A stretch of 59,996 nucleotides of DNA from a virus. Lineage: Duplodnaviria; Caudoviricetes. A model generated the notes under the pieces. The model saw nothing but the letters and a program-made list of their open reading frames with translations, was not told the DNA's origin and searched no databases. Positions 1-59,996 of this stretch are shown in pieces. The stretch is taken from positions 1 through 59,996 of IMG/VR virus record IMGVR_UViG_3300023174_000183; one strand, given 5' to 3'. How positions within the stretch are numbered: position 1 is the stretch's first letter; every line of letters starts with the position of its first letter. Made by a program: the position numbers and the translations under genes.

Positions 1-19
1 AGATTCCTAATATGTTCAT
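1..19 (-). CDS. Possible start of a carbamoyltransferase (NodU/CmcH family), only 6 codons visible
   Basis: ATG AAC ATA TTA GGA ATC T = MNILGI(S), overlapping the end of the SGNH ORF. Matches the usual MxILGIS...HD N-terminus of this family but is far too short to be sure. Confidence 0.3.
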
Positions 20-536
20 TGATTCGATCTGCTATTAATTGATGACCTGCCTCCAATGGATGTCCGCCAGAGCCCAAACTACAATCTCCCATCCACTCCA
101 CCAAACCTTGCTTGGGCCAACCCAAATAACAATCTAGACCAGCACCAGAAGCATATTTCTGTATATCAAATGCACTGACAAAGACATGCGGTATGTCTTT
201 AAGATAATTATCAAGTAATTTAATTTGTGTTAAAAATTTTGAATATGCCCATTGCTCGTCCCAATCTCTAAAAACCTCTTCAACAACTTTTCCGTATTTT
301 CTAAAACTACCTGAGGTAAGATGTTTATTTGAAATTTCTATTCTGTTGGGACTAGTCCAAGCAACAATGACTCCGTCAACTCGATTGTTGTCCACAAAGT
401 CTACGGTACTTCTTAAAATATAATCATTGCTGGCACCGGCCGTTGCAATATTAACAACATCAATATCCAACTTTCGAGGCCAAGCAATTGGAGATTCTTC
501 CCCAGAGGTAAAACTACATCCGTTAACTAATATCAT
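1..536 (-). CDS. SGNH/GDSL hydrolase-like protein (3' end runs off window; not in ORF track)
   Basis: Manual translation from ATG at 536: MILVNGCSFTSGEE...NIATAGASNDYI...VAWTSPNRIE...GGHPLEAGHQLIADRINEHIRN. G-C-S block I, G-x-x-N block II region and GHP block V-like motif. ATGA overlap with the upstream small ORF. Confidence 0.8.
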   Translation of the reverse strand, partial: MILVNGCSFTSGEESPIAWPRKLDIDVVNIATAGASNDYILRSTVDFVDNNRVDGVIVAWTSPNRIEISNKHLTSGSFRKYGKVVEEVFRDWDEQWAYSKFLTQIKLLDNYLKDIPHVFVSAFDIQKYASGAGLDCYLGWPKQGLVEWMGDCSLGSGGHPLEAGHQLIADRINEHIRN

Positions 537-634
537 TTGTAGATAAATGGATCGCGTTTACGTAACTCTTTAAGTCTCTTACGGTAAGTAATTTCTAAAA
601 CAATACGAGCATAAATTTTTCGTAACCAACTCAT
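533..634 (-). CDS. 33-aa basic small protein MSWLRKIYARIVLEITYRKRLKELRKRDPFIYK (not in ORF track)
   Basis: GGAGAG RBS about 7 nt upstream of ATG 634; TGA overlaps the ATG of the SGNH gene (ATGA); fills the operon gap exactly. Confidence 0.8.
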   Translation of the reverse strand: MSWLRKIYARIVLEITYRKRLKELRKRDPFIYK

Positions 635-649
635 CAAATTTCTCTCCGA

Positions 650-1804
650 TTAATTATATTTACTACTAAAATCATATCCTGCCTTCATTGAATCAATCTG
701 TTGCTGTTGATAATCATCATCTGACCAGCAATAGTTAAATTGACCGCATGTGCCATTGACTTCAATTTGATAAATGTCCAAATATTTTCCCAATATTTTT
801 CTAATTTCTATTGGACTGTCGGTACCAAAGCTTCTGATCAAATCAACCCGCCCAATGGGCAAATACCCCAGACTTAAATTAACGTCCGCAGGATCTCGAT
901 TATTATCCCTCAGCCATTGTTGAAATCGATCCTGCTCTTGATCATGCCATGGCATACCATTACCATAAGTGACATTATTGCCCCATTCAATATCAAACTC
1001 GCCACTGTAGTATTTGAGTTCAGTAATGGCCTCACATATTGTGTCAGTCAGTACTGGGGCATGTTCATCACGAAAAACCTCAAACAATGTTTTACCGACC
1101 TGTGTCCAATGCATGTAAACTCTGCCAAATTCTCGATCATATCCATTAGTCAAAAACAACTGCCTGTGCTCATACGTTAATTCATAACGCTGGGCCTGCA
1201 GGAATGTAGTAATCTGGCTAGGACGCACCCATTCTGGTAATACTGCCTGTTTACGCTGACTCAATATCAATGTCTCAATTTCGTGGCAGATATTGTTGAG
1301 TTGCCTGATGGCATATTTGGTTTCATAATCAGCCAGTTTATAATACTCACTGAGATTCCAAGCAACCCCTTGTAATCTTTCAAAATGATTATGCAGACGA
1401 TTCATGGCCTCGTGTTTGACACTGAGTCCCAAATTTTCATCATCCCACCCAATGGGATAATCACTATCAAATCTCACAACATCGGGAGTAAAATAATCTT
1501 CAATTATATAAGACCTTAACCCTGCATCTTGCCAGATCTTTTTTCGATTAAAAAGATTAATTCGACGAATATGCTGATTAAGTTCATTACAGAGATAATT
1601 TAAATCTCTAGCAGTTTCAGGAAATCCCATGAAACAGTAGTTTTTTTCTAGCGGTCTTTCTGACTTTAGTAGTTCTTTAAGAGCACCGACCCAATCTTGA
1701 GCCAACAAGTGTACATCAGGGATTATCCAGTAATCCAATGTGTCAGACTTGTTAGTGGGATTTCTTAAAGTGACTTTAACAGTTGATGGATTGATACCAC
1801 TCAT
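650..1804 (-). CDS. Hypothetical protein with His/Glu motifs (possible metalloenzyme)
   Basis: 384-aa ORF overlapping the upstream rSAM gene; motifs LHNHFE, ICHEIE, YMHWTQVGKT. Confidence 0.75.
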   Translation of the reverse strand: MSGINPSTVKVTLRNPTNKSDTLDYWIIPDVHLLAQDWVGALKELLKSERPLEKNYCFMGFPETARDLNYLCNELNQHIRRINLFNRKKIWQDAGLRSYIIEDYFTPDVVRFDSDYPIGWDDENLGLSVKHEAMNRLHNHFERLQGVAWNLSEYYKLADYETKYAIRQLNNICHEIETLILSQRKQAVLPEWVRPSQITTFLQAQRYELTYEHRQLFLTNGYDREFGRVYMHWTQVGKTLFEVFRDEHAPVLTDTICEAITELKYYSGEFDIEWGNNVTYGNGMPWHDQEQDRFQQWLRDNNRDPADVNLSLGYLPIGRVDLIRSFGTDSPIEIRKILGKYLDIYQIEVNGTCGQFNYCWSDDDYQQQQIDSMKAGYDFSSKYN

Positions 1805-3077
1805 AAACCTCAGGCCTTGTGCTCAAAATATCTGCTAATGTGTATGTATCTGATCTAATGGCTTCTAATTTTAAAATTCTTGATTTGCCTTTACACAACC
1901 CTGATTGATATTCATTGGGCCATTGCTCGGCAAATGTAGGTCGAGTTTTGAGTTGTATCAGAATGTCTCGCAATGCGCCCGATGTCGTGGGCAGTAGTTC
2001 GTCTATCCAGGCATGCAACATGCCTCGAGGCAACGCTAGAGGCGAAAGTAGGATATCTGGACTAAAGCTAAAAACCACTTTGGCCAAGATATCCACACCC
2101 AAATCATCTGCTAACTTTTGAATATTCGCTATTTCAAACATACCCGGAAGGGTAAGTGTGAAATCAATTCTCATCTGACGACGATGCGTAGCGATTCGAA
2201 CACCAGCCTTAAAGTTTTCAAGCCACGCTGCATAATCGAGACCTGTTCGTATATACTCTCCAATTCGTCCCGTACCATCGATGCTTGCACATATTTGCCA
2301 GTCTCGTAGCCCAACCAAAATATCACTGTAGAGATTGATACCACGGTAATTGACGCGGCTAAGATTTGTGTTGTATCTAGCGTAAACATTTTTACCATCT
2401 CCCAGTTCAACAATTCGTCGCATATAGCGCCAATGTTGTTCATACATTAGAGGCTCACCGCCTACCCAATAAACTTCTTCAATTTGATGGTTCTCAACTG
2501 CTGCTGCAAACTCCTGCTCAATTTGTGTTTCTTGAAAATATTCGATTTGTTTTTTTATTTCTGACCGCATCCAATTATTCTTGGTATCATGCCAGTTGAT
2601 CATGTCGTGCTGTCGTTGTTCGGTTTCCCAGGCACTGCTTAACATGTCGCCGCACATACGGCATTTGAAATTGCAGAGATTACTGAAACGGTAATCCCAG
2701 CTGACAGGTTGCATGGTAGTATACCCCGATGCATCTGTGGTTTCCCATATGCTATTGTACTTATGTCCGAACAACTGATTAAAATAGCTGCGGTATACAT
2801 CGGTATTTAATAGCTTATTATTGCATACTTCACACTCGGGCAATGTTTCTCCCGCCATCATACGTCGACGCACCGACTTCATGTGCTCGCTATTCCAATG
2901 CTGCTCTAGTGTGATAGGAATGTACTTGCCTGTGCCGGCCCCGGTGTCGATATACTGTTGGAAGTTTTGTGCTGGCTCGCGACTAGCACAGCACATTCTT
3001 CGCTCAGTTTGAGGACTTAAATAGGTATGCGTCCAGGGGGCCATGCAAAAATTAGGTTTGCTGTTGGGGATAGTCAT
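1776..3077 (-). CDS. Radical SAM enzyme with N-terminal Twitch/SPASM-like domain (type B)
   Basis: CNFKCRMC, GGEP, YNTN; N-terminal CMAPW...CC...CEVC. Start moved to ATG 3077 (MTIPNSK), just after the upstream stop. Confidence 0.9.
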   Translation of the reverse strand: MTIPNSKPNFCMAPWTHTYLSPQTERRMCCASREPAQNFQQYIDTGAGTGKYIPITLEQHWNSEHMKSVRRRMMAGETLPECEVCNNKLLNTDVYRSYFNQLFGHKYNSIWETTDASGYTTMQPVSWDYRFSNLCNFKCRMCGDMLSSAWETEQRQHDMINWHDTKNNWMRSEIKKQIEYFQETQIEQEFAAAVENHQIEEVYWVGGEPLMYEQHWRYMRRIVELGDGKNVYARYNTNLSRVNYRGINLYSDILVGLRDWQICASIDGTGRIGEYIRTGLDYAAWLENFKAGVRIATHRRQMRIDFTLTLPGMFEIANIQKLADDLGVDILAKVVFSFSPDILLSPLALPRGMLHAWIDELLPTTSGALRDILIQLKTRPTFAEQWPNEYQSGLCKGKSRILKLEAIRSDTYTLADILSTRPEVYEWYQSINC

Positions 3078-3090
3078 TACAATACCGAGG

Positions 3091-4287
3091 TCAATACCCC
3101 ATAGCCCTGGCAATTTCGGGATGTGTTTCAGCAAAACTTTGCTTTCTATATTGATCGGCCAATTTCATTACCATTAAAAATTTTTGGCCATCGCTGCCAG
3201 ACCCGTTACGAATAAACTGAACAATGCGTTCAATTTCTGCACGATATTTGGTGTGAAACTTGTGATCAGTCAATCTTTCGATCACCAACTGTTGTGCTGC
3301 GGGGGTCATGCGGCCAATATTCATGTGCCAGGGATCATGCAACATATTGAAATATATGTAGTCAAAATTTTGAGCGCTAGCCCAGTCACAAATTTCTGGC
3401 AAATAATAGACATTCTGAACATTCATTGTGGTGCAGAGTTGTGTGATAATTTTCTCACTGCGCATGGCTGAAAACTTATTCAAATTTTCTTGCACTTCCA
3501 ACCATTCTGCACCGTACCGTTCGAGTTCAAACCGCTCGCCGATGTTATCTATGCTGAACGCAATTTCCACACGATTGAACTTGCTCCACAGTTCAGCAGC
3601 ATCAGGGAACACAGTGCCATTGGTGTTGTAATGAATGTCAATGTGCTGGCTGTGGCCATGTTCTGCGGCATACTCCAACAAATCAAAATGCTGCTGAATC
3701 AGAAAGGGCTCCCCGCCAGTGAACTCAAAATATCTGATGTTGGGCAGCAGACTTTTTAGGTTTTCCCAAAAGTCAGGGCTTTCTCGGGGCCACGCGCCTT
3801 GCTGCAGAAACTTATATGCCAGATGTTCTTTTCTGTTCGCAAGAGCAGGAACATAATCAATTTCTTCCTGGACCCACTTGCTGCTGCTCCAGCTGCCGCA
3901 AATACGACATTTGAGATTGCAAATATTGCCCAATTTAAGATCAATGAACCACAATTGGTCAGGGTTGACATTGTGCCAATCCACTTGATCATAATACTCT
4001 TTAAGACGAATCCGACTGTTGATTCTTTTACTGGTTCGACCTGCAGCCTCCTCTTCCCAGCAACGATCGCAAGTAGAGGGTTTATTGCCTGATAAAAATT
4101 CCTGCCTAAGATTTTGCATATACTCACTGTGATAAATCTCTTCAAGATTATGCTCTTTAAGCAAATATTTTTCGCCAGTGGATTTGGTTATTTCATCTTT
4201 GGCCAAACAACAAGGACGAGCTGTGCCAATAGGACTAGTCTCAATGCTGATCCATGGAAGTATACAAATGCTATTAGGTAATGTCAT
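3091..4287 (-). CDS. Radical SAM enzyme with N-terminal Twitch/SPASM-like domain (type B)
   Basis: CNLKCRIC, TGGEPF, YNTNGT; N-terminal CILPW...CC...CDRC. Confidence 0.92.
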   Translation of the reverse strand: MTLPNSICILPWISIETSPIGTARPCCLAKDEITKSTGEKYLLKEHNLEEIYHSEYMQNLRQEFLSGNKPSTCDRCWEEEAAGRTSKRINSRIRLKEYYDQVDWHNVNPDQLWFIDLKLGNICNLKCRICGSWSSSKWVQEEIDYVPALANRKEHLAYKFLQQGAWPRESPDFWENLKSLLPNIRYFEFTGGEPFLIQQHFDLLEYAAEHGHSQHIDIHYNTNGTVFPDAAELWSKFNRVEIAFSIDNIGERFELERYGAEWLEVQENLNKFSAMRSEKIITQLCTTMNVQNVYYLPEICDWASAQNFDYIYFNMLHDPWHMNIGRMTPAAQQLVIERLTDHKFHTKYRAEIERIVQFIRNGSGSDGQKFLMVMKLADQYRKQSFAETHPEIARAMGY

Positions 4288-5617
4288 GTGGTAAAGAGCT
4301 CAATTCAGTAAATACTTGCCAGAAATCTTCATTTCTGACTCGATCAAGTTTGGCGGTCTCCGCAACAAACTTATTCCAGTGTTGGCTGTTGTCCTTGGCC
4401 ATCATAAAGTTGATGGCACTTTCAAAACCATTTGTGGCTCGTTTTAAATCGTCCTGCGGGCGCAACCATTCCAAATGTTTACGGTACGCCGGTTCAACAA
4501 TTTCTCGCTTAAATTGTTCTGGTAATACATCAATTCTGTGCCATTCAGGACTCTGACAAATATTAACATTGAAATCTTTGGCTTTTATTAAGCCCAATTC
4601 AGTCCATTCGCGGTGGAAATCTAATACGTGCAGTATATTGGCAGCACTAACAGTTGCACTGATATAAAAGTCTGCGTGTGGAACTTCACGCATCATACGC
4701 TCGCGATTAGCCACAGTTTGCTGCCAATCAGCACCTTTACGCAGGATTTCTGCACGGTGACCGCTAGCATCCAGACTAGCACCAACATTGACAGTTTTAA
4801 AATGCTTCCAGTACTCAAACACATGTTTATTTTTATATCTGAGCTCACTAAAATTAGTATTATACATGAGTCTGACATCAGTCTTACCCAGCTCGATCAA
4901 TTTTTCCAGTAATAGGTAATGCTCTTTCATGATCAAAGGTTCGCCACCAGCAAAATAAACTTGTTCCAAATGCGGAATGTGTGGTTGCATTTGCTCCCAA
5001 ATATCCATCTCATGGCGACCAGCGTACTCCACTGTGGTCATTTCTCTGCCCAAAACATCTGGGTTTCTATTATAAAGTTTAATGTGATCACCATACCAAT
5101 TACTGCTGAAGATAGGCCCACAGGTTCTGCAACGGAAATTGCAGAGATTACTGAATCTCACATCCCAGTATCTAATATTGAATTCTGGATGCTCGCCATC
5201 TTCAAGAGTCTGTTCTACTTCTGCAATATGATGACCATAATTTCTGTTGGCATCATACCGCATACTGAAAAATCCACTTTTCTCTTGTTCATAGCATTTG
5301 TTGCATTCCTTACTGGATCGTTCATTCAGCATGTTTTGCCGCAACTGTTTATAGGCACCCTGATTCCATACAGTCACCATATCATCCTTGCGCAGATCGC
5401 CTAAAGGATGCCAGTAGTCTGCCAAACAACAAGGATACACTCTCCCATCAGGAAATGCATGCATATGTACCCAAGGTAACATGCAAAATGTCTTGCTCTC
5501 CAAAAGCAATTCTTTTTGTTTCTCTGTTAAACTTTCTAGATCGGCAAAATATGGTGCTCTGGCTGTGTAACTATAGCCTTTGTTGTAAAAACCTTTGATG
5601 TCGTTTGGTTCGCTCAT
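4274..5617 (-). CDS. Radical SAM enzyme with N-terminal Twitch/SPASM-like domain (type B)
   Basis: CNFRCRTC, AGGEPL, YNTN; N-terminal CMLPW...DGRVYPCC...LGDL...CNKC. Confidence 0.92.
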   Translation of the reverse strand: MSEPNDIKGFYNKGYSYTARAPYFADLESLTEKQKELLLESKTFCMLPWVHMHAFPDGRVYPCCLADYWHPLGDLRKDDMVTVWNQGAYKQLRQNMLNERSSKECNKCYEQEKSGFFSMRYDANRNYGHHIAEVEQTLEDGEHPEFNIRYWDVRFSNLCNFRCRTCGPIFSSNWYGDHIKLYNRNPDVLGREMTTVEYAGRHEMDIWEQMQPHIPHLEQVYFAGGEPLIMKEHYLLLEKLIELGKTDVRLMYNTNFSELRYKNKHVFEYWKHFKTVNVGASLDASGHRAEILRKGADWQQTVANRERMMREVPHADFYISATVSAANILHVLDFHREWTELGLIKAKDFNVNICQSPEWHRIDVLPEQFKREIVEPAYRKHLEWLRPQDDLKRATNGFESAINFMMAKDNSQHWNKFVAETAKLDRVRNEDFWQVFTELSSLPHDIT

Positions 5618-7014
5618 AGTGTGGTGTACCAGTTGGCTAATTGTGGAAACGCTGTGATAAAATCTTTATTTCGTCGTTGATCGTATTGAGAAAAAAATCT
5701 TTTAAAATCTTTTGCCAAAAGGTTAGTATCAGTCTGACAATCTGATTCATTGTAAGTTTTTTTCTCAAATGATATTTTGGACTCTTTGTGTGGGTCAACG
5801 ACGTTATTCAAATATACAGAAAATCTACGTAGTTGATTAACGGTATAGTCTCCAAAAAAATTGTTAAAGTCTGATTCAGACAAAAAAGTATCTAATTTTT
5901 TAGCATATTCTGATCTTAGATTGTCTGGCAAAACTACAATATTTTGGAAAGTGGGCCAGCGTAACGGATTAACCGATATCATCATCCTGCCCGGGGACAA
6001 GGTTGACGGCAAATTTTTCTTTTTTTCCAATGCCCATTCCAAAAATTCAACGAATCCATCAATTGACGGTACACTGGGTGTAGTACAAATTCCAAATTGT
6101 GATATAGCAGGATGCTGAATCACTTTATCAACATTTTCTTCCCACTGCTGCCAACTTATTCCATCACGGACATATTCTGATTTTTCTCCAATGGACTCGT
6201 TACTGCTCCAAATTTCTATGTGATTATCCAGTTGGCTACAGATATCAAGAAATCTGTCAAGAGTCTCGCTGTCATATGCCAAATTGGTGGTCATATGTAT
6301 ATGGCAGGAACTCTTCTTAGGATTATCCCGCAACCATTCTAAAAGTTTCCAAGTGTGGCCACTCATCATAGGTTCCCCACCAGTGATTCTTAAAATTTTC
6401 AACGATTTGTGTAAATCTGTTTCCCACCATTTAAAAAATGCTTCGGCGTAAGGATTTTCGTCCCCAAACTTATATACAGAAACATCGTCGCAAGATGATA
6501 TATAAGTCTGCCGTAAATCAGACTCTAAATTTTTATAAGGCCCTGCTCTGCGTATATCGCGCGCCCAAGTGCTGCTAATTGCAGGGGAACAGTATGCACA
6601 CCCAAGTTGACAGGTTCTATCAAAACTAATTTCTAGATAATCTAAATCGTAATCAGCATTTGGATCTCCATTAAATGCTGCGTCTAATCTTGGTAGGCTG
6701 GACATCTCGCTGAATAACACTCGATCAGACACCGACTCTGGACTGGTTTCTTCCATAACCCAACAAAATTGACAGTTTAATGGTTTTTCTCCACGTTGCA
6801 TCATGGCCCTCTGTTCTTTTTTGATCGGAGTATTGTGTAATGCACTAGGATTATTTCTAACCTCTTCCAAATTAATCGCATGCGGCGGGTTATGGTGACA
6901 ACTGGTAGTCCACCCTGCATGTAAATGTATACTAGCATTGTACCATTTTGCGCCGCAGAAACTTGGACTTTTTGTATCTAAAACATTTAATTTAAATATT
7001 TTTGGGTTTGTCAT
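5614..7014 (-). CDS. Radical SAM enzyme with N-terminal Cys/His domain (type A)
   Basis: CQLGCAYC, TGGEPM; N-terminal CGAKW...SCHH...CQFCW. Confidence 0.92.
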   Translation of the reverse strand: MTNPKIFKLNVLDTKSPSFCGAKWYNASIHLHAGWTTSCHHNPPHAINLEEVRNNPSALHNTPIKKEQRAMMQRGEKPLNCQFCWVMEETSPESVSDRVLFSEMSSLPRLDAAFNGDPNADYDLDYLEISFDRTCQLGCAYCSPAISSTWARDIRRAGPYKNLESDLRQTYISSCDDVSVYKFGDENPYAEAFFKWWETDLHKSLKILRITGGEPMMSGHTWKLLEWLRDNPKKSSCHIHMTTNLAYDSETLDRFLDICSQLDNHIEIWSSNESIGEKSEYVRDGISWQQWEENVDKVIQHPAISQFGICTTPSVPSIDGFVEFLEWALEKKKNLPSTLSPGRMMISVNPLRWPTFQNIVVLPDNLRSEYAKKLDTFLSESDFNNFFGDYTVNQLRRFSVYLNNVVDPHKESKISFEKKTYNESDCQTDTNLLAKDFKRFFSQYDQRRNKDFITAFPQLANWYTTL

Positions 7015-8363
7015 AGTGTGTTGTACCAGTCGATCAGTTGCGGAAATGTCTTTTTAAAATCTTTGTTGCGCCTCTGATCATATTGTTGGTGAAATTGTTT
7101 GAAATCGTTATGTAATGCCGGGGGGTCAAATGCATCACTGTGCGGTGTTTTAACAATGTCCAAATAGTCAATTAGACGTTGCACATGATTTTTCTCGTGT
7201 TCGTGCAGCATACAATGGTCATTAAATTTATTTAACCAATCAATTAACCGCTGTCTATGTTTCATGCGAATGTTGTCGGGCAACACTAACGGACTTTGGA
7301 AACTGGGAAAGCGCAGAATATTTAATGTAAAGTTAGGGTTATTCTTCCCCCATTGGCTCTTCCATTCCATGAGCATGGTTAGAAATTCTGGCAAACTTTC
7401 CAGGCAAAGAGCATTAATTGTGCACATGACATGTAATCCGCGCAACCGGCCGCTGCGCATCAAAAACCACATGTTACTGGTCCACTGCTCCCATTCTAGT
7501 CCATCACGAATGTACTCTGCATGATCATGCATGCTCTCGTTACTGGTGTAGAGATCTAGTTCAATGCCCGCAGTGCTGTCCAGTAACTCTTCCAGTACTG
7601 ATTGATCGAAACACAAATTGCTGTTGATGGCCAAACGAGTCTGACTAGCACCACGATTATTCTTGAACCAATCCAACAGACGTTTAGTATATCCGCTCAT
7701 GAGTGGTTCGCCGCCAGTGATACGCAATTCGGTCAATGTTTGATGTAGGTCCGATTCCCACCATTTGAAGAAGGCTTCGACGTACGGATTAGTTTCACCG
7801 AGTTTATAGAGTTGAGCACTATCATGCTCGTGAGTGAAATGGTTACGACCGTCGCTGACCAAATTGACGTATGCTCCATTTCGATGAACATCACGTACCC
7901 AGCTGGTGCTGAAAGCAGGATTGCAATAACTACAGGCCAGTTGGCAAGTTCTGTCAAATGCGATTTCCAAAGTTTTAAGATTGATGTCTTGATTTGAATC
8001 CGTTTGATATGCATGTTCTAGGTCCTCATCTTTATAAATTACAGTTTTATACACTCGATCACTGATGGCATCTACCCCCATGTCTTCAATTTTCCAGCAG
8101 TACTCGCAACCAGCAGGGCGCTGCCCTTGTTGCATCTGATGACGTTCTTGCTTTTTGCGTGACGTATTATGCAACGCACGTGGATTTGCCTCAACTTCCT
8201 CTATCGACACTTTATGTGGCAAAGGATGATGACAACTGGTAGTCATGCCTGACCCCAACCATATGGTGGCATTGTACCATTTAGCAGCGCAAAAACTAGC
8301 CGATTTGATATCAATTACTCTGCGACGGTATTCTAGATCTGTTTCGTTATGCTGTTTCGGCAT
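7011..8363 (-). CDS. Radical SAM enzyme with N-terminal Cys/His domain (type A)
   Basis: CQLACSYC, TGGEPL; N-terminal CAAKW...SCHH...CEYCW. Confidence 0.92.
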   Translation of the reverse strand: MPKQHNETDLEYRRRVIDIKSASFCAAKWYNATIWLGSGMTTSCHHPLPHKVSIEEVEANPRALHNTSRKKQERHQMQQGQRPAGCEYCWKIEDMGVDAISDRVYKTVIYKDEDLEHAYQTDSNQDINLKTLEIAFDRTCQLACSYCNPAFSTSWVRDVHRNGAYVNLVSDGRNHFTHEHDSAQLYKLGETNPYVEAFFKWWESDLHQTLTELRITGGEPLMSGYTKRLLDWFKNNRGASQTRLAINSNLCFDQSVLEELLDSTAGIELDLYTSNESMHDHAEYIRDGLEWEQWTSNMWFLMRSGRLRGLHVMCTINALCLESLPEFLTMLMEWKSQWGKNNPNFTLNILRFPSFQSPLVLPDNIRMKHRQRLIDWLNKFNDHCMLHEHEKNHVQRLIDYLDIVKTPHSDAFDPPALHNDFKQFHQQYDQRRNKDFKKTFPQLIDWYNTL

Positions 8364-9738
8364 AATACTTGCACTCCTGCCAGAATTCTTTCATTATGGG
8401 AAAGGTTTTAATAAAACTAAATCCGCGACGTTTGTCGTATTCATTAAAAAATCTATAAAAATCTGCTCGTTGTTGCTTTATATACTCAGGGTCTAGACTT
8501 TGCCCATTTTTCATCCAGGCAATATTTCTGCGCATGCGTTGAACTTCATAATCTTTAAATCCATCAAATCTATCAACACCTTCGGGCAGTTGATTGGACG
8601 CCATCCAATCGGCAACATCTTCTAGTATTTGCATATAACTAATAGGCAGAATCTGCAGGCTTTGCCAGGCGGGTTGTCTGAGCAGTGGCGTATCAAACCA
8701 GACACGCTGATAAGTCTGACTATGTTTTTTGCGTTGTTCCAGAACAATTTCCAATAACTTTCGCAGACCCAGAATATTGAGATTGCTCATGGTAATGATG
8801 TAGGTCAGACTGTTTCTGTAAGGCACTCTGGTTAAAAATTCCTCAGTGTTATGCAAACACTTGTCTAGATTGAGACCACCGCGTATGTACTCGCTCTGTT
8901 CTTTGATGCCCGAATCCAAACTCACATACTGCATGAAGTGTTCAATTTTTGTGCCCCGACACAGTTGTTCAACCTTGTGCATGTATTTCTCAAACAATGC
9001 ATCATCCACGCTGAAATTACTGGTGACGTCCACATGCAAATCACTCTTGGGCAGGGCCAAGATATAATCAAACACTCGATGCGTATTCTTGTCCATGAGT
9101 GGCTCACCACCAGTCATGCGAAAATGCTTGAGGTGAGGATACAGCTCTGGCCACCAACGCCAGAAGGCTTCCACATAGGGATTTTCTTCACGAACCGGAA
9201 TGGGTTTACGGCGCCCCTGAAAGTGTATGGGATCATTGTGCGGTGTGGTGGTGGGATAGGCCCCCCAGCGATCAATTTCTTTGCCCCACTCGGTGCTGAA
9301 CTGTGGACTGCAATAACTGCAGGCCAGATTACATCCGTGACTAAAGTTAACTTCCACATAACTGGGTGTGGCATCCTGATCCCAGGAACCATGGGCTATT
9401 TCTTCATAGTGTTCTGCTGCCCAAGGTTCGCCACTGCGATAATGCCTGTCACTAAGTTGGCCGTTGTCTTCGGCCGACCAACAATAAGCACACTCTGGCG
9501 GACGTTGCTGCTCCAACATCAACTTACGTTGTGCTTTCTTGTGCGCAGTATTGTGTAATGCGCCGGGATTGAACGTCAAAGGAGCAGCATCAATTTCATG
9601 CAAAGGAGGATGATAGCAGCTATTGGTCAACCCAGTAGGTAGATGCAAACTAACCTGCTGCCATTTGGCCAAACACAATGCGTGCCCTAGCTTCTCACGC
9701 ATCAACTCGGCTGTGCCCATAAAATTGCTTTTATTCAC
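8347..9738 (-). CDS. Radical SAM enzyme with N-terminal Cys/His domain (type A)
   Basis: CNLACSYC, TGGEPL; N-terminal CLAKW...SCYH...CAYCW. Likely start is GTG 9738 (or ATG 9720) rather than 9819, which overlaps the upstream gene by about 90 nt. Confidence 0.9.
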   Translation of the reverse strand: MNKSNFMGTAELMREKLGHALCLAKWQQVSLHLPTGLTNSCYHPPLHEIDAAPLTFNPGALHNTAHKKAQRKLMLEQQRPPECAYCWSAEDNGQLSDRHYRSGEPWAAEHYEEIAHGSWDQDATPSYVEVNFSHGCNLACSYCSPQFSTEWGKEIDRWGAYPTTTPHNDPIHFQGRRKPIPVREENPYVEAFWRWWPELYPHLKHFRMTGGEPLMDKNTHRVFDYILALPKSDLHVDVTSNFSVDDALFEKYMHKVEQLCRGTKIEHFMQYVSLDSGIKEQSEYIRGGLNLDKCLHNTEEFLTRVPYRNSLTYIITMSNLNILGLRKLLEIVLEQRKKHSQTYQRVWFDTPLLRQPAWQSLQILPISYMQILEDVADWMASNQLPEGVDRFDGFKDYEVQRMRRNIAWMKNGQSLDPEYIKQQRADFYRFFNEYDKRRGFSFIKTFPIMKEFWQECKYYAETA

Positions 9739-10627
9739 GAACCATCGGACCTTTGTTTTGGAAATTACTGCGATAGTGATGTTTGAAAAACGCACTGTCA
9801 GTGGGGTCCATATCAACAATGCTTAGTCCCAGTCGAGTTCGTAGAACCTGCCCCAATTCTGCACAGTGCTCGGGCTCGTGTATATGATACTCTTGCCAAA
9901 GTGCAGATAATGCATCAAAATCCTGAACTTGGCGATAATCCCAGTCGGTCAGCATGGTTCGATAGGTGCCCAGTCTGGCACCGTAAATGGCCCAGAATCC
10001 ATTTTCCACATCTGCTCCCACGCTCTGCCATATGCATAAGTTGTCATAATTGCGACTGTGTACACGTTGCTCAAAGTTTTCTAATGTAGGTTTGGCACCG
10101 CGATCCAAGCACATTTTAACACCTTCGCGGAATCCCGCTCGCCAGGCCTGAAAGGGCGTCTGATTGGGATAAGTCACACTGTAGCGGTCATTCATAGCCC
10201 AGTAGTTGGGATAAAAGCAGAACTCTACATCATTGGCCGCTGAGCCGTCACTGGCTTCATGAGTCTTCATGTTGTGTACAAATTCTTTAGTCCAGCAGCT
10301 CATGCCGCCATTGCCATACTGCAGACCATTGATGATGTTTCTGGCTTTCCAGCGAAACACACAGTCTCGATTGGTTGTATCCAGCTTCAACTGCAGATTA
10401 AAAAATTCTGGATCTGGTAAATTATCGCCGTCAATCAGAACAAAGCGATCGGTATCGCTGGCGTCGGCAGCAGCCTTGTGCGCAGCGTCTGAGCCTTTGA
10501 CTCCGTCCACGCGTTTGGCCCAGGGCACCATGTTCTGTATCTTAACCCAAAACTCTTCCTTCTTGGGTTCATCGTATGTGAGGTAAATGCAATCTAAATC
10601 TGCAACATCAACTATTTCTACGCTCAT
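9731..10627 (-). CDS. GT-A fold glycosyltransferase-like protein
   Basis: N-terminal beta strand DCIYLTYDE, AAHKAAA helix, then FVLIDGDN (DxD), the GT2-like arrangement. Confidence 0.65.
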   Translation of the reverse strand: MSVEIVDVADLDCIYLTYDEPKKEEFWVKIQNMVPWAKRVDGVKGSDAAHKAAADASDTDRFVLIDGDNLPDPEFFNLQLKLDTTNRDCVFRWKARNIINGLQYGNGGMSCWTKEFVHNMKTHEASDGSAANDVEFCFYPNYWAMNDRYSVTYPNQTPFQAWRAGFREGVKMCLDRGAKPTLENFEQRVHSRNYDNLCIWQSVGADVENGFWAIYGARLGTYRTMLTDWDYRQVQDFDALSALWQEYHIHEPEHCAELGQVLRTRLGLSIVDMDPTDSAFFKHHYRSNFQNKGPMVRE

Positions 10628-10964
10628 AATATTCCGTTTCTAAATAGTCATCTTCTACAACAATGCTAGCATGACCTTTAACTACTTTAACACCTTTGTT
10701 GCTGCGAGTCAAAGCAAAATGATGCAGGTATGTGGGCTCAACTCGAATTATTTTACCGTCCACTACTTTTAAAAAATTCCAATCATGTAAAATATATATC
10801 TCTCTACTGATGTGTATCCAATTATCGCCGTCAGGAAACCCGCTGCCTGAAAATCCCGTGACACAACCATCTGCATCATAGTAAGCTCGATACTCCGTCG
10901 ATGCCACAGGATGATCGGTTAGCAATTCCAAAGCCTGGAGAAATTCTGCCTCACCTGGTAGCAT
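10608..10964 (-). CDS. Hypothetical protein
   Basis: ORF overlapping both neighbours; probable start ATG 10964 (MLPGEAEF). Confidence 0.7.
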   Translation of the reverse strand: MLPGEAEFLQALELLTDHPVASTEYRAYYDADGCVTGFSGSGFPDGDNWIHISREIYILHDWNFLKVVDGKIIRVEPTYLHHFALTRSNKGVKVVKGHASIVVEDDYLETEYYERRNS

Positions 10965-11769
10965 GAATAAATCTCTTCTCATAATAATGCACTGGGTAGT
11001 ATTGATTGCGATTGTTGATTCTTACTATATTATCCTGCCATTCGACATTGACATGATCAGTCACTGCTTGGGTTTCATTCCAGCCTAGAATTTGTGGTTT
11101 GAGGTGTACAAAATTGAAAAAATCTAGGCTAGGAATAGTGCAATGTTCCTGTCCTAAAATTTTAGCAGCAATGGCAAATGCAACATCTGTGGTAGGCAAG
11201 TCGTCCACTAACATCAGATGATTTTTTATCTGCTGCCAATTGTCATAAACATCACGAGCCGTTCTAAAAAAATCTGCCGAAGTCTGACTGTATCTAAAAT
11301 AATACATGCCAGTGTAAATATCTGGCAGATTATTTTCTTTAAAAATTTTTCTGTAGGGGCTTAATTTGACCTGCCGTTCATACAGATCTTGACAATACAG
11401 GCTAAAACAAATATCTCTTAACCGCAAACCAGTTAGCCAATGACCAACGTCTCGAGTAAACAACAGATCACTTTCCAGCTTGATGGTTTCTTTAAAAGGG
11501 GTTAGATAGAACACTTGCCACTCATTGCTCATTTTCCAAGATTCATTCTTGGCCCAATCTGTTTTTAATGTGATGATATGATCGAATACTTGTCGATGAC
11601 GATCTGTGATCAGCTCCAACGTCGCAGCATCCACTAGAACTGCAAACTCATGCTGCTGTTGTGTGGCTTTGATATTCAGTGCTTGCTGATAAGCCAACTC
11701 TAGATAATCAGTGATGTCGTTATTCTGTGCAATGGTCAAAAAACCTACTTGACTTTTAAATTTACGCAT
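10951..11769 (-). CDS. GT-A (GT8-like) glycosyltransferase-like protein, degenerate DxD
   Basis: GFLTIAQN...DY...; LTPFKETIKLESDLLF aligns with LSPYDQTILIDGDYFV of the upstream paralog. Probable start ATG 11769 overlaps the upstream stop. Confidence 0.6.
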   Translation of the reverse strand: MRKFKSQVGFLTIAQNNDITDYLELAYQQALNIKATQQQHEFAVLVDAATLELITDRHRQVFDHIITLKTDWAKNESWKMSNEWQVFYLTPFKETIKLESDLLFTRDVGHWLTGLRLRDICFSLYCQDLYERQVKLSPYRKIFKENNLPDIYTGMYYFRYSQTSADFFRTARDVYDNWQQIKNHLMLVDDLPTTDVAFAIAAKILGQEHCTIPSLDFFNFVHLKPQILGWNETQAVTDHVNVEWQDNIVRINNRNQYYPVHYYEKRFIHATR

Positions 11770-12538
11770 TGGTTGCTGCCTCAATCAATCGTTGGCATTC
11801 GTCTGATAATATCCAGGCTTTGCTCATTAAATGAATATTTTGTTTGGGTAGCACAAATGCTTGTCCTGCGGTTTTCAAATAAAAGTTTGAACCTTTGAGT
11901 TCCAAACTATCAATCGGGCCGGGCACGCTGACGATGGGCCAAGGCAAATAATTTTTACTATCGGAACTGTAACCGTTTATGATATTGTCAGCAATAGTAA
12001 ATGCATAATCATTTCTAAAATTTCTAGCTTCGATATTGTAGAGGTCTCTGTAATATTGATAATTGCGCTCAATTGCACCCACCAGATCAAATAACATTTT
12101 GGTCTTGGGAGTTTTATTAAACACCATCACAGTTGCCCACAATGTATCCAGGCTATATTGGCCCATTTGATTGCTGTGTTGACTGCAGACATAATTATTT
12201 GTTTTTGTTATCTGATAATCCGACACCACATCTAAAATTTTTAGTAGATTATCATCAAAAACAAAATAGTCACCATCAATCAGAATTGTCTGATCATACG
12301 GACTCAGCTCATGGGCCAAATATCTACCACCGTTGTGCCAGGCTTCAAACTTACCGGAATCGATATTGTATCGGTGATTGATTAGATCCTGCCCCGTGAC
12401 AATGGTCACCGGCAATTTAAGATAATGCTCGGCCAGAATCTTAGCTCGTTGAGCAATGGTAGTGTAATCTATATAACCGGTATTGTTGGCAAATATCAAT
12501 ACGCCTTTAGATTTTTCTGACACTTCTAAGTTCTTCAT
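11762..12538 (-). CDS. GT-A (GT8-like) glycosyltransferase-like protein
   Basis: KGVLIFANN...DY; LSPYDQTILIDGDYFV (DxD); WATVMVF; FRNDYAF. Confidence 0.65.
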   Translation of the reverse strand: MKNLEVSEKSKGVLIFANNTGYIDYTTIAQRAKILAEHYLKLPVTIVTGQDLINHRYNIDSGKFEAWHNGGRYLAHELSPYDQTILIDGDYFVFDDNLLKILDVVSDYQITKTNNYVCSQHSNQMGQYSLDTLWATVMVFNKTPKTKMLFDLVGAIERNYQYYRDLYNIEARNFRNDYAFTIADNIINGYSSDSKNYLPWPIVSVPGPIDSLELKGSNFYLKTAGQAFVLPKQNIHLMSKAWILSDECQRLIEAATNA

Positions 12539-12824
12539 GTTGGATGTGCCATGTATTCATCACTGATTGATAACATTCTCTGGCCTGCTGCAGAAGTTCT
12601 GTTCTAAGGCATTTGATGGGATTGCCATAGACGTCTTCAACAAATAATTCATCGGTGGGCCAAGTGGACAAAAAAGCCAGCAAAGTTTGATCAACTAAAA
12701 ATAATCCGCCATTATACGCCAAATGCAGATCAATTTTAATTTTTTCCTGCAGTGCGCGTTTATTAATTTGAAAGTCGGTGGCTTGTTTAACTTGATTGAT
12801 AATATTTTCAGTGGTGGTGGTCAT
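12507..12824 (-). CDS. Hypothetical protein, first gene of the GT/rSAM operon
   Basis: 105-aa ORF overlapping the downstream GT gene; TAATTA 5 nt upstream of the ATG. Confidence 0.7.
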   Translation of the reverse strand: MTTTTENIINQVKQATDFQINKRALQEKIKIDLHLAYNGGLFLVDQTLLAFLSTWPTDELFVEDVYGNPIKCLRTELLQQARECYQSVMNTWHIQHEELRSVRKI

Positions 12825-12829
12825 ACTTG

Positions 12830-12835
12830 TAATTA
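12830..12835 (-). promoter_or_regulatory. Putative late promoter variant (TAATTA), leaderless
   Basis: One mismatch to TAAATA, with the same 5-nt spacing to ATG as at 17718 and 56014; no RBS. Confidence 0.4.
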
Positions 12836-12856
12836 TCTACGAAAGTGTGGTGTCAA

Positions 12857-12887
12857 AATAAAAGCACTGTCTAGCAGTGCTTTTATT
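12857..12887. terminator. Intrinsic terminator (bidirectional-looking)
   Basis: AATAAAAGCACTG-tctag-CAGTGCTTTTATT, a 13-bp inverted repeat downstream of the 12915-13856 gene. Confidence 0.75.
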
Positions 12888-12914
12888 ATACAAACTCGAC
12901 CGATTAAAATCAAA

Positions 12915-13856
12915 TTAGTTTACTGTTGAAGCTGCTGTCACTGAGCCCCATGTGTTGGTAAGGTTGGTGGTTTCTGGTGGTGTAACCACAACGTTGGCGT
13001 TGATGGTCATGTTGATTGCATCATCAAATGTATCAGTTGCAGCATCATTATAGTTAATGGTAAATGTGATAACGTTGCCCAACCCACCATTAGAACCCGC
13101 AGTGCCTGAAATTTTGGCCAGCACTTCCACATAGTTGGTAGTGTAGGCAGCAGTGGTATCTGTCAATTTGATCAGTGTCTGATCTGATGTTGTTAGATCC
13201 CAGAATCCAATTGCACTGCCGTCGGTGGTTAGTGTGCCGCCAGTGCCAGTACGGCCACTGGTTGTAAAATCAAAATTTAGTGTTGCCAATTTGGTACCCA
13301 ATAACGATGTCCAGGCGGTTTCTTTGGCATTATCTGCACCGTTGGTCACAGCAAAACTCAATGCAACTCTGCCACCGGCGTTGAAAAAATAACGTGCTTG
13401 ATCACTGCTGGCAAATGTCACTGTGCGAACTTGTTGGAATGTTGTTGGGCTTGCAACGTTCCATATTGCACTCAATGAGGTAGTTGCCGGTGTGCCACGT
13501 GTGCTGTTAAAAGTTGCACGATTGGTATATGCAGTAGAAATCTTTGATGATAGTGTGCTTAAAGCAGCGATGGTATCGCCAGCAGTGGGACTTGTTAGCC
13601 CTGAACCGGCACCTGCTTGGTGGATTAGTATACTGTTTAATCTTGCCAACAAGGTTGACCATTGGGTAGCAGTTACAGTATCACCGGTGGCCACTGCCGA
13701 CAATGTGGTGCTCTGACCATATCCCTTGTCGCCTGAGCCCACGCCCCATACTGTGTTAATGTTTGCTACTGCATTATTGGCAGTGCCATCAGCATTGCCT
13801 GTTGCAAATGTATTGTAGTGATCGCGTAGGATCAAGTCACCGGTCTGATAAGCCAT
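12915..13856 (-). CDS. Virion structural protein (fibre/baseplate associated)
   Basis: Thr/Ala/Gly-rich, GYGQ, ARYFFNAGG motif; last gene of the tail operon. Confidence 0.7.
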   Translation of the reverse strand: MAYQTGDLILRDHYNTFATGNADGTANNAVANINTVWGVGSGDKGYGQSTTLSAVATGDTVTATQWSTLLARLNSILIHQAGAGSGLTSPTAGDTIAALSTLSSKISTAYTNRATFNSTRGTPATTSLSAIWNVASPTTFQQVRTVTFASSDQARYFFNAGGRVALSFAVTNGADNAKETAWTSLLGTKLATLNFDFTTSGRTGTGGTLTTDGSAIGFWDLTTSDQTLIKLTDTTAAYTTNYVEVLAKISGTAGSNGGLGNVITFTINYNDAATDTFDDAINMTINANVVVTPPETTNLTNTWGSVTAASTVN

Positions 13857-13869
13857 TTTTTAGTTCCTT

Positions 13870-15591
13870 TTAACTATTTAGTTTGACGATGGCTTCTACC
13901 ACGCCTTCGCCGTCTTTTTCTTTATTTTCGAGAGATCTGCCAATGACATTGAACGCAGTCATCTCGTCCCGTCTGGCAGATCTTGCAAGTCCATTACCTG
14001 CGGCAACCAACCGGTCGCCTTTCTTAACTCGGCCAACCACTCTGACTGGTACTCTGCCACTAACCGCAACCGCAGGGTGAGTAACGTCATCACCCGCTTC
14101 GCCATTCATCAGAAAGGCAGCACGGTTACTAATTACACCAAAAACGTCTTCGCTTAGATCTTCTGCCACTGCGGTAATTTCCTTTGATCCGCCCAGAGCA
14201 ACAACAGTGCCCGGAGCATATGACTGATCAGCAGCAAATCGTTCTGCTAAGTCAGCATACTGTGCAGTGATTGATGTACCACGGAAAGTAGTTGCCCAGA
14301 CATTGCCAAATTTATTATTCGACTGACCAATATCACCCACACCATCTGTGCCTGATTTGGTAATGCTTGGCACTGACGCCGAGGTAGTTGAAATGTTTCC
14401 TACAAAATTGTTGGCATAGATGTTATTGAATTTATTATTTGACTGACCAATATCACCCACACCATCTGTGCCTGATTTGGTAATGCCTGGGACGGAAACT
14501 GATGTTGTAGAGATCAAGGATCCGATAAAATTAGTAGCGTAAATATTAGCAAACTTTGCACTACCTGAACCTATATCAATAGTGTTTGTGTTGTTGGGTA
14601 GGATTACCCCACCAACAGTCATTGATTGACCAAGCGTGGCATTACCGCTAATTGTAACTGTGGATGCGGCAGTAAATGCACCAGCAACTCTTGCAGTGCC
14701 GGCGATTGACACAGTTGTACCATTGAGAAACACCGCAGCATTTCCGCCAACAATGCCAATGGCTCGAGTTTTAACCCCAGCAGCATTGACATAAAGATTT
14801 ATATCTTTATTCAGTGTGGTATTGTTAATGACAACCTCTGAGGCAGACGCTGGTGAAATATTTAGATCTGATCCAATAGTCACGCCGCCCGCCGTTATGT
14901 TGTAACTTGTGCTGGTATTTTGATCACTGCGCAGCAATTGATTGGCAGCAATTCCTTGCAGTGACAACGCATTGCTAGCATCGCCCGAGAATTGTGCGCC
15001 AGTAATTGCGCTGGCACTTACCAGATTAAATCCTGGTTTAATTGTGCTAAATCCAGCAACACTAGCTTGCGGAGTGAAAACAGGGTCTTTGCTTAGAATA
15101 CCAACAACAGTGTTAGCAATATAAAATTTAACAACCACATGACTGACATTTGAAGTGTCTAATATGGTTTCTACCAATGCACCACTGGTGCCCGAAGTAG
15201 AAGTATACGATGGTCCCACAATAACCCAAACGGTGCCACTCCAGACTTTTAATTGTGAATTTGTCGAATCCCACCACAGATCGCCAACAACTGGATTCAC
15301 CGGTGGTGTTGATCCGGAAGCCGAACTACTGATGGCTTTCCAGTTTGCACCATTATAAACTTTCAACACACCCACGCTAGTGTCATACCAGATCTGACCA
15401 GTTAGCGGGGTCGCAGGCGGAGTACCGTAAGAAAAATTCTCCAGTAATTTTACAAAGTTTTCATTTAAAAAGACGCCATAGCCAGCATAGTTTTTACCGA
15501 TCAGGGTCAAACTTGTATTAGAGTTATTAATGGTACCATCTGCAACAGTTGCAAGTGTGGATCCCGAAGTAGTAGTGATTGTATATGACAT
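13870..15591 (-). CDS. Tail fibre/baseplate-associated virion protein with C-terminal autoproteolytic chaperone-like domain
   Basis: N-terminal LTLIGKNYAGYG...ENFVKLLENF, GQIWYD/GDLWWD repeats; C-terminal AQYADLAE...GVIS...GRVPVRV...KGD. Confidence 0.75.
   Translation of the reverse strand: MSYTITTTSGSTLATVADGTINNSNTSLTLIGKNYAGYGVFLNENFVKLLENFSYGTPPATPLTGQIWYDTSVGVLKVYNGANWKAISSSASGSTPPVNPVVGDLWWDSTNSQLKVWSGTVWVIVGPSYTSTSGTSGALVETILDTSNVSHVVVKFYIANTVVGILSKDPVFTPQASVAGFSTIKPGFNLVSASAITGAQFSGDASNALSLQGIAANQLLRSDQNTSTSYNITAGGVTIGSDLNISPASASEVVINNTTLNKDINLYVNAAGVKTRAIGIVGGNAAVFLNGTTVSIAGTARVAGAFTAASTVTISGNATLGQSMTVGGVILPNNTNTIDIGSGSAKFANIYATNFIGSLISTTSVSVPGITKSGTDGVGDIGQSNNKFNNIYANNFVGNISTTSASVPSITKSGTDGVGDIGQSNNKFGNVWATTFRGTSITAQYADLAERFAADQSYAPGTVVALGGSKEITAVAEDLSEDVFGVISNRAAFLMNGEAGDDVTHPAVAVSGRVPVRVVGRVKKGDRLVAAGNGLARSARRDEMTAFNVIGRSLENKEKDGEGVVEAIVKLNS
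14309..14486. repeat. Intragenic tandem repeat, 120-bp period (40 aa)
   Basis: 14309-14366 and 14429-14486 differ at 1 base; both encode ITKSGTDGVGDIGQSNNKF. Confidence 0.9.
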
Positions 15592-15610
15592 CTTTTATGA
15601 CCTATAGTAG

Positions 15611-15617
15611 TATTTAT
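15611..15617 (-). promoter_or_regulatory. gp55-type late promoter (ATAAATA)
   Basis: Intergenic match to the T4 late consensus TATAAATA upstream of ATG 15591. Confidence 0.6.
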
Positions 15618-15632
15618 TTAGTAAAAACACCG

Positions 15633-17039
15633 TCAAACGTACTGAAACCAAAAATCTCCGTCCTTAGACCCTGCATCATTAATACCCGGTCTGGGAGATT
15701 CTAGGCTAACAAATTTGGCGCTGCCACCCCACCATTTTGATGCTGTTTTAACAAATTGTGTAGTTGCAATACTGGCATTGCCAGTATTATTGTAGGTGTC
15801 GGGTTGAGTGATGGCAGTGGCACCATTGGATAAATTAAACCCGTCTTTACTGGCAGTTGCCACTGTGGTGCCGTCGATAACCACTTGCATGTTGCCAACA
15901 CCAAAGTCTTCAACTGCTACATATGTTTCTGAACCGACATAAATCCTATTTTTTAAGAATCCCGAACTGGTGATAACAAACTCGGTAGTAGCGACACTGG
16001 CATTGGCTGTTCCACTAGGCATAGTAACTGCAGTAGCTAATCCGGTAAAGTTTGCATTTCCACCGACATTTAAATTGCCAGTAATCCCGGCGCCGCCAGC
16101 GACTAGTAATGCACCTGTGCCTGCGGATGTAGACGCCGTATTGTCACCCAGCGTTGCTGATTTCATAATTGATCTGCCTGTCTCGCCATCAATGTAGAAT
16201 GATTCGGTGGATACTCCTTGAGTATTGGAATACATACTAATTCTGCCGTTGAGTCTGGTGTTCTTTATACTAACGTCGCCAATGGAATTTGTAGTAATTT
16301 GCAAATTGGACGAACGGCCGATGGTCATTCCCGAATTATTTGATACCGTCAATGTTCCATTGATGGTACCATCTTCATCAGTCCGTAGATAATTTCTTGC
16401 CTCAATTCCGGCCAATTTCTGACTGTCGGCAGCAGTGCCATTAAACTGCCCCGACGAGTTTAGGTTGTATCCAGTCTTGATTGTGGTAAACCCAGGTATG
16501 GAGATGGCCGGAGTGAATTCAGGATCCGAACTAACAATGCCTGTACGCACCTGATTTAGGTATACAGAAAGCACGCTATGGGTTGTTTGGGTGATATCAT
16601 TGATTTGTTCCCAGATAGCACCGCTGCCATTGCGCTGAGGACCAACTAACTGCCAGCCCGCTGAATTGTAAGGAGTTGTACCGTCATAGACATATAATTG
16701 CTTATTAGCTGAATCCCACCACAAGTCACCAGCTGTGGTAGTAATGGGACTGGCAGGTTGTGCAGTAGAACTACTGATTATTTTGAATGCTGAGCCAGTG
16801 TAGACACGTAATCTCTGATCATCAGTATTCCACCAAAGCTGTCCTGCAATAGGATTTGGCGGAGCGATGTTGTAGGCAAAGTGTTCCAACATCCCCACCA
16901 GATTATCGGTCATGATCTGACCATAATTGCTGTAATTTCTGCCCACCAACCGCAGACTAGTTTTAGATCTGTCGTCGATGGTGCCATCTAAGATGGTGCC
17001 TAGTGTTACTCCATTGGTTTTTCTTATTATGTAAGACAT
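15633..17039 (-). CDS. Virion structural protein, paralog of 13870-15591 N-terminal half
   Basis: SLRLVGRNYSNYG...MLEHFA, GQLWWN/GDLWWD; two ATTxFV fibre motifs; ends DGDFWFQY. Confidence 0.75.
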   Translation of the reverse strand: MSYIIRKTNGVTLGTILDGTIDDRSKTSLRLVGRNYSNYGQIMTDNLVGMLEHFAYNIAPPNPIAGQLWWNTDDQRLRVYTGSAFKIISSSTAQPASPITTTAGDLWWDSANKQLYVYDGTTPYNSAGWQLVGPQRNGSGAIWEQINDITQTTHSVLSVYLNQVRTGIVSSDPEFTPAISIPGFTTIKTGYNLNSSGQFNGTAADSQKLAGIEARNYLRTDEDGTINGTLTVSNNSGMTIGRSSNLQITTNSIGDVSIKNTRLNGRISMYSNTQGVSTESFYIDGETGRSIMKSATLGDNTASTSAGTGALLVAGGAGITGNLNVGGNANFTGLATAVTMPSGTANASVATTEFVITSSGFLKNRIYVGSETYVAVEDFGVGNMQVVIDGTTVATASKDGFNLSNGATAITQPDTYNNTGNASIATTQFVKTASKWWGGSAKFVSLESPRPGINDAGSKDGDFWFQYV

Positions 17040-17052
17040 GATCTTTTCCTAG

Positions 17053-17712
17053 TTATGCATTTGTGCTCAAATTAGTCAGTGTTTGTATGCGTACTGTGTA
17101 ATCAATTTGTATCAATCTGTTGAGTGATTTTTGCACTGGGCTAAAAATCACATGTGTTAATAATTTTCCCTGCCCCGGGCCATCCAGACTGTATCCTTTG
17201 AGTCCCAATTCGTCGAATACGAATTGACCGTTTAGATCCTGACTGTTATCGAAAGCAGCTTGCCCGCTGGGCTCACCATAATCCAACAGACATCTAACAA
17301 CAATATCAGTGTATACCAGCCCCGGAGTGTGAGTGACTTCCATTCTGTTTCTGGCAGGATCACTATTGGCAGCGTTGGTGTCGTCCACAATTTTATAATA
17401 CTGTGGACTATATAAATTAGCATTTTGTATGTTGGTGTTAGTGGGCAAATACGTGATAACCCCGGTAGGATCCACAGTGGTGCCACCGTTGCCAAAATGC
17501 ATTTCACTGATGAATGAATTGCCTTTGTTGGCCACACTCAACGCCAGTGCTTCACTCATGTTTTCATAATGAATGGCGTTTCTTTTGTCAACAAAAACCT
17601 CCTGAGTTTCTGGATCAAAAATTCTAATATGTCCTTGTATATGCACACCGCCGCGCTCGTCAGGAGTTTTATGCGGTGGTTGTATGTCTGGCAATTGTTC
17701 ATTGGTATTCAT
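17053..17712 (-). CDS. Conserved baseplate/fibre-attachment virion protein
   Basis: GHIRIFD...KRNAIHYEN, FDELGL, LLTHVIFSPVQKSLNRLIQIDYT. Start moved to ATG 17712 (late promoter just upstream; the 17790 start overlaps the previous gene). Confidence 0.7.
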   Translation of the reverse strand: MNTNEQLPDIQPPHKTPDERGGVHIQGHIRIFDPETQEVFVDKRNAIHYENMSEALALSVANKGNSFISEMHFGNGGTTVDPTGVITYLPTNTNIQNANLYSPQYYKIVDDTNAANSDPARNRMEVTHTPGLVYTDIVVRCLLDYGEPSGQAAFDNSQDLNGQFVFDELGLKGYSLDGPGQGKLLTHVIFSPVQKSLNRLIQIDYTVRIQTLTNLSTNA

Positions 17713-17717
17713 AGTAT

Positions 17718-17724
17718 TATTTAT
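17718..17724 (-). promoter_or_regulatory. Late promoter ATAAATA, leaderless
   Basis: ATAAATA-ATACT-ATG(17712). Confidence 0.6.
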
Positions 17725-17743
17725 TTCGTTCTTAGTATCCATT

Positions 17744-19852
17744 CTAGAGCCTACCAACCACAATTTCAATGATGCCGTCGGAGCCATCAAAATCTTCTAA
17801 TGCTTTACCAATTACGGTACCAAATTTAGGATAGGCAGTGGGTCTGGCATAGCCGCTGCCGCCTGCCACCATGAAGTCACCTTTGAATATTTTTCCACGA
17901 ACTCGACAGGGCACGCGACCCAATAGCGCCACTTGCACCACGTGCTGACCTTGTAATTGGTCATTCATAACGTATGCAGGACTGGTGGACACTACCCCTG
18001 CAATTCTCTGAGACTCATCAGTAGATTCAGTGACTTCAAATTTGCCACCAAATTCTAGAACTGTGCCCGGTGCGTAGTCAGCATCTGCTAGATAGCATTC
18101 GGCAATATCCGCATATTGGGCAGAAGTTGCTTTAGCAAATATGGTATTGAACCCATTTGTGGATGAGCCGATATTTCCAACACCATTGGAGTTGGCATTG
18201 GTGATATTCCCAACTGTGATTGACGTTAGGTTACCAATACCCGTGGCCACTACTCCAGTTAAACTGCTTCCGTCTCCGTAGAACTTAGCAGCAATAACAT
18301 TACCAGTTGTGCTAATATTACCGCTGGCACTCAGTGCAGTTAGGTTACCTACTGATGTCAAACTCGATGCAACTACAGTACTATTCAATATTGTACCAGT
18401 CAGTGTTGCTGCGTTGGCTGTTACTGTGCCACTTGAACCTAAACTAATTGATGTACCATTGACGGTGATGCTGCTGTTGGTTAGTGCACCATTGGGGATT
18501 GATGTCAAACCAGCGCCTGAACCATAATGTGGACCAACGTACCCGCCTGCAGTCACGTTACCGGTAACTGATAGTGAACCTAGGGTACCAACTGATGTAA
18601 TGTTGGGTTGTGTTGCTGTTGTCAGTGTACCTGTCAAGTTGGTTGCTGATACATTACCTGCACTTATGTTGCCGGTGACTGTCAATGAACCTAGAGTGCC
18701 AACACCCGTGGCCACTACTCCAGTTAAACTGCTTCCGTCTCCGTAGAACTTAGCAGCAATAACATTACCAGTTGTGCTAATATTACCGCTGGCACTCAGT
18801 GCAGTTAGGTTACCTACTGATGTCAAACTCGATGCAACTACAGTTGAATTTAGTGTTGTGCCAGTTAATGTTGCGGCATTGGCGGTGATAGTCGCAGTGC
18901 CACCTAGTGATACAAGTGTTCCGTTGACAGTCAAACTGCTGTTGGTCAGGTATGCGTTCTGGATTGGTGATGCTGACCAGGTACCAGTAACAATGTTACC
19001 AACTGAGGTCAAACTTGATGCAACTACAGTTGAATTTAGTGTTGTGCCAGTCAGTGTTGCAGCATTGGCGGTAACAGTGATGTTAGCTGTGCCATTAAAT
19101 GCCACACCGTTGATGGTACGTGCTGTAGTCAAACTGGCTGCACTACCTGTGGTGTTTTGGTTCAATGTAGCAATATATGCTGGTTGAATTACCGAACCTT
19201 GCCATGTACCAGTAGCAATTGTACCCACCGATGTTAGATTTGATGCAACAACAGTCGAGTTCAATGTTGTACCAGTCAATGTTGCTGCGTTGGCTGTCAC
19301 TGTCGCCGAACCGCCCAGAGCAACAGTTACGCCATTGATGGTTATACTGTTGTTGGCCAGATATGCATTAGTAATGGTAGTGCCTTGCCAAACGCCCGAA
19401 GTAATTGTGCCAACTCCCGTGATATTGGGCTGGTCAGAAGTTGCCAACACACCTGTCAGAATATTTGCCGACATATTTTGGGCATTGATACTACCACTAA
19501 CACCAATTCCGCCCTGAACAATTATTGCGCCAGTGTTTGTGGATGTAGATTGGATACCCGAGACATTTTGTATCTGACCGCTGCTAACCATACTGCCTGA
19601 CAGGAACAACCCATCATACGGAAGACTGGCGGACCCTAGACTGTATCTGCTGCCAAAATTTGGCACCAAATTAGAATTAATAGTTAGGTTCGCTGTGTCG
19701 CCACTGGTGGCAATATTGGCAAAAAAAGTTCTCAGCGTTGAAGCTTGAATTTTTTTACTGGTGTACCCCAAATTAGTGGATTCCACCACTGGGATAAGAG
19801 TGTTTCCGGCCAGTGCAGTTAGTGTCCCTAACTGACTAATTTTAATTGTCAT
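17744..19852 (-). CDS. Tail fibre protein with internal repeats and C-terminal chaperone-like domain
   Basis: N-terminal IKISQL; four copies of TANAATLTGTxLNSTVVASxLTSVG; C-terminal AQYADIAE...GVVSTSP...LGRVPCRV. Confidence 0.8.
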   Translation of the reverse strand: MTIKISQLGTLTALAGNTLIPVVESTNLGYTSKKIQASTLRTFFANIATSGDTANLTINSNLVPNFGSRYSLGSASLPYDGLFLSGSMVSSGQIQNVSGIQSTSTNTGAIIVQGGIGVSGSINAQNMSANILTGVLATSDQPNITGVGTITSGVWQGTTITNAYLANNSITINGVTVALGGSATVTANAATLTGTTLNSTVVASNLTSVGTIATGTWQGSVIQPAYIATLNQNTTGSAASLTTARTINGVAFNGTANITVTANAATLTGTTLNSTVVASSLTSVGNIVTGTWSASPIQNAYLTNSSLTVNGTLVSLGGTATITANAATLTGTTLNSTVVASSLTSVGNLTALSASGNISTTGNVIAAKFYGDGSSLTGVVATGVGTLGSLTVTGNISAGNVSATNLTGTLTTATQPNITSVGTLGSLSVTGNVTAGGYVGPHYGSGAGLTSIPNGALTNSSITVNGTSISLGSSGTVTANAATLTGTILNSTVVASSLTSVGNLTALSASGNISTTGNVIAAKFYGDGSSLTGVVATGIGNLTSITVGNITNANSNGVGNIGSSTNGFNTIFAKATSAQYADIAECYLADADYAPGTVLEFGGKFEVTESTDESQRIAGVVSTSPAYVMNDQLQGQHVVQVALLGRVPCRVRGKIFKGDFMVAGGSGYARPTAYPKFGTVIGKALEDFDGSDGIIEIVVGRL
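18239..18844. repeat. 141-bp identical direct repeat (18239-18379 and 18704-18844)
   Basis: Base-by-base comparison, offset 465 bp; a further 35-bp identical pair lies at 18831-18865 and 19017-19051. Confidence 0.9.
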
Positions 19853-22800
19853 CGATTGCCTCCAAATTCAGCAGATAGTGTTCTTCCATCTTCAGTGATT
19901 AATATATTTACTACATCCTCATCGGTAGCTAATTCAAAACTAGTCAGCAGCTCTGCAGTACTGGACTTAAGAAATCTCACCTGTTCCGAATCTTCTAGAT
20001 CAAATCCCTGACCATTGGTTGCAGAATCAATACCTGCACTATACCAGATGTTTTCTTGTACAATTTTAGTACCATCACGCAACGTTACATTTCCATTAGC
20101 ATCTGTTTTGCCAATCAAATTCGTCGCGATCGGACAAACCAGTGGCTGAGAAATACCATCAACCCGTATTTCATTGGATATTGTTGTGTTATAAGTGTTA
20201 TTTATTGGATATACTGAGGACTGCACTCCATTTATCCAAATGTTTCCCTGACCAACAGTAACAGCATTAACGTTTTTGTAAACCACATATATCTGATCAG
20301 AATTTATAGCAGCTCGGCTCACCCGAAGTTCTGCCCCGCTTGCAGGTTGAGTAATTAAGTCATCAGAATTAACTGTGACATTGCCGCTCAGCGTTATTGC
20401 GGCATCTGAAAAGTCAAACTGTGTCGGTGTGTTATACACCACTGTGACCAGCGATGTGCCCTGTCTCTTAGATGCAGTAAGATAAACTCCCAATGGTTGA
20501 TTATTAATAAACAATGCATTACCAACAGAAAACTGCCCTGCCACATAAACAATATCAAGATAGATTTTATTCACAGCAGAATTTCTCACCTGGGCATTGG
20601 CACCAGTGGATGGTTGTGTGATATAGTCGCCGGGCAATACCGAAACTTCTCCACTCAATTGAATAGTATCTGAGACCGAAGCATTAACAGACGTCACTGT
20701 GACATTTGCACCACTGCTGTTCTGAGTAATATGACTTCCAACCCCTGGCACAATGTTGTCTGACAGCAACAAATTATATGGCGGAGTCGATGTTGAATGA
20801 TACGTGACATTTCCGCTAATTGTTGTGGATGTTATGCGAACATTAGGTATATTCTGGTTCACTCCTGCATCCAAAACTGCCAGGCCGGCATTTTGCACCA
20901 ACGCAGCACCGGTGCCCAAAGTTCCTCTTCTTAACTGACTTAATATATTAATATTTTCAATGGCTTCAACTTGAGTGAAGTCTAAATTTGCTGCCGCAGG
21001 CAAATCTATTAATGAACGGTAATACCCTGTGCGAACGCTTGTGGGATACACTGACAAATTGGTGGCATTTAACTGCCCGGAAGGTATTATTTGTATGTTC
21101 CCTGCGCCAGCGACTATCGGATTGCCGGCGTGGCCGCGTGTCAGGATGTATTGAGTTGGAACTTCCTGACTAGATATCACATTGGCTACTACCTTGACAT
21201 TGGCGCCTGATTCCGGTTGATAAATGGTGTCGCCGATATTGGCAGTCACAGGGCCGCTGAAAGTAACAACATTTCCATAATTCAAGACGGTGTCTGACTT
21301 GTAGCTCACATTAGAGACCCAAGGTCTGACTTCAGTGGCATAATTTCGATAGTAAGTAATACGTTCGCCATTAATGAATACCACACCAGGAGTAGCAGTG
21401 GATGGATCCGGTCTGGATAACACCGTGGCATCTGCCACGTGCATGCGTTGATCTTCAAGACGCAAATCCTGAGTTAATCGAGTGGAGTATGCCGAGGCAA
21501 TTCTAGTGTAATGCGGGTTACCCAACATGTCGATAAAGAGTCGGTAACCCAACAGTGTTGTTCCCAAAAACACCTTGGTATAGACTTTTATGTTTAAGGT
21601 ATCAAAAACAATTCCTGGCACCAACTCTTCTGGTGCATGGCTGCTGTAGGTGTCCACATACGCGCCACCGTCTACGTCAATGTCCTCAGGACGTACACCT
21701 AACTGAGCGTCTTGATAGTTGCTGCGAACAATGGCATCAACTGCAGATCGACTTAGTATAGGATTGCCGTCCTCATCATATTCTACTGCATCAAAGGGCT
21801 CACCATCTAATAGGCCATCAAAGCCCGGCTGCTGATCAAAAGATAATCCTGAAACTTTAACACCTGGATAATCAATACCTGACATCAATCTTGGCAAATA
21901 TCTGCCCGGAGTATCTTTTGTTGGCTCGTAATAGGCAATGATTCTGTCATTGGCATTGGTAAAGTAATCCGCTGGGCAAACTGTTAAGTTAGTGGGATCA
22001 AATTGTGTGCCAGTGACAAAATCAGTCTGAACTCGGTATGCTGTTCTAACTCTACTGCCGCCGTCGACCACAGCACGAGTTATAATATCACCTGCCGCAT
22101 ATACTGTATTGGCCGTCCATTCTTTAACCACACTCGTGTAATTAATTCTGTCAAATTTCAATGTGGAATCAAAACTTCTAACCTGACGATTTTTTAATAC
22201 CGCATAGGCTCGGGCGGGCTTGTCACAACCGCCATTAATAATTACCGCAGGAGTATAAGCATACCCGCTGCCACCGTCGACGAGTTCAATGGCGATCACC
22301 GTGCCCAAGTCAAAATCAATTTTAGCGCGTGCTTTGGCCAAAATTACATTCCCGCCGCCACCTACAATAGACACTGTAGGCTCTGATTTATACCCCTGAC
22401 CCGGATCTTCGATTTTGATGTCAATGATCTGATGATGTCTGTGTTGGTACCACTGTGGATATTCAGAATTGATCAATGTGCCATCTGACAGATACCCAGT
22501 GGCCCAGAGCTGGCGATCTTTTTCAATATATTCACCGTCGGGACTGCGCCATTGACTTAACTCCCTGTCATAATACGGCGGCAAATCAAAATCGGTAACG
22601 TTGCCATCATAACTATCATTGCCACTGTATTTGATCAAATATTCTCTAACTTTGGTTGCATAGGGTTTGATCTCATTAATATAGTCTAGGTAGTAAGTCT
22701 GATTATCTTTGACATAATTGGGATATTGGTTAAGGTCTCTGAGTTTATGCGCTACACTGATGAAACTGGTTTTGAAAATCCAATCCACATACTTTTGTTC

Positions 22801-25800
22801 TGACATTAGATAATTTATCATGACAAAGAACATGTTGTTAAATTCAGCTTTTAATTCATTGACAAATATATCATCTCGCAACGCTGTTAGAATTTGCCGA
22901 GTTTCAATATTTGGGTTCTGATCAAATCTAATAGATTCGAATCCTTGATTATCGAAACCCATCTCATTATCTGTCAGATTGTGCAATGATGGTTTGAATC
23001 TTATGGTGCCGTTCTCGATGCCCACAACCTGATATTCACCGGTGGCAGTTACTGATATCAGATTCCATCCCCTGACATTGTTTATGCCCTGATTTACACG
23101 TATCAATATTTCATCGCCGGGCCGCGCGGGCAATGCCAATGCATCAACCAAGGTCTCCACCACATATTCAATCTTATCAGTGATGTTATACCCCTCGGCA
23201 TACCAATCAATAAACTCCCAGTAGAGTTCAGTTTTATAACTTTGAACTCTGCGCACTTGCCAAAATTTGTTGGCTTGTAGTTGATAAATGACCCAAAGCC
23301 CGTCCTGATCGGTGTCTGTTTTAACCAAGACCTTGTACCCAACCGGTGTCTTGATGGTATCGATATAATCTAATTCGATTCGAGTATCAACTATCTGATC
23401 ATACTCCAAATATTTTACATCAGGTATAGGTTCCTCAGACATCAGCTGTCTGAGATCATACTGTCGACTGATGGGTTTGGTGATGAATATGGAATTAGCA
23501 AAATCCACCAAATCGGCCATGGCTTGCAATCTATTCACAAACATAGTTTGCCTGGGTCTGACGCTAATGCCATATCGATTGGCCGGGGGCAATGTTGGGT
23601 CGGGCACATTGGCGCCGGTACTGGAAATTCCTGACAAACTGTCTATCAGTCTGTTGACAATTTTTTTGGGAATCTGACTGTTGACATTGCCTACCTGTAA
23701 CAAGTCATATTCGCTATGAATTAAACTGTCATTGAGCTTTAATTCATAATCCACATGCAATATTGTATTGCGTGCTGTAAGATACTTGCCAAGATTATAA
23801 AATATCACTGCATTATTTTTTATCAGTGCCGCATATGCAATGTCTTGACCGCGAGGGTTTTCGATGAGATTTTGAATAGCCACCAATGGCAAGCGTCTAC
23901 CATGTAAATCAGAATTCAATTCAGACTTATTAATGACCCAATAATAATACTTGCTGGTGATTATATTTGTTATAGGATCTGCTGTCATGACTTCAACATA
24001 TGCACTGTCGTCGGCATATTTGGCCATGCCATCGCCGCTGTACTGGCTGGGCACCACATCACTTTCTACCCACTCCAATACTTCCACAGTGGACCCCGGA
24101 AACAATCGTCCCCAGTTGGCGCTTCTATAAATTAGATCGCCCTGTTCATAATCTAGATATCTGATGTTGGTTAGATCCCACCAAACCTGACCAATTTGGT
24201 TTGGTCCCCAGTAGAGGTTTCTGTCAATACCACTGCGTTCCACAGTGCCGCGATTATAATAGGCAGGGTCATAAGGTGTTTTGAAGGTGATTTCTTGGTC
24301 GGCCAATCCCAAAATCTTGCCTTTGGCTGGATCAATAAATTCCAAATTGGTCAGAATAGTGTTGGAAATATTGTTGTACAAATACAGTCTATTGACTGAA
24401 CTCACATCCAATTTGGGTTCCTGATATCTGATGAGATTCCAACCGCGTTGACCGGTGGGATTACTAAACATATAGACCGCGCCTGCATCTGTCTTGACTT
24501 CATCTGACGCAGGGGCAGTTACCACAATTTGTCGACCCATGACATCAATTGCGGCACCAAATCTGTCACCTGTTTTTAGATCGCCTGTGTCCAGCTGTTG
24601 GGCAAATGCATATCTGCCAGGGTGTTCTACTGCATTGCGGGGGTCATCATACAATTCGTAAACATAGACACTGCCGCTCTTGGGCACTGAATCAAAAATG
24701 CCAGTACTCCTATCGTCTAGATAGGTCAGACCTTGATCCAACGTTGTATAATGTCTGGTGGTACCGCCATCGCTGGCAATGACCAGCATATAAGCATTTC
24801 GTGCCAGCACCACCTTCTTACCAAAATTCTCGTTGGAATTTTTGTATGGTGTAACAATAATTTGCATGAACGCGAAAATTGACATGCCGGCTGCAGCATA
24901 AACATTATTGACCCCGCTGGCATTGCCGGTGTTGTTTTCGCCCGATAATATGCGCAACAGATTTTTAGCCACAGTTCGATCACTGTTTAGCCGCAAATAG
25001 CCATTTTCATTGATAGCAGTGACGCCCAGTATATTTGCGCTGTTGATGTCCTGAATCAGGCTGTCCAGTGTGGTGCCAGTTACAGTGACTTCAAAGTTAT
25101 CTAGTCTGATGGTGTCGCCCGGAGTAAACACCGGATCTTTGACACTACCGATGTTTGTTCCGTATAATCTGCCTCGATTATGGAATTTCCAAACTGCACC
25201 AGTGTTGTATTCGGTGCCGGTGTCGTAATTTGGCGCGCCCACATAGATGGCGCAATTATTACTACAAATGGTCAGACTGGTGCCAAATCTACAATTTTCC
25301 TGTATGGCAGATAAGCCACCTTCTAGACTGTCAATACCAATTAGTTTTTCCAGTAACTTGAATTGATTGGTTTCGACATAAATGACTTGACCCACTTGAG
25401 GCACTGTGTTGAACCGTAGATTGTTGTTGCCAACTATCGCATAATCAGACACTTCATTATTATTAATGGTAACTCGATGAATCCGACCAATGTTGTCCAA
25501 AGTCTGATAGGTTTTGCCATTGGTGTCTGTTGCATCAGCAATGGTGTTAAATGCTTCAATTGATCGATCATATACATAAACTGCGCCGGCGCCAATTATT
25601 GCTCGATCGTTAACTGCAACCGTGTCATTGGGTGCACCCACAGCCAATTGCGCACCATCCAGACTGGCAGAGATATCGTAGCCAAATTCACTGCCCGCAG
25701 GCCCTTGAAGTTTGGTTACTAATTCATAATATGCATGTTGTTTAATACTGTATTCGCCGGCAGATAGATTGGTGGAGAAAGTTATTATTCTGCCCTGCAC

Positions 25801-28800
25801 TGTATAATCTACGTTCGGTAAAAATACTCGATTAAATTTGGTGATCAGTAAGCTTTCTGCAACACCGGGTACATCGGGAGTAAATGTCACTGTGATGATA
25901 TTGGTGGGAGAGGTCACAAATACTGTCTGTTGTCTTTCTTCCAGTCTGGAATTTAGTCCGTAAACGTAGACACTGTCCTCGGCAGGGGCGCCCACATACA
26001 ACCAGTTACCCACATCATCGTACGCCAGACTGGATCCAAAACGGCCGTGCGTATTGGCATTACCGGGCAATACTTGTATGAGATTAAATGTACTGGTACC
26101 AACAGGTCGCTGGTAAACAAAAACTCTTCCAGTGTCAGATGCACTACCGGGTGCACCCACTGCCAAATACTCCACTGCCAAACTAACAGTTGCACCATAT
26201 TCTGCAGTCTCTGCCACCGTGGCGGGTGTTAACTGTTCGCCTTCGACCATAATGCCAGAATAGTCTTTATTGAATACCGAAACAGTGCCAGTGCCTAGAG
26301 ATCCTGGAGAACCTACCACCGCATATAGGCCGTCGGAATTTAATTTTATAGATGTGCCAAATCCATCATCAGTGACATATTCTCCTGATGCTTTGGATAG
26401 TTGTTGTTGTAAATGCCACGGCTTGGTTTTCTCGTAGACCTTCCATGTGCCACTGACGGTGTTGTGTGATTGTCCATTGGCGGTAGTAGTGGCAGCATCT
26501 GCATCAATCCAGATCTTGTCGCCTACTTTCCAGCCATGTAAAGGATTGTTTAGTCCATAAATTCTGGCATCTTCCATGTATTTGAATCGCATGCTGTCTA
26601 ATCTGAGTAACATGGCAAACCCGCCCACGGTGGTCAGATTCTGATAGTCTGCTGGATTGCCTTGATAAAGAGCTATGATCTGATCCATGCCTGGAGTTCC
26701 CAAAACCTCATATACTCCATCAAATGCTGGTGTCAATCCCTTGACCAAAAACACATCTTTAATCTGGAGGCCATGTGGTGCCTGTGTGGTAAACATCACA
26801 TAATTGTCTAGCCCATTGGCAATCTCAATCACATGATTGTTGGTTTCCGTCACTCGATAAACATTCCACTCGCCGGCAAAGTCTCGAGCACACCAAATGG
26901 TATACCCGCTGCCAATCTGATCTATGTCAGAATCAACAGTTGAAAAGTCACTGAGATCAAACAGTGTGGCATTCACATCTTCAATGTTGACATACCCAGC
27001 AGTGGGTATGTCATTGCTAATATCTGATTCCTGGGTGCGATTCAATGCAATATTGCCATTAAATTCGCCCGAAGATCCGTATAATTGAGATTTATTGAAA
27101 ACATTTACGCCGTTGCCTAACTGTCCGTCCTCATTCCCAACAAAGCTGGCCAAGGCAGGATTGACCCCATATTCAGCCTCATCCAGTGCAATTTCTACAT
27201 AGGGGTTCATATTTAATGCCCCATATTCGCCCACACGCACTGCCCATTCTTCGTAATAATTGATGTTGCTGTTGATGTTATTGAATTTGGATTTAGTCAA
27301 TTGATTGACCGCGTTTTCTGTGCCCTTCTGTTTGATGTAGCCTTTGTATAATTCAATCTGTGTGGTGTCTGACAGCCCTAGATCTGTTAGATATTGTCTA
27401 GGTTTGTATCCGATCAATCCGTGACTGTATTTTAACTGTTCTGAATCCTGGAAAGGACCATAATCATCATAGTAAGTCTGACTTCTAACTGCCATGGTGG
27501 ATAGATTGGGCAACAGTCCTGCTTTAATCTGTGCTTGTTCTATCTGCTTCCATTTGCTCCAGCTGAAATCATCATTGGCAATCACAAATTCCAGTGCTAC
27601 CCAAAATTGAGATTTGTACTGCACCAATTCCCCTCGTTGGTAATCTCTGCCTGGCTGCCAGACTTGTATGTCCGACGAACTATAGACGAACCCCGGAGCA
27701 TGCAGGCTGCCGTCCCAGTTGGCTGTCTTCTTCCCAATCAGTTTCAACCGATATTGTCGGTTGCCCAATTCAGGTTTGTAAATGATGTCATTGAACACTG
27801 TGAGATTGTCAAATATCAATGTGTGCTCGTACTGTACCAGATCCAGCTCGGCGAATCCCACCATGCTGTCTGCGGCGGCCAAGGTTATTTGGAAATCAGT
27901 TGCAGTTCGGATGATATTGTATTTGTTATTTTTTACAAGTTTGAAATTCTGATCTAAAATTCTAGACGCAACCTGACTGTTAGTGATTTCGTCCACAACA
28001 GCATTGTTGGTTACTAGTGTCAATTGATTAACCACCGGACTCAACACTAGAATACTGCCGGCGCCCCATCCTTGTTGTGACCAGAATAAGAATTCTCGAG
28101 CACTGAGTTTCCAATCGCGAACTTCCCCAAGGTCTGAATCTCGTCCATTGAATGTAAACCCTTGTGCCAACAGGTATCGTTCATAACTTATTAAAAAGTC
28201 AACGACCTGTTGAGCATTTTTAAATTCATATCCATATGGTACTGTCAATTTGGTACGCTGATAATCTTTAAAGATTATCGCAGTTTCGTTTAAGACCCGA
28301 AGTTGGATATTACGACTATTGGTGACACTGGGAATTATTGTGAAAAAAGGATTATTAAGGTTGTATCCTTTGACGCTGTAACCATTGGTGGTCTTTTGAA
28401 CAATTACTGCACTATATGTGATCTTTTGCACAGGAGTTGACTTGTGCAAATGAATCAGATAGTTTTCGTCGGGTATCATAACACTGTCATTGGTACTGCT
28501 GGGACTGCTCTGTTCGGCCAAGATCTTAATGTATTTTTTGTCAGTGAACCCCGACATCTTATAAGCTAGGTTCACTTGATAATTTCTCAGAATTTCTGAC
28601 AATTTACTCACAGGATCCAGACCTTGGTTTTTCAAATAATCAATGATCCAGTTTATATACCCAGCACTACGAATCACTTGATATTGCTTGATGTCACCAT
28701 TGAACTTGACATCGGTTTGTCTGAGATGGTTGTTATTAACTGTTAGATATTGATCAATTTTGCTGTCTGATTTGTACCCGTATGTGTCAATTAATAGACT

Positions 28801-31800
28801 AAAATACCTAGCAGGTTTTCCCAGAGCCATGGCACGTTGAACTGCGAAAGGATAATCACTGCTGCTGCGCCAGGCCCATTCGACGGGGCCAAAATCTCCT
28901 ACTTTCCAGGCACTGGCCGCAGATTTGGGATGTGTGGCCTTTGCCAGAATCTGAGCCGGGCTCAGTAGTATTCCATGCTCGTTCACTGGTATTACTTGGC
29001 TAAGGCCTGGTCTGGCAAAAGTTGGATCAATCCCTGACCCCAAACCTTGATCTATTAGGCTCCGGAATCCCTGACGGATTCTGCCGGCTTCTAGGTCGTC
29101 CCACAACACTCGATTCGCACCAGTGTAAGGAGCCGGGCCATAATAGTCTTGCCACCAGTCTGGCATCGAAGTAAATCCCAACATTTCCCATGGTGTCAGA
29201 TGTGGACGTTGAGTGTCATAATAATACTGATAGCATGCACGCCAATTCCCTGGCATGTACTCACCGTCAAGTCTATCCTGGCTGCCCGAATAATTCCAGG
29301 TAAATGAATCATTACTAGCAAAAGTTTGATTAGTGGAAAAGTCCAGTCGGTTATTGCCCACCCAGGTCAGAAAACTCTTGGAAATCAGTTGTGTGACTTC
29401 GCCCAGAGTATAATCAGATAATCTGAACTTGCCTGGCACCAACGACAGTATATCACTGTTGATGTTGGTCTCTGGTAACTTTATATTATTGTAAATTCTT
29501 TTTTCTAGTTCCAATATCAGGTTATCCCGATAATCACCAAATGTTGGAATAATACTGCCATCATGACCTCTGATGACATTAATAGGTTCTCTATAAGTGT
29601 CGTCTAGAAAAATTTCAGGAACATATCTAGGATACAGTCCCAATTTAGTAGGAGTCTCTGGTATATAATTGCCATCAGTGTTGTCATATTCAACAATTTT
29701 GATAATGTCATCTATATCCAGCTCCACGCGACTCTCAATGGTCACAGCCGGGCGTGTCTGATCAAATGTATAATCTAAACGGTTAATCAGTTGCACAAAA
29801 TTATTCTGATTGTATTTTTTCAGATAGATCAAAACTGCTCGATTGCTCAGAATTTGATCATTGAAAACCCCATTGATTTCGTATGATCGAACCAGAGGAT
29901 CGAACACCGTGTATCCTTTACCGTTGACCACTCTCTTGAGTGTGCCATATGGAACCATGTCACTGTAGTACCAGGGAAACGATATATTTTTAATATTGGT
30001 TAGGTTGACCATGATGGCATCAACGCCAGCCTCTGGTGTCATGGATTCGATACCAGATAATGTTGACGCCGATTCTAAGAATTTGTTTTTAAATCGACTG
30101 TATTCTACCTGCGCAAACTGCAATGCATCAATGAAATTTGAAGTTTTATCCATTAAAAACATCATGGCATAAGTCACAGGCGCACTGTGTTGAAGTATGG
30201 TTCCGCCTTGAGAATTTATGTCGATGTCTCTGAGATTATTAGTGGATAAAACATTGCCTACCAAATTAGTAGAATTCTGACTCAATGCCACCAGATGGTT
30301 TCTTATTTGACCCAAGGTCATCTGGTCCAGATCTATGTTTTGTGCATTTAGATTTAGATTACTGGGAACTTCATAATGACCTATTTTACTGGGGGCCTTA
30401 CTGTAGATCAACACATCAATTTTATCGTTAACCGCCATAACCGCATTGACCGTCAATTCTTTTCCACTGATTCGATAATCACTTACCGGCAGGAAAACAT
30501 TATTTTTATACACCTTAATATAAGGAATGCTAACTGCATCTGCCGCCTGAATATCCAAAACAAATGAATTTTTAATACCATTGTATGTGTAGGTCAAAAT
30601 TTGATATTGCTTGCTGGACTCTACCACAGTGCGCCAATTGTTTCTGAGATTGGTGGTATATCTGTCTGAAATTTCGGACAAAAATCCATGTTCAGAGATT
30701 CTCAGATCTTTCTGGCTAATCTGATTTTCTACAAATTCAAAAACATCGGTGTCATAATAGTTTTCAAATTCAATGTCGCCCTGGGTGCCAAAATTTCTAT
30801 ATTTGAGCGCAAAGCCTAGGACTGTATCAACTACGCCCGCAGAATTTCTCACGTACCCAAATAGTTGTGTGCCTTTAAATGTACTGCGGTAGTAGCTGCC
30901 CAAACTTTTTCCCTGGGAATCCAGAACGTCAAATAATGGTGCTTGCTGTAACTGTGTTTTTTGCTGCGCGTGGACCCAGTGTTCGCCGTTAAACCACCAA
31001 CTGCTGCCCCGATATTGGCCTTGGGTAACGGTGACTGTGTCCCAAACTTCTGCTGTACTATCCTCTGCTGCTGTTAAATTGATACGAAAATCACCAATGG
31101 GATTGCCCAATTCATCCAAATCATATTGTATCAGATTAATTACATAAATTTTGTTTCTTACTAATGGATCTTCAGCTGCTGAAAACAGTAGTCTGATGCC
31201 ATTAGTCAACGGAATACCAAATGCTGTCGCAATGGTTTGCCCGTCAAATTCATTGAAAGGATCTCGTGTGGTTGTGTCCAAAATGTCAATAGGACGTTTG
31301 CCGACTCTTCCGTTATTGAACAATTGGAAGTTACTGTCAAATTGAACAATAGGGCGCTGAGCCCGAGCATTCTGATCAAACACCGGCTGTCGATTGTTGT
31401 AGGCTGCCGTTTTGATTATGACTTCTTGATGGAACCAACGGTTATTTCTAGACCAGGCATTAAGGTCGACAGAGTCGCGATTGATGGTGATGTATTCGGG
31501 AGAGACTTTATCAGAATAATTTAATGCGATCTCATCATTGTAGGCCTCTGGACGCACTAGTAGATCAACTGCCACCAATTTAATACCATGGCCTACTCGT
31601 TCAACATAATACTCCTGATTCTGATAATTGACAGGCATAATTCCTGCACCAAATCGAACCTTCAATCCATTGGTAAATCTAACACCGTTGGGACTGGTGT
31701 AGGTTTTTTGATTTAAAATTTCCTTTTCAACATCAATGACATCGTTGGCAGGGTTGACAATTTTTAAGAATCCGTATATACTTTTACTACTGCCATCCTG

Positions 31801-33015
31801 AAAGTATAAGGTGTCTTGAAGATTACTCAACAACGGAACTCTTCTAAGAATACCGTCGGAATCCAGATAAAATTCCTGGTTGGCATCGACGATGCCGGAT
31901 TTCACAAAAACTTTCTGATTTTGGGCGAGTGATAAAATCGGAGCCAATCTGATGATGGGATCATCAACAACATCTGAATCAGAATAAACTATCTGCCAGA
32001 CCCCGGAACGTTGTGCCGCCGGCACAATAACACCCTGATCATATCCCTCCTGATTGTAAGTTTGATCATCATAAATCCCTCGGGCAGTCCATGCCTCTTC
32101 CCCGCGGCTAGTCAACTGATCCTGATCAGCAAACACCAGAGTTCTGCTTCCCAGCTGCCGGGCTATTGGCAAATATTCTGGAAATTTCTTTAAGAAAACA
32201 CTCAATCTCTGATTATGCAAATCCGTATATGCTATTGATAGAGCGTAGTCTACATTGTAGACAGTCTGCATCTCGGCAAAACGTTCTTGTGTGTCATCTT
32301 GCGGCACTTGAAATGTTATAATGCCCCGATCTGCGCCATTATTTTCTACTCCCAGTACGTCACGTGAACTTACGCCTGGTCTGGAATTGATCTCACCATC
32401 TATCCCCAACTCTGTTTGTATCCAGAAAGGCGATCCTGGCTGATCCACAGTGAATGTATACGTACCGCCTCGAGCCACTGTGATGTTATTATTGACGACA
32501 TTGTTGTCATAAAAATCATATCTATCGTTGGCCACATTTCGAACAACTCGGAAGTTCTTGACCAAATCAATGCCGGTAGCAGTGACAGTAACAGCATCAG
32601 GGCCATCAGGCAACCAGTAATACTGACTGAAATTCACAAATGCATCATAACTTATGCCTGGATCAAAACTGTAATATTCTTGTTCAAACAACCGACTTTG
32701 GTTGTCGACAAATCCACCATAGTATTTTATTTTGTTTAAAAAATCATCGTAGCTGGCGAAAAAATTTATCTGTCCGATGTCGTTCTTAATCACTAAGCTG
32801 GGTTCAAGTTGATAGTCTTGCCTAACAGCAGAAGATTCTACTACATAACTATCTCCGGCTTTATAAGTGGGCGCAAATTTTCTGCCTATGTAACCATTAA
32901 TTTTGGTAAGTTGGGGTTCAGATATCAGCTGATCCACAGTTGCAGACAAAAATTTCTGATTTGTGTCAGTCTGAAATACACCTGGTAATAGATTTAAACT
33001 TTTTCTTGCGGCCAT
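19849..33015 (-). CDS. Giant (4388 aa) baseplate/virion structural protein with FG-GAP propeller
   Basis: Uninterrupted ORF following gp6; FG...VGAP repeats; GxGY..P.V repeats as in T4-like gp7/VrlC-type wedge proteins; W-x4-Y-x2-G-[DE] motifs. Confidence 0.8.
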   Translation of the reverse strand: MAARKSLNLLPGVFQTDTNQKFLSATVDQLISEPQLTKINGYIGRKFAPTYKAGDSYVVESSAVRQDYQLEPSLVIKNDIGQINFFASYDDFLNKIKYYGGFVDNQSRLFEQEYYSFDPGISYDAFVNFSQYYWLPDGPDAVTVTATGIDLVKNFRVVRNVANDRYDFYDNNVVNNNITVARGGTYTFTVDQPGSPFWIQTELGIDGEINSRPGVSSRDVLGVENNGADRGIITFQVPQDDTQERFAEMQTVYNVDYALSIAYTDLHNQRLSVFLKKFPEYLPIARQLGSRTLVFADQDQLTSRGEEAWTARGIYDDQTYNQEGYDQGVIVPAAQRSGVWQIVYSDSDVVDDPIIRLAPILSLAQNQKVFVKSGIVDANQEFYLDSDGILRRVPLLSNLQDTLYFQDGSSKSIYGFLKIVNPANDVIDVEKEILNQKTYTSPNGVRFTNGLKVRFGAGIMPVNYQNQEYYVERVGHGIKLVAVDLLVRPEAYNDEIALNYSDKVSPEYITINRDSVDLNAWSRNNRWFHQEVIIKTAAYNNRQPVFDQNARAQRPIVQFDSNFQLFNNGRVGKRPIDILDTTTRDPFNEFDGQTIATAFGIPLTNGIRLLFSAAEDPLVRNKIYVINLIQYDLDELGNPIGDFRINLTAAEDSTAEVWDTVTVTQGQYRGSSWWFNGEHWVHAQQKTQLQQAPLFDVLDSQGKSLGSYYRSTFKGTQLFGYVRNSAGVVDTVLGFALKYRNFGTQGDIEFENYYDTDVFEFVENQISQKDLRISEHGFLSEISDRYTTNLRNNWRTVVESSKQYQILTYTYNGIKNSFVLDIQAADAVSIPYIKVYKNNVFLPVSDYRISGKELTVNAVMAVNDKIDVLIYSKAPSKIGHYEVPSNLNLNAQNIDLDQMTLGQIRNHLVALSQNSTNLVGNVLSTNNLRDIDINSQGGTILQHSAPVTYAMMFLMDKTSNFIDALQFAQVEYSRFKNKFLESASTLSGIESMTPEAGVDAIMVNLTNIKNISFPWYYSDMVPYGTLKRVVNGKGYTVFDPLVRSYEINGVFNDQILSNRAVLIYLKKYNQNNFVQLINRLDYTFDQTRPAVTIESRVELDIDDIIKIVEYDNTDGNYIPETPTKLGLYPRYVPEIFLDDTYREPINVIRGHDGSIIPTFGDYRDNLILELEKRIYNNIKLPETNINSDILSLVPGKFRLSDYTLGEVTQLISKSFLTWVGNNRLDFSTNQTFASNDSFTWNYSGSQDRLDGEYMPGNWRACYQYYYDTQRPHLTPWEMLGFTSMPDWWQDYYGPAPYTGANRVLWDDLEAGRIRQGFRSLIDQGLGSGIDPTFARPGLSQVIPVNEHGILLSPAQILAKATHPKSAASAWKVGDFGPVEWAWRSSSDYPFAVQRAMALGKPARYFSLLIDTYGYKSDSKIDQYLTVNNNHLRQTDVKFNGDIKQYQVIRSAGYINWIIDYLKNQGLDPVSKLSEILRNYQVNLAYKMSGFTDKKYIKILAEQSSPSSTNDSVMIPDENYLIHLHKSTPVQKITYSAVIVQKTTNGYSVKGYNLNNPFFTIIPSVTNSRNIQLRVLNETAIIFKDYQRTKLTVPYGYEFKNAQQVVDFLISYERYLLAQGFTFNGRDSDLGEVRDWKLSAREFLFWSQQGWGAGSILVLSPVVNQLTLVTNNAVVDEITNSQVASRILDQNFKLVKNNKYNIIRTATDFQITLAAADSMVGFAELDLVQYEHTLIFDNLTVFNDIIYKPELGNRQYRLKLIGKKTANWDGSLHAPGFVYSSSDIQVWQPGRDYQRGELVQYKSQFWVALEFVIANDDFSWSKWKQIEQAQIKAGLLPNLSTMAVRSQTYYDDYGPFQDSEQLKYSHGLIGYKPRQYLTDLGLSDTTQIELYKGYIKQKGTENAVNQLTKSKFNNINSNINYYEEWAVRVGEYGALNMNPYVEIALDEAEYGVNPALASFVGNEDGQLGNGVNVFNKSQLYGSSGEFNGNIALNRTQESDISNDIPTAGYVNIEDVNATLFDLSDFSTVDSDIDQIGSGYTIWCARDFAGEWNVYRVTETNNHVIEIANGLDNYVMFTTQAPHGLQIKDVFLVKGLTPAFDGVYEVLGTPGMDQIIALYQGNPADYQNLTTVGGFAMLLRLDSMRFKYMEDARIYGLNNPLHGWKVGDKIWIDADAATTTANGQSHNTVSGTWKVYEKTKPWHLQQQLSKASGEYVTDDGFGTSIKLNSDGLYAVVGSPGSLGTGTVSVFNKDYSGIMVEGEQLTPATVAETAEYGATVSLAVEYLAVGAPGSASDTGRVFVYQRPVGTSTFNLIQVLPGNANTHGRFGSSLAYDDVGNWLYVGAPAEDSVYVYGLNSRLEERQQTVFVTSPTNIITVTFTPDVPGVAESLLITKFNRVFLPNVDYTVQGRIITFSTNLSAGEYSIKQHAYYELVTKLQGPAGSEFGYDISASLDGAQLAVGAPNDTVAVNDRAIIGAGAVYVYDRSIEAFNTIADATDTNGKTYQTLDNIGRIHRVTINNNEVSDYAIVGNNNLRFNTVPQVGQVIYVETNQFKLLEKLIGIDSLEGGLSAIQENCRFGTSLTICSNNCAIYVGAPNYDTGTEYNTGAVWKFHNRGRLYGTNIGSVKDPVFTPGDTIRLDNFEVTVTGTTLDSLIQDINSANILGVTAINENGYLRLNSDRTVAKNLLRILSGENNTGNASGVNNVYAAAGMSIFAFMQIIVTPYKNSNENFGKKVVLARNAYMLVIASDGGTTRHYTTLDQGLTYLDDRSTGIFDSVPKSGSVYVYELYDDPRNAVEHPGRYAFAQQLDTGDLKTGDRFGAAIDVMGRQIVVTAPASDEVKTDAGAVYMFSNPTGQRGWNLIRYQEPKLDVSSVNRLYLYNNISNTILTNLEFIDPAKGKILGLADQEITFKTPYDPAYYNRGTVERSGIDRNLYWGPNQIGQVWWDLTNIRYLDYEQGDLIYRSANWGRLFPGSTVEVLEWVESDVVPSQYSGDGMAKYADDSAYVEVMTADPITNIITSKYYYWVINKSELNSDLHGRRLPLVAIQNLIENPRGQDIAYAALIKNNAVIFYNLGKYLTARNTILHVDYELKLNDSLIHSEYDLLQVGNVNSQIPKKIVNRLIDSLSGISSTGANVPDPTLPPANRYGISVRPRQTMFVNRLQAMADLVDFANSIFITKPISRQYDLRQLMSEEPIPDVKYLEYDQIVDTRIELDYIDTIKTPVGYKVLVKTDTDQDGLWVIYQLQANKFWQVRRVQSYKTELYWEFIDWYAEGYNITDKIEYVVETLVDALALPARPGDEILIRVNQGINNVRGWNLISVTATGEYQVVGIENGTIRFKPSLHNLTDNEMGFDNQGFESIRFDQNPNIETRQILTALRDDIFVNELKAEFNNMFFVMINYLMSEQKYVDWIFKTSFISVAHKLRDLNQYPNYVKDNQTYYLDYINEIKPYATKVREYLIKYSGNDSYDGNVTDFDLPPYYDRELSQWRSPDGEYIEKDRQLWATGYLSDGTLINSEYPQWYQHRHHQIIDIKIEDPGQGYKSEPTVSIVGGGGNVILAKARAKIDFDLGTVIAIELVDGGSGYAYTPAVIINGGCDKPARAYAVLKNRQVRSFDSTLKFDRINYTSVVKEWTANTVYAAGDIITRAVVDGGSRVRTAYRVQTDFVTGTQFDPTNLTVCPADYFTNANDRIIAYYEPTKDTPGRYLPRLMSGIDYPGVKVSGLSFDQQPGFDGLLDGEPFDAVEYDEDGNPILSRSAVDAIVRSNYQDAQLGVRPEDIDVDGGAYVDTYSSHAPEELVPGIVFDTLNIKVYTKVFLGTTLLGYRLFIDMLGNPHYTRIASAYSTRLTQDLRLEDQRMHVADATVLSRPDPSTATPGVVFINGERITYYRNYATEVRPWVSNVSYKSDTVLNYGNVVTFSGPVTANIGDTIYQPESGANVKVVANVISSQEVPTQYILTRGHAGNPIVAGAGNIQIIPSGQLNATNLSVYPTSVRTGYYRSLIDLPAAANLDFTQVEAIENINILSQLRRGTLGTGAALVQNAGLAVLDAGVNQNIPNVRITSTTISGNVTYHSTSTPPYNLLLSDNIVPGVGSHITQNSSGANVTVTSVNASVSDTIQLSGEVSVLPGDYITQPSTGANAQVRNSAVNKIYLDIVYVAGQFSVGNALFINNQPLGVYLTASKRQGTSLVTVVYNTPTQFDFSDAAITLSGNVTVNSDDLITQPASGAELRVSRAAINSDQIYVVYKNVNAVTVGQGNIWINGVQSSVYPINNTYNTTISNEIRVDGISQPLVCPIATNLIGKTDANGNVTLRDGTKIVQENIWYSAGIDSATNGQGFDLEDSEQVRFLKSSTAELLTSFELATDEDVVNILITEDGRTLSAEFGGNR

Positions 33016-33028
33016 GGTTAACTCGTTT

Positions 33029-36000
33029 TTAAATTATTGTAGTTTGATTGATCTGTGCTGCAGTGATTGCGCTGATAATTTGCACATTGTCCACAGTGGC
33101 GGCACTGATGATAACTTCATTATATTCGGCATTTATCTGCAGCAGACTACCAAATACTGTGTTCTTGCTGGTGGGCACTATGATCACACTGGCGATGTTA
33201 GGCGCCAACTTCTGATGCAAAAAAGCATTAAGCTCACTGAAATAGAAGGTTTCACCAAAATCCCAGTTGGCCAAATCAAAGTAATCATTGATGGCGGCCA
33301 CCACAGCAGTTTTGACATCGTTATCGCTGACCACCACATTGGGATTTTTAACCACTTTGAACATGGCCTGAAGATTTGGCTCGGCCTTGGCGCCAAATAT
33401 GGGTTTGAACTTGACAGGATTATAAATCAGCGTGTCTGATATGGTCTTGTAGTTTTCCAACTGGCTAAATTCCAACTTCAATTCTTCTGATGTGGGCGCC
33501 TTGGGTTTGATAACTTTGTTAGACGTGTCACGTACCCATGCAGAATAATCATTGGCATATTGTTTGGGCAAAATATACAAATCAATGATGTTGTTGGGAC
33601 TGGGGTCAATTCTTCGATTGTTGGGACTGTTGTGTCGATATTGGAAATATAAATCTTGTCTGCCGGTTTGGGCTTGATACCCTTTCAAATCATTTATGCG
33701 ATAGTTTGACCCCAAGACAGACAATTGATAAAATTTATCTGTCTTGGGTATATAGAAAATCTGACCATCCTGATACAATGTGATGGATTTTTGCAAATCA
33801 TAATATGATTCCGCATCTGTTGACACCAGGGCCCGATCCACCAATTGCAGCTTGGTAAAATTGTCGTCGCTGGTAACTTGTTTGAAGTATATAAGTTTAT
33901 TGTTGGTATTGATGTCAGGATTTACCAATTGTTCGAACATTTCAGGATTATCGGGCACACCATCCGAATCGCTATCAGGAAAGGTCACCAGGATCTTATG
34001 TGTGTTTTCATACCCGTCAACTTCCACAATATTTTTATGAACAAACCAAGTGTAGTCTGACAACAGTGGTGCAGAACTATCAGATTCTGAATTGATTCTC
34101 AGAATCTTTATCTGATCATTGATTGTGAATCCAGTCTTGGGATCGTAAATTTTTGTGCTGCCATCAAAATAAAATCCAGTTTCTTGCACACTCTCAAAAA
34201 CGTAATCCAGACCGCGATAACTCACAGTGTAGATCTGCCCTTGTGCCGTGAATTGTATTAGCCAGCTGGAATCCATCTGACGTCCACTGGTGTCGCCGGC
34301 ATACGCCAAATTAAATCCGGCATCAATGCTGATGTTGTCTGGCGAAATAATTTGCCATTTTGAAGATTCCACGTCATATCTAAGACCAAAATCTGAATAA
34401 TTTAAAATATAATTGGTCAATTGACTCGTTAGACTGGCATCCAACTCATTGTTAAAAACTGAAATTATATGATCAATTTTGGCCCCAGTAGGGACTATTT
34501 GATTGATGGTCACCGGTCCTTGACCGGACAATAAATTCCCTTTGCCGCCATTGGTGCCATCGCCGACGATTTGCTGAATTGCTGCATAGATATAATATTT
34601 GTCGGTGTTATTGACAGGCGTGCCAGTTTTAATATTGTTTCTAGCGTCAAAATATTTGCCTGTGCCAGCACTGAATCTAACAATGGCACCGTGACGAATA
34701 TATCTGGTGCTTTCACTGCCGCCACTGTTGCCCACTTGCAAAATTAAATCACGTTCAGCCGTATAATTAGAATCCAAATTTAGATCATTAAAGAAAAAAC
34801 CAGTGCAGCCATTGGCAATTTCGGTTGACTGTTGCCACCGAACACCGTCGATGCTGAATTTTTTATAGAATGCGTAAAAAAATTGTTGTGTTTCTTTGGC
34901 ACTCACAATGGGAGCAATCTTGTTATTGATCACCCGATATATGTCATTTTTGGTAGCAAAATCGAAACTGAAAGATTTAACAAAGGAATCTCGATACAGG
35001 ATGCCATCCTGTGCAAAAATATTGGTGCTGCTGTATTTGCCGGTGGTGTCAATGACATCCAGGTAACGACTGATACCGCTACTGGTACGGTTTATGGCCT
35101 TGACTTTGAGTATGTTGCTGAACAGGGTGTAAGGCAGAATGTTGTAGTCTTCACCAGTGACCATGCGGTCCTGTGTGTAATATTGTTGTGGAGCCTTCTG
35201 ACGAATTTCATCCAGGGTCTCACGTGGGCTGCTGTTGGCCACTGTGTATTGCAGGCTGGCTCTGATGTTGATGGTTTCGGGCCGATTGTTTCGACTCATG
35301 TAGGTGATGGGAATGATCACCGCAGACATTTCATCAGGAGTGATCTTATACTGCAGACCGTTGCTGACACGATAGTAGATTCTGAATCGCCCCTGTGGGA
35401 TATTGGCAAATGCGCCGTCACCAAATATCAGATCAATTTGATCGTTGCTGCGACTACTGATCTGATAGATGTTTTTGTTGGTGCTCTTGTTGTAAATGAC
35501 ATTGGTGTTGCCGACTGAGGCCACAGGTGTCCACAATGTGTCTACTGCACCATAGGAATTTACACTGTATACCCAAACATCGGTATTGTTGATGTTATTG
35601 GTATTGATGCCATAGACTCGGTTGGGTATGCTGTCTTGGAAATTCACATCCAAACTCTGAAGTTCGCCCTGTTTGAAGTACAAAAAGAATCCTGTGTTGG
35701 CACTGCTGTTGCCCAGATTGTCATTTCGGTACAACAGATTAAACAGTCCATTAGGCCGAGGACTGTCTTCATAAATGTAAGGCCGACCCAGACTGGTGGG
35801 ACTCACTGCTTCAAATGACATGGCACTGCCTTCTATGCTGGATTTGAAAGCATATGTGGGCAGTGCCAGACTGGGTATGAGATTTATCTGATACTCATCG
35901 TTTATGACACCGTTAATGGTCTGACGGTTGCTGGGTTTACTGATGACCTGATTGCTGGCCAATGCTGCATTAATCACAGTGGTCATCTGTTCCAACCAAT

Positions 36001-36451
36001 TGTCGTTGCCAGTATCGGCCCAGCTGATGGCCAGTCCTGACAAATTAATGCCATTGCTGTCATACACCACCTCAGTAGTACTGACGCTTTCAACTTTTAA
36101 AAATCCACTGGCAGGAATGTTTCTTTTGGGCGTGTAACTAATGAGTCTGGCCAGTTTCAACACACTGTCACGACGTTGTGCAGTGTCGATATAATTCTCT
36201 CGGGCATTCAGATCGGCACGGAATGCCAGACTCTGCCCCAGGAATGCGATCAGGTCCAGTAAGGCGACAAATTCACTGCTTTCGATAAAGTCATTGAAGT
36301 CTTCGGGATAGTACAGACGCAAGTATTCCACCATGCTCTTGCGCAGAGTTTCATAATCGTAACTTTGGAAATCCGCATTTCTGAATGTTTGATATAACTT
36401 GGTCCAATCTTCTGCTACTAAAAGACCAGACTGCCGAGTGGTAATGGCCAT
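33029..36451 (-). CDS. gp6: Baseplate wedge subunit (T4 gp6-like)
   Basis: DYETLRKSMVEYL...FNDFIESS...ARENYIDTAQRRDSVLKLARLISYTP; LIFGDG; QDRMVTGEDY. Confidence 0.88.
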   Translation of the reverse strand: MAITTRQSGLLVAEDWTKLYQTFRNADFQSYDYETLRKSMVEYLRLYYPEDFNDFIESSEFVALLDLIAFLGQSLAFRADLNARENYIDTAQRRDSVLKLARLISYTPKRNIPASGFLKVESVSTTEVVYDSNGINLSGLAISWADTGNDNWLEQMTTVINAALASNQVISKPSNRQTINGVINDEYQINLIPSLALPTYAFKSSIEGSAMSFEAVSPTSLGRPYIYEDSPRPNGLFNLLYRNDNLGNSSANTGFFLYFKQGELQSLDVNFQDSIPNRVYGINTNNINNTDVWVYSVNSYGAVDTLWTPVASVGNTNVIYNKSTNKNIYQISSRSNDQIDLIFGDGAFANIPQGRFRIYYRVSNGLQYKITPDEMSAVIIPITYMSRNNRPETINIRASLQYTVANSSPRETLDEIRQKAPQQYYTQDRMVTGEDYNILPYTLFSNILKVKAINRTSSGISRYLDVIDTTGKYSSTNIFAQDGILYRDSFVKSFSFDFATKNDIYRVINNKIAPIVSAKETQQFFYAFYKKFSIDGVRWQQSTEIANGCTGFFFNDLNLDSNYTAERDLILQVGNSGGSESTRYIRHGAIVRFSAGTGKYFDARNNIKTGTPVNNTDKYYIYAAIQQIVGDGTNGGKGNLLSGQGPVTINQIVPTGAKIDHIISVFNNELDASLTSQLTNYILNYSDFGLRYDVESSKWQIISPDNISIDAGFNLAYAGDTSGRQMDSSWLIQFTAQGQIYTVSYRGLDYVFESVQETGFYFDGSTKIYDPKTGFTINDQIKILRINSESDSSAPLLSDYTWFVHKNIVEVDGYENTHKILVTFPDSDSDGVPDNPEMFEQLVNPDINTNNKLIYFKQVTSDDNFTKLQLVDRALVSTDAESYYDLQKSITLYQDGQIFYIPKTDKFYQLSVLGSNYRINDLKGYQAQTGRQDLYFQYRHNSPNNRRIDPSPNNIIDLYILPKQYANDYSAWVRDTSNKVIKPKAPTSEELKLEFSQLENYKTISDTLIYNPVKFKPIFGAKAEPNLQAMFKVVKNPNVVVSDNDVKTAVVAAINDYFDLANWDFGETFYFSELNAFLHQKLAPNIASVIIVPTSKNTVFGSLLQINAEYNEVIISAATVDNVQIISAITAAQINQTTII

Positions 36452-36471
36452 GTATTATTCCTGATATTATA

Positions 36472-36478
36472 TATTTAT
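36472..36478 (-). promoter_or_regulatory. Late promoter ATAAATA
   Basis: Intergenic, followed by a CAGGA RBS and ATG 36451. Confidence 0.6.
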
Positions 36479-36502
36479 TATTAGGAAAATGTGCGTTGTT
36501 TA

Positions 36503-36880
36503 TTAACGGGCAGTCAATATATTGGATTGGTTGTCAAATCGGAGATTCAGCAGACTGCTCTGATTGGTCTGAACGTACCTAAGTTCCAGATCTATCTGCA
36601 GGCCCTGATCATATTCGGTAATCATGACTCGATCCACTGACACACGAGGATCAGAACTCACAATGTTTTTGACATCTTCGGCGATGACATTTTTGAGACT
36701 GTCTGTCAGTGGCTCATGCAACACGTTCCAGATAATGGTTCCAAAGCTGGGATTCATAAGTTTTTCACCTTTACGAATGTAAAAGTGATTGATCAGATCC
36801 TGCCGCACCAGTTCAAAATCTGTCAGTCGAAATTTTTTCTTTCGACCCACTGTACTGAATCCACGATACATTATAGCCAT
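36503..36880 (-). CDS. gp25: Baseplate wedge protein gp25-like (GPW/gp25)
   Basis: DLINHFYIRKGEKLMNPSFGTIIWNVLHEP...DPRV; size and position upstream of gp6. Confidence 0.9.
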   Translation of the reverse strand: MAIMYRGFSTVGRKKKFRLTDFELVRQDLINHFYIRKGEKLMNPSFGTIIWNVLHEPLTDSLKNVIAEDVKNIVSSDPRVSVDRVMITEYDQGLQIDLELRYVQTNQSSLLNLRFDNQSNILTAR

Positions 36881-36890
36881 AGTCTAGTAT

Positions 36891-38975
36891 TTAACCTTGT
36901 TTGATATCAGACACTTTTGGTGCCAATACTGCCACAGCATATTTGCCCACGCCAAAATACGTGTCGCCTGTGGTGCCATATTGGTCAGCACCCCCTTGAC
37001 CATTACGCCATTTTTTAGCGCCGCCTGCGCCCAACAAGTGACTGACTGCCAACATGCCGCCTACTTCTTCGGGTTTCATATCTTTGTCTATGGCGCCAAT
37101 CCTTACCATGGTACTGTAGTTGGCATTAGTGTATTTGCAAATTAATTGTTCTTGCAATGGGCCATTGCTCAAAAATTCTTCCAAACTTGCTGGGCCACCA
37201 TTGCCGATCCAACTATTGGGGTTTCGTAACTGTGCATTACTCTTGACCGAACTTTTAACCATTTTGAGATCTATCAGAGCTGGATATCCAAATTGGTATT
37301 TGCCCACAAATCCAATACTATTAACAGTGTCATATTTTCCGCCACTTTCTTTTTTGCCTATCTGTGCATAATATGCTGTCATCTGATCTGCATTTAGGTT
37401 GCCCACCGTGCAAGTGCAAGGCGGTTGGTTTCGCAGATCTTTTTCATTGGCAGGATTTTTTACTCCTGGAGGAACATCTTTAATGGCATCTGAGGTGCCA
37501 GTATATGCTTGTTCTGGGGTACCTCCTGAAATTGACGGCTGAGCGTTATTTTGTTCTGCCATAAAAGATGCCACCGCTGCACGATCATATGGTTCGTGTG
37601 TGGGCAAGGCAGTCGCAATGCTGTCAGTCTGTCCTGGTTTGCTGACCCACAGGCCTTTCGCACTTTCAAATGATGTGTCAGGAAACTTTGTGCTGGTCAG
37701 CGATTTTAACTGTTTGACAGATTTGGTGCCACCGGTATTTTGTTTGATGCTACTGCCCACCAAGGCCACCACTCCGCCGGCTTGCAGACCAATGGCGGCG
37801 CCACTGTCTACTCGTAAATCGCTGCCGGATTTTAATTCTATTTCGCCCAGGCTTTCCAAATTTAGCTTGCCTTGTAGCATCTCAGTGCTACCGGAGTTAA
37901 CAACAAATTTACCGCCTGCTCGAATGTTAATATTATTTTTGGCATCGATGTTGATGTTGTTGTCGCTGTGCAAGTTTATGGTGCCCTCACTGCGTATATT
38001 GACACCAGCCTTGCTGTAGATTTTCACTGAACCTTCAGCAGTCAATTCTACCCAGCTGGTGCCGTCACCGTGTGCGAGATAAACACTGTTAGCAGTGTCG
38101 TGCATCAATAATTGATGGCCATTGGCCGTACGCAGGCGTATTAATTGATCTAACCCCAACACAGTGCCGTCATCCAGAACAAATGTGTGGCCACCTTTGC
38201 GAGCGCCAACCCTATAGGTGTCCTGAGTTATTTGACCAGCATTGGCCAATTTATTGAATTTGTCTATGTCATCTGCAGGATCATTAACTGGTCTCCCGGG
38301 TGTACTAATGCCAAACACATTGCTAGGGCTCTCACGCTGACTACTGCTGCTGATGGCTCCGCGTATCTCATCACGATCTAAGCCCTGCTGACGATAGATG
38401 TTGTATTGATATTCGTGTATGGGTTTGAGATTGTTGAAGAAGGCAGGATTAGTGAGATTTTTATCAGACTCATTGAATTCCACCACTGGCATGTTGTTGC
38501 CGGCGACAAATCCTTTTTTTGATTCGGCACTGGCAGTGCCAAGATCCACATTGGTGCTGCCAGCCAACCCTGGCAACATATGATGACTCAAATACGGATT
38601 GACACAGGCTAGCCAATAGCCGCGCTGCGGATCTCCAGCAATGAAAATACAAATGACCTGCACGCCGATGTCTGGTGGCACCATCCACATGCCATAGGTA
38701 TGGTTGACACTGTCAAAATTATTGGCACTGCTAGTGCTTTGGGTGTTGCTGTATCCTTGGAAAGGACTGGCATATCTGACTGTGCGCCAATTGATTCGAT
38801 CTTTTTCATCGCCTCCCAGATCAGGAATCCAGACCTGAAGTCTGCCGCTGCGTGTGGGGTCCAGGTTGTTTTTGACCACACCAATATAGGGATAGGGATC
38901 CACTCGGGTGCCAGTGGCCTCTTCTCTGCGGAAAGCCTTGTCTACTTTGGTACCTAATCTACGGTCTACGGTCAT
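36891..38975 (-). CDS. gp5: Baseplate hub/spike protein (gp5/VgrG-like) with C-terminal lysozyme-like domain
   Basis: GVVKNNLDPTRSGRLQVWIP (OB fold), GMWMVPPDIG, GHTFVLDD, beta-helix repeats, PTHEP, then ESGGKY...GKYQFG...SHLLGAG. Confidence 0.82.
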   Translation of the reverse strand: MTVDRRLGTKVDKAFRREEATGTRVDPYPYIGVVKNNLDPTRSGRLQVWIPDLGGDEKDRINWRTVRYASPFQGYSNTQSTSSANNFDSVNHTYGMWMVPPDIGVQVICIFIAGDPQRGYWLACVNPYLSHHMLPGLAGSTNVDLGTASAESKKGFVAGNNMPVVEFNESDKNLTNPAFFNNLKPIHEYQYNIYRQQGLDRDEIRGAISSSSQRESPSNVFGISTPGRPVNDPADDIDKFNKLANAGQITQDTYRVGARKGGHTFVLDDGTVLGLDQLIRLRTANGHQLLMHDTANSVYLAHGDGTSWVELTAEGSVKIYSKAGVNIRSEGTINLHSDNNINIDAKNNINIRAGGKFVVNSGSTEMLQGKLNLESLGEIELKSGSDLRVDSGAAIGLQAGGVVALVGSSIKQNTGGTKSVKQLKSLTSTKFPDTSFESAKGLWVSKPGQTDSIATALPTHEPYDRAAVASFMAEQNNAQPSISGGTPEQAYTGTSDAIKDVPPGVKNPANEKDLRNQPPCTCTVGNLNADQMTAYYAQIGKKESGGKYDTVNSIGFVGKYQFGYPALIDLKMVKSSVKSNAQLRNPNSWIGNGGPASLEEFLSNGPLQEQLICKYTNANYSTMVRIGAIDKDMKPEEVGGMLAVSHLLGAGGAKKWRNGQGGADQYGTTGDTYFGVGKYAVAVLAPKVSDIKQG

Positions 38976-39009
38976 GTTGTATTACCTATCTTTAAAATTT
39001 AAAATTGAC

Positions 39010-42000
39010 TCAACTGGGTTTGACTAAACCAGTGTATTCGTTGAGTGCAGCATCATATTTGGCCTGAGCGTCTGCCGCTCTGGACTTGAGATCTGCGGCA
39101 TTGGTCTGAGCAGCACGTGCTGCTGCCAGAGCCTGATTGGCGTTCTTGCGCTGTACTGCTGCGAGATCAGACTGACCTGCAGCTTCGGACTTTTGTGCTC
39201 TTTCCATACCACTTTCATACAGATACTGTTGATTGTCTGCTTCATCCTGTGCTTGTCTGGCCTGAGATTGCAAAGATGATGCCTGACCGCCCAGAGTCTG
39301 TAACTCTTGCTGTAAGGTAGCGATTCGTTGAGCATTGGGATCAGGCGGGGTGGCCACCGGTTCAGTCTGCTGTGTGATGGGTTTTTCTTCTGCTGTGGCA
39401 TTGACCTCAGCCAGATCCTTCTGATCAGCAGCCGGTGGAATGTCAGGACCTGGTGGCTGACTGTCAGGTGCATTCTGATTGGGCCGGCCGCCTTCTTCAG
39501 GATCCTGAGATTTTTTAGTAGCCACACTGCCGGCACTGACATTTTCCACTGTGGGGCTGCCCATGCTTGTGGATTCTGATCGTTGCTCTGTGGAAGTTTT
39601 AATCTGGTTGACCTCATCTTCTTGCTGTCTGGAGGCCCTGACCAATGTCAGCTGCTGAGTAAACTGTCCATCTTTAAAATGATTAGCCACCATCAATAGT
39701 TTATAAAGCCCACTAAATGAACTTCGGGATAAGTTCTCATCACTGAATTTGATTAAGCCGTTGGTTTCATTGATATCCGTGGGAGTCCTAAAATTCAAAT
39801 TGACAAAAATCTGCCCATCATCGGTTCTGATACTGCCATTGGGTGTGAGTCTAACATCCGGTGTGTTGGCCGTATCTGATGCTTCTGTCAGATCGGCAGT
39901 GAATTCCGGAGGATAAAATACATCATCTTGTTTAATAAAATGTGGGTCGCCTAGGATTTTCAAATCAATTTGAATCATCTCACCTTCGGCCCGGCTAAGA
40001 ACATAATTTTCCAGATCGGTGGCGGCCACTTGTTCGGCAGTCACTGCGGCACCTGTGGCTCTAGATCTGGTATCAGCCACCATTGGGTGTGTTTGAATAG
40101 GTGCCACACTGGTACCAGCGGTTGTTGACCCTGTGCTGCTGCCCTGATACCCGTCGGCATTGGCATCTTTGTTGTCCTCGCCATCAGCCGGCACCGGATT
40201 GACCTCCACTAAGGCACTTCTGTAGGCAGTGGCCAGAGTATAAAAAGTCATGTTGAACTTTAATTCAAAATCCAGAATGTCAACATTTTTTCCAGTATAG
40301 ATATAGTTGTAAACTTTTGCTGGATATTGCTCTATGCCCCTGGGACCAAAGTCCAATGGCAAATTTTTCATTTTATATTTTTTGACGTAGTAAGTAATTT
40401 CCTTGCTATAAGTGTTGCGAATCTTATCAAATTGCTGCAATTTGATTTTGGGCACAATCTTCCACCACATGAGTGGTTTATCATTTGCTTTTAATTCGGC
40501 CCCATAGTCTGTGCCTTTTTTGTAATTTTCTGGAATCACCAATTGGTCCAGAATGTATGTGCTATTGCGCACAATATAATCAATGACTCTGTCCACTGTG
40601 GTGCCGGCGTTTATGGTAAAACTCTGTCTTTCTTGATCCAGCATGCCTTTGGCCTGACCACCATTGCTGAGGTACTGATCACTGACTCGCTGTGCGCTTT
40701 CCTGGGGAGTAAAAGCAGTGTCCTGATGGTTGATCAGGGTGTTGATGACAAATTTTGCTTTGGCAATGTCAGGGTCAAATTCAAATTTATAGACATCAGG
40801 ATATTCGATTTTGTTTTCTTTTTTGAGTGATTGTTGCCAATTATTGAGAGCTGCGGCATAACTGTCCACAGTGATGAAATCATCGGCCCCGGCTCGACGA
40901 CCACCACTGATGCTGCCATTCATGGCCTGATTAAAGACAACCTTGTCGCCTGCCTGACGTTCCATGCGTGTGGTCTGTGCCTCGGTGAGTTTTTCAGATT
41001 GGAAAAAGCTGCCCACTGTACTGCCAGTGACCTGAAACCCAGCTCGAGTGGTGCCGTAGATCTCACCAAAGGCTGCTTGCCCATAGACCACTGATTTGAT
41101 ATGATATTCTGCGCCCCTTTCAGTAATAGTGGATTCCATATTGAGCAACCGGATGGGAATACGTTTGGTCAGGTTGCTGAGTATGCCAGTGATTTCTCCA
41201 GCATTGTTCATGGCAAAAAAATCTATCTGTAGTAGATAGGGCATGTCCAAATAATTTTTACTGCCCACATCCTGACTGGTTTTTAACAGACGGTCGATCA
41301 GAGTGAACCCATAGGGTTCAATGATGGTAAAATCACAAGTTAGGGCATTGGTGTTTCTATTGCGCTCGGTGGGTTGAATCACGCTTTCCATGCTAAGACT
41401 TTCAAAATAAAAGTCCTCTTGGAATCTGGGCGCTCGAACAAATTGATCAGATCCTGTAGAATTATTATATCTACCAGCACTGGCTATGAGAACTCTTTGC
41501 GCTTGATATTGTTGAGTTTCCAACAAATCTATAAACTCCTGCCCGGTCAACATGTGCAAACTCAGATTATAGGTATAACTGGGATATTCATGCAGGGGGT
41601 TCATCAAAGGCTCAAATACAGGCGGCGGCAACCTGGCGGCAGTCACAACCACCGGACTATCCTGATACACGCCCTGAGCGTTGGCAGTCAATGACCGAGG
41701 TTCTGGATCAGACTCTTTTTTGACGGAACCCGCGGGTTCAACTGGAGGTTCCGAATCATTGGTCTGAGCCTGCTCTAATCGGGACTGTTCCTCGTCACTC
41801 AGACTGCCAGCAGGAGGCTCGGTCACTGCAGCCGCTGGCGGGGGCGGGGTATCATTATTGATGGCATCAGCTGCAGATGCGTTGGGTGGTGTCTCTGGTT
41901 GATTGGCCGCTACAAAATTTTCCAATCGACTTTTGGCCCGATTCAACTCCAGCAATAAAGATTGAGTGATATTAAATTGTTGATCTCGCTGATCTCTGAG

Positions 42001-42144
42001 ATTTATTGCCTCCGGAGTATTGCTTTGCCCTGCGCGTTGCAAGGAAAAATATTGTTCAGCCAATCTATTATTTGCGGCAATGCCATTATCATAAGCCACT
42101 TGGGCATTGGTCACTGCATTTTGTAGTTCCTCTGAGGTAGCCAT
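39010..42144 (-). CDS. Putative baseplate hub protein (gp27-like) with low-complexity/coiled-coil termini
   Basis: Position between gp53-like and gp5-like genes; FTIIEPYG, ILGDP, SGLYKL...NHF...GQFTQQLTLVR hub-type C-terminal motif. Confidence 0.6.
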   Translation of the reverse strand: MATSEELQNAVTNAQVAYDNGIAANNRLAEQYFSLQRAGQSNTPEAINLRDQRDQQFNITQSLLLELNRAKSRLENFVAANQPETPPNASAADAINNDTPPPPAAAVTEPPAGSLSDEEQSRLEQAQTNDSEPPVEPAGSVKKESDPEPRSLTANAQGVYQDSPVVVTAARLPPPVFEPLMNPLHEYPSYTYNLSLHMLTGQEFIDLLETQQYQAQRVLIASAGRYNNSTGSDQFVRAPRFQEDFYFESLSMESVIQPTERNRNTNALTCDFTIIEPYGFTLIDRLLKTSQDVGSKNYLDMPYLLQIDFFAMNNAGEITGILSNLTKRIPIRLLNMESTITERGAEYHIKSVVYGQAAFGEIYGTTRAGFQVTGSTVGSFFQSEKLTEAQTTRMERQAGDKVVFNQAMNGSISGGRRAGADDFITVDSYAAALNNWQQSLKKENKIEYPDVYKFEFDPDIAKAKFVINTLINHQDTAFTPQESAQRVSDQYLSNGGQAKGMLDQERQSFTINAGTTVDRVIDYIVRNSTYILDQLVIPENYKKGTDYGAELKANDKPLMWWKIVPKIKLQQFDKIRNTYSKEITYYVKKYKMKNLPLDFGPRGIEQYPAKVYNYIYTGKNVDILDFELKFNMTFYTLATAYRSALVEVNPVPADGEDNKDANADGYQGSSTGSTTAGTSVAPIQTHPMVADTRSRATGAAVTAEQVAATDLENYVLSRAEGEMIQIDLKILGDPHFIKQDDVFYPPEFTADLTEASDTANTPDVRLTPNGSIRTDDGQIFVNLNFRTPTDINETNGLIKFSDENLSRSSFSGLYKLLMVANHFKDGQFTQQLTLVRASRQQEDEVNQIKTSTEQRSESTSMGSPTVENVSAGSVATKKSQDPEEGGRPNQNAPDSQPPGPDIPPAADQKDLAEVNATAEEKPITQQTEPVATPPDPNAQRIATLQQELQTLGGQASSLQSQARQAQDEADNQQYLYESGMERAQKSEAAGQSDLAAVQRKNANQALAAARAAQTNAADLKSRAADAQAKYDAALNEYTGLVKPS

Positions 42145-42150
42145 GCCCGA

Positions 42151-42453
42151 TTACAACCCCAACACAGATTTGAGCACAGATTTTTTAGGAACGAATATGG
42201 TGGCACCGGGTATGAAATCAAACACCGGATCCTGCAGCACATTGGGGTTGCGTACTGAGAACACCCACCATAACGATACATCGCCATACAAGTCGTTGGC
42301 CAGCAGATCAGGACGATGACGATAAACTGCATCTATCTCATATTTGATATCGCTGGGATCCTGAGGTATTTTGGGTATAGTAGCCACATCCAGAAAGAAA
42401 CTGTAGAATTCACTCTGACTATAAGGGCTGCTTTTGTTGTAACTGACAGCCAT
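42151..42453 (-). CDS. gp53: Baseplate wedge protein gp53-like (LysM-like)
   Basis: RPDLLANDLYGDVSLWWVF...NP...G..I.VP. Confidence 0.8.
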   Translation of the reverse strand: MAVSYNKSSPYSQSEFYSFFLDVATIPKIPQDPSDIKYEIDAVYRHRPDLLANDLYGDVSLWWVFSVRNPNVLQDPVFDFIPGATIFVPKKSVLKSVLGL

Positions 42454-43769
42454 TAAATGAATCCCCCATAACCATTTTTTCTATCTGCCAACAACATCCC
42501 AGCAGCGAATTTGTCAAGATTAAATCTGTCATGTATATTTTTACGACTGTACATGGGCCGCACTGTGACCGAAATGGTGCTGAGAGTGGGCATTCGAGTC
42601 TTAGAGGTTAAGGTCTTGGTTTCGCGAGTTCTGCCGCTGCTGATGCTGCCGTTCATGCTGACATTTTTTGCTGGACCGGTCGAAGTGGTCACTACTTCTG
42701 ATGTGGTGATGTCAACATCAATGTAATCTACATCAGCTGGTAATGTATGACTGAAACTGGTAATCACGCATGGCACATGCGGAAAATAATGACTGCCGTA
42801 GCCATCTAAAAACACCATTGGAGGAGGATTGCCCACATTGGCACCGGATCCAAAAAACATTTTGGTGGCCGCGCGGAAGAAATAAACTGCTGCCATGAGA
42901 TAGCGACCTTCATCCTGACTTTGCACTGTAAAATCGCCGGAAATCTGTATTTCCTGAACTTCACTGTGACTGTAAAAACTTGGCGGATAGTTGCTGTGGG
43001 TGAGGCTGGCCTGATTATAAGTGGCCGAATGTGTCACAGTGATTTGAGGAGTGTACGGCCATATGACTCCGTTGGTTTCAACCAATGGCTTCATGAGCTC
43101 ATTTTGGTCACTGCCTGTGGATTTGTAGAATATGTTGGCGCCGGTGGCTAAACTGATGCGAACTCGCCAGTCAGTATCGGCTGGGCCAGGGCCTGGATCA
43201 TTTGCACCCTGAAATGCCACTGTGGGCTCTGCTGCACCCGGCAGTTCCCCGCCAGGCGGTAATCCATTGGAATCCATTCTGGCAGCCTCCGGATCTGTCA
43301 GTGCAGCAGTATTATCTGCATCGGGGTGCCAGTCGGGATTAAATGTATCTGGTGCTTCACCGTAATTGGTGGTGGTGCCCATTTCTGATCCAGCGTCATT
43401 ATAATAGGTATCAGTGAATGCGTCCTGTGCGCCGCCGCCAAAGTAGGTGGTAGTGCCGTCAGCGGCATCAGGAAAACCAGTAAGCCGACCATTCACTGCA
43501 CCCGATGGTGCGTAAACTGTGCCGTCATCGCCTACCACAAACCCACCATTGGTGGTGGCTGCTGCAGAGTAATTACCAGTCTGCTGATCTAAATTAGCAG
43601 CAGAGTCAGCCTGCTGCACGCTGCCTGCTGTGGGGCCAAAGTCAGCTCGTTCTCCGGCATATTGCTGTTCCATGACCGACGCTTGCTGATCTCTGGACAA
43701 AGAGCCAAAACTCACCGTGTGACCGGTGGCGGGATCTGCGACTTGGGAATCTGGAAGGAAGATTGCCAT
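42453..43769 (-). CDS. Tail tube initiator/baseplate cap (gp48/gp54-like) with long acidic N-terminal extension
   Basis: VIWPYTPQI, ISGDFT, GNPPPMVFLDGYG, VPCVITSFSHTLPADVDY. Start moved to ATG 43769 (MAIFLPD). Confidence 0.7.
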   Translation of the reverse strand: MAIFLPDSQVADPATGHTVSFGSLSRDQQASVMEQQYAGERADFGPTAGSVQQADSAANLDQQTGNYSAAATTNGGFVVGDDGTVYAPSGAVNGRLTGFPDAADGTTTYFGGGAQDAFTDTYYNDAGSEMGTTTNYGEAPDTFNPDWHPDADNTAALTDPEAARMDSNGLPPGGELPGAAEPTVAFQGANDPGPGPADTDWRVRISLATGANIFYKSTGSDQNELMKPLVETNGVIWPYTPQITVTHSATYNQASLTHSNYPPSFYSHSEVQEIQISGDFTVQSQDEGRYLMAAVYFFRAATKMFFGSGANVGNPPPMVFLDGYGSHYFPHVPCVITSFSHTLPADVDYIDVDITTSEVVTTSTGPAKNVSMNGSISSGRTRETKTLTSKTRMPTLSTISVTVRPMYSRKNIHDRFNLDKFAAGMLLADRKNGYGGFI

Positions 43770-43786
43770 TTTGATAGATAAACCTT

Positions 43787-43816
43787 TTGCTATTAGATAT
43801 TTATTGGCTATATAAT
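43787..43816 (+). promoter_or_regulatory. Putative sigma70-type promoter for the gp55 operon
   Basis: TTGCTA-18 bp-TATAAT upstream of an AAGGA RBS. Confidence 0.45.
43798..43804 (-). promoter_or_regulatory. Late promoter ATAAATA for the tail operon
   Basis: In the divergent intergenic gap upstream of ATG 43769. Confidence 0.55.
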
Positions 43817-43837
43817 AGTAGTTGTTAAAAGGAACAT

Positions 43838-44716
43838 TTGCCAATGCGCAAGGTCAACTACTTAAACAATAAAGACATACTAAAAGAAATACACCGTAGC
43901 AAAATCACTTACTGTAGTTTTACCACACCTGATGTAGCTAATTATGATTTAATTATTGAATCTGTCAGCAAAATCAATAAAAAATCAGTTGCCGAAGCCA
44001 GAAAGGCGCGAGCCGAGCGACTGGCCAAAGAAGCGCAGGATATGGAATTGGCTCAGGGCAACAAAATCAAATTGGACGACCTAATAGCGGCAGCCACTGA
44101 CATTCCAGTCACTGATGTGGTGTTTAGAGTCATGACATGGGATCATGTGCCCATCGACGAAGTCAAACAACGCAAGTCGGATGCCAAAGCACAAGAAGAA
44201 TACGAAGAAGAGTTGGCAGAAACTGAATACGACGAGCCCATTGCACAGATACGCGGACCTTCTAAATATGTCAAGGTCAACTTTCCACCATTTCAACATT
44301 ACAAGGTCACAGAAGATCTAGAGCCCGTGTTGGTGGGCCGGAGCCACTGGATGGGCGATTTGGAATCTGGCATGTTCAGTCGAGATCATGGTGCAATGAC
44401 ACCCAAATTGGCTCATATGTTTGTCAAACTGTGTGAACGTTATGCCACACGCAGCAACTGGCGAGGCTATACCTACAACGACGAGATGCGCAGTCAGGCC
44501 TTGCTGCAGCTGAGTCAGATTGGTCTACAATTTGATGAATCAAAATCACAGAATCCCTTTGCTTATTATACCGCTGCTATTACCAACAGTTTTACTCGAG
44601 TATTGAATATAGAAAAACGCAACCAGAACATCCGAGATGACATCCTGGAAATGAACAACTATAATCCCAGTTATACCCGACAAAACGAATGGGGCGGCGG
44701 CCATTACGATGAGTAA
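43838..44716 (+). CDS. gp55: Late-transcription sigma factor (T4 gp55-like)
   Basis: NYLNNKDIL...; NWRGYTYNDEM, FDESKSQNPFAYYT, FTRVLNIEKR; upstream of gp47/gp46 as in T4-like phages. Start TTG 43838 or ATG 43844. Confidence 0.88.
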   Translation: MPMRKVNYLNNKDILKEIHRSKITYCSFTTPDVANYDLIIESVSKINKKSVAEARKARAERLAKEAQDMELAQGNKIKLDDLIAAATDIPVTDVVFRVMTWDHVPIDEVKQRKSDAKAQEEYEEELAETEYDEPIAQIRGPSKYVKVNFPPFQHYKVTEDLEPVLVGRSHWMGDLESGMFSRDHGAMTPKLAHMFVKLCERYATRSNWRGYTYNDEMRSQALLQLSQIGLQFDESKSQNPFAYYTAAITNSFTRVLNIEKRNQNIRDDILEMNNYNPSYTRQNEWGGGHYDE

Positions 44717-45725
44717 CTTGTTTAAGAAAGCGGCTGTTTTAACTGATATTCACTTTGGATTAAAGAGCAACAGTCAGACACACAACGACGATTGTCTTAG
44801 CTTTGTCAAATGGTTTATAGAAACCGCTAAGGCAGAAGACTGCGATACCTGTTTTGTCACAGGTGACTGGCACAACAATCGTGCGTCCATCAACATAGTC
44901 ACACTCAACTACAGTCTCGCAGCATTGGAGTTGTTGGGTCGATCTTTTGATCGTGTGTTCTTTATTCCTGGCAACCACGATTTGTACTACAGAGACAAAC
45001 GTGATATACAATCAGCCGAGTGGGCCCGGCATATTCCCAATATTGAGATCGTCAACGACTTCTACACCGAGGGCGATGTCAGTATTGTGCCTTGGTTGGT
45101 GGGCGATGATCACAAGAAACTGGGCAAGATTGAAGCCAAATATATGTTTGGGCATTTTGAATTGCCACACTTTTACATGAATGCCATGGTACAAATGCCG
45201 GATCATGGCGAAATCAAAGAGGACGCGTTCAACGGAGTAGAACGTGTGTTTACTGGGCATTTCCACAAACGACAGCAGCGTGGCAACATCACCTACATTG
45301 GCAATTGTTTTCCACACAATTATGCCGATGCCGGAGATGATGAGCGTGGTATGATGATTTTGGAATGGGGTCAGGAGCCAAAATACCATGCTTGGCCCAA
45401 CCAACCCCGTTACCGAGTCTATGGTCTCAGTGATGTGCTCAAAGCTCCTGAAAAGTTGCTGTTGCCCAACATGCACTGTCGTGTTAATATTGATATTGAT
45501 ATCACCTACGAAGAATCAACTTTTATCAAGGAAACATTCGTGGGCACCTATGGTCTCAGAGAAATGACTTTGGTGCCCAACAAAAATCTAGACCTAAGCT
45601 CAGACGGTGCTGCTGGCAATATTGCATTTGAAAGCGTGGACACCATTGTCACCAATCAATTGACCAATATTGCCAGCGAACACTACGATTCTAAAATTCT
45701 ACTAGACATTTATCGGCATCTATAA
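44709..45725 (+). CDS. gp47: Recombination nuclease, Mre11/SbcD-like (gp47)
   Basis: TDIHFG, GDW, GNHD, GHF, GHFH metallophosphoesterase motifs. Confidence 0.93.
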   Translation: MSNLFKKAAVLTDIHFGLKSNSQTHNDDCLSFVKWFIETAKAEDCDTCFVTGDWHNNRASINIVTLNYSLAALELLGRSFDRVFFIPGNHDLYYRDKRDIQSAEWARHIPNIEIVNDFYTEGDVSIVPWLVGDDHKKLGKIEAKYMFGHFELPHFYMNAMVQMPDHGEIKEDAFNGVERVFTGHFHKRQQRGNITYIGNCFPHNYADAGDDERGMMILEWGQEPKYHAWPNQPRYRVYGLSDVLKAPEKLLLPNMHCRVNIDIDITYEESTFIKETFVGTYGLREMTLVPNKNLDLSSDGAAGNIAFESVDTIVTNQLTNIASEHYDSKILLDIYRHL

Positions 45726-46450
45726 TGAAAATCTATACCAATGGGTGTTCATTTACCTACGGTGACGAATTAACTGATCCCAACAAAAGTGCATGGCCGG
45801 TGTTGTTGGGCAACAAACTAAATGCCACTAATGTGTTCAACGATGCTGAATCGGGAGGATCGAACCAACGACTGATCTATCAAACAATAAAAAATTTGAA
45901 AGAATGTTACGATCTATATATTTTGGCATGGACCAGTAATGCTCGGTTTACTTTTTACAAATCAGATAATAATTTTAGCATACACTTTAACCCATCTCTG
46001 ACCCACTCCTTTTACGGTCAAGAAAAATTTTATGCTGATTGGGGCAAAAGACTCTATAAATTTTGGTACAATGAACTTTTTTCATTTAAATTATGGTTAC
46101 AACAAATCATCCAACTGCAAGCATTGCTGGAAATCAACAACAGTCAGTATTTGATGCTGAACACATTTGAAAACCATCTAAAGTCATGGTCTTCTGATTG
46201 GCCAAATTTCATCAATCAAGTCAAACCTTTGATCAATTTCAAAATCATGAATGACGATCAAATATTTGCAGAATATGAAGAAATACAATATTATATTAGT
46301 TTAATTGACACAACAAAATTTTATAAATGGAATGAATTTTGTATAGCAGAATTATCATTGAGTTGTCCAGTGGGACCCAATGGACATATATTAGAACAAG
46401 GTCACGAAAAACTTGCTGAACTATTACACCATCATTTATGTTTAAAGTAA
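45725..46450 (+). CDS. SGNH hydrolase-like protein inserted between gp47 and gp46
   Basis: YTNGCSFTYGDEL...AWP, GGSNQR, AWTSNAR, NGHILEQGHEKLAE; visibly AT-richer than flanks. Confidence 0.75.
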   Translation: MKIYTNGCSFTYGDELTDPNKSAWPVLLGNKLNATNVFNDAESGGSNQRLIYQTIKNLKECYDLYILAWTSNARFTFYKSDNNFSIHFNPSLTHSFYGQEKFYADWGKRLYKFWYNELFSFKLWLQQIIQLQALLEINNSQYLMLNTFENHLKSWSSDWPNFINQVKPLINFKIMNDDQIFAEYEEIQYYISLIDTTKFYKWNEFCIAELSLSCPVGPNGHILEQGHEKLAELLHHHLCLK

Positions 46451-48210
46451 AACACCTCACAGTTAAAAACTTCATGAGTGTGGGCAATGCCACACAGGCG
46501 GTGAATTTTGATCGTCGGGATCTGACACTGGTGCTGGGGGAAAACATTGACCTAGGCGGTGATGATACAGGTGCTAGAAATGGCACCGGTAAGACCACTA
46601 TCATCAATGCCCTGAGCTATGCATTATACGGCAATGCTTTGACCAATATCCGCAAAGATAATTTGATCAACAAAACCAATGCCCGAAACATGTTAGTGAC
46701 TATTGATTTTGAAGTCAATGGCATAGAGTACAGGATTGAGCGCGGCCGAAAAACCAATGTGCTAAAGTTCTACATTGGAGATCAGGAACAAGAGAGCAAA
46801 GACGACAACAGTCAGGGCGACAGCAGAGAAACACAACAGGAGATTGAGCGTCTGTTGGGCATGAGTCACGACATGTTCAAGCACATTGTGGCACTTAACA
46901 CCTACACCGAGCCCTTTCTGAATCTCAGAGCCAATGATCAACGCAGTATTATCGAACAACTGTTGGGCATCACCCTGCTGAGTGAAAAGGCAGAAAGTCT
47001 CAAAGAGCAAAGTAAACAGACACGAGATGCCATCACCGAAGAAGAATATCGCATCAAGGCCTTGATTGAAGCCAACACTAAAATTAAAGAGCAAATAGAA
47101 AATCAGATTCGACGGCAGACCTTGTGGCAGAACAAGCATACGGAAGATGTTGCCAAATTACAGGTGGCGTTAGATGAGTTGCTGACGTTGGATATTGACG
47201 CCGAAATACTGGCACACCAACAGTTGGCTCAGTATCGACAGCGTGTTCGAGATCTCACCGATCTTAATAAATTCATCGCTCGAGCAGAATCTGACCAGTC
47301 ACGACAACAACGCAACATTGAAAAATTACAAAAAGAAATCACAGACTTAAAAAATCATCGGTGTTATGCCTGTGGACAGGACATACACGATGCCAAACAT
47401 CAGGAAGTGCTGCAGGCCAAGGAACAGAGTCTGCAGGAAGAACTTGCACATTTATCCGACACTCAACAACAAATACAGCAACTGAGTCAAGCAGTTCAGG
47501 ACCTGGGGGAGTTGGGCATTGAACCCAAGGTATTCTACAGCAAAGAAGAAGATGCCATACATCATCGCAGCACAGTGACAAATCTTCAACAACAACTCAA
47601 CACCAAGAAGTCAGAAATAGATCCATATGCCGAACAGATTCTGGAAATGCAACAGACCGCGCTGGTTGAAATTGACTATGGCATCATCAATGATCTCAAT
47701 CGCATACGGGATCATCAGGAATTTCTGTTAAAACTCTTGACCAACAAAGACTCGTTTATTCGTAAGAGAATCATTGATCAGAATCTCAGTTATCTCAACA
47801 CTCGATTGGGGCAATATCTGGAAAGAATTGGACTACCGCATACCGTGACATTTCAAAACGATTTGTCAGTCAACATCAATGAACTGGGTCGCGAACTGGA
47901 TTTTGACAATTTGAGTCGAGGTGAGCGCAATCGTCTGATATTGAGTCTGAGCTGGGCATTCCGCGATGTTTGGGAGTCATTGTATCAACCCATCAATTTG
48001 TTGTTTATTGATGAGCTGATAGATTCGGGCATGGACACCAGTGGTGTGGAAAATGCACTGGCCATACTCAAACGCATGAGCAGAGAAGCTCAAAAGAGCA
48101 TCTGGTTGGTCAGTCACAAGGATGAATTGGCCGGCCGAGTCAACAACATCATGACAGTGGTCAAAGAAAATGGCTTTACCACCTACAACACTGATGTGGA
48201 AGTAAAATAA
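46438..48210 (+). CDS. gp46: Recombination ATPase, Rad50/SbcC-like (gp46)
   Basis: KNFMSVG, Walker A NGTGKTT, zinc hook CYAC, signature LSRGE, Walker B LLFIDE, SH switch. Confidence 0.95.
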   Translation: MFKVKHLTVKNFMSVGNATQAVNFDRRDLTLVLGENIDLGGDDTGARNGTGKTTIINALSYALYGNALTNIRKDNLINKTNARNMLVTIDFEVNGIEYRIERGRKTNVLKFYIGDQEQESKDDNSQGDSRETQQEIERLLGMSHDMFKHIVALNTYTEPFLNLRANDQRSIIEQLLGITLLSEKAESLKEQSKQTRDAITEEEYRIKALIEANTKIKEQIENQIRRQTLWQNKHTEDVAKLQVALDELLTLDIDAEILAHQQLAQYRQRVRDLTDLNKFIARAESDQSRQQRNIEKLQKEITDLKNHRCYACGQDIHDAKHQEVLQAKEQSLQEELAHLSDTQQQIQQLSQAVQDLGELGIEPKVFYSKEEDAIHHRSTVTNLQQQLNTKKSEIDPYAEQILEMQQTALVEIDYGIINDLNRIRDHQEFLLKLLTNKDSFIRKRIIDQNLSYLNTRLGQYLERIGLPHTVTFQNDLSVNINELGRELDFDNLSRGERNRLILSLSWAFRDVWESLYQPINLLFIDELIDSGMDTSGVENALAILKRMSREAQKSIWLVSHKDELAGRVNNIMTVVKENGFTTYNTDVEVK

Positions 48211-48233
48211 TTTTCTACAAATTACATTTGCAT

Positions 48234-48239
48234 TAAATA
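48234..48239 (+). promoter_or_regulatory. Late promoter TAAATA
   Basis: Intergenic, followed by an AAGGAG RBS and ATG 48261. Confidence 0.5.
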
Positions 48240-48260
48240 AAATCACAAGGAGAGTATAAA

Positions 48261-48452
48261 ATGGAATCAACCACACACGAACAAATTGTAGCAGCATACG
48301 AAGCATACCTAGCAGAGAACGAAAAGTTTGAAGTCAAAGGTGTCAAGGCAGCAAGTGCTCGGGCCCGTGCCGCACTGGGAGATCTAGGCAAGCTGGCCAA
48401 GGTTCGCCGCGCCGAAATTCAAGAAAAGAAAAACTCACTGTCTGCTAAATGA
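48261..48452 (+). CDS. Histone H1-like (Hc1-family) DNA-binding protein
   Basis: EKFEVKGVKAASARARAALGDLGKLAKVRRAEI matches the Hc1-type KGNKAAG.RARK pattern; strong RBS. Confidence 0.7.
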   Translation: MESTTHEQIVAAYEAYLAENEKFEVKGVKAASARARAALGDLGKLAKVRRAEIQEKKNSLSAK

Positions 48453-49117
48453 AATTTAGTGACACTGTCGCCTATGGTAAATCGCATCACTTCAGAGGCA
48501 GTGTCACTAGAAATCCCTTGGATCAAATAGTCCTTTTTAAATTAATAAATCAATACAAATTTAAAAAATTATTGGAAATAGGCTATTTCGAAGGATTAAC
48601 TTTCAGTATATTATATGAAGCCAGCCACCATGATGCCAAATTAACAGCATGTGATATTACATTTGACCATGATGTTCTTTCAAAAATTTTGAAATTTACA
48701 AAAACTGTGAATTTTAGATCAGGCGGCAGTGAAGAGTTGCGTTTGTCTGGCAGTTATGATTTTATCAACATCGACGGAGAACATAGTTATACTGCGGTAC
48801 AAAGAGAAACTGCATTGATACAAAATCATTTTGACAATTTGGGAATTCTCATGATTGACGATTATCAATACCCTGGAGTTCATCAGGCTTTGGTAGAGTT
48901 CACTGATTCAAGTGATTTCGTGCCGTTTTTGTTAGGACCGCAGCAAATGTTTTTGCAAAAACAGTCAAGAGATATCGATTGGCTAATTAATGATACAAAG
49001 GGATTTTGTAGCTGGGAAAATACCCATTGGAATAATTTTCCTGTTAAAAAATACAATTATAAAAATCCAGTGTTTATTGATAAATTACCGCAACTTATTG
49101 AAAGATTAGGATTATAA
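48449..49117 (+). CDS. Class I SAM-dependent methyltransferase (Methyltransf_24-like)
   Basis: LLEIGYFEGLT (motif I), YDFINIDGEHSY, GILMIDDY. Confidence 0.8.
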   Translation: MKFSDTVAYGKSHHFRGSVTRNPLDQIVLFKLINQYKFKKLLEIGYFEGLTFSILYEASHHDAKLTACDITFDHDVLSKILKFTKTVNFRSGGSEELRLSGSYDFINIDGEHSYTAVQRETALIQNHFDNLGILMIDDYQYPGVHQALVEFTDSSDFVPFLLGPQQMFLQKQSRDIDWLINDTKGFCSWENTHWNNFPVKKYNYKNPVFIDKLPQLIERLGL

Positions 49118-49656
49118 TGCCCAGTCCACAGAAAGCCAAAGGCAGCAGTTGGGAGCGCGAAGTCGCCCGTTATCTGACTCAACAGTTTGGCGAGACGTTT
49201 ATTCGCGCTCCAGGGTCAGGGGCTTATGTGGGCGGTACCAACAACATCAGAAAACAATTCTTGCATCAGGGGCAGATTCGCAGTTTCAAAGGTGATATTG
49301 TTCCCGGTGAAAGTTTCTCAGCATTGAATGCCGAATGCAAGAGTTACAAAGATTTTCCCTTTCATCAATTATTTCAAGGCTCAGTTAAAATTTTAGATCA
49401 ATGGATTGAACAGTGTATGGATGCAGCTGACACAGGCGATTTCAACATACTGTTCATGAAGTTTAACCGCAAAGGTCGATACGTAGCATTTCAGGCACAA
49501 CCCAATCACACCAATTTATTCTTGACCCGGCACTTCAATTATGGCACACAACATCATGGTCACTGGTTCATCATGGACATGGATCTATTTTTTGAATTAA
49601 ATAGCAACAAATTTGCAGAACTTTGCAGTAAACAATTAGCCACTGTTGCAGCGTAA
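49117..49656 (+). CDS. Holliday junction resolvase-like PD-(D/E)XK nuclease
   Basis: KAKGSSWEREVA, RAPGSGA, GDIV, AECK: Hjc-type motif order. Confidence 0.75.
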   Translation: MPSPQKAKGSSWEREVARYLTQQFGETFIRAPGSGAYVGGTNNIRKQFLHQGQIRSFKGDIVPGESFSALNAECKSYKDFPFHQLFQGSVKILDQWIEQCMDAADTGDFNILFMKFNRKGRYVAFQAQPNHTNLFLTRHFNYGTQHHGHWFIMDMDLFFELNSNKFAELCSKQLATVAA

Positions 49657-50070
49657 GCTGTGTCTCAGGTGATTGTGCTCGCGTAATGGCCGCACATGGA
49701 ACACAAGGACTAGACCTTGTCAGAGACGGCATGCAGGACACTAGGTGTAAAAACCCAAAGATGTGGGCACTGTGAAAAAGATACAACCCATGCAATGGAC
49801 ATAGTTGGCTAACTACGGCTATGTTTGTTGTCCGCCAGATGAAGCTAGAGTAGGGGGTACCGGCTGACCGCCTCCGTTATGCTTGCTAGCAAGTACGTTT
49901 TCAATGAAAATTGTACTTTTAGCACGTATAAATCTCTTTTAGTTAGTATGATGCAGAACTCAGATAAAGTCTCTGACATACTTTGCCTTGTGATAGGTGA
50001 AGTATGACCTAAATCTAGATAAAGCACTTAAAAGCAGCACAGTAAAACAAAGCTATTCACTGTGTTTAGA
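49657..50070 (+). ncRNA. Candidate large structured non-coding RNA/DNA element
   Basis: Only large intergenic gap in the window; many stems, several with G-U pairs on the + strand (see findings). Family unknown. Confidence 0.55.
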
Positions 50071-50074
50071 TTGG

Positions 50075-50123
50075 AAAAAAAGCGTTGAGCGCAAGCGAAA
50101 ACGCAGATGTACGAAGTACATCT
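50075..50123 (-). terminator. Tandem hairpins plus U7 tract, probable terminator of the gp26-like transcript
   Basis: AGATGTAC-gaa-GTACATCT (50105-50123) and GCGTT...AACGC (50082-50104), followed on the minus strand by T7 (50075-50081). Confidence 0.6.
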
Positions 50124-50353
50124 TAAAAGAATGGCATGTTGGACTTTTTAGTTGTTTCTAAATTGTCTTTGGCTAACTTACTGATTAATTCTCGATCAAC
50201 TGTTGACAATAACATGGCATCGTCATAACTCAGCCCACCACGCATGTACCAGCATAGTCTCAACGCATCATCTTTATAGGCTCTTACGTCTCGTTCGTAA
50301 CTGTCAATCAGCTGCTGGACTGCGTTGGGATCCAGCGTTAAGAGCCTTAGGCG
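50123..50353 (-). CDS. gp51-like C-terminal segment, probably reached by -1 frameshift from the upstream ORF
   Basis: RLCWYMRGGLSYDDAMLLSTVDRELI resembles tail chaperone T/gp51-type segments; no good start or RBS; it is the -1 frame at T-TTT-TTC. Confidence 0.65.
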   Translation of the reverse strand, partial: RLRLLTLDPNAVQQLIDSYERDVRAYKDDALRLCWYMRGGLSYDDAMLLSTVDRELISKLAKDNLETTKKSNMPFF

Positions 50354-51213
50354 AAAAAACTTGAATAATCGAACGTTATGCTGACAGGAAATTCCTTCTG
50401 ACACTCCTGGGTCTGACATGTAACTTGTACAGGTTTAATTCCCGCTTCGTCTGCCAATTCCTTGAGACGTTTCTGAACAGCTTTAATCACTCGATTTTCG
50501 GCATTATTGAAAAACTCATTGATGTATTGCTGATCGGTAACCACTGTGCCATCATCAGCAATGATGGAAGCAGTACTGGTGCTGAGTAACCCCACATTCA
50601 ATTCAATGATTTTGTTTAGATGTTGCTCAAATTGACGTTTGGCCGCGTCGGGATCATCTTCGATATCCCCCAAACTACGCAACAACTGTTGTTCTTCGAA
50701 AGCAATCATATTGGTTTTATTGGCGCTGGCATATGGTTGAGGCTTTAGTGTGATCTTTAAGCCACTTATTTCCAATGGAACATTATAATTTGGTGCCTGT
50801 ATGTTGCTTAGAACTTGACTCAGATCGATGGCATATTCATTAGTAGTCTTGCAATGTGGGCAAGTGGTTTCAAAATCCATCTCATTGCCGTAACTGGCAA
50901 TGCGTATGGCAATCAATGTGGCATCTACATCGATACTGGGCATCTGCCAAGCATCTTTGATGTCTGGGCAGCAGCTCTGGATCACTGTGACCACACCTTG
51001 TCCATTTAATAATGCGTCTGGTGTTTTTAGGGTGATTTCATCTCGAGTGGTCATGGGCATGATGCCAATTTCGCCGTGTGCTGGCAGTGTTAAGGCATTA
51101 GCCGGCCAATGCGCTCCCTGGCTAGGTAATTTGAAATAAATTGCTGGTTGTCTAAAATGTCTAGCTAAGGGGTTAGTGGTGGAACCAGTTTGGTCCAACG
51201 GTCTAAATTCCAT
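50347..51213 (-). CDS. gp26: Baseplate hub assembly/tail chaperone (T4 gp26-like)
   Basis: LPSQG, MPMTTRDEITLK, DVDATLIAIRIASYG, CPHC, C-x4-C; adjacent to the tape measure gene. Confidence 0.8.
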   Translation of the reverse strand: MEFRPLDQTGSTTNPLARHFRQPAIYFKLPSQGAHWPANALTLPAHGEIGIMPMTTRDEITLKTPDALLNGQGVVTVIQSCCPDIKDAWQMPSIDVDATLIAIRIASYGNEMDFETTCPHCKTTNEYAIDLSQVLSNIQAPNYNVPLEISGLKITLKPQPYASANKTNMIAFEEQQLLRSLGDIEDDPDAAKRQFEQHLNKIIELNVGLLSTSTASIIADDGTVVTDQQYINEFFNNAENRVIKAVQKRLKELADEAGIKPVQVTCQTQECQKEFPVSITFDYSSFFA

Positions 51214-51225
51214 GGTTTGAAATCC

Positions 51226-51233
51226 TATAAATA
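51226..51233 (+). promoter_or_regulatory. Perfect T4 late promoter TATAAATA (tape measure)
   Basis: Exact consensus in the divergent intergenic region. Confidence 0.7.
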
Positions 51234-51254
51234 ATTGATGATGCCATATATCTA

Positions 51255-51261
51255 TATTTAT
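51255..51261 (-). promoter_or_regulatory. Late promoter ATAAATA (gp26-like)
   Basis: Faces the + strand promoter; upstream of ATG 51213. Confidence 0.6.
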
Positions 51262-51291
51262 GGCTACAAGAACCCAAGAAAGTAAAACACC

Positions 51292-54237
51292 ATGGCTGAA
51301 GTTTCCAAAGAATACCTAGAAGAATTTGGCGAATCCCTCAAACAGCTTATTGATCGATTCGGTGCGGCCAGCCCTGAAATTGTGAAATTGGTCGATGCCT
51401 TTAAAAAAGTAGAAAAGGAATCCGCCAAATTTTCAGAAGTAACCAGAAAGCGAAGCGATGACTTTGCCAATGCCATGCTTAAGATCGGCAAGGAAGTGCG
51501 TCGCGGCGAATCCAGTTTCACAGACCAACAGCGCCTACTCAGGCAACTCAACACTGCCATTGAAGAGGCCATCGAAGCTCAGGAAGATTCGGCTGAAATA
51601 CAGAAATTAGTTGATCAGAAGAAAGAACTGGCCGAAAAAGCACATCAACAAAATGCCAAAGAACAATGGGAAAAATTTGGTGAGACACTAGGGACCGGTG
51701 CTAAAAATGCTGCTGGAAGTCTGGTCACTGGTGCTGGTCAATTTGTTAAAGGACTCCAGGCCAATGCCAGTGGCACTGAGTTAGCTGCTGGGCTGATGAG
51801 CACTGCAATTGATGTAGCCAGTGCCGGTGCCGGCGTTGCAGCCAAAGGCATGACTGCTGCAGGCACTGCCATGGCCAGTAGTATGAACCCATTGGTTGCA
51901 GGCGCCGGGGCACTTGTTTCGGGGTTGGGTGCCGCTGCCGATGCCGCCAGAGAGGTTGCTGCAAAAGTTGCCAAATTTGGTGTTGAAGTTGCAGCCAAAG
52001 AAGTAGAAAAGACAGTCAAAGCTTTCAATAGCATGAGCGCCAGTGGTACCATGTTTGCCAATGGCATGACAGGCATGCGCGCCTCTGCACATGCCGCCGG
52101 GCTAACAGTGGAACAATTCAGCCAGGTGGTCAAGGGATCTAGTGCACAACTGGCCAGCTCGGGCATGAGTGTGGCTGAAGCGGCCCAATACACTGGCAAG
52201 GTGATGGCTGCTGGTGGTGGCAAAATGCAGCAATCTCTATTGAAATTGGGATATGGTTTCGAAGAACAAGGTGCATTGGTGGCTGATGTCATGCAGGCCA
52301 TGCGTGGCAGTGCAGCCGGTCCACTTAGAGCCACAGAAGCACAGGTTGCTGAACAGACGCAAAAATATGCTGAAAATCTAAGAGTCATTGCTGCCATCAC
52401 CGGAGAAGATGCCAAAAAACGTCAAGACGAAGCCAGACAAGCTTCGGCTAATATTGCGTTCCAGGCCGAACTTGCCAAAATGGGCCCCGAGCAACGTGCT
52501 GGTATTCAATCGGCCATGGAGAACATGACTGATCAACAGAGAAAGAACTTTGTTGACATGATGGTGTTTGGGACTATCATAAACAAAACTGGCGCTCAGA
52601 TGGCTGCGCAAATGCCCAGCGTGGCACAATTTACCCAGGATCAGGTCCGCGACGCCCGAGCAGGTGTGTTGGATGGTCGCCGCACATTGGAAAATCAAAA
52701 GAAGCATGCCGAACAGAATCAACGAGAACTTCTGGCGTTTGGTAGCACCATAGGCAAGGCCGGTCTGGCTGGCGTTGGCGGTGCGGCGGGTGAGTTGTCA
52801 GAGGCAATGGGTCGCGAGCTGCCCCAAATTGGAAAATTCACTGCAGAAGGCATCACAGCAGCAGAGGAAGCTGCCGCAAAACAAAAAGAGGCCACTGATG
52901 GGCTGACCGACTCGGTTGTTGATGCCGAAAAGGCAGCACAAAAATTAAAAGTGGCCCTAGAAGAAACTTTGACTCCAGCCATTACAAACTTTGCTGCTGT
53001 TTCCGCCCAAATGCTCAAAGGTGTCCAGGACATGATGGATGAGATGGGTTTTGGTAAAAAAGCCATCAAGACCGACCAGGACAAACAAGTAGATCAGGCT
53101 GAAACTGCTGCCAATGAAGCAGAAAAAAAACGAGATGAACTGGAGAAGCAACAAGACATGAATTGGCTGGGCAGACGACTGTCCAGAAATTTCAATATCG
53201 GCGGTGACGAAAATCTAGAGAAAGCAAATCAGGAAGCAAGCGACAAAGAATTACGTGCAGATCAAGCCAAACAAGCCAAAGAAATTTATGATCAGGGTTT
53301 GAAAGCTGCCATGGCTCAGGAACAGTCACGACTAAACCGAGAAAAACACGGCGCTTTGGGTTCGATGATTCACGGCAACGTGGCCATGACAGATGAGCAG
53401 CGTCAGAAAATTGAAGAACAGTATCGAACCAAAGGGTTTGAGGAATATTCAAAATCTCGAGGATACGCCGCTGCTGGTAAGCAAGCCCATGAAGTTATAA
53501 CGTTATCTGGCGATACTCCCAGATATGCGTCGGGCGGTATTACGACAGGAGTGTCCATAGCTGGGGAATCCGGGCCAGAAGCAGTGGTTCCGCTACCTGA
53601 CGGCAAAACAATCCCGGTTAACATCAACGCTCAAGACCGAGGAGAAAAAGATCTTTCTGGTGTCGCAGCTATTGCTAATCAAATATCGGCAAGTATAAAA
53701 AATTCGATGGCAGATAGTAAACCCATATCAGTTCAGTTGGCCATGAGCATGGAAAAAGAATTGCTGCCAGGATTGAAAGAATTTAGCGGACTCAACATAG
53801 GCCCCATGAGAACAGACCTGCGTATTGTTGCGGCCATGGCAGAAAAATTAGGAGCATTTACACAGGCTGGTGGCGGCACCATCACTGATACCAAAACCTG
53901 GAAGGAATTGTTGGGTTACGGCACCACATACGATCTGGGAGATGAAAAAGTCAATGCTTTGGGATCCTTCCAAGACACTAGAAATCTAAAAATGGAAGAT
54001 TTTTCCAAACAAATTCAGGACCTAGTGGAACAGTTCAAGCAAGATCGGGCAGCCGGGCAAACTGTTACTCCAGAACAAGCAGCCAGTAACATTGCTGACA
54101 GTAATAAAGAAATGGTGGATCTGATGCAACAACAACTTACAGCCATGCAAGAACAGACTAGTCTAACTAGAAACCTTATCAATGAACAACAGCGCGGTAA
54201 CCGAGTTAGTCGAGATATATTAACAGCATCCTATTAA
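51292..54237 (+). CDS. Tape measure-like protein
   Basis: 981 aa, Ala/Gly/Gln-rich helical, hydrophobic AG stretch, YASGGI...AGESGPEAVVPL motif; next to the chaperone gene. Confidence 0.78.
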   Translation: MAEVSKEYLEEFGESLKQLIDRFGAASPEIVKLVDAFKKVEKESAKFSEVTRKRSDDFANAMLKIGKEVRRGESSFTDQQRLLRQLNTAIEEAIEAQEDSAEIQKLVDQKKELAEKAHQQNAKEQWEKFGETLGTGAKNAAGSLVTGAGQFVKGLQANASGTELAAGLMSTAIDVASAGAGVAAKGMTAAGTAMASSMNPLVAGAGALVSGLGAAADAAREVAAKVAKFGVEVAAKEVEKTVKAFNSMSASGTMFANGMTGMRASAHAAGLTVEQFSQVVKGSSAQLASSGMSVAEAAQYTGKVMAAGGGKMQQSLLKLGYGFEEQGALVADVMQAMRGSAAGPLRATEAQVAEQTQKYAENLRVIAAITGEDAKKRQDEARQASANIAFQAELAKMGPEQRAGIQSAMENMTDQQRKNFVDMMVFGTIINKTGAQMAAQMPSVAQFTQDQVRDARAGVLDGRRTLENQKKHAEQNQRELLAFGSTIGKAGLAGVGGAAGELSEAMGRELPQIGKFTAEGITAAEEAAAKQKEATDGLTDSVVDAEKAAQKLKVALEETLTPAITNFAAVSAQMLKGVQDMMDEMGFGKKAIKTDQDKQVDQAETAANEAEKKRDELEKQQDMNWLGRRLSRNFNIGGDENLEKANQEASDKELRADQAKQAKEIYDQGLKAAMAQEQSRLNREKHGALGSMIHGNVAMTDEQRQKIEEQYRTKGFEEYSKSRGYAAAGKQAHEVITLSGDTPRYASGGITTGVSIAGESGPEAVVPLPDGKTIPVNINAQDRGEKDLSGVAAIANQISASIKNSMADSKPISVQLAMSMEKELLPGLKEFSGLNIGPMRTDLRIVAAMAEKLGAFTQAGGGTITDTKTWKELLGYGTTYDLGDEKVNALGSFQDTRNLKMEDFSKQIQDLVEQFKQDRAAGQTVTPEQAASNIADSNKEMVDLMQQQLTAMQEQTSLTRNLINEQQRGNRVSRDILTASY

Positions 54238-54242
54238 TTTGT

Positions 54243-54248
54243 TAAATA
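54243..54248 (+). promoter_or_regulatory. Late promoter TAAATA (portal)
   Basis: Intergenic upstream of ATG 54274. Confidence 0.5.
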
Positions 54249-54273
54249 TATAATCTGAATAGTGGGATAATCT

Positions 54274-56004
54274 ATGGCCTGGAAAAAGTATTTTAAAACA
54301 GCAAACGTCAGTGGTAACATGAGTCCCATCAATGGTGGTACTAGTGGGTCACTGACTGTTGATCCAGGATATCGCAATTTTGCCAGCAAATTGCCAGAAG
54401 TTTACATCGGCCATCCTAATCGTGTTGAACGTTACAATCAATACGAGCAAATGGACATGGATTCGGAAATCAATGCTGCTTTGGATATCATTGCTGACTT
54501 TTGTACTCAAATCAATACTGAGAATGGCACTGGGTTTGAACTACATTTCAAAGACAAACCCACCGACAATGAAGTTAAAATTCTCAAAGATCAGTTGCTG
54601 CAGTGGGTTAACCTAAACAAACTCAACAAACGCCTATTTAAATTATTCCGTAACACCATCAAATATGGTGATCAAGTGTTTCTCAGAGATCCTGAAACGT
54701 TCGAGCTCTACTGGACCGAAATGCACAAGGTGGTCAAGGTCATTGTCAATGAAGCTGACGGCAAAGAGCCTGAGCAGTATCTCATAAAAGATCTCAATAT
54801 TAACTTCCAAAATTTAACTGCCACTGCGGTCAGTGCCAGTGACACTTATGTCAACCATCCTCAAGTAGGCGGCCCTAGCGGAGCTTATACGCAGCCAAAT
54901 GTGCCCTATAGTGGCGGTTCCAGATTCAGTCATGCACAAAATGAAGCAGTCATCAACGCCGAGCATGTCATGCATCTGAGCCTAACAGAAGGATTGGATT
55001 TAAACTGGCCATTTGGTAACAGCGTGTTAGAATCGGTGTTTAAAATCTTCAAACAAAAAGAATTGTTGGAAGACGCCATCATCATCTACCGCATACAACG
55101 TGCACCGGAGCGTAGAATCTTTAAAATTGACGTGGGTAACATGCCCACGCACATGGCCATGGCCTTTGTGGACCGCATCAAAAACGAAATACATCAACGT
55201 CGTATCCCTACTCAAACCGGGGGTGGTGTCAACATGATGGATGCCACTTACAATCCACTGTCAACTAACGAGGATTACTTCTTCCCAGTTACTGCTGATG
55301 GTCGTGGGTCAAGTGTAGATACCTTAGCAGGCGGTACAAATCTGGGCGAAATCACCGATTTGAGATTCTTCACCAACAAGCTGTTCAGAGGCCTGCGTAT
55401 TCCTAGCAGTTACTTGCCACAAGGTGTAGATGATGGTACTCAGGCCTATAATGATGGTCGCACCACAACTGCATTGATTCAGGAATGGCGTTTCAATCAG
55501 TACTGTAAACGTCTGCAGACTATGATTGTGGAAAAATTGGATCTGGAATTCAAAATGTTCATGCGTTGGCGCGGCATCAACATTGATGGACAGTTATTTG
55601 AATTGAGATTTAACGAACCACAAAACTTTGCCAGATATCGCCAGGGTGAGTTGGACGCCGTTCGCATTCAAGCATTTACTCAATTGGAACAGATTCCTTA
55701 TCTCAGTAAAAGATTCCTACTTAAACGCTATCTGGATCTCAATGAAGAAGAAATGCAAGAGAATGACGAACTTTGGGCAGAAGAAAACCAAACTGCTGAA
55801 AAAGCCCCGGCAGGTGAAGCAGGTCTGCGTGCAGTGGGAGTAACTAACGCAGGTATACAACAGGACATGGACAATTTAGCCATGCCAGAACTTGGAGCAG
55901 AAGGTGAAATGACAGCTGATATGGCGCCACCAGAAGCAGGAGCAGTGGCAGGCAACACTCCCGCAGCCGTACCGGCTGCACCAGGTGCAGCACCTGGAAT
56001 TTAA
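54274..56004 (+). CDS. gp20: Portal protein (T4 gp20-like)
   Basis: LLEDAIIIYRIQRAPERRIFKIDVGNMP, EDYFFP, VDTLAGG.NLGEI.D, LFRGLRIPSSYL. Confidence 0.95.
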   Translation: MAWKKYFKTANVSGNMSPINGGTSGSLTVDPGYRNFASKLPEVYIGHPNRVERYNQYEQMDMDSEINAALDIIADFCTQINTENGTGFELHFKDKPTDNEVKILKDQLLQWVNLNKLNKRLFKLFRNTIKYGDQVFLRDPETFELYWTEMHKVVKVIVNEADGKEPEQYLIKDLNINFQNLTATAVSASDTYVNHPQVGGPSGAYTQPNVPYSGGSRFSHAQNEAVINAEHVMHLSLTEGLDLNWPFGNSVLESVFKIFKQKELLEDAIIIYRIQRAPERRIFKIDVGNMPTHMAMAFVDRIKNEIHQRRIPTQTGGGVNMMDATYNPLSTNEDYFFPVTADGRGSSVDTLAGGTNLGEITDLRFFTNKLFRGLRIPSSYLPQGVDDGTQAYNDGRTTTALIQEWRFNQYCKRLQTMIVEKLDLEFKMFMRWRGINIDGQLFELRFNEPQNFARYRQGELDAVRIQAFTQLEQIPYLSKRFLLKRYLDLNEEEMQENDELWAEENQTAEKAPAGEAGLRAVGVTNAGIQQDMDNLAMPELGAEGEMTADMAPPEAGAVAGNTPAAVPAAPGAAPGI

Positions 56005-56013
56005 AATTTTTAG

Positions 56014-56019
56014 TAAATA
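56014..56019 (+). promoter_or_regulatory. Late promoter TAAATA, leaderless
   Basis: TAAATA-ACTAT-ATG(56025); no RBS. Confidence 0.6.
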
Positions 56020-56024
56020 ACTAT

Positions 56025-56249
56025 ATGCACCTAATGGAAATTTTTGATGATGATATGAAGGGTTATCGAACTGAGAAGGACGATAACACTGTCATGCGAT
56101 TGAGCGATCTAAGAAAGACAAAAATCACTCTTAGACAGATAAATCGTCTACGCATCATGAACGATGTGCGCAAGCTAGAGCATGAAAAAAATCTAGAACA
56201 AGTGCAGCAACAATACAAACCGGCAGCACCAGCCGGGCCAGGAATCTAG
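56025..56249 (+). CDS. Small head-module protein
   Basis: 74 aa, DLRKTKITLRQINRLRIM; lies between portal and core genes. Confidence 0.7.
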   Translation: MHLMEIFDDDMKGYRTEKDDNTVMRLSDLRKTKITLRQINRLRIMNDVRKLEHEKNLEQVQQQYKPAAPAGPGI

Positions 56250-56308
56250 TTATTCTGCCAAAATACTTAGAAAAACACGCATTTAACCAAATTTTTTATC
56301 AGAATATG

Positions 56309-56314
56309 TAAATA
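56309..56314 (+). promoter_or_regulatory. Late promoter TAAATA (head core operon)
   Basis: Intergenic; AAGGAG RBS before ATG 56388. Confidence 0.5.
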
Positions 56315-56387
56315 ATATTACATACGAATTGTATATCTAAGTTTGAAATAGTAACTTGGGTACTTTATACACCTTAAAGGAGTTGTT

Positions 56388-57281
56388 ATGAACAAGTATG
56401 AAAAGTTAATTGAGTACATCATCAATGATGAATCAGATCGTGCTCGTGAACTATTCCATGAAATTGTTGTTGAAAAGTCACGTGACATCTATGAAAGCAT
56501 CATGGACGATGAAGAAGAAATGGATGAGACAGTTGGTGGCAATCCTGTCAAAGGTCTGATGCAAGACGTTCAGATGGACGAGGAAGGTATCAGCGAAGAA
56601 GAAGACGATGACATGGATCATGATTTGGTCATGGGCGACGAAGACAGTGATATGGACATGGGCGATGAAATGGATCACCACGCCGATGTCGGTGGTGAAG
56701 AGGCGTTGGAAGACCGTGTCATGGATCTTGAAGATGCATTAGACGAGCTAAAGGCTGAATTTGATCAACTAATGGCTGGTGAAGAGCATGAAGAAGAAAT
56801 GTACCCAGGCATTCACGGTGATGAAGATGAATCAGCTGAAGATTCAGAAGAAGATTCAGAAGAAGACGAAGAACTAGACGAAACACTAGTCCGCGAGTAC
56901 GTCGAGCGTGTTAGTGACACTGGTCAGAAGTCCGAAGGTGGTGAAGTTGGTCGCGGTGGCAAATCAGCCAACATCAACAAGCAAAGCAACGTCGCCAGCA
57001 AGAATGACATGGGCGGCTCAGCCAAGAACATCGCCACAGGCAAAGCTAATCCTGCTCCAGACGGTCAACGCCCTGCAGGCAAAGCCAGTGGATTCGTTAA
57101 GCCAGCACAGGAACTAGATGTTGCCAAGCGCAATGTCAACAAGCCAGGTGGCCACGGTGCTGACAAGTTTTACGGTCACAAAGAAACCAGCTGGGAAAAG
57201 AACAAGGGTGCCGAAGGTCAGACCACTGACGGCAAACTACCAGTCAGTAACAAGAGTCTGGTTGGTGGTAAAGTACGTTAA
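56388..57281 (+). CDS. Acidic prohead core protein
   Basis: Very Asp/Glu-rich N-terminal half, basic Gly-rich C-terminal half; upstream of the protease; strong RBS. Confidence 0.7.
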   Translation: MNKYEKLIEYIINDESDRARELFHEIVVEKSRDIYESIMDDEEEMDETVGGNPVKGLMQDVQMDEEGISEEEDDDMDHDLVMGDEDSDMDMGDEMDHHADVGGEEALEDRVMDLEDALDELKAEFDQLMAGEEHEEEMYPGIHGDEDESAEDSEEDSEEDEELDETLVREYVERVSDTGQKSEGGEVGRGGKSANINKQSNVASKNDMGGSAKNIATGKANPAPDGQRPAGKASGFVKPAQELDVAKRNVNKPGGHGADKFYGHKETSWEKNKGAEGQTTDGKLPVSNKSLVGGKVR

Positions 57282-57295
57282 TTCGGGAAACATCC

Positions 57296-57937
57296 ATGTC
57301 CATGTATCTTAGAGAAAATTTAACATTTGACCATGCCAGAATGGAAGTTCTGAGAGAAAGTCATGCAGACGGTCAGAGTAAGAATCTCTACATGAAGGGT
57401 ATATTCATTCAGGGTGGTGTTAAAAATCACAATGAAAGAATATACCCAGTGGATGAAATTAGCAGTGCTGTTACCAGCATCAACGAACAAATCAAGGGTG
57501 GCTACAGCGTATTAGGCGAAGTAGATCATCCAGATGATTTGAAAATTAACCTGGACCGTGTGAGCCATATGATCACAGAAATGTGGATGGATGGCCCCAA
57601 CGGTTTTGGTAAACTCAAGATTCTACCAACCCCCATGGGCAAACTAGTTGAGACCATGCTGGAAAGTGGAGTCAAACTTGGCGTATCAAGTCGCGGCAGC
57701 GGAAACGTTAACGAGGCAGACGGCAAGGTCAGTGACTTTGAAATAGTCACTGTGGATGTAGTTGCGCAACCTAGTGCACCCAATGCATACCCCAAGGCCA
57801 TTTACGAAGGGCTAATGAACATGCGTGGTGGACACCGGGTATTCGAGGTGGCCCGTGAAGCCAGCGCAGATCAAAGAGTACAACAGTACTTGAAAAATGC
57901 TGTAACAAGTCTAATTAAAGATTTGAAAATTAAATAG
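57296..57937 (+). CDS. gp21: Prohead protease (T4 gp21-like)
   Basis: GIFIQGGVKNHNERIYP, LGEVDHP, VSHMI, GVSSRGSG, DVVAQPSAPNA. Confidence 0.95.
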   Translation: MSMYLRENLTFDHARMEVLRESHADGQSKNLYMKGIFIQGGVKNHNERIYPVDEISSAVTSINEQIKGGYSVLGEVDHPDDLKINLDRVSHMITEMWMDGPNGFGKLKILPTPMGKLVETMLESGVKLGVSSRGSGNVNEADGKVSDFEIVTVDVVAQPSAPNAYPKAIYEGLMNMRGGHRVFEVAREASADQRVQQYLKNAVTSLIKDLKIK

Positions 57938-57946
57938 GAGATCACA

Positions 57947-59041
57947 ATGTTAGATGCTATCAAACCATTGTTAGATAGTGGCATCATCAATGAAGATACT
58001 CAGACTGCACTAAACGAGGCCTGGGAATCAAAGTTGACTGAAGCACGTGAAATTATCCGCGCAGAATTGCGTGAAGAATTTGCTGGCCGCTATGAACATG
58101 ACAAGGCTGTAATGGTTGAAGCTCTAGACAAAATGGTTACTGAAAGCCTTACTGCTGAACTCAGTGAGTTTGCCAGTGAGAAACGAGCTCTTGCTGAAGA
58201 TCGTGTGAAGTTTCAAAAGCACATGGTTGAAAGTGCAGGCAAGTTTGATAACTTCCTAGTTGGCAAACTGTCTGAAGAAATCAAAGAATTGCGTGCTGAT
58301 CGTAAAATTCAAAAGGAAGCTATTGCTAAACTTGAGAAGTTTGTGATCCACGCACTTGCTGAAGAAATCAAAGAGTTTGATCAAGACAAACGTGCTGTGG
58401 TTGAAACCAAAGTTAAACTGGTTGCAGAAGCTCAAATCAAAATAGCTGAAATGCAACGAGCTTTTGTCAAACGCAGTGCCAAGCTAGTCAAGGAAACAGT
58501 AACAAAACATCTAGGCTCAGAAATAACTCAATTGAAAGAGGACATCCAAAGTGCTCGCGAGAACATGTTTGGTCGTCGTTTGTTCGAGGCATTTGCTAGT
58601 GAGTTTGCAGTTACTCATCTGAATGAGAACCGTGAATTTGCCAAACTACAAGCTATTATTGCACATAAAGATCAGCAATTGGCAGAAAGTAAGGCACAGC
58701 TAGCTACGAAAAATCAATTGGTTGAATCAAAGGAAAGAGAAGTCCGTGTAATTACAGAAACTGTTGCTCGTAAAGAAAAGTTGGCTGAATTGCTGGGTCC
58801 TCTTAACAAAGAAAAAGCAGACGTAATGTCTAGCTTACTGGAAGGTGTGCAGACTGACCGTCTTCAATCTGCATACGACAAGTATCTACCAGCAGTTCTA
58901 AACAATTCGGCAGCTAAAAAATCTGAAAAGACTATGCTGGCCGAGTCGCGTGTAGAAGTAACTGGTGATAAATCTGCTAGTGTAAGCGTTGAAAATCATG
59001 ACAATGTCATTGAGATCAAACGTTTAGCAGGGCTAAAGTAG
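57947..59041 (+). CDS. gp22: Prohead scaffold (T4 gp22-like)
   Basis: Coiled-coil, lies between protease and capsid genes; GRRLFEAFASE; several L/M-x-E protease-type sites. Confidence 0.82.
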   Translation: MLDAIKPLLDSGIINEDTQTALNEAWESKLTEAREIIRAELREEFAGRYEHDKAVMVEALDKMVTESLTAELSEFASEKRALAEDRVKFQKHMVESAGKFDNFLVGKLSEEIKELRADRKIQKEAIAKLEKFVIHALAEEIKEFDQDKRAVVETKVKLVAEAQIKIAEMQRAFVKRSAKLVKETVTKHLGSEITQLKEDIQSARENMFGRRLFEAFASEFAVTHLNENREFAKLQAIIAHKDQQLAESKAQLATKNQLVESKEREVRVITETVARKEKLAELLGPLNKEKADVMSSLLEGVQTDRLQSAYDKYLPAVLNNSAAKKSEKTMLAESRVEVTGDKSASVSVENHDNVIEIKRLAGLK

Positions 59042-59071
59042 TACACACTTTTATTAAAGGAAAAATAAGAA

Positions 59072-59996
59072 ATGAAAAACCAACTATTAGAAGGCCGTTG
59101 GAACGAGACCAAAGACGCCCTGTTAGAAGGACTGCAAGGTACTCGTAGAAACACCATGGCCGTGATTCTAGAAAACACCAAGAGACACTTGATGGAAAAT
59201 GCAACCACAGGCGCAACAGCGTCAAGTAACGTTGCAACATTGAACCGCGTTATTCTGCCAGTAATTCGTCGTGTCATGCCAACAGTTATCGCTAACGAAA
59301 TCGTCGGCGTTCAACCAATGACAGGCCCAGTTGCACAGATTCACACTCTGCGTGTTCGTTATGCTGAGTCAAACAACGCCAACGGTACATCAAACGATGT
59401 AACAGCAGGCGACGAAGCACTGAGCCCATTCAAGGTTGCTGTTGCTTACTCAGGCGACGGCACAGCAGGTTTGGCCAGTTCAACAAGTAGTCTAGAAGGC
59501 GTTCCAGGTCGCAAGATCAACGTTCAAATCCTGAAGCAAGTTGTTGAAGCCAAGACACGTAAGCTAAGTGCACGTTGGACATTCGAAGCAGCACAGGATG
59601 CACAATCAATGCACGGCCTAGACGTTGAAGCAGAAATCATGGCTGCTTTGGCTCAGGAAATCACTGTTGAAATCGACCAGGAAATTCTAGCAAGTCTGCG
59701 TAGTCTAAGTGGCAACACCTACAACTACAACCAATCAACAGTTTCAGGCACAGCAACATTCGTTGGTGATGAACACGCTGCTCTAGCAGTTCTGATCAAC
59801 CGTGCTGCAAACCTAATCGCTCAACGCACACGTCGTGGCGCTGGTAACTGGGCAGTTGTTAGCCCAGCCGCATTGACAGTTCTGCAATCAGCAACCACAT
59901 CAGCATTTGCTCGCACAACAGAAGGCACATTCGAAGCTCCAACCAACACCAAGTTCGTTGGTACATTGAACGGCGCAATGCGTGTTTATGTTGACG
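59072..59996 (+). CDS. gp23: Major capsid protein (T4 gp23-like), 3' partial; not in ORF track
   Basis: Manual translation MKNQLLEGRW...VIRRVMPTVIANEIVGVQPMTGPVAQIHTLRVRY...VEAKTRKLSARWTFEAAQD...EITVEIDQEIL...TRRGAGNW. Confidence 0.96.
   Translation, partial: MKNQLLEGRWNETKDALLEGLQGTRRNTMAVILENTKRHLMENATTGATASSNVATLNRVILPVIRRVMPTVIANEIVGVQPMTGPVAQIHTLRVRYAESNNANGTSNDVTAGDEALSPFKVAVAYSGDGTAGLASSTSSLEGVPGRKINVQILKQVVEAKTRKLSARWTFEAAQDAQSMHGLDVEAEIMAALAQEITVEIDQEILASLRSLSGNTYNYNQSTVSGTATFVGDEHAALAVLINRAANLIAQRTRRGAGNWAVVSPAALTVLQSATTSAFARTTEGTFEAPTNTKFVGTLNGAMRVYVD

What the first reader, a model, noticed from the sequence alone, without database searches (positions are those of the whole stretch)
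1..12835. Phage-encoded biosynthetic operon: three glycosyltransferase-like genes plus six radical SAM enzymes and tailoring genes
Seen: about 13 co-directional genes, nearly all with overlapping stop/start codons. They are GT-A-like x3, radical SAM x6 in an unbroken row (1776-9738), an unknown His/Glu protein, a 33-aa peptide, an SGNH protein and perhaps a carbamoyltransferase start. The operon lies directly downstream of the tail fibre genes and begins at a late-promoter-like site. Known: Twitch-domain radical SAM enzymes such as BtrN act on sugar/aminocyclitol hydroxyls; SGNH proteins add or remove O-acyl groups on glycans; NodU-type enzymes O-carbamoylate sugars. Inference: a late pathway that builds an unusual, radically tailored glycan, most plausibly on the virion (Ser/Thr/Asn-rich fibres or capsid). 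Alternatives are DNA hypermodification or host-surface remodelling. I know of no characterised phage pathway with six such enzymes.
Basis: partly seen in the sequence, partly recalled or inferred. Interest (0 to 1): 0.88.

Follow-up and report, generated by a model that had tools for sequence, protein, structure and literature searches.

The report
Phage radical-SAM sugar-tailoring operon
An uncultured giant T4-like phage carries, just after its tail-fibre genes, a tightly packed row of three sugar-transferring enzymes, six untested iron-sulfur radical enzymes, a tiny conserved peptide and sugar-decorating enzymes. The row most likely builds and edits an unusual sugar chain, but its target and chemistry are unknown.

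Summary
Window 2-12824 (minus strand) has 15 co-directional, mostly overlapping genes. They are g1; two GT8-like paralogs (g2, g3); g4; a GT-A-fold protein with an invariant DGD motif (g5); six N-terminal-twitch radical SAM enzymes (NF033640, E 1e-82 to 1e-119); a 384-aa protein of unassigned fold (g12); a real 33-aa peptide (g13); an SGNH/DUF6071 protein (g14); and the first six codons of a carbamoyltransferase.

- **Conservation:** 45 of 68 related viral loci keep five rSAM orthologs in the same order. rC is an accessory sixth copy.
- **Promoter:** the operon starts at a conserved sigma70-type promoter nested in a terminator-like hairpin, not at a late promoter. The late motif ATAAATA is absent there.
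- **Support for sugar tailoring:** 10 of 24 bacterial homolog loci lie among polysaccharide or sugar-nucleotide genes. Complete relatives (about 355 kb) carry 10-11 family copies beside sugar-nucleotide enzymes. The cultured Ralstonia phage RsoM2USA has a fibre-g2-g3-g5-rSAM mini-module.

The acceptor (virion, host envelope, peptide or small molecule) is unresolved. Hydroxymethyl-pyrimidine DNA glycosylation is unlikely. Earlier notes of this scan describe the same kind of operon on other genomes.

The parts
2..19 (-). First six codons (MNILGI) of a NodU/CmcH-type carbamoyltransferase. The gene runs off the window.
   Evidence: The full 490-aa gene in L007 (the relative whose rD is 97% identical) hits Carbam_trans_N (E 4e-39) and Carbam_trans_C (E 4e-52).
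3..536 (-). g14: SGNH/GDSL-like protein (DUF6071). About 5 codons at the 3' end are missing.
   Evidence: Ser8 and two His are invariant. 31 of 39 family members hit DUF6071 and 25 of 39 hit Lipase_GDSL_2.
533..634 (-). g13: conserved 33-aa basic peptide with an invariant C-terminal DPFIY inside a near-invariant KELRKRDPFIYK stretch.
   Evidence: alignment; codon-position diversity is 0.24/0.14/0.46, and both other frames have stops in 31 of 31 sequences; the motif occurs in 58 of 68 viral loci.
650..1804 (-). g12: 384-aa conserved protein of unassigned fold with invariant His/Glu residues. The model is a beta-barrel with an inserted four-helix bundle.
1776..3077 (-). rF: N-twitch radical SAM, core orthogroup.
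3091..4287 (-). rE: N-twitch radical SAM, core orthogroup.
4274..5617 (-). rD: N-twitch radical SAM, core orthogroup. This is the type with many bacterial relatives.
5614..7014 (-). rC: N-twitch radical SAM, an accessory copy that is sister to rB.
   Evidence: an ortholog at 45% identity or more is found in only 2 of 68 loci.
7011..8363 (-). rB: N-twitch radical SAM, core orthogroup.
8347..9738 (-). rA: N-twitch radical SAM, core orthogroup. It always follows g5.
9731..10627 (-). g5: GT-A-fold nucleotide-sugar transferase-like protein with an invariant DGD motif and a C-terminal helical domain.
10608..10982 (-). g4: small conserved protein with no family. Its start codon is uncertain.
10951..11784 (-). 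g3: GT8-like (glycogenin-like) GT-A protein. Its start codon is uncertain.
11762..12538 (-). g2: paralog of g3 with invariant D88 and D90.
12507..12824 (-). g1: 105-aa conserved viral protein with no family. The Atlas lead to DUF4376 is weak.
12857..12913 (-). Sigma70-like promoter (-35 TTGATT at 12913-12908, -10 TATAAT at 12890-12885) overlapping a 13-pair hairpin with a T-run (12887-12857).
12915..17039 (-). Context: three tail-fibre-like genes (tf1 12915-13856, tf2 13870-15591, tf3 15633-17039). tf1 is 19% Thr.
   Evidence: (tail-fibre PHROGs for tf2 and tf3).

Best explanation
The operon is a self-contained transcription unit. It encodes a soluble, cytoplasmic pathway that builds and chemically edits a sugar chain.

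Shown:
- There are three GT-A-type transferase-like proteins and six intact N-twitch radical SAM enzymes. Five belong to conserved orthogroups and one is accessory.
- There is an SGNH esterase/acyltransferase-like protein and a carbamoyltransferase.
- All proteins lack membrane segments.
- The operon has its own conserved sigma70-type promoter nested in a terminator-like hairpin after the fibre genes.

Inferred:
- The transferases assemble a short glycan from nucleotide sugars. Relatives of this phage encode enzymes that can modify such sugars.
- Each radical SAM enzyme abstracts a hydrogen from a specific sugar position to drive an edit. Possible edits are epimerisation, oxidation, deoxygenation or C-C bond formation.
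- The SGNH protein and the carbamoyltransferase add or remove O-acyl and O-carbamoyl groups.
- Host RNA polymerase probably transcribes the unit from early in infection.
- The acceptor is not known. I rate the phage's own fibre or virion proteins most likely (about 0.35) because of the deeply conserved position behind fibre genes. A host envelope glycan comes next.
For: - **Family and intactness:**
- **GT assignments:**
- **SGNH and carbamoyltransferase:**
- **Conservation:** 45 of 68 viral loci have all five core rSAM orthologs, all 45 in the order rA-rB-rD-rE-rF, and 40 of them also have g2, g3 and g5. Most of the other 23 loci are cut short or belong to a distant lineage.
- **Cultured relative:** Ralstonia phage RsoM2USA has fibre-like gene, g2, g3, g5, rSAM and a second g5-like gene in the same order.
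- **Bacterial homolog contexts:** 10 of 24 loci examined have GTs, Wzm/Wzt-type exporters, sugar-nucleotide enzymes, carbamoyltransferase or GDSL genes beside the rSAM. L125 combines a carbamoyltransferase, a GT4-GDSL fusion and three N-twitch rSAMs.
- **Complete relatives:** 10-11 family copies per genome pass the cut-off. Scattered copies lie beside SDR dehydratases, DegT aminotransferases, a cytidylyltransferase/mannose-6-P-isomerase-like gene, methyltransferases and transketolase halves.
- **Solubility:** the maximum 19-residue hydropathy is below 1.6 for all 14 proteins.
- **Promoter:**
Against: - No enzyme of NF033640 has a tested activity that I could find, so the chemistry is inferred from context only.
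- 14 of 24 bacterial homolog loci show no clear glycan context. One lies beside an NRPS. I ran no base-rate control.
- g5's fold scores (Z 8-9.8) are only modestly above the background quoted for that tool. Nucleotidyltransferases of the same fold score alike.
- The operon has no initiating or exporting component, and no acceptor is identified.
- The conserved peptide g13 and the unknown g12 have no role in this scheme.
- An early-type promoter fits a virion-decoration role less naturally than a late one would. By my own recollection, chlorovirus glycosylation genes are also early.
Confidence: 0.55

Rival explanations
1. Host-surface remodelling. The soluble enzymes act on the host's lipid-linked O-antigen or capsule intermediates at the cytoplasmic face, from early in infection. 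This changes the cell surface and blocks superinfection by competing phages.
For: - The promoter is sigma70-type and the unit has a moron-like promoter-plus-terminator layout.
- Bacterial homologs of rD sit inside Wzm/Wzt-type polysaccharide clusters (L088 and L093; L090 has the same tailoring genes beside an ABC ATPase).
- The same idea was proposed for GT8 genes in the pelagimyophage host recognition cluster (PMC7029224, passages read).
Against: - The operon has no membrane protein, flippase or polyprenyl-phosphate transferase.
- The module's position behind fibre genes is conserved as far as RsoM2USA, and a host-directed role does not explain that.
- The benefit to a strictly lytic phage is uncertain.
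Confidence: 0.2
2. Peptide-derived product. The 33-aa peptide g13 is the substrate. Radical SAM enzymes cross-link or edit it and the GT-like proteins glycosylate it, giving a phage-made modified peptide or cofactor. The analogy is mycofactocin, a radical-SAM-made, glycosylated peptide-derived cofactor (recalled, not from a call).
For: - g13 is under purifying selection and as conserved as the enzymes: 61-91% identity to the window copy, with invariant E15, Y18, R19 and DPFIY.
- It travels with rSAM genes even in distant loci that lack g12 and g14 (L073).
- It is absent from the true bacterial clusters and present only in phage-type ones.
- The twitch domain is a shortened relative of the SPASM domain, which is common in peptide maturases. 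Weak NCBIfam side-hits to peptide maturases appear.
Against: - No RiPP recognition element or PqqD-like domain is found in any operon protein.
- Bacterial family members work without such a peptide.
- The peptide lacks Cys and looks like a basic amphipathic helix.
- L068, L069 and RsoM2USA have GT+rSAM modules but no detected g13.
Confidence: 0.1
3. Small-molecule product. The operon, with the sugar-nucleotide enzymes elsewhere in the genome, makes a free modified sugar, pseudo-oligosaccharide or aminoglycoside-like metabolite rather than decorating a macromolecule.
For: - The enzyme set resembles aminoglycoside tailoring: twitch-type rSAM, DegT aminotransferase, SDR, carbamoyltransferase and a P-loop kinase. 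The resemblance itself is recalled knowledge, not a call result.
- All proteins are soluble.
- A cyanophage paper labelled similar genes 'antibiotic synthesis genes' (PMC12801897, passages read).
Against: - No cyclitol synthase or exporter was seen in the stretches examined.
- The conserved link to fibre genes is unexplained.
- GT8-like enzymes usually act on macromolecular or lipid-linked acceptors (recalled).
Confidence: 0.08
4. DNA hypermodification. The GTs and tailoring enzymes decorate phage DNA bases to evade restriction.
For: - T4-like phages glucosylate hydroxymethylcytosine (recalled).
- The promoter is early-type.
- A dCMP deaminase and a P-loop kinase lie just downstream in relatives.
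Against: - Only one thymidylate-synthase-family gene is found in each of 4 relative genomes, including both that are at least 98% complete, and none in the fifth (67% complete). It scores about 350 bits and, in G002, sits two genes from a DHFR gene, so it looks like ordinary ThyA. No second, hydroxymethylase-like copy is found.
- Bacterial homolog contexts point to polysaccharides.
Confidence: 0.04

Closest known systems
NCBIfam NF033640, N_Twi_rSAM (twitch domain-containing radical SAM protein)
   Same: All six enzymes pass the curated cut-off over the full model length. They have the N-terminal Cys-rich domain followed by CxxxCxxC.
   Different: The family is a catalogue entry. I found no tested function in 7 literature searches. 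Here six divergent members (18-31% identity to rA) sit in one operon, and relatives carry 10-11 per genome.
Sugar-tailoring radical SAM enzymes of aminoglycoside and deoxysugar pathways (BtrN, NeoN, DesII, AprD4; recalled, not from a call)
   Same: The proposed mode of action is the same: 5'-deoxyadenosyl radical abstraction of a sugar hydrogen, helped by one auxiliary cluster.
   Different: The auxiliary domain is N-terminal here, whereas it is C-terminal in BtrN (recalled). No solved structure matches rD by sequence at E up to 1. Membership is not claimed.
Host recognition cluster of T4-like pelagimyophages and cyanomyophages (PMC7029224); T4-like marine viral genome with 12 radical SAM genes (PMC5332604)
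   Same: Both have a variable island beside tail-fibre genes holding GT8 glycosyltransferases and radical SAM cassettes. Many rSAM genes occur in one T4-like genome (passages read).
   Different: Those papers give no family assignment, gene order or promoter. I could not see their figures or tables. Here there is a fixed five-enzyme core with three GT-like genes, a peptide, an SGNH protein and a carbamoyltransferase in about 355-kb phages.
Virus-encoded virion glycosylation: mycobacteriophage capsid and tail-tube glycans (Freeman et al. 2023, seen only as cited in a passage of PMC12619734; the paper itself is not held) and chlorovirus PBCV-1 capsid glycosyltransferase A64R (PDB 2p6w, 2p72, 2p73)
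   Same: Viral soluble GT-A enzymes are encoded near structural genes. A64R is among the structural matches of g5.
   Different: By my recollection, no radical SAM enzymes take part in those systems. Here the glycan and its acceptor are unknown.
Bacterial polysaccharide clusters containing N-twitch rSAM genes (for example L125 Crocinitomicaceae, L093, L088 Ca. Jettenia, L113)
   Same: The same toolkit recurs: rD-type rSAM with GTs, carbamoyltransferase, GDSL proteins, DegT/SDR enzymes and Wzt-type exporters.
   Different: The bacterial loci have one to three rSAMs, include export or membrane components, and lack g2, g3, g5, g12 and g13 homologs.

Membership tests
NF033640 N_Twi_rSAM | Full-length HMM score above the curated cut-off of 170 bits | tested here: met
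   rA 287, rB 285, rC 275, rD 398, rE 344 and rF 289 bits. A six-frame search of the record gave near-identical scores.
NF033640 N_Twi_rSAM | CxxxCxxC radical SAM cluster motif, preceded by an N-terminal Cys-rich (twitch/SPASM-like) domain | tested here: met
   C163, C167, C170 and four N-terminal Cys are invariant in all six. The Pfam SPASM model matches the N-terminus of rD, rE and rF, with rF below the gathering score.
BtrN-type twitch radical SAM dehydrogenases | Twitch domain C-terminal to the radical SAM core, and sequence relatedness to BtrN | tested here: not met
   The auxiliary domain is N-terminal. No PDB chain matches rD at E up to 1. That BtrN has a solved structure is recalled.
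GT8 (glycogenin/LgtC-like GT-A glycosyltransferases) | Sequence-profile relatedness to GT8 and an acidic metal-binding motif after strand 4 | tested here: inconclusive
   The g3 profile matches glycogenin-1 at E 8e-6, but only over profile positions 4-111. g2 is linked to g3 by hhalign (99.2%). g2 has invariant D88 and D90; g3 has an invariant D106 only. I made no structure model of g2 or g3.
GT-A fold nucleotide-sugar transferases (GT2-like) | Rossmann-like GT-A fold with a DxD motif | tested here: met
   The g5 model has pLDDT 91.3. All top Foldseek hits are of the GT-A / nucleotide-diphospho-sugar transferase fold, mostly glycosyltransferases. VIA Z is 8-9.8, rmsd 3.1-3.5 A over 136-143 residues. 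D66-G67-D68 is invariant. Nucleotidyltransferases of the same fold score similarly, so transferase activity is inferred.
SGNH/GDSL hydrolase superfamily (DUF6071) | N-terminal GDS(x) block with a nucleophile Ser and a C-terminal catalytic His | tested here: met
   The family consensus is GDSFTYGEE, with invariant S8, H159 and H165. The profile matches GDSL proteins in the PDB at E 1e-6. 31 of 39 members hit DUF6071. The window copy reads GCSFT, so the Asp is replaced.
NodU/CmcH carbamoyltransferases | Carbam_trans_N and Carbam_trans_C domains | tested here: met
   Met for the full gene in relatives L007 and G002. The window itself holds only the first six codons.
RiPP / peptide-derived cofactor clusters (PQQ, mycofactocin type) | A precursor peptide plus an rSAM maturase with a peptide-recognition (PqqD/RRE) domain | tested here: inconclusive
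   A conserved peptide is present. No PqqD or RRE domain was found in any operon protein. The binding test could not be run because the queue was full.
T4-type late transcription unit | TATAAATA-like late promoter upstream | tested here: not met
   None of 30 distinct tf1-g1 gaps holds ATAAATA. The motif is present upstream of four structural genes in this window.

The most novel reading that the evidence does not exclude
The conserved 33-aa peptide g13 is the true substrate or scaffold. The five core N-twitch radical SAM enzymes cross-link or edit it, and the three GT-like proteins glycosylate it. The phage would then make its own glycosylated, radical-tailored peptide or cofactor early in infection. 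This would be a viral counterpart of mycofactocin-type chemistry and a first function for a very large untested enzyme family.
Probability: 0.1. Interest if true: 0.9.

Novelty: new variant of a known kind. Interest (0 to 1): 0.62.

Why it matters
NF033640 is a very large enzyme family. One search scored 7,266 relatives of rD at E 1e-10 or better among the 8,000 candidates scored. My searches found no assayed member.

This operon places five fixed orthogroups of that family in a defined gene order with sugar transferases, across dozens of jumbo-phage loci, some bacterial genomes and one cultured phage. That gives biochemists a concrete, co-evolving enzyme set and candidate substrates.

If the product decorates tail fibres or the host surface, it would be a new way for phages to tune adsorption or exclusion. 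If it is a peptide or a small molecule, it would be a new class of viral natural product.

The promoter nested in a terminator hairpin is also a tidy, conserved regulatory device worth testing.

Tried and rejected
- **Close phage relatives:** nucleotide search of 1-12835 against 50,697 phage records found no match.
- **PDB by sequence:** rD found nothing at E up to 1. The g5 and g2 profiles gave nothing meaningful. The g12 profile gave nothing.
- **g12 fold:** Foldseek found no hit at E 0.1 or better. The VIA wide search gave cyclophilin-like barrels (Z 6.8-8.6) and helical bundles (Z up to 9.5), which is at that tool's stated background. The Atlas gave nothing useful. Seven longer proteins carry g12 as a C-terminal domain, but their N-terminal halves match no Pfam or NCBIfam model and none of my operon profiles.
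- **g1:** the Atlas gives only a weak lead to DUF4376 (score 0.90, 154 shared features).
- **g13 binding test:** Complex prediction with rA, rD and g13 was never accepted because the queue was full. There is no result of any kind.
- **RNA evidence:** no RNA holder was listed for 9000-15000, so timing rests on promoter type only.
- **Errors:** The search for related loci with the six-paralog alignment failed for lack of a conserved stretch. I then used an rD ortholog alignment.
- **Internal terminators:** terminator-like sites in 1-20000 are no more frequent than in shuffles (12 against 15.6).
- **Overprinted +1-frame genes inside rF, rB and rA:** the evidence is mixed and I did not adopt the idea.
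- **Papers:** 7 searches found no paper that characterises the family or the operon. The moraphage paper PMC12619734 does not contain the word 'radical'. Freeman et al. 2023 is not held.

Full report
**What the window is.** The window is a whole IMG/VR viral record of 59,996 bases that CheckV rates 17% complete. It encodes T4-type portal, prohead protease, major capsid and baseplate proteins (gp25, gp53, a T4 baseplate protein, a gp5-like spike). Related contigs reach 354-357 kb at 98-100% completeness. It is therefore a fragment of a T4-like jumbo phage of about 355 kb. No phage record in the 50,697-record collection is close at the DNA level.

**Anatomy.**
- All large ORFs from 43844 down to 3 lie on the minus strand.
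- After a 4,388-aa ORF and five more structural-looking genes, the last three fibre-like, there is a 90-nt gap (12825-12914).
- Fifteen co-directional genes follow, mostly overlapping by 4-32 nt: g1, g2, g3, g4, g5, rA, rB, rC, rD, rE, rF, g12, g13, g14 and the first six codons of a carbamoyltransferase.

**The radical SAM enzymes.**
- All six pass the curated cut-off of NCBIfam NF033640 (275-398 bits against 170).
- All keep CxxxCxxC and four N-terminal cysteines.
- They are old paralogs, 18-31% identical to rA. A tree of 62 family members separates them into orthogroups. rA, rB, rD, rE and rF each group with copies from distant phage relatives. rC is sister to rB.
- No solved structure is related to rD by sequence.

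**The other genes.**
- The g3 profile matches glycogenin (GT8) at E 8e-6 over its N-terminal 110 positions. g2 is a paralog of g3 (hhalign 99.2%).
- g5 gave a confident model (pLDDT 91.3). Residues 5-195 superpose on GT-A glycosyltransferases, including the chlorovirus capsid glycosyltransferase, at Z 8-9.8. D66-G67-D68 is invariant in 38 sequences.
- The g14 family is SGNH/GDSL (DUF6071).
- The carbamoyltransferase start (MNILGI, ATG at 19-17) continues into a full Carbam_trans_N/C protein in the relative whose rD is 97% identical.
- g12 models confidently (pLDDT 90.6) but matches nothing above background. Its family has 678 representatives at E 0.001 or better.
- g13 is a real gene. It is 33 aa with an invariant C-terminal DPFIY inside a near-invariant KELRKRDPFIYK stretch. 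Its codon-position diversity is 0.24/0.14/0.46, and both other frames are closed in 31 of 31 sequences.
- None of the 14 proteins has a membrane-like segment.

**Conservation.**
- A scan with rD found 68 viral loci.
- 45 carry all five core orthologs (at least 45% identity), and all 45 have them in the same order. 40 of these also have g2, g3 and g5.
- Of the 23 others, most are cut by contig ends, four have rE below my threshold and six belong to a distant lineage.
- Between rA and rF there are 5 rSAM genes in 22 loci, 6 in 18 and 7 in 5. The window's six is a common variant.
- rC orthologs occur in 2 of 68 loci. Extra rSAM and SGNH genes are inserted at varying places.
- Complete relatives hold 10-11 family members over the cut-off, half of them scattered around the genome.

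- The gap before g1 holds TTGATT-17-TATAAT (10 of 12), overlapping a 13-pair hairpin that runs into a T-tract.
- Across relatives, 21 of 28 distinct gaps have a sigma70-like promoter matching at least 10 of 12, against 0.65 expected from shuffles.
- In 15 of the 20 where my strict finder also saw a hairpin, the -10 hexamer lies inside the hairpin.
- None of 30 gaps has the late motif ATAAATA. In this window that motif precedes tf2, two baseplate or structural genes and a 981-aa gene.
- I infer an autonomous unit. The hairpin ends the fibre transcript, and host-type RNA polymerase starts a new one. In T4-like phages that promoter class is early (established knowledge). Timing was not measured: no RNA holder was listed.

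**What bears on function.**
- *Bacterial homologs of rD (33-45% identity).* Of 24 bacterial loci whose neighbours I annotated, 10 have glycan or sugar-nucleotide genes beside the rSAM. One search gave L125, L093, L088, L104 and L137. One search gave L083, L086, L090, L113 and L115. L078 was left out of the count because it looks like phage DNA.
- L125 pairs three N-twitch rSAMs with a carbamoyltransferase, a GT4-UbiA-GDSL fusion, a sulfotransferase and a GDSL protein.
- Fourteen loci show no such context, one lies beside an NRPS, and I ran no base-rate control.
- *Neighbourhoods in a complete relative.* In G002 the scattered rSAM copies and the stretch downstream of the core operon lie beside DegT aminotransferases, SDR dehydratases, a cytidylyltransferase/mannose-6-P-isomerase-like protein, methyltransferases and split transketolase genes.
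- *A cultured phage.* Ralstonia phage RsoM2USA (343.8 kb) has, after a fibre-like gene, homologs of g2 (E 3e-29), g3 (2e-37), g5 (2e-71), an rA/rB-type rSAM (3e-74) and a second g5-like gene, all annotated as hypothetical. Its genome paper never mentions 'radical'.
- *DNA modification.* Each of four relative genomes has a single thymidylate-synthase-family gene of about 350 bits, and a fifth, 67%-complete genome has none. In G002 it lies two genes from a DHFR gene. This argues against a hydroxymethyl-pyrimidine route to DNA glycosylation.

**Mechanism.** The best-supported reading is a cytoplasmic pathway that builds and edits a sugar chain.
- Shown: the enzyme families, their intactness, their fixed order, their solubility and their own promoter.
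- Inferred: that the GT-like proteins transfer sugars; that each rSAM edits a sugar position by hydrogen abstraction; and that the SGNH protein and carbamoyltransferase decorate hydroxyls.
- Open: the acceptor. The module's place behind fibre genes, conserved as far as RsoM2USA, favours the virion. The early-type promoter and the bacterial O-antigen contexts favour the host envelope.
- Unexplained: g13 and g12. g13 keeps alive a peptide-substrate rival, which I could not test because the complex predictor never accepted the job.

**Relation to what is known.**
- Passages of PMC7029224 describe a 'host recognition cluster' in pelagimyophages with fibres, GT8 genes and radical SAM cassettes.
- PMC5332604 mentions a T4-like genome with 12 radical SAM genes.
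- Neither gives family, order, promoter or function. I did not see their figures or supplements, which may show similar gene maps.
- Seven literature searches found no assay of the family.
- Eight earlier notes of this scan describe the same kind of operon on other genomes and reach the same family assignment. They are AI notes, not independent evidence.
- I tested one of them, which proposes overprinted +1-frame membrane proteins. Open +1 frames sit at conserved places in rF, rB and rA. They exceed synonymous-shuffle expectation in 80%, 53% and 40% of sampled orthologs, against 0-6% for most controls (0.18 for g3 offset 2, 0.24 for g5 offset 1). However, synonymous-site diversity is not lower inside them (p 0.08 to 0.35). 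I leave that claim open.

**Verdict.** 'Late' is wrong, and the acceptor and the chemistry are unknown. I class it as a new variant of a known kind: viral glycan biosynthesis, here with a radical SAM tailoring set.

Noticed in passing
window 2171-2443, 7733-8014, 9114-9392 (minus strand, +1 frame inside rF, rB, rA): Hydrophobic alternative-frame ORFs of 90-93 aa sit at positions that stay open in most orthologs. They are longer than synonymous shuffles allow in 80%, 53% and 40% of sampled orthologs. Synonymous diversity is not reduced inside them.
   Followed up: partly
window 19849-33015 (minus strand): A single 4,388-aa ORF lies between the baseplate genes and the fibre genes. Its only Pfam hit is an FG-GAP repeat. 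RsoM2USA has a virion protein of more than 288 kDa (ORF361) a few genes upstream of its GT/rSAM module, in the same structural block.
   Followed up: partly
window 45725-46450 (plus strand): A second DUF6071/SGNH-like gene sits between a metallophosphatase (gp47-like) gene and an SbcC-like ATPase gene, far from the operon. In relative G002 an N-twitch rSAM gene occupies the matching place.
   Followed up: no
G001 and G002 (relatives' whole genomes): Each genome has 10-11 NF033640 genes over the cut-off. G002 has a second cluster of family hits at about 206-212 kb: two over the cut-off and two just under, one of which is interrupted by stop codons, with a RecA-like gene between them.
   Followed up: partly
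L089 (Bacteriovoracaceae MAG contig, 83.9 kb): An array of at least eight N-twitch rSAM genes lies beside a ribosomal protein L21 gene, with members in the rA, rB, rD, rE and rF orthogroups. No g2, g3, g5, g12 or g13 homolog occurs within 8 kb. Whether this is bacterial DNA or mis-binned phage DNA is open.
   Followed up: partly
L078, L079 (Haliscomenobacter MAG), L076 (Legionellales MAG), L075 (Polynucleobacter MAG): Contigs filed under bacterial MAGs carry rSAM genes close to the window's (rD 49-69% identical). L076, L078 and L079 carry most of the phage-type operon, including g13, so they are probably phage DNA binned with a bacterium.
   Followed up: no
L049 (355-nt gap between tf1 and g1): This relative has an extra small ORF in the gap whose translation resembles an acyl carrier protein. 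This is my reading of the printed sequence. I did not run a family scan.
   Followed up: no
L082 (uncultured gammaproteobacterium MAG): The g13 C-terminal motif (KSDPFIYR) ends a longer, acidic ORF of about 90 aa near an rD-type rSAM gene.
   Followed up: no

Follow-up and report, generated by a model that had tools for sequence, protein, structure and literature searches.

The window (the whole stretch of viral DNA analysed, 59,996 nt) belongs to the genome of an uncultured T4-like jumbo phage; the closest cultured match to its portal is that of Pseudomonas phage PA5oct (50.6-50.8% identity). At the edge of a set of recombination- and replication-related genes (gp46/47 homologues and a resolvase), the window contains an ORF-free, structured element of about 490 nt, conserved as a single block, with the following neighbours:

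49117..49656, + strand: PDDEXK / RusA-like endonuclease gene (PF24608, 5.1e-25; phrog_244)
49637..50123, + strand: whole structured RNA element, ~487 nt, delimited by alignments, helix counts and the lack of a conserved ORF; both ends predicted
50123..51213, - strand: two converging neighbours, the small conserved ORF at 50123-50419 and, at 50347-51213, a gp26-like baseplate hub gene (PF12322, 7.4e-18; phrog_150)

The 5' edge (~49637) lies within the final ~20 nt of the endonuclease ORF and the 3' edge at 50123. The earlier note, made from the sequence alone, had described about 410 nt of structure starting at the stop codon of this gene; the element is indeed there, but it is longer, running from ~49637 to 50123. 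Its position is constant in syntenic loci, invariably between converging gene blocks, and both flanking neighbours vary. The idea that the RNA partners the adjacent nuclease is weakened because the endonuclease gene is not always a neighbour. The small converging ORF, considered as an obvious partner, has no family match.

An nhmmer profile detects homologues in 73 of the 99 syntenic IMG/VR loci; of 80 additional loci retrieved by the core pattern, 77 have one. The core pattern itself was counted in at least 120 stretches of IMG/VR, and the pseudoknot core described below is present in the window and in 128 relatives. Each of five contigs of 91-307 kb has a single copy. The homologues fall into sequence groups A, B and C, with a 5' domain in B and C that differs from that of A, and more than 100 sequences show no change at the core nucleotides. 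Among 60 distinct homologues, no ORF of at least 35 aa is kept in one place and on one strand.

Searches for known families gave no assignment. Rfam 15 yields no match in the whole window at gathering thresholds, and at E up to 10 only four between 49400 and 50400 (E 4.4-9.1; 11-18 bits, against thresholds of 40-110). GOLLD (RF01998) and ROOL (RF03087) match at neither setting, ARAGORN finds no tRNA or tmRNA gene in the window, and there is no DNA similarity to 50,697 phage records. A faint likeness to group II intron domain I, raised in the earlier note, is not borne out: there is no Rfam match, no conserved ORF in the element and no reverse transcriptase (RVT_1) in five contigs of 60-307 kb. 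No description of the element's RNA was found in the literature searched, supplements lying outside its scope.

Fold and strand of the RNA

On the + strand the element reaches a minimum free energy of -123.7 kcal/mol (z -2.63), better than all 100 shuffles, whereas 12 of 100 shuffles equal the - strand (z -1.17). The main covariation count covers 17 close relatives, 99 proposed pairs and 1656 cells, of which 92.8% are paired, against 35-41% when partners are slid. Double-sided changes occur in 54 of the 99 pairs (11-17 when slid), and none of 500 shuffles matches the covariation score. Among 74 further distinct sequences, 86.8% of cells are paired, against 42-58% after sliding. The structured gap described in the earlier note is real, both in folding energy against shuffled controls and in covariation across relatives. 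Because G.U cells outnumber A.C cells 162 to 40 in the + strand reading, the RNA is read from that strand; G.U is the most frequent pair at nine of the 99 positions. The tetraloop variants of the T1 hairpin (GCAA, GAUA, GUAA, GACA, GCGA and GAAA) fit GNRA on the + strand only. The parts, all on the + strand, are these:

49639..49730: 5' junction domain of the group A type; pairing in 97.6-100% of cells, two-sided changes in 17 of 25 pairs
49639-41/49728-30: P-1, in the 5' junction domain
49648-52/49657-61: P0, in the 5' junction domain, with the endonuclease stop codon in its loop
49662-66/49723-27: P1 (GTCTC/GAGAC), in the 5' junction domain
49674-78/49692-96: P2 (TGTGC/GCACA), in the 5' junction domain
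49703-08/49715-20: P3 (ACAAGG/CCTTGT), in the 5' junction domain
49744-46/49753-55: P4; 98% paired, double changes in one of three pairs
49762-67/49787-92: P5 (TGTGGG/CCCATG); 97% paired, double changes in four of six pairs
49793..49830: P6, long hairpin (49793-95/49828-30 and 49799-806/49817-24); 100% and 94.1% paired, double changes in 7 of 11 pairs
49832..49937: pseudoknot core (CCG, PK1, Hd, Hb, Hc), covarying
49835-39 with 49863-67: PK1; 3 bp in the window, up to 5 elsewhere
49847-50/49934-37: Hd, in the pseudoknot core
49853-57/49871-75: Hb (GGGGG/CCTCC), in the pseudoknot core
49877-49931: Hc, variable hairpin, including the window's extra hairpin at 49884-49924
49940..49946: 3' strand of PK2 (UAGUUAG), 7 bp with the P6 loop; 100% of cells paired, four of seven pairs with double changes
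49954-56/49973-75 and 49958-59/49969-70: Hx, weak stem around motif copy 1; 66.7% and 88.2% paired
49958..49969: twin motif copy 1 (ACUC, AGAUAAA, G), identical to copy 2 in its 7-nt motif
49977..50006: H12, hairpin between the twin motifs (49977-87/49996-50006); 98.4% paired in the 17 relatives
50013..50024: twin motif copy 2 (AUCU, AGAUAAA, G), identical to copy 1 in its 7-nt motif
50025..50081: variable A/U-rich linker from the alignments, with a hairpin found in the window only (50037-43/50059-65)
50082..50104: T1 hairpin; covarying outer stem (50082-86/50100-04) enclosing a near-invariant GA-GC-GNRA-GC-GAA
50105..50123: T2 hairpin with GAA triloop (50105-12/50116-23); covarying stems in the alignments

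The fold joins the 5' junction domain and three hairpins to a core where PK1 and PK2, both covarying, lock Hd and Hb together. Of 26 distinct PK1 strand pairs, 24-25 are paired at positions 2-4, and all 15 distinct Hb pairs are paired at positions 2-5; pairing in the core was also examined in 77 further sequences. An invariant CCG (49832-34) opens the core. The 5' strand of PK2 is the P6 loop (49809-15), and reading of the alignments finds corresponding changes in groups B and C. The segment of P4 and P5 (49744..49792) has a conserved A-rich loop, and P5 with this loop is common to groups A and B.

In the 3' module, H12 separates the two copies of the 7-nt motif and two terminal hairpins complete the RNA. 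Double changes affect 7 of the 11 H12 pairs among the 74 distinct sequences, and a conserved GUAUGAC follows the hairpin. The stems around the motifs are less secure. The observed mean for Hx is reached by 5 of 2000 permutations and this stem was graded weakly supported; a closing helix around copy 2 (Hr2, 50012-17/50067-72; 70.4% paired) is equalled by 930 of 2000 permutations and was rejected as unsupported. The A-run ending the linker (50075-81) is conserved in ~80% of sequences. On the - strand it places U7 directly 3' of T1, and T1 with the A-run may also serve as terminator of the converging late genes; a terminator scan did not list T1, presumably owing to its long compound loop. T2, which adjoins the stop codon of the - strand ORF (50123-25), is present as a hairpin of at least 6 bp in 43 of 58 sequences, most often with a GAA (18) or GUA (12) loop. 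On the + strand a short U-rich stretch follows it, with 2-4 U only.

Among the helices proposed in the earlier note, P1, P2, P3, P5, the GACATAGTT/GGCTATGTT hairpin (P6), Hb and the 12-bp hairpin at 49977-50006 (H12) are upheld by covariation in the 17 relatives. Others fall away. GGACA(49736-40)/TGTCC(49829-33) is paired in just 1-8 of 17 sequences per position. In the CGG/CCG proposed inside Hb two positions never vary and the third is A.G in 11 of 17, and the helix competes with the covarying pseudoknot; GCACAGT/ACTGTGT lies in the variable linker and, by the alignment, occurs in the window only. The long hairpin at 49884-49924 exists in the window and in two relatives (L003 and L030) but is a lineage-specific insertion rather than a conserved part.

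Given abundant compensatory changes, two covarying pseudoknots, a G.U excess, conservation in which no ORF is kept, and no Rfam 15 match, the earlier suggestion of an undescribed large phage ncRNA on the + strand holds, and 49637-50123 is very probably a structured RNA gene.

The twin motif and a multi-copy relative

The two AGATAAAG direct repeats noted earlier at 49962 and 50017 are confirmed, and their 7-nt motifs lie ~55 nt apart (48-59 nt) on either side of H12. Alignment-based counts find the copies identical in 108 of 114 distinct sequences, spread over 16 haplotypes, and in 53 of 57 sequences they agree at the three commonly variable positions; among new sequences retrieved without use of the motif, 64 of 65 scorable ones have identical 7-mers. 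On the tree each copy has undergone at least 52-53 state changes (about 50 switches), a count that recombination moving both copies together may inflate. Among independent pairs, the twin changes in the same way in 7.9 of 8 at position 1 and in 7 of 7 at position 5, and never in the opposite way. The sole strong coupling partner of a variable motif column is its own twin (mutual information 0.75-0.89 bit), position i going with position i and not with n+1-i. To our knowledge, there is no precedent for such a twin-locked hypervariable motif, which covaries by identity and not by complementarity.

No third strand complementary to the motif occurs within ~400 nt (6/120 for the own motif, 69/1440 for other haplotypes), and no other alignment column is coupled with the twins. 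Genomes carrying AGATAAAG or GGATGATR show no genome-wide enrichment of the motif that they carry. A 10-nt complement of the motif at window position 34106 was rejected as a target: it lies antisense to a coding gene and accords with a chance occurrence. Antiparallel pairing between the two copies, as proposed by RNAalifold, is refuted by the haplotype combinations, and template jumping by a phage reverse transcriptase was dismissed on the absence of an RVT_1 match from the five contigs of 60-307 kb.

The nearest relative of the element appears to be an equally undescribed, multi-copy RNA of Rak2/121Q-like phages, on which no publication was found in the literature searched. Model R1 matches, at full length, the gap 36737-37476 of phage EJP2 (OQ411014.1; 20.6 bits, E 0.054 genome-wide). 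R1 matched one of the five EJP2 copies, and the other four were found by BLAST from this first copy; a second R1 match, on the - strand (E 0.57 genome-wide), was set aside as probably due to chance. All five copies show the order CCG, PK1 5', UA, Hb 5', AAAC-AGR, PK1 3', CCCG, Hb 3', G, so that the series used to recognize the core (CCG, PK1, UA, Hb, AC, RG, PK1', CCG, Hb', G) is found in both the window and EJP2, and Hb and PK1 show compensatory changes among the EJP2 copies. These also carry two CGUCA-type motifs around a conserved hairpin (56 nt apart in copy a), and copy e contains the inner motif of T1. The two RNAs differ in number and length (five copies of ~0.55-0.7 kb in EJP2, one of ~0.49 kb in the window's phage) and in their 5' regions, and the twin motif is just partly concordant among the EJP2 copies. 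The EJP2 copy examined has a promoter-like sequence ahead, by our reading, whereas none was found for the element. The RNAs share modules. As the match of the whole model is weak, distant homology is judged likely and membership of one family is not proven. In SCTP-2, PA5oct, Phosso and Atu_ph07, R1 finds nothing credible (best E 0.6-1).

Function of the RNA and its alternatives

The explanation preferred as a whole, in which we have moderate confidence, is that the element encodes a stable ncRNA of ~490 nt, whose family, occurring in T4-like and Rak2-like jumbo phages, is undescribed. The RNA would be made by read-through from the early/middle block of recombination genes, or from a promoter inside that block, and would end at the T1/T2 hairpins. 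A scan for sigma-70-like promoters gave hits at chance level, none positioned to start the RNA, and the octamer that we take to be the T4 late-promoter consensus occurs once, at 51226, upstream of another gene. Contigs of the one RNA run that matches the region lie on a relative's endonuclease gene and not on the element; a 518-nt contig of this run shares a 32-nt stretch (49757-49788) and is otherwise unlike the window. These contigs speak neither for nor against expression. Against the explanation as a whole, the A-run and T1 resemble a terminator for the late genes, so that the 3' end may act partly for the opposite strand.

In trans, the RNA could be a rigid scaffold that offers the two identical, fast-evolving motifs as twin docking sites, both read by one and the same sequence-reading partner. 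This mechanism is put forward tentatively, as having appreciably less than an even chance. It is evolutionarily demanding, since the reader must have changed together with two sites ~50 times, and of the stems that might present the motifs Hx is weakly supported and Hr2 unsupported. Because the motif is freely reprogrammed, a complementary nucleic acid, or a factor carrying one, is a more likely partner than an ordinary protein dimer. Two known systems are comparable. Sponge RNAs of the CsrB/RsmZ type show one short motif several times, and a dimeric partner reads it with its two identical halves. The element likewise repeats a short motif on one RNA, but where the sponge RNAs have many repeats of a motif constant across species, on simple hairpins, it has two copies, a pseudoknotted scaffold and a motif that changes between close relatives. 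The bridge RNA of IS110 folds into a scaffold whose two loops recognise nucleic acid by base pairing and can be reprogrammed; its loops differ from each other and its recombinase adjoins, whereas the element has identical motifs and no dedicated enzyme gene linked to it.

The strongest rival, still fairly unlikely, makes the element a replication origin or its primer RNA: a structured primer or R-loop, iteron-like repeats for a co-evolving initiator and the A/U-rich linker as unwinding element. Precedents for such a primer or R-loop are ColE1 RNA II and the T4 oriF/oriG transcripts, and several origin sites of the oriF/oriG kind exist in T4-type genomes. Like these, the element is structured and sits beside replication or recombination genes; its direct repeats, 48-59 nt apart, evolve together in the manner of iterons, repeat 2 has a variable A/U-rich stretch and the A-run on its 3' side, and the related Rak2-like RNAs occur as five spaced copies per genome. 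There are, however, two repeats only, where the iteron type calls for at least three, and no linked initiator gene was found. The hairpin between the repeats and the whole region are under RNA-type constraint, with G.U on one strand, and a double-pseudoknot core with invariant single strands exceeds known primer needs. The fold is far more elaborate than in these systems. The GC skew, proposed earlier as a check for an origin, has its minimum in the window near 33-43 kb, where gene direction changes, and not at 49.7 kb.

An extension of the scaffold reading, which we regard as unlikely, takes the twin motifs as a programmable address, with which the scaffold would read one complementary sequence two times, making it a twin-guide RNA of a new class in jumbo phages. 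It might, for example, bring two occurrences of one site, in DNA or RNA, together for the adjacent recombination and replication machinery. Alternatively, the motifs might pair out of register with their own template strand, in which case only the two copies need to change together.

Decidedly unlikely is an RNA-only homo-oligomer, a symmetric multimer with the twin motifs as contacts between subunits. GOLLD and ROOL are large, ornate ncRNAs of unknown function, often borne by phages or prophages. The former was reportedly first seen in lake metagenomes. Both form RNA-only homo-oligomers (PMC12286853), and the element resembles the homo-oligomeric RNAs GOLLD, ROOL and OLE in being large, ornately folded and phage-borne. 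When G.U is counted as a pair, copy 2 and its prefix together (AUCURGAU) form a self-complementary stretch, and a twin-to-twin contact needs just two co-changes per switch, which fits ~50 switches. Against this, antiparallel pairing would predict the best combination to be A in the first copy and G in the second, which is found in 0 of 57 sequences, against 29 with A in both, and Watson-Crick kissing does not produce coupling of position i with position i. The element also differs from GOLLD and ROOL in its helices, conserved sequences and lack of a tRNA neighbourhood, and neither model matches it.

Just as improbable is a cis-acting 3' end element, that is, a long 3' UTR with back-to-back terminators that insulates converging units and protects from exonucleases, with no function in trans. 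The constant position between converging gene blocks accords with it, as do T1 followed by U7 on the - strand, T2 followed by the short U-rich stretch on the + strand, and the failure to find a promoter of its own. Terminators or stabilisers, however, can do without a 400-nt pseudoknotted structure that covaries, has invariant single strands and carries a twin-locked motif, and in EJP2 the related copy, behind the promoter-like sequence that we read there, is flanked by genes that point the same way.

Very unlikely is a self-processing ribozyme or other catalytic RNA, as suggested in the earlier note too, in which the double-pseudoknot core would be an active site, for instance for release from the upstream mRNA. 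The 5' edge of the element falls within the upstream ORF, which leaves no space for a promoter, and its core nucleotides are invariant in more than 100 sequences. Yet no ribozyme family matches at E up to 10, hammerhead and small self-cleaving types included (the conserved junction strands of the 5' domain are GAGGAGAU and UGGAAC), no conserved candidate cleavage site was found, and the 5' domain, where processing would be expected, differs between sequence groups. Finally, a small protein gene or a chance structure in spacer DNA has a negligible probability: the window's gap does contain ORFs of 42-60 aa, but among 60 copies they are conserved in neither place, frame nor strand, and the nucleotide conservation of the element equals or exceeds that of the flanking genes, with compensatory substitutions.

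Transcribed, ORF-free regions are known from a cultured jumbo phage. The PA5oct study lists four, ncRNA001-004, of 236-619 nt and unknown function, at 8.3, 22, 103 and 246 kb (PMC7318152). They are like the element in lacking ORFs and in their jumbo phage origin, but none lies at the PA5oct hub/resolvase region (~75-78 kb), and a search of the whole of PA5oct with R1 yields no match up to E 1.

Strongly covarying large RNAs of intricate fold are seldom found, and the discovery of a new class has tended to bring new biochemistry to light. The preferred reading, a stable ncRNA, concerns an abundant element, its core being present in at least 120 viral contigs. The clade of the window's phage has no cultured member. 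Because Rak2-like giant phages of enterobacteria, which share its modules, can be grown in the laboratory, the RNA can be studied at the bench; the twin-locked motif points to a partner and makes function testable by single and double motif swaps. If the twin-guide reading were true, this RNA would have been retargeted ~50 times within the sampled diversity. The finding would add a missing gene to the annotation of jumbo phages and a new family to RNA catalogues.

A conserved folded element, probably an RNA gene, in a jumbo-phage fragment

The gap that follows the endonuclease gene was described in an earlier note as an ornate structured element, and it is one: its + strand folds better than shuffled sequence, it is conserved across loci and it contains no conserved ORF. 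The predicted energy of 49657-50070 (+) is -123.7 kcal/mol, below 100 of 100 dinucleotide shuffles (z -2.63), versus a z of -1.17 on the - strand, where 12 of 100 shuffles fold equally well. Among 99 loci collected via the two flanking proteins, the element was found in 55 by single-sequence nhmmer and in 73 by a profile. The 60 distinct element sequences from these loci share no ORF of at least 35 aa that is constant in place, frame or strand.

Genes and RNA features (window coordinates, strand)
Window: gp55-type late sigma factor (T4-like gene content)
Window: gp47/gp46 (SbcCD-like) homologues (T4-like)
Window: T4-type portal and prohead protease (T4-like)
49117-49656, +: PDDEXK/RusA-like endonuclease gene, upstream of the element
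5' junction domain, +: helices P-1, P0, P1, P2 and P3, supported in the close relatives aligned; the endonuclease stop codon lies within the P0 loop
Hairpins P4, P5 and P6, +: supported
Helix Hd, +: supported; encloses Hb and the variable hairpin Hc
Hairpin H12, +: supported
49835-39 (3' of an invariant CCG) with Hb loop 49863-67, +: pseudoknot PK1, covarying
P6 loop 49809-15 with 49940-46, +: pseudoknot PK2
49958, +: twin motif copy 1 (ACUC plus 7 nt), direct repeat
50013, +: twin motif copy 2 (AUCU plus 7 nt), direct repeat
50082-50104, +: hairpin T1; outer stem covaries around a near-invariant GA-GC-tetraloop-GC-GAA
50105-50123, +: hairpin T2
50123-50419, -: small ORF converging on the element; a gp26-like baseplate hub gene is next

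The portal shares ~50% identity with its counterparts in Pseudomonas phage PA5oct and relatives, and 45-48% with the portals of Atu_ph07 and the Rak2/121Q-like Escherichia phages; together with the T4-like genes, these identities show the window (a 59,996-base IMG/VR record, estimated as 17% complete) to be part of the genome of a jumbo phage not in culture. Sequencing runs sharing words with it are lake, freshwater or aquatic metagenomes, and the run that shares most may be the sample of origin. The neighbours vary while the element keeps its place: some loci have a different gene upstream instead of the endonuclease, or one lying between the endonuclease and the element, and certain others carry extra sequence before the small ORF. 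As listed, this ORF shares 73 nt (50347-50419) with the 3' end of the hub gene, and its true start probably lies further downstream, as homologues match over ~65-69 aa only. A 63-aa protein (48261-48452, +) matching the chlamydial histone H1-like Hc1 family (PF07432, 1.2e-10) is kept close to the element in many related loci. Elsewhere in the window, a DUF6071 gene (45725-46450, +) sits between the gp47 and gp46 homologues, and a single ORF of 4388 aa (19849-33015, -), followed on the same strand by ORFs of 1140, 694 and 1044 aa, presumably forms a giant virion or tail-fibre-like protein block.

A full-length alignment of the element in 17 close relatives was written out as 99 pairs in 20 helices. 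Standard pairs fill 92.8% of its 1656 cells, versus 35-41% when partners are slid by 1-3 columns, and both sides have changed in 54 of the 99 pairs (11-17 when slid); none of 500 shuffles matched the observed pairing or covariation score. The supported helices are joined by two pseudoknots. PK1 occurs as 26 distinct strand pairs over 128 sequences, with positions 2-4 paired in 24-25 of the 26 and up to five standard pair types at a position. PK2 pairs in 100% of alignment cells, with double changes in four of its seven pairs, and corresponding changes are read from alignments of other sequence groups. Among the matches listed, Hd, Hb and H12 pair at 86.8% in 74 independent distinct sequences (42-58% slid). 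Some helices of the earlier note did not survive the pairing test, namely the closing helix GGACA/TGTCC and the inner CGG/CCG; GCACAGT/ACTGTGT is confined to the window and was likewise dropped. The long hairpin at 49884-49924 exists there, as an insertion of a few lineages rather than a general part of the fold. This optional hairpin, with a similar stem sequence, lies at the equivalent place inside Hc in two other loci (L003 and L030), and its carriers come from two different sequence groups.

Strand, ends and expression

Within the aligned helices G.U pairs occupy 162 cells versus 40 for A.C, and at 9 of 99 positions G.U outnumbers every other pair; since these pairs would be mismatches on the other strand, the + strand is the one read. 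Variants of the T1 tetraloop agree with GNRA on the + strand only. T2 forms a hairpin of at least 6 bp in 43 of 58 sequences, with mostly GAA or GUA loops. A conserved A-run precedes T1, so that on the - strand T1 is trailed by U7, and it may double as a late-gene terminator. The conserved structure starts at ~49637, within the upstream ORF. Scans of the window found no promoter for the element. The window's only exact copy of the T4 late-promoter octamer (51226-51233, +) lies 58 nt upstream of a 981-aa gene at 51292. The sole RNA run sharing words with the window, X20, consists of contigs, and these leave the element uncovered. One of them, a 518-nt contig from a lake metatranscriptome (record 19), matches 49757-49788, the conserved P5 loop, only, with unlike flanks; this may reflect transcription in a distant relative, or chance.

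Distribution and possible relatives

Rfam 15 gave no match at gathering thresholds and only noise up to E 10, ARAGORN found no tRNA or tmRNA, blastn against 50,697 phage records returned no match, and the literature searched contained no description of this RNA. Four ncRNAs are described in the PA5oct paper, all of them elsewhere in that genome (PMC7318152).

At least 120 IMG/VR stretches contain the core pattern, the RNA is single-copy in five contigs of 91-307 kb, and more distant loci give weaker matches within the equivalent gap. A search model of the element (R1) found no credible match in SCTP-2, PA5oct, Phosso or Atu_ph07, including the hub-to-resolvase intervals of PA5oct and Phosso. 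These intervals, ~1.5 kb in PA5oct (L102, 2478-3990; annotated with four ORFs of 38-50 aa only) and ~1 kb in Phosso (L103, 2986-4001; unannotated), may contain other non-coding features. R1 does match Escherichia phage EJP2, in a 740-nt unannotated gap (genome-wide E 0.054), a model-level score that alone is no proof. EJP2 has five copies of its large RNA; all five carry the pseudoknot core with compensatory changes in Hb and PK1, a conserved hairpin lies between two CGUCA-type motifs, whose spacing in copy a is 56 nt, and one copy contains the T1 inner motif. Judged by these common modules, the two RNAs are probably distant relatives. Ahead of the EJP2 RNA (L108, 1258-1300), an extended -10-like sequence and a hairpin with a U-run immediately 3' may constitute a promoter and an accompanying leader or attenuator.

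The twin motif and its possible function

The two 7-mers of the twin motif flank H12, 48-59 nt apart, and vary between phages but almost never inside one RNA. In a first set, the three commonly variable positions are identical in 53 of 57 sequences, a level matched by none of 10,000 shuffles. A second set came from an IMG/VR scan with the pseudoknot-core pattern only, the motif being unused; among the matches listed, R1 matches 77 of 80 loci, and the new distinct sequences number 72, with identical 7-mers in 64 of the 65 that were scorable. In two of the seven unscored rows, both copies carry the same shortened motif. Divergent members have otherwise invariant positions altered in both copies together, to ACAUGAW or ACCGAAM. 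Overall, 108 of 114 distinct rows are concordant, representing 16 haplotypes. On a tree computed with the motif columns excluded, at least 52-53 state changes are needed per copy; recombination that carries both copies together may make independent switches look more numerous than they are. Between phylogenetically independent pairs the twins change alike in 7.9 of 8 cases at position 1, 7 of 7 at position 5 and 5 of 6 at position 7, with no opposite-direction change. Every variable column is strongly coupled with its own twin only (0.75-0.89 bit), and this coupling is one of identity, not complementarity.

Several candidate explanations were rejected. Antiparallel pairing of the copies predicts combinations that never occur in the first set; a complementary third strand within ~400 nt is no commoner for the own motif (6/120) than for other haplotypes (69/1440); and template jumping between the repeats lacks a reverse transcriptase in the five contigs searched.

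The likeliest reading is a stable scaffold RNA that would act in trans, presenting two identical sites to a single sequence-reading partner. The search for nearby complements yielded no such partner, and the motif shows no genome-wide enrichment in the carrier genomes tested; this mechanism is therefore tentative. An origin or primer RNA, whose repeats would be iteron-like, is unlikely. An oligomer built from RNA only is improbable, and a 3' end or terminator element acting solely in cis has an equally slim chance. A ribozyme is very doubtful. If the element is a trans-acting scaffold, reading of its two sites by base pairing would be favoured over an ordinary protein surface, because the haplotypes are so many.
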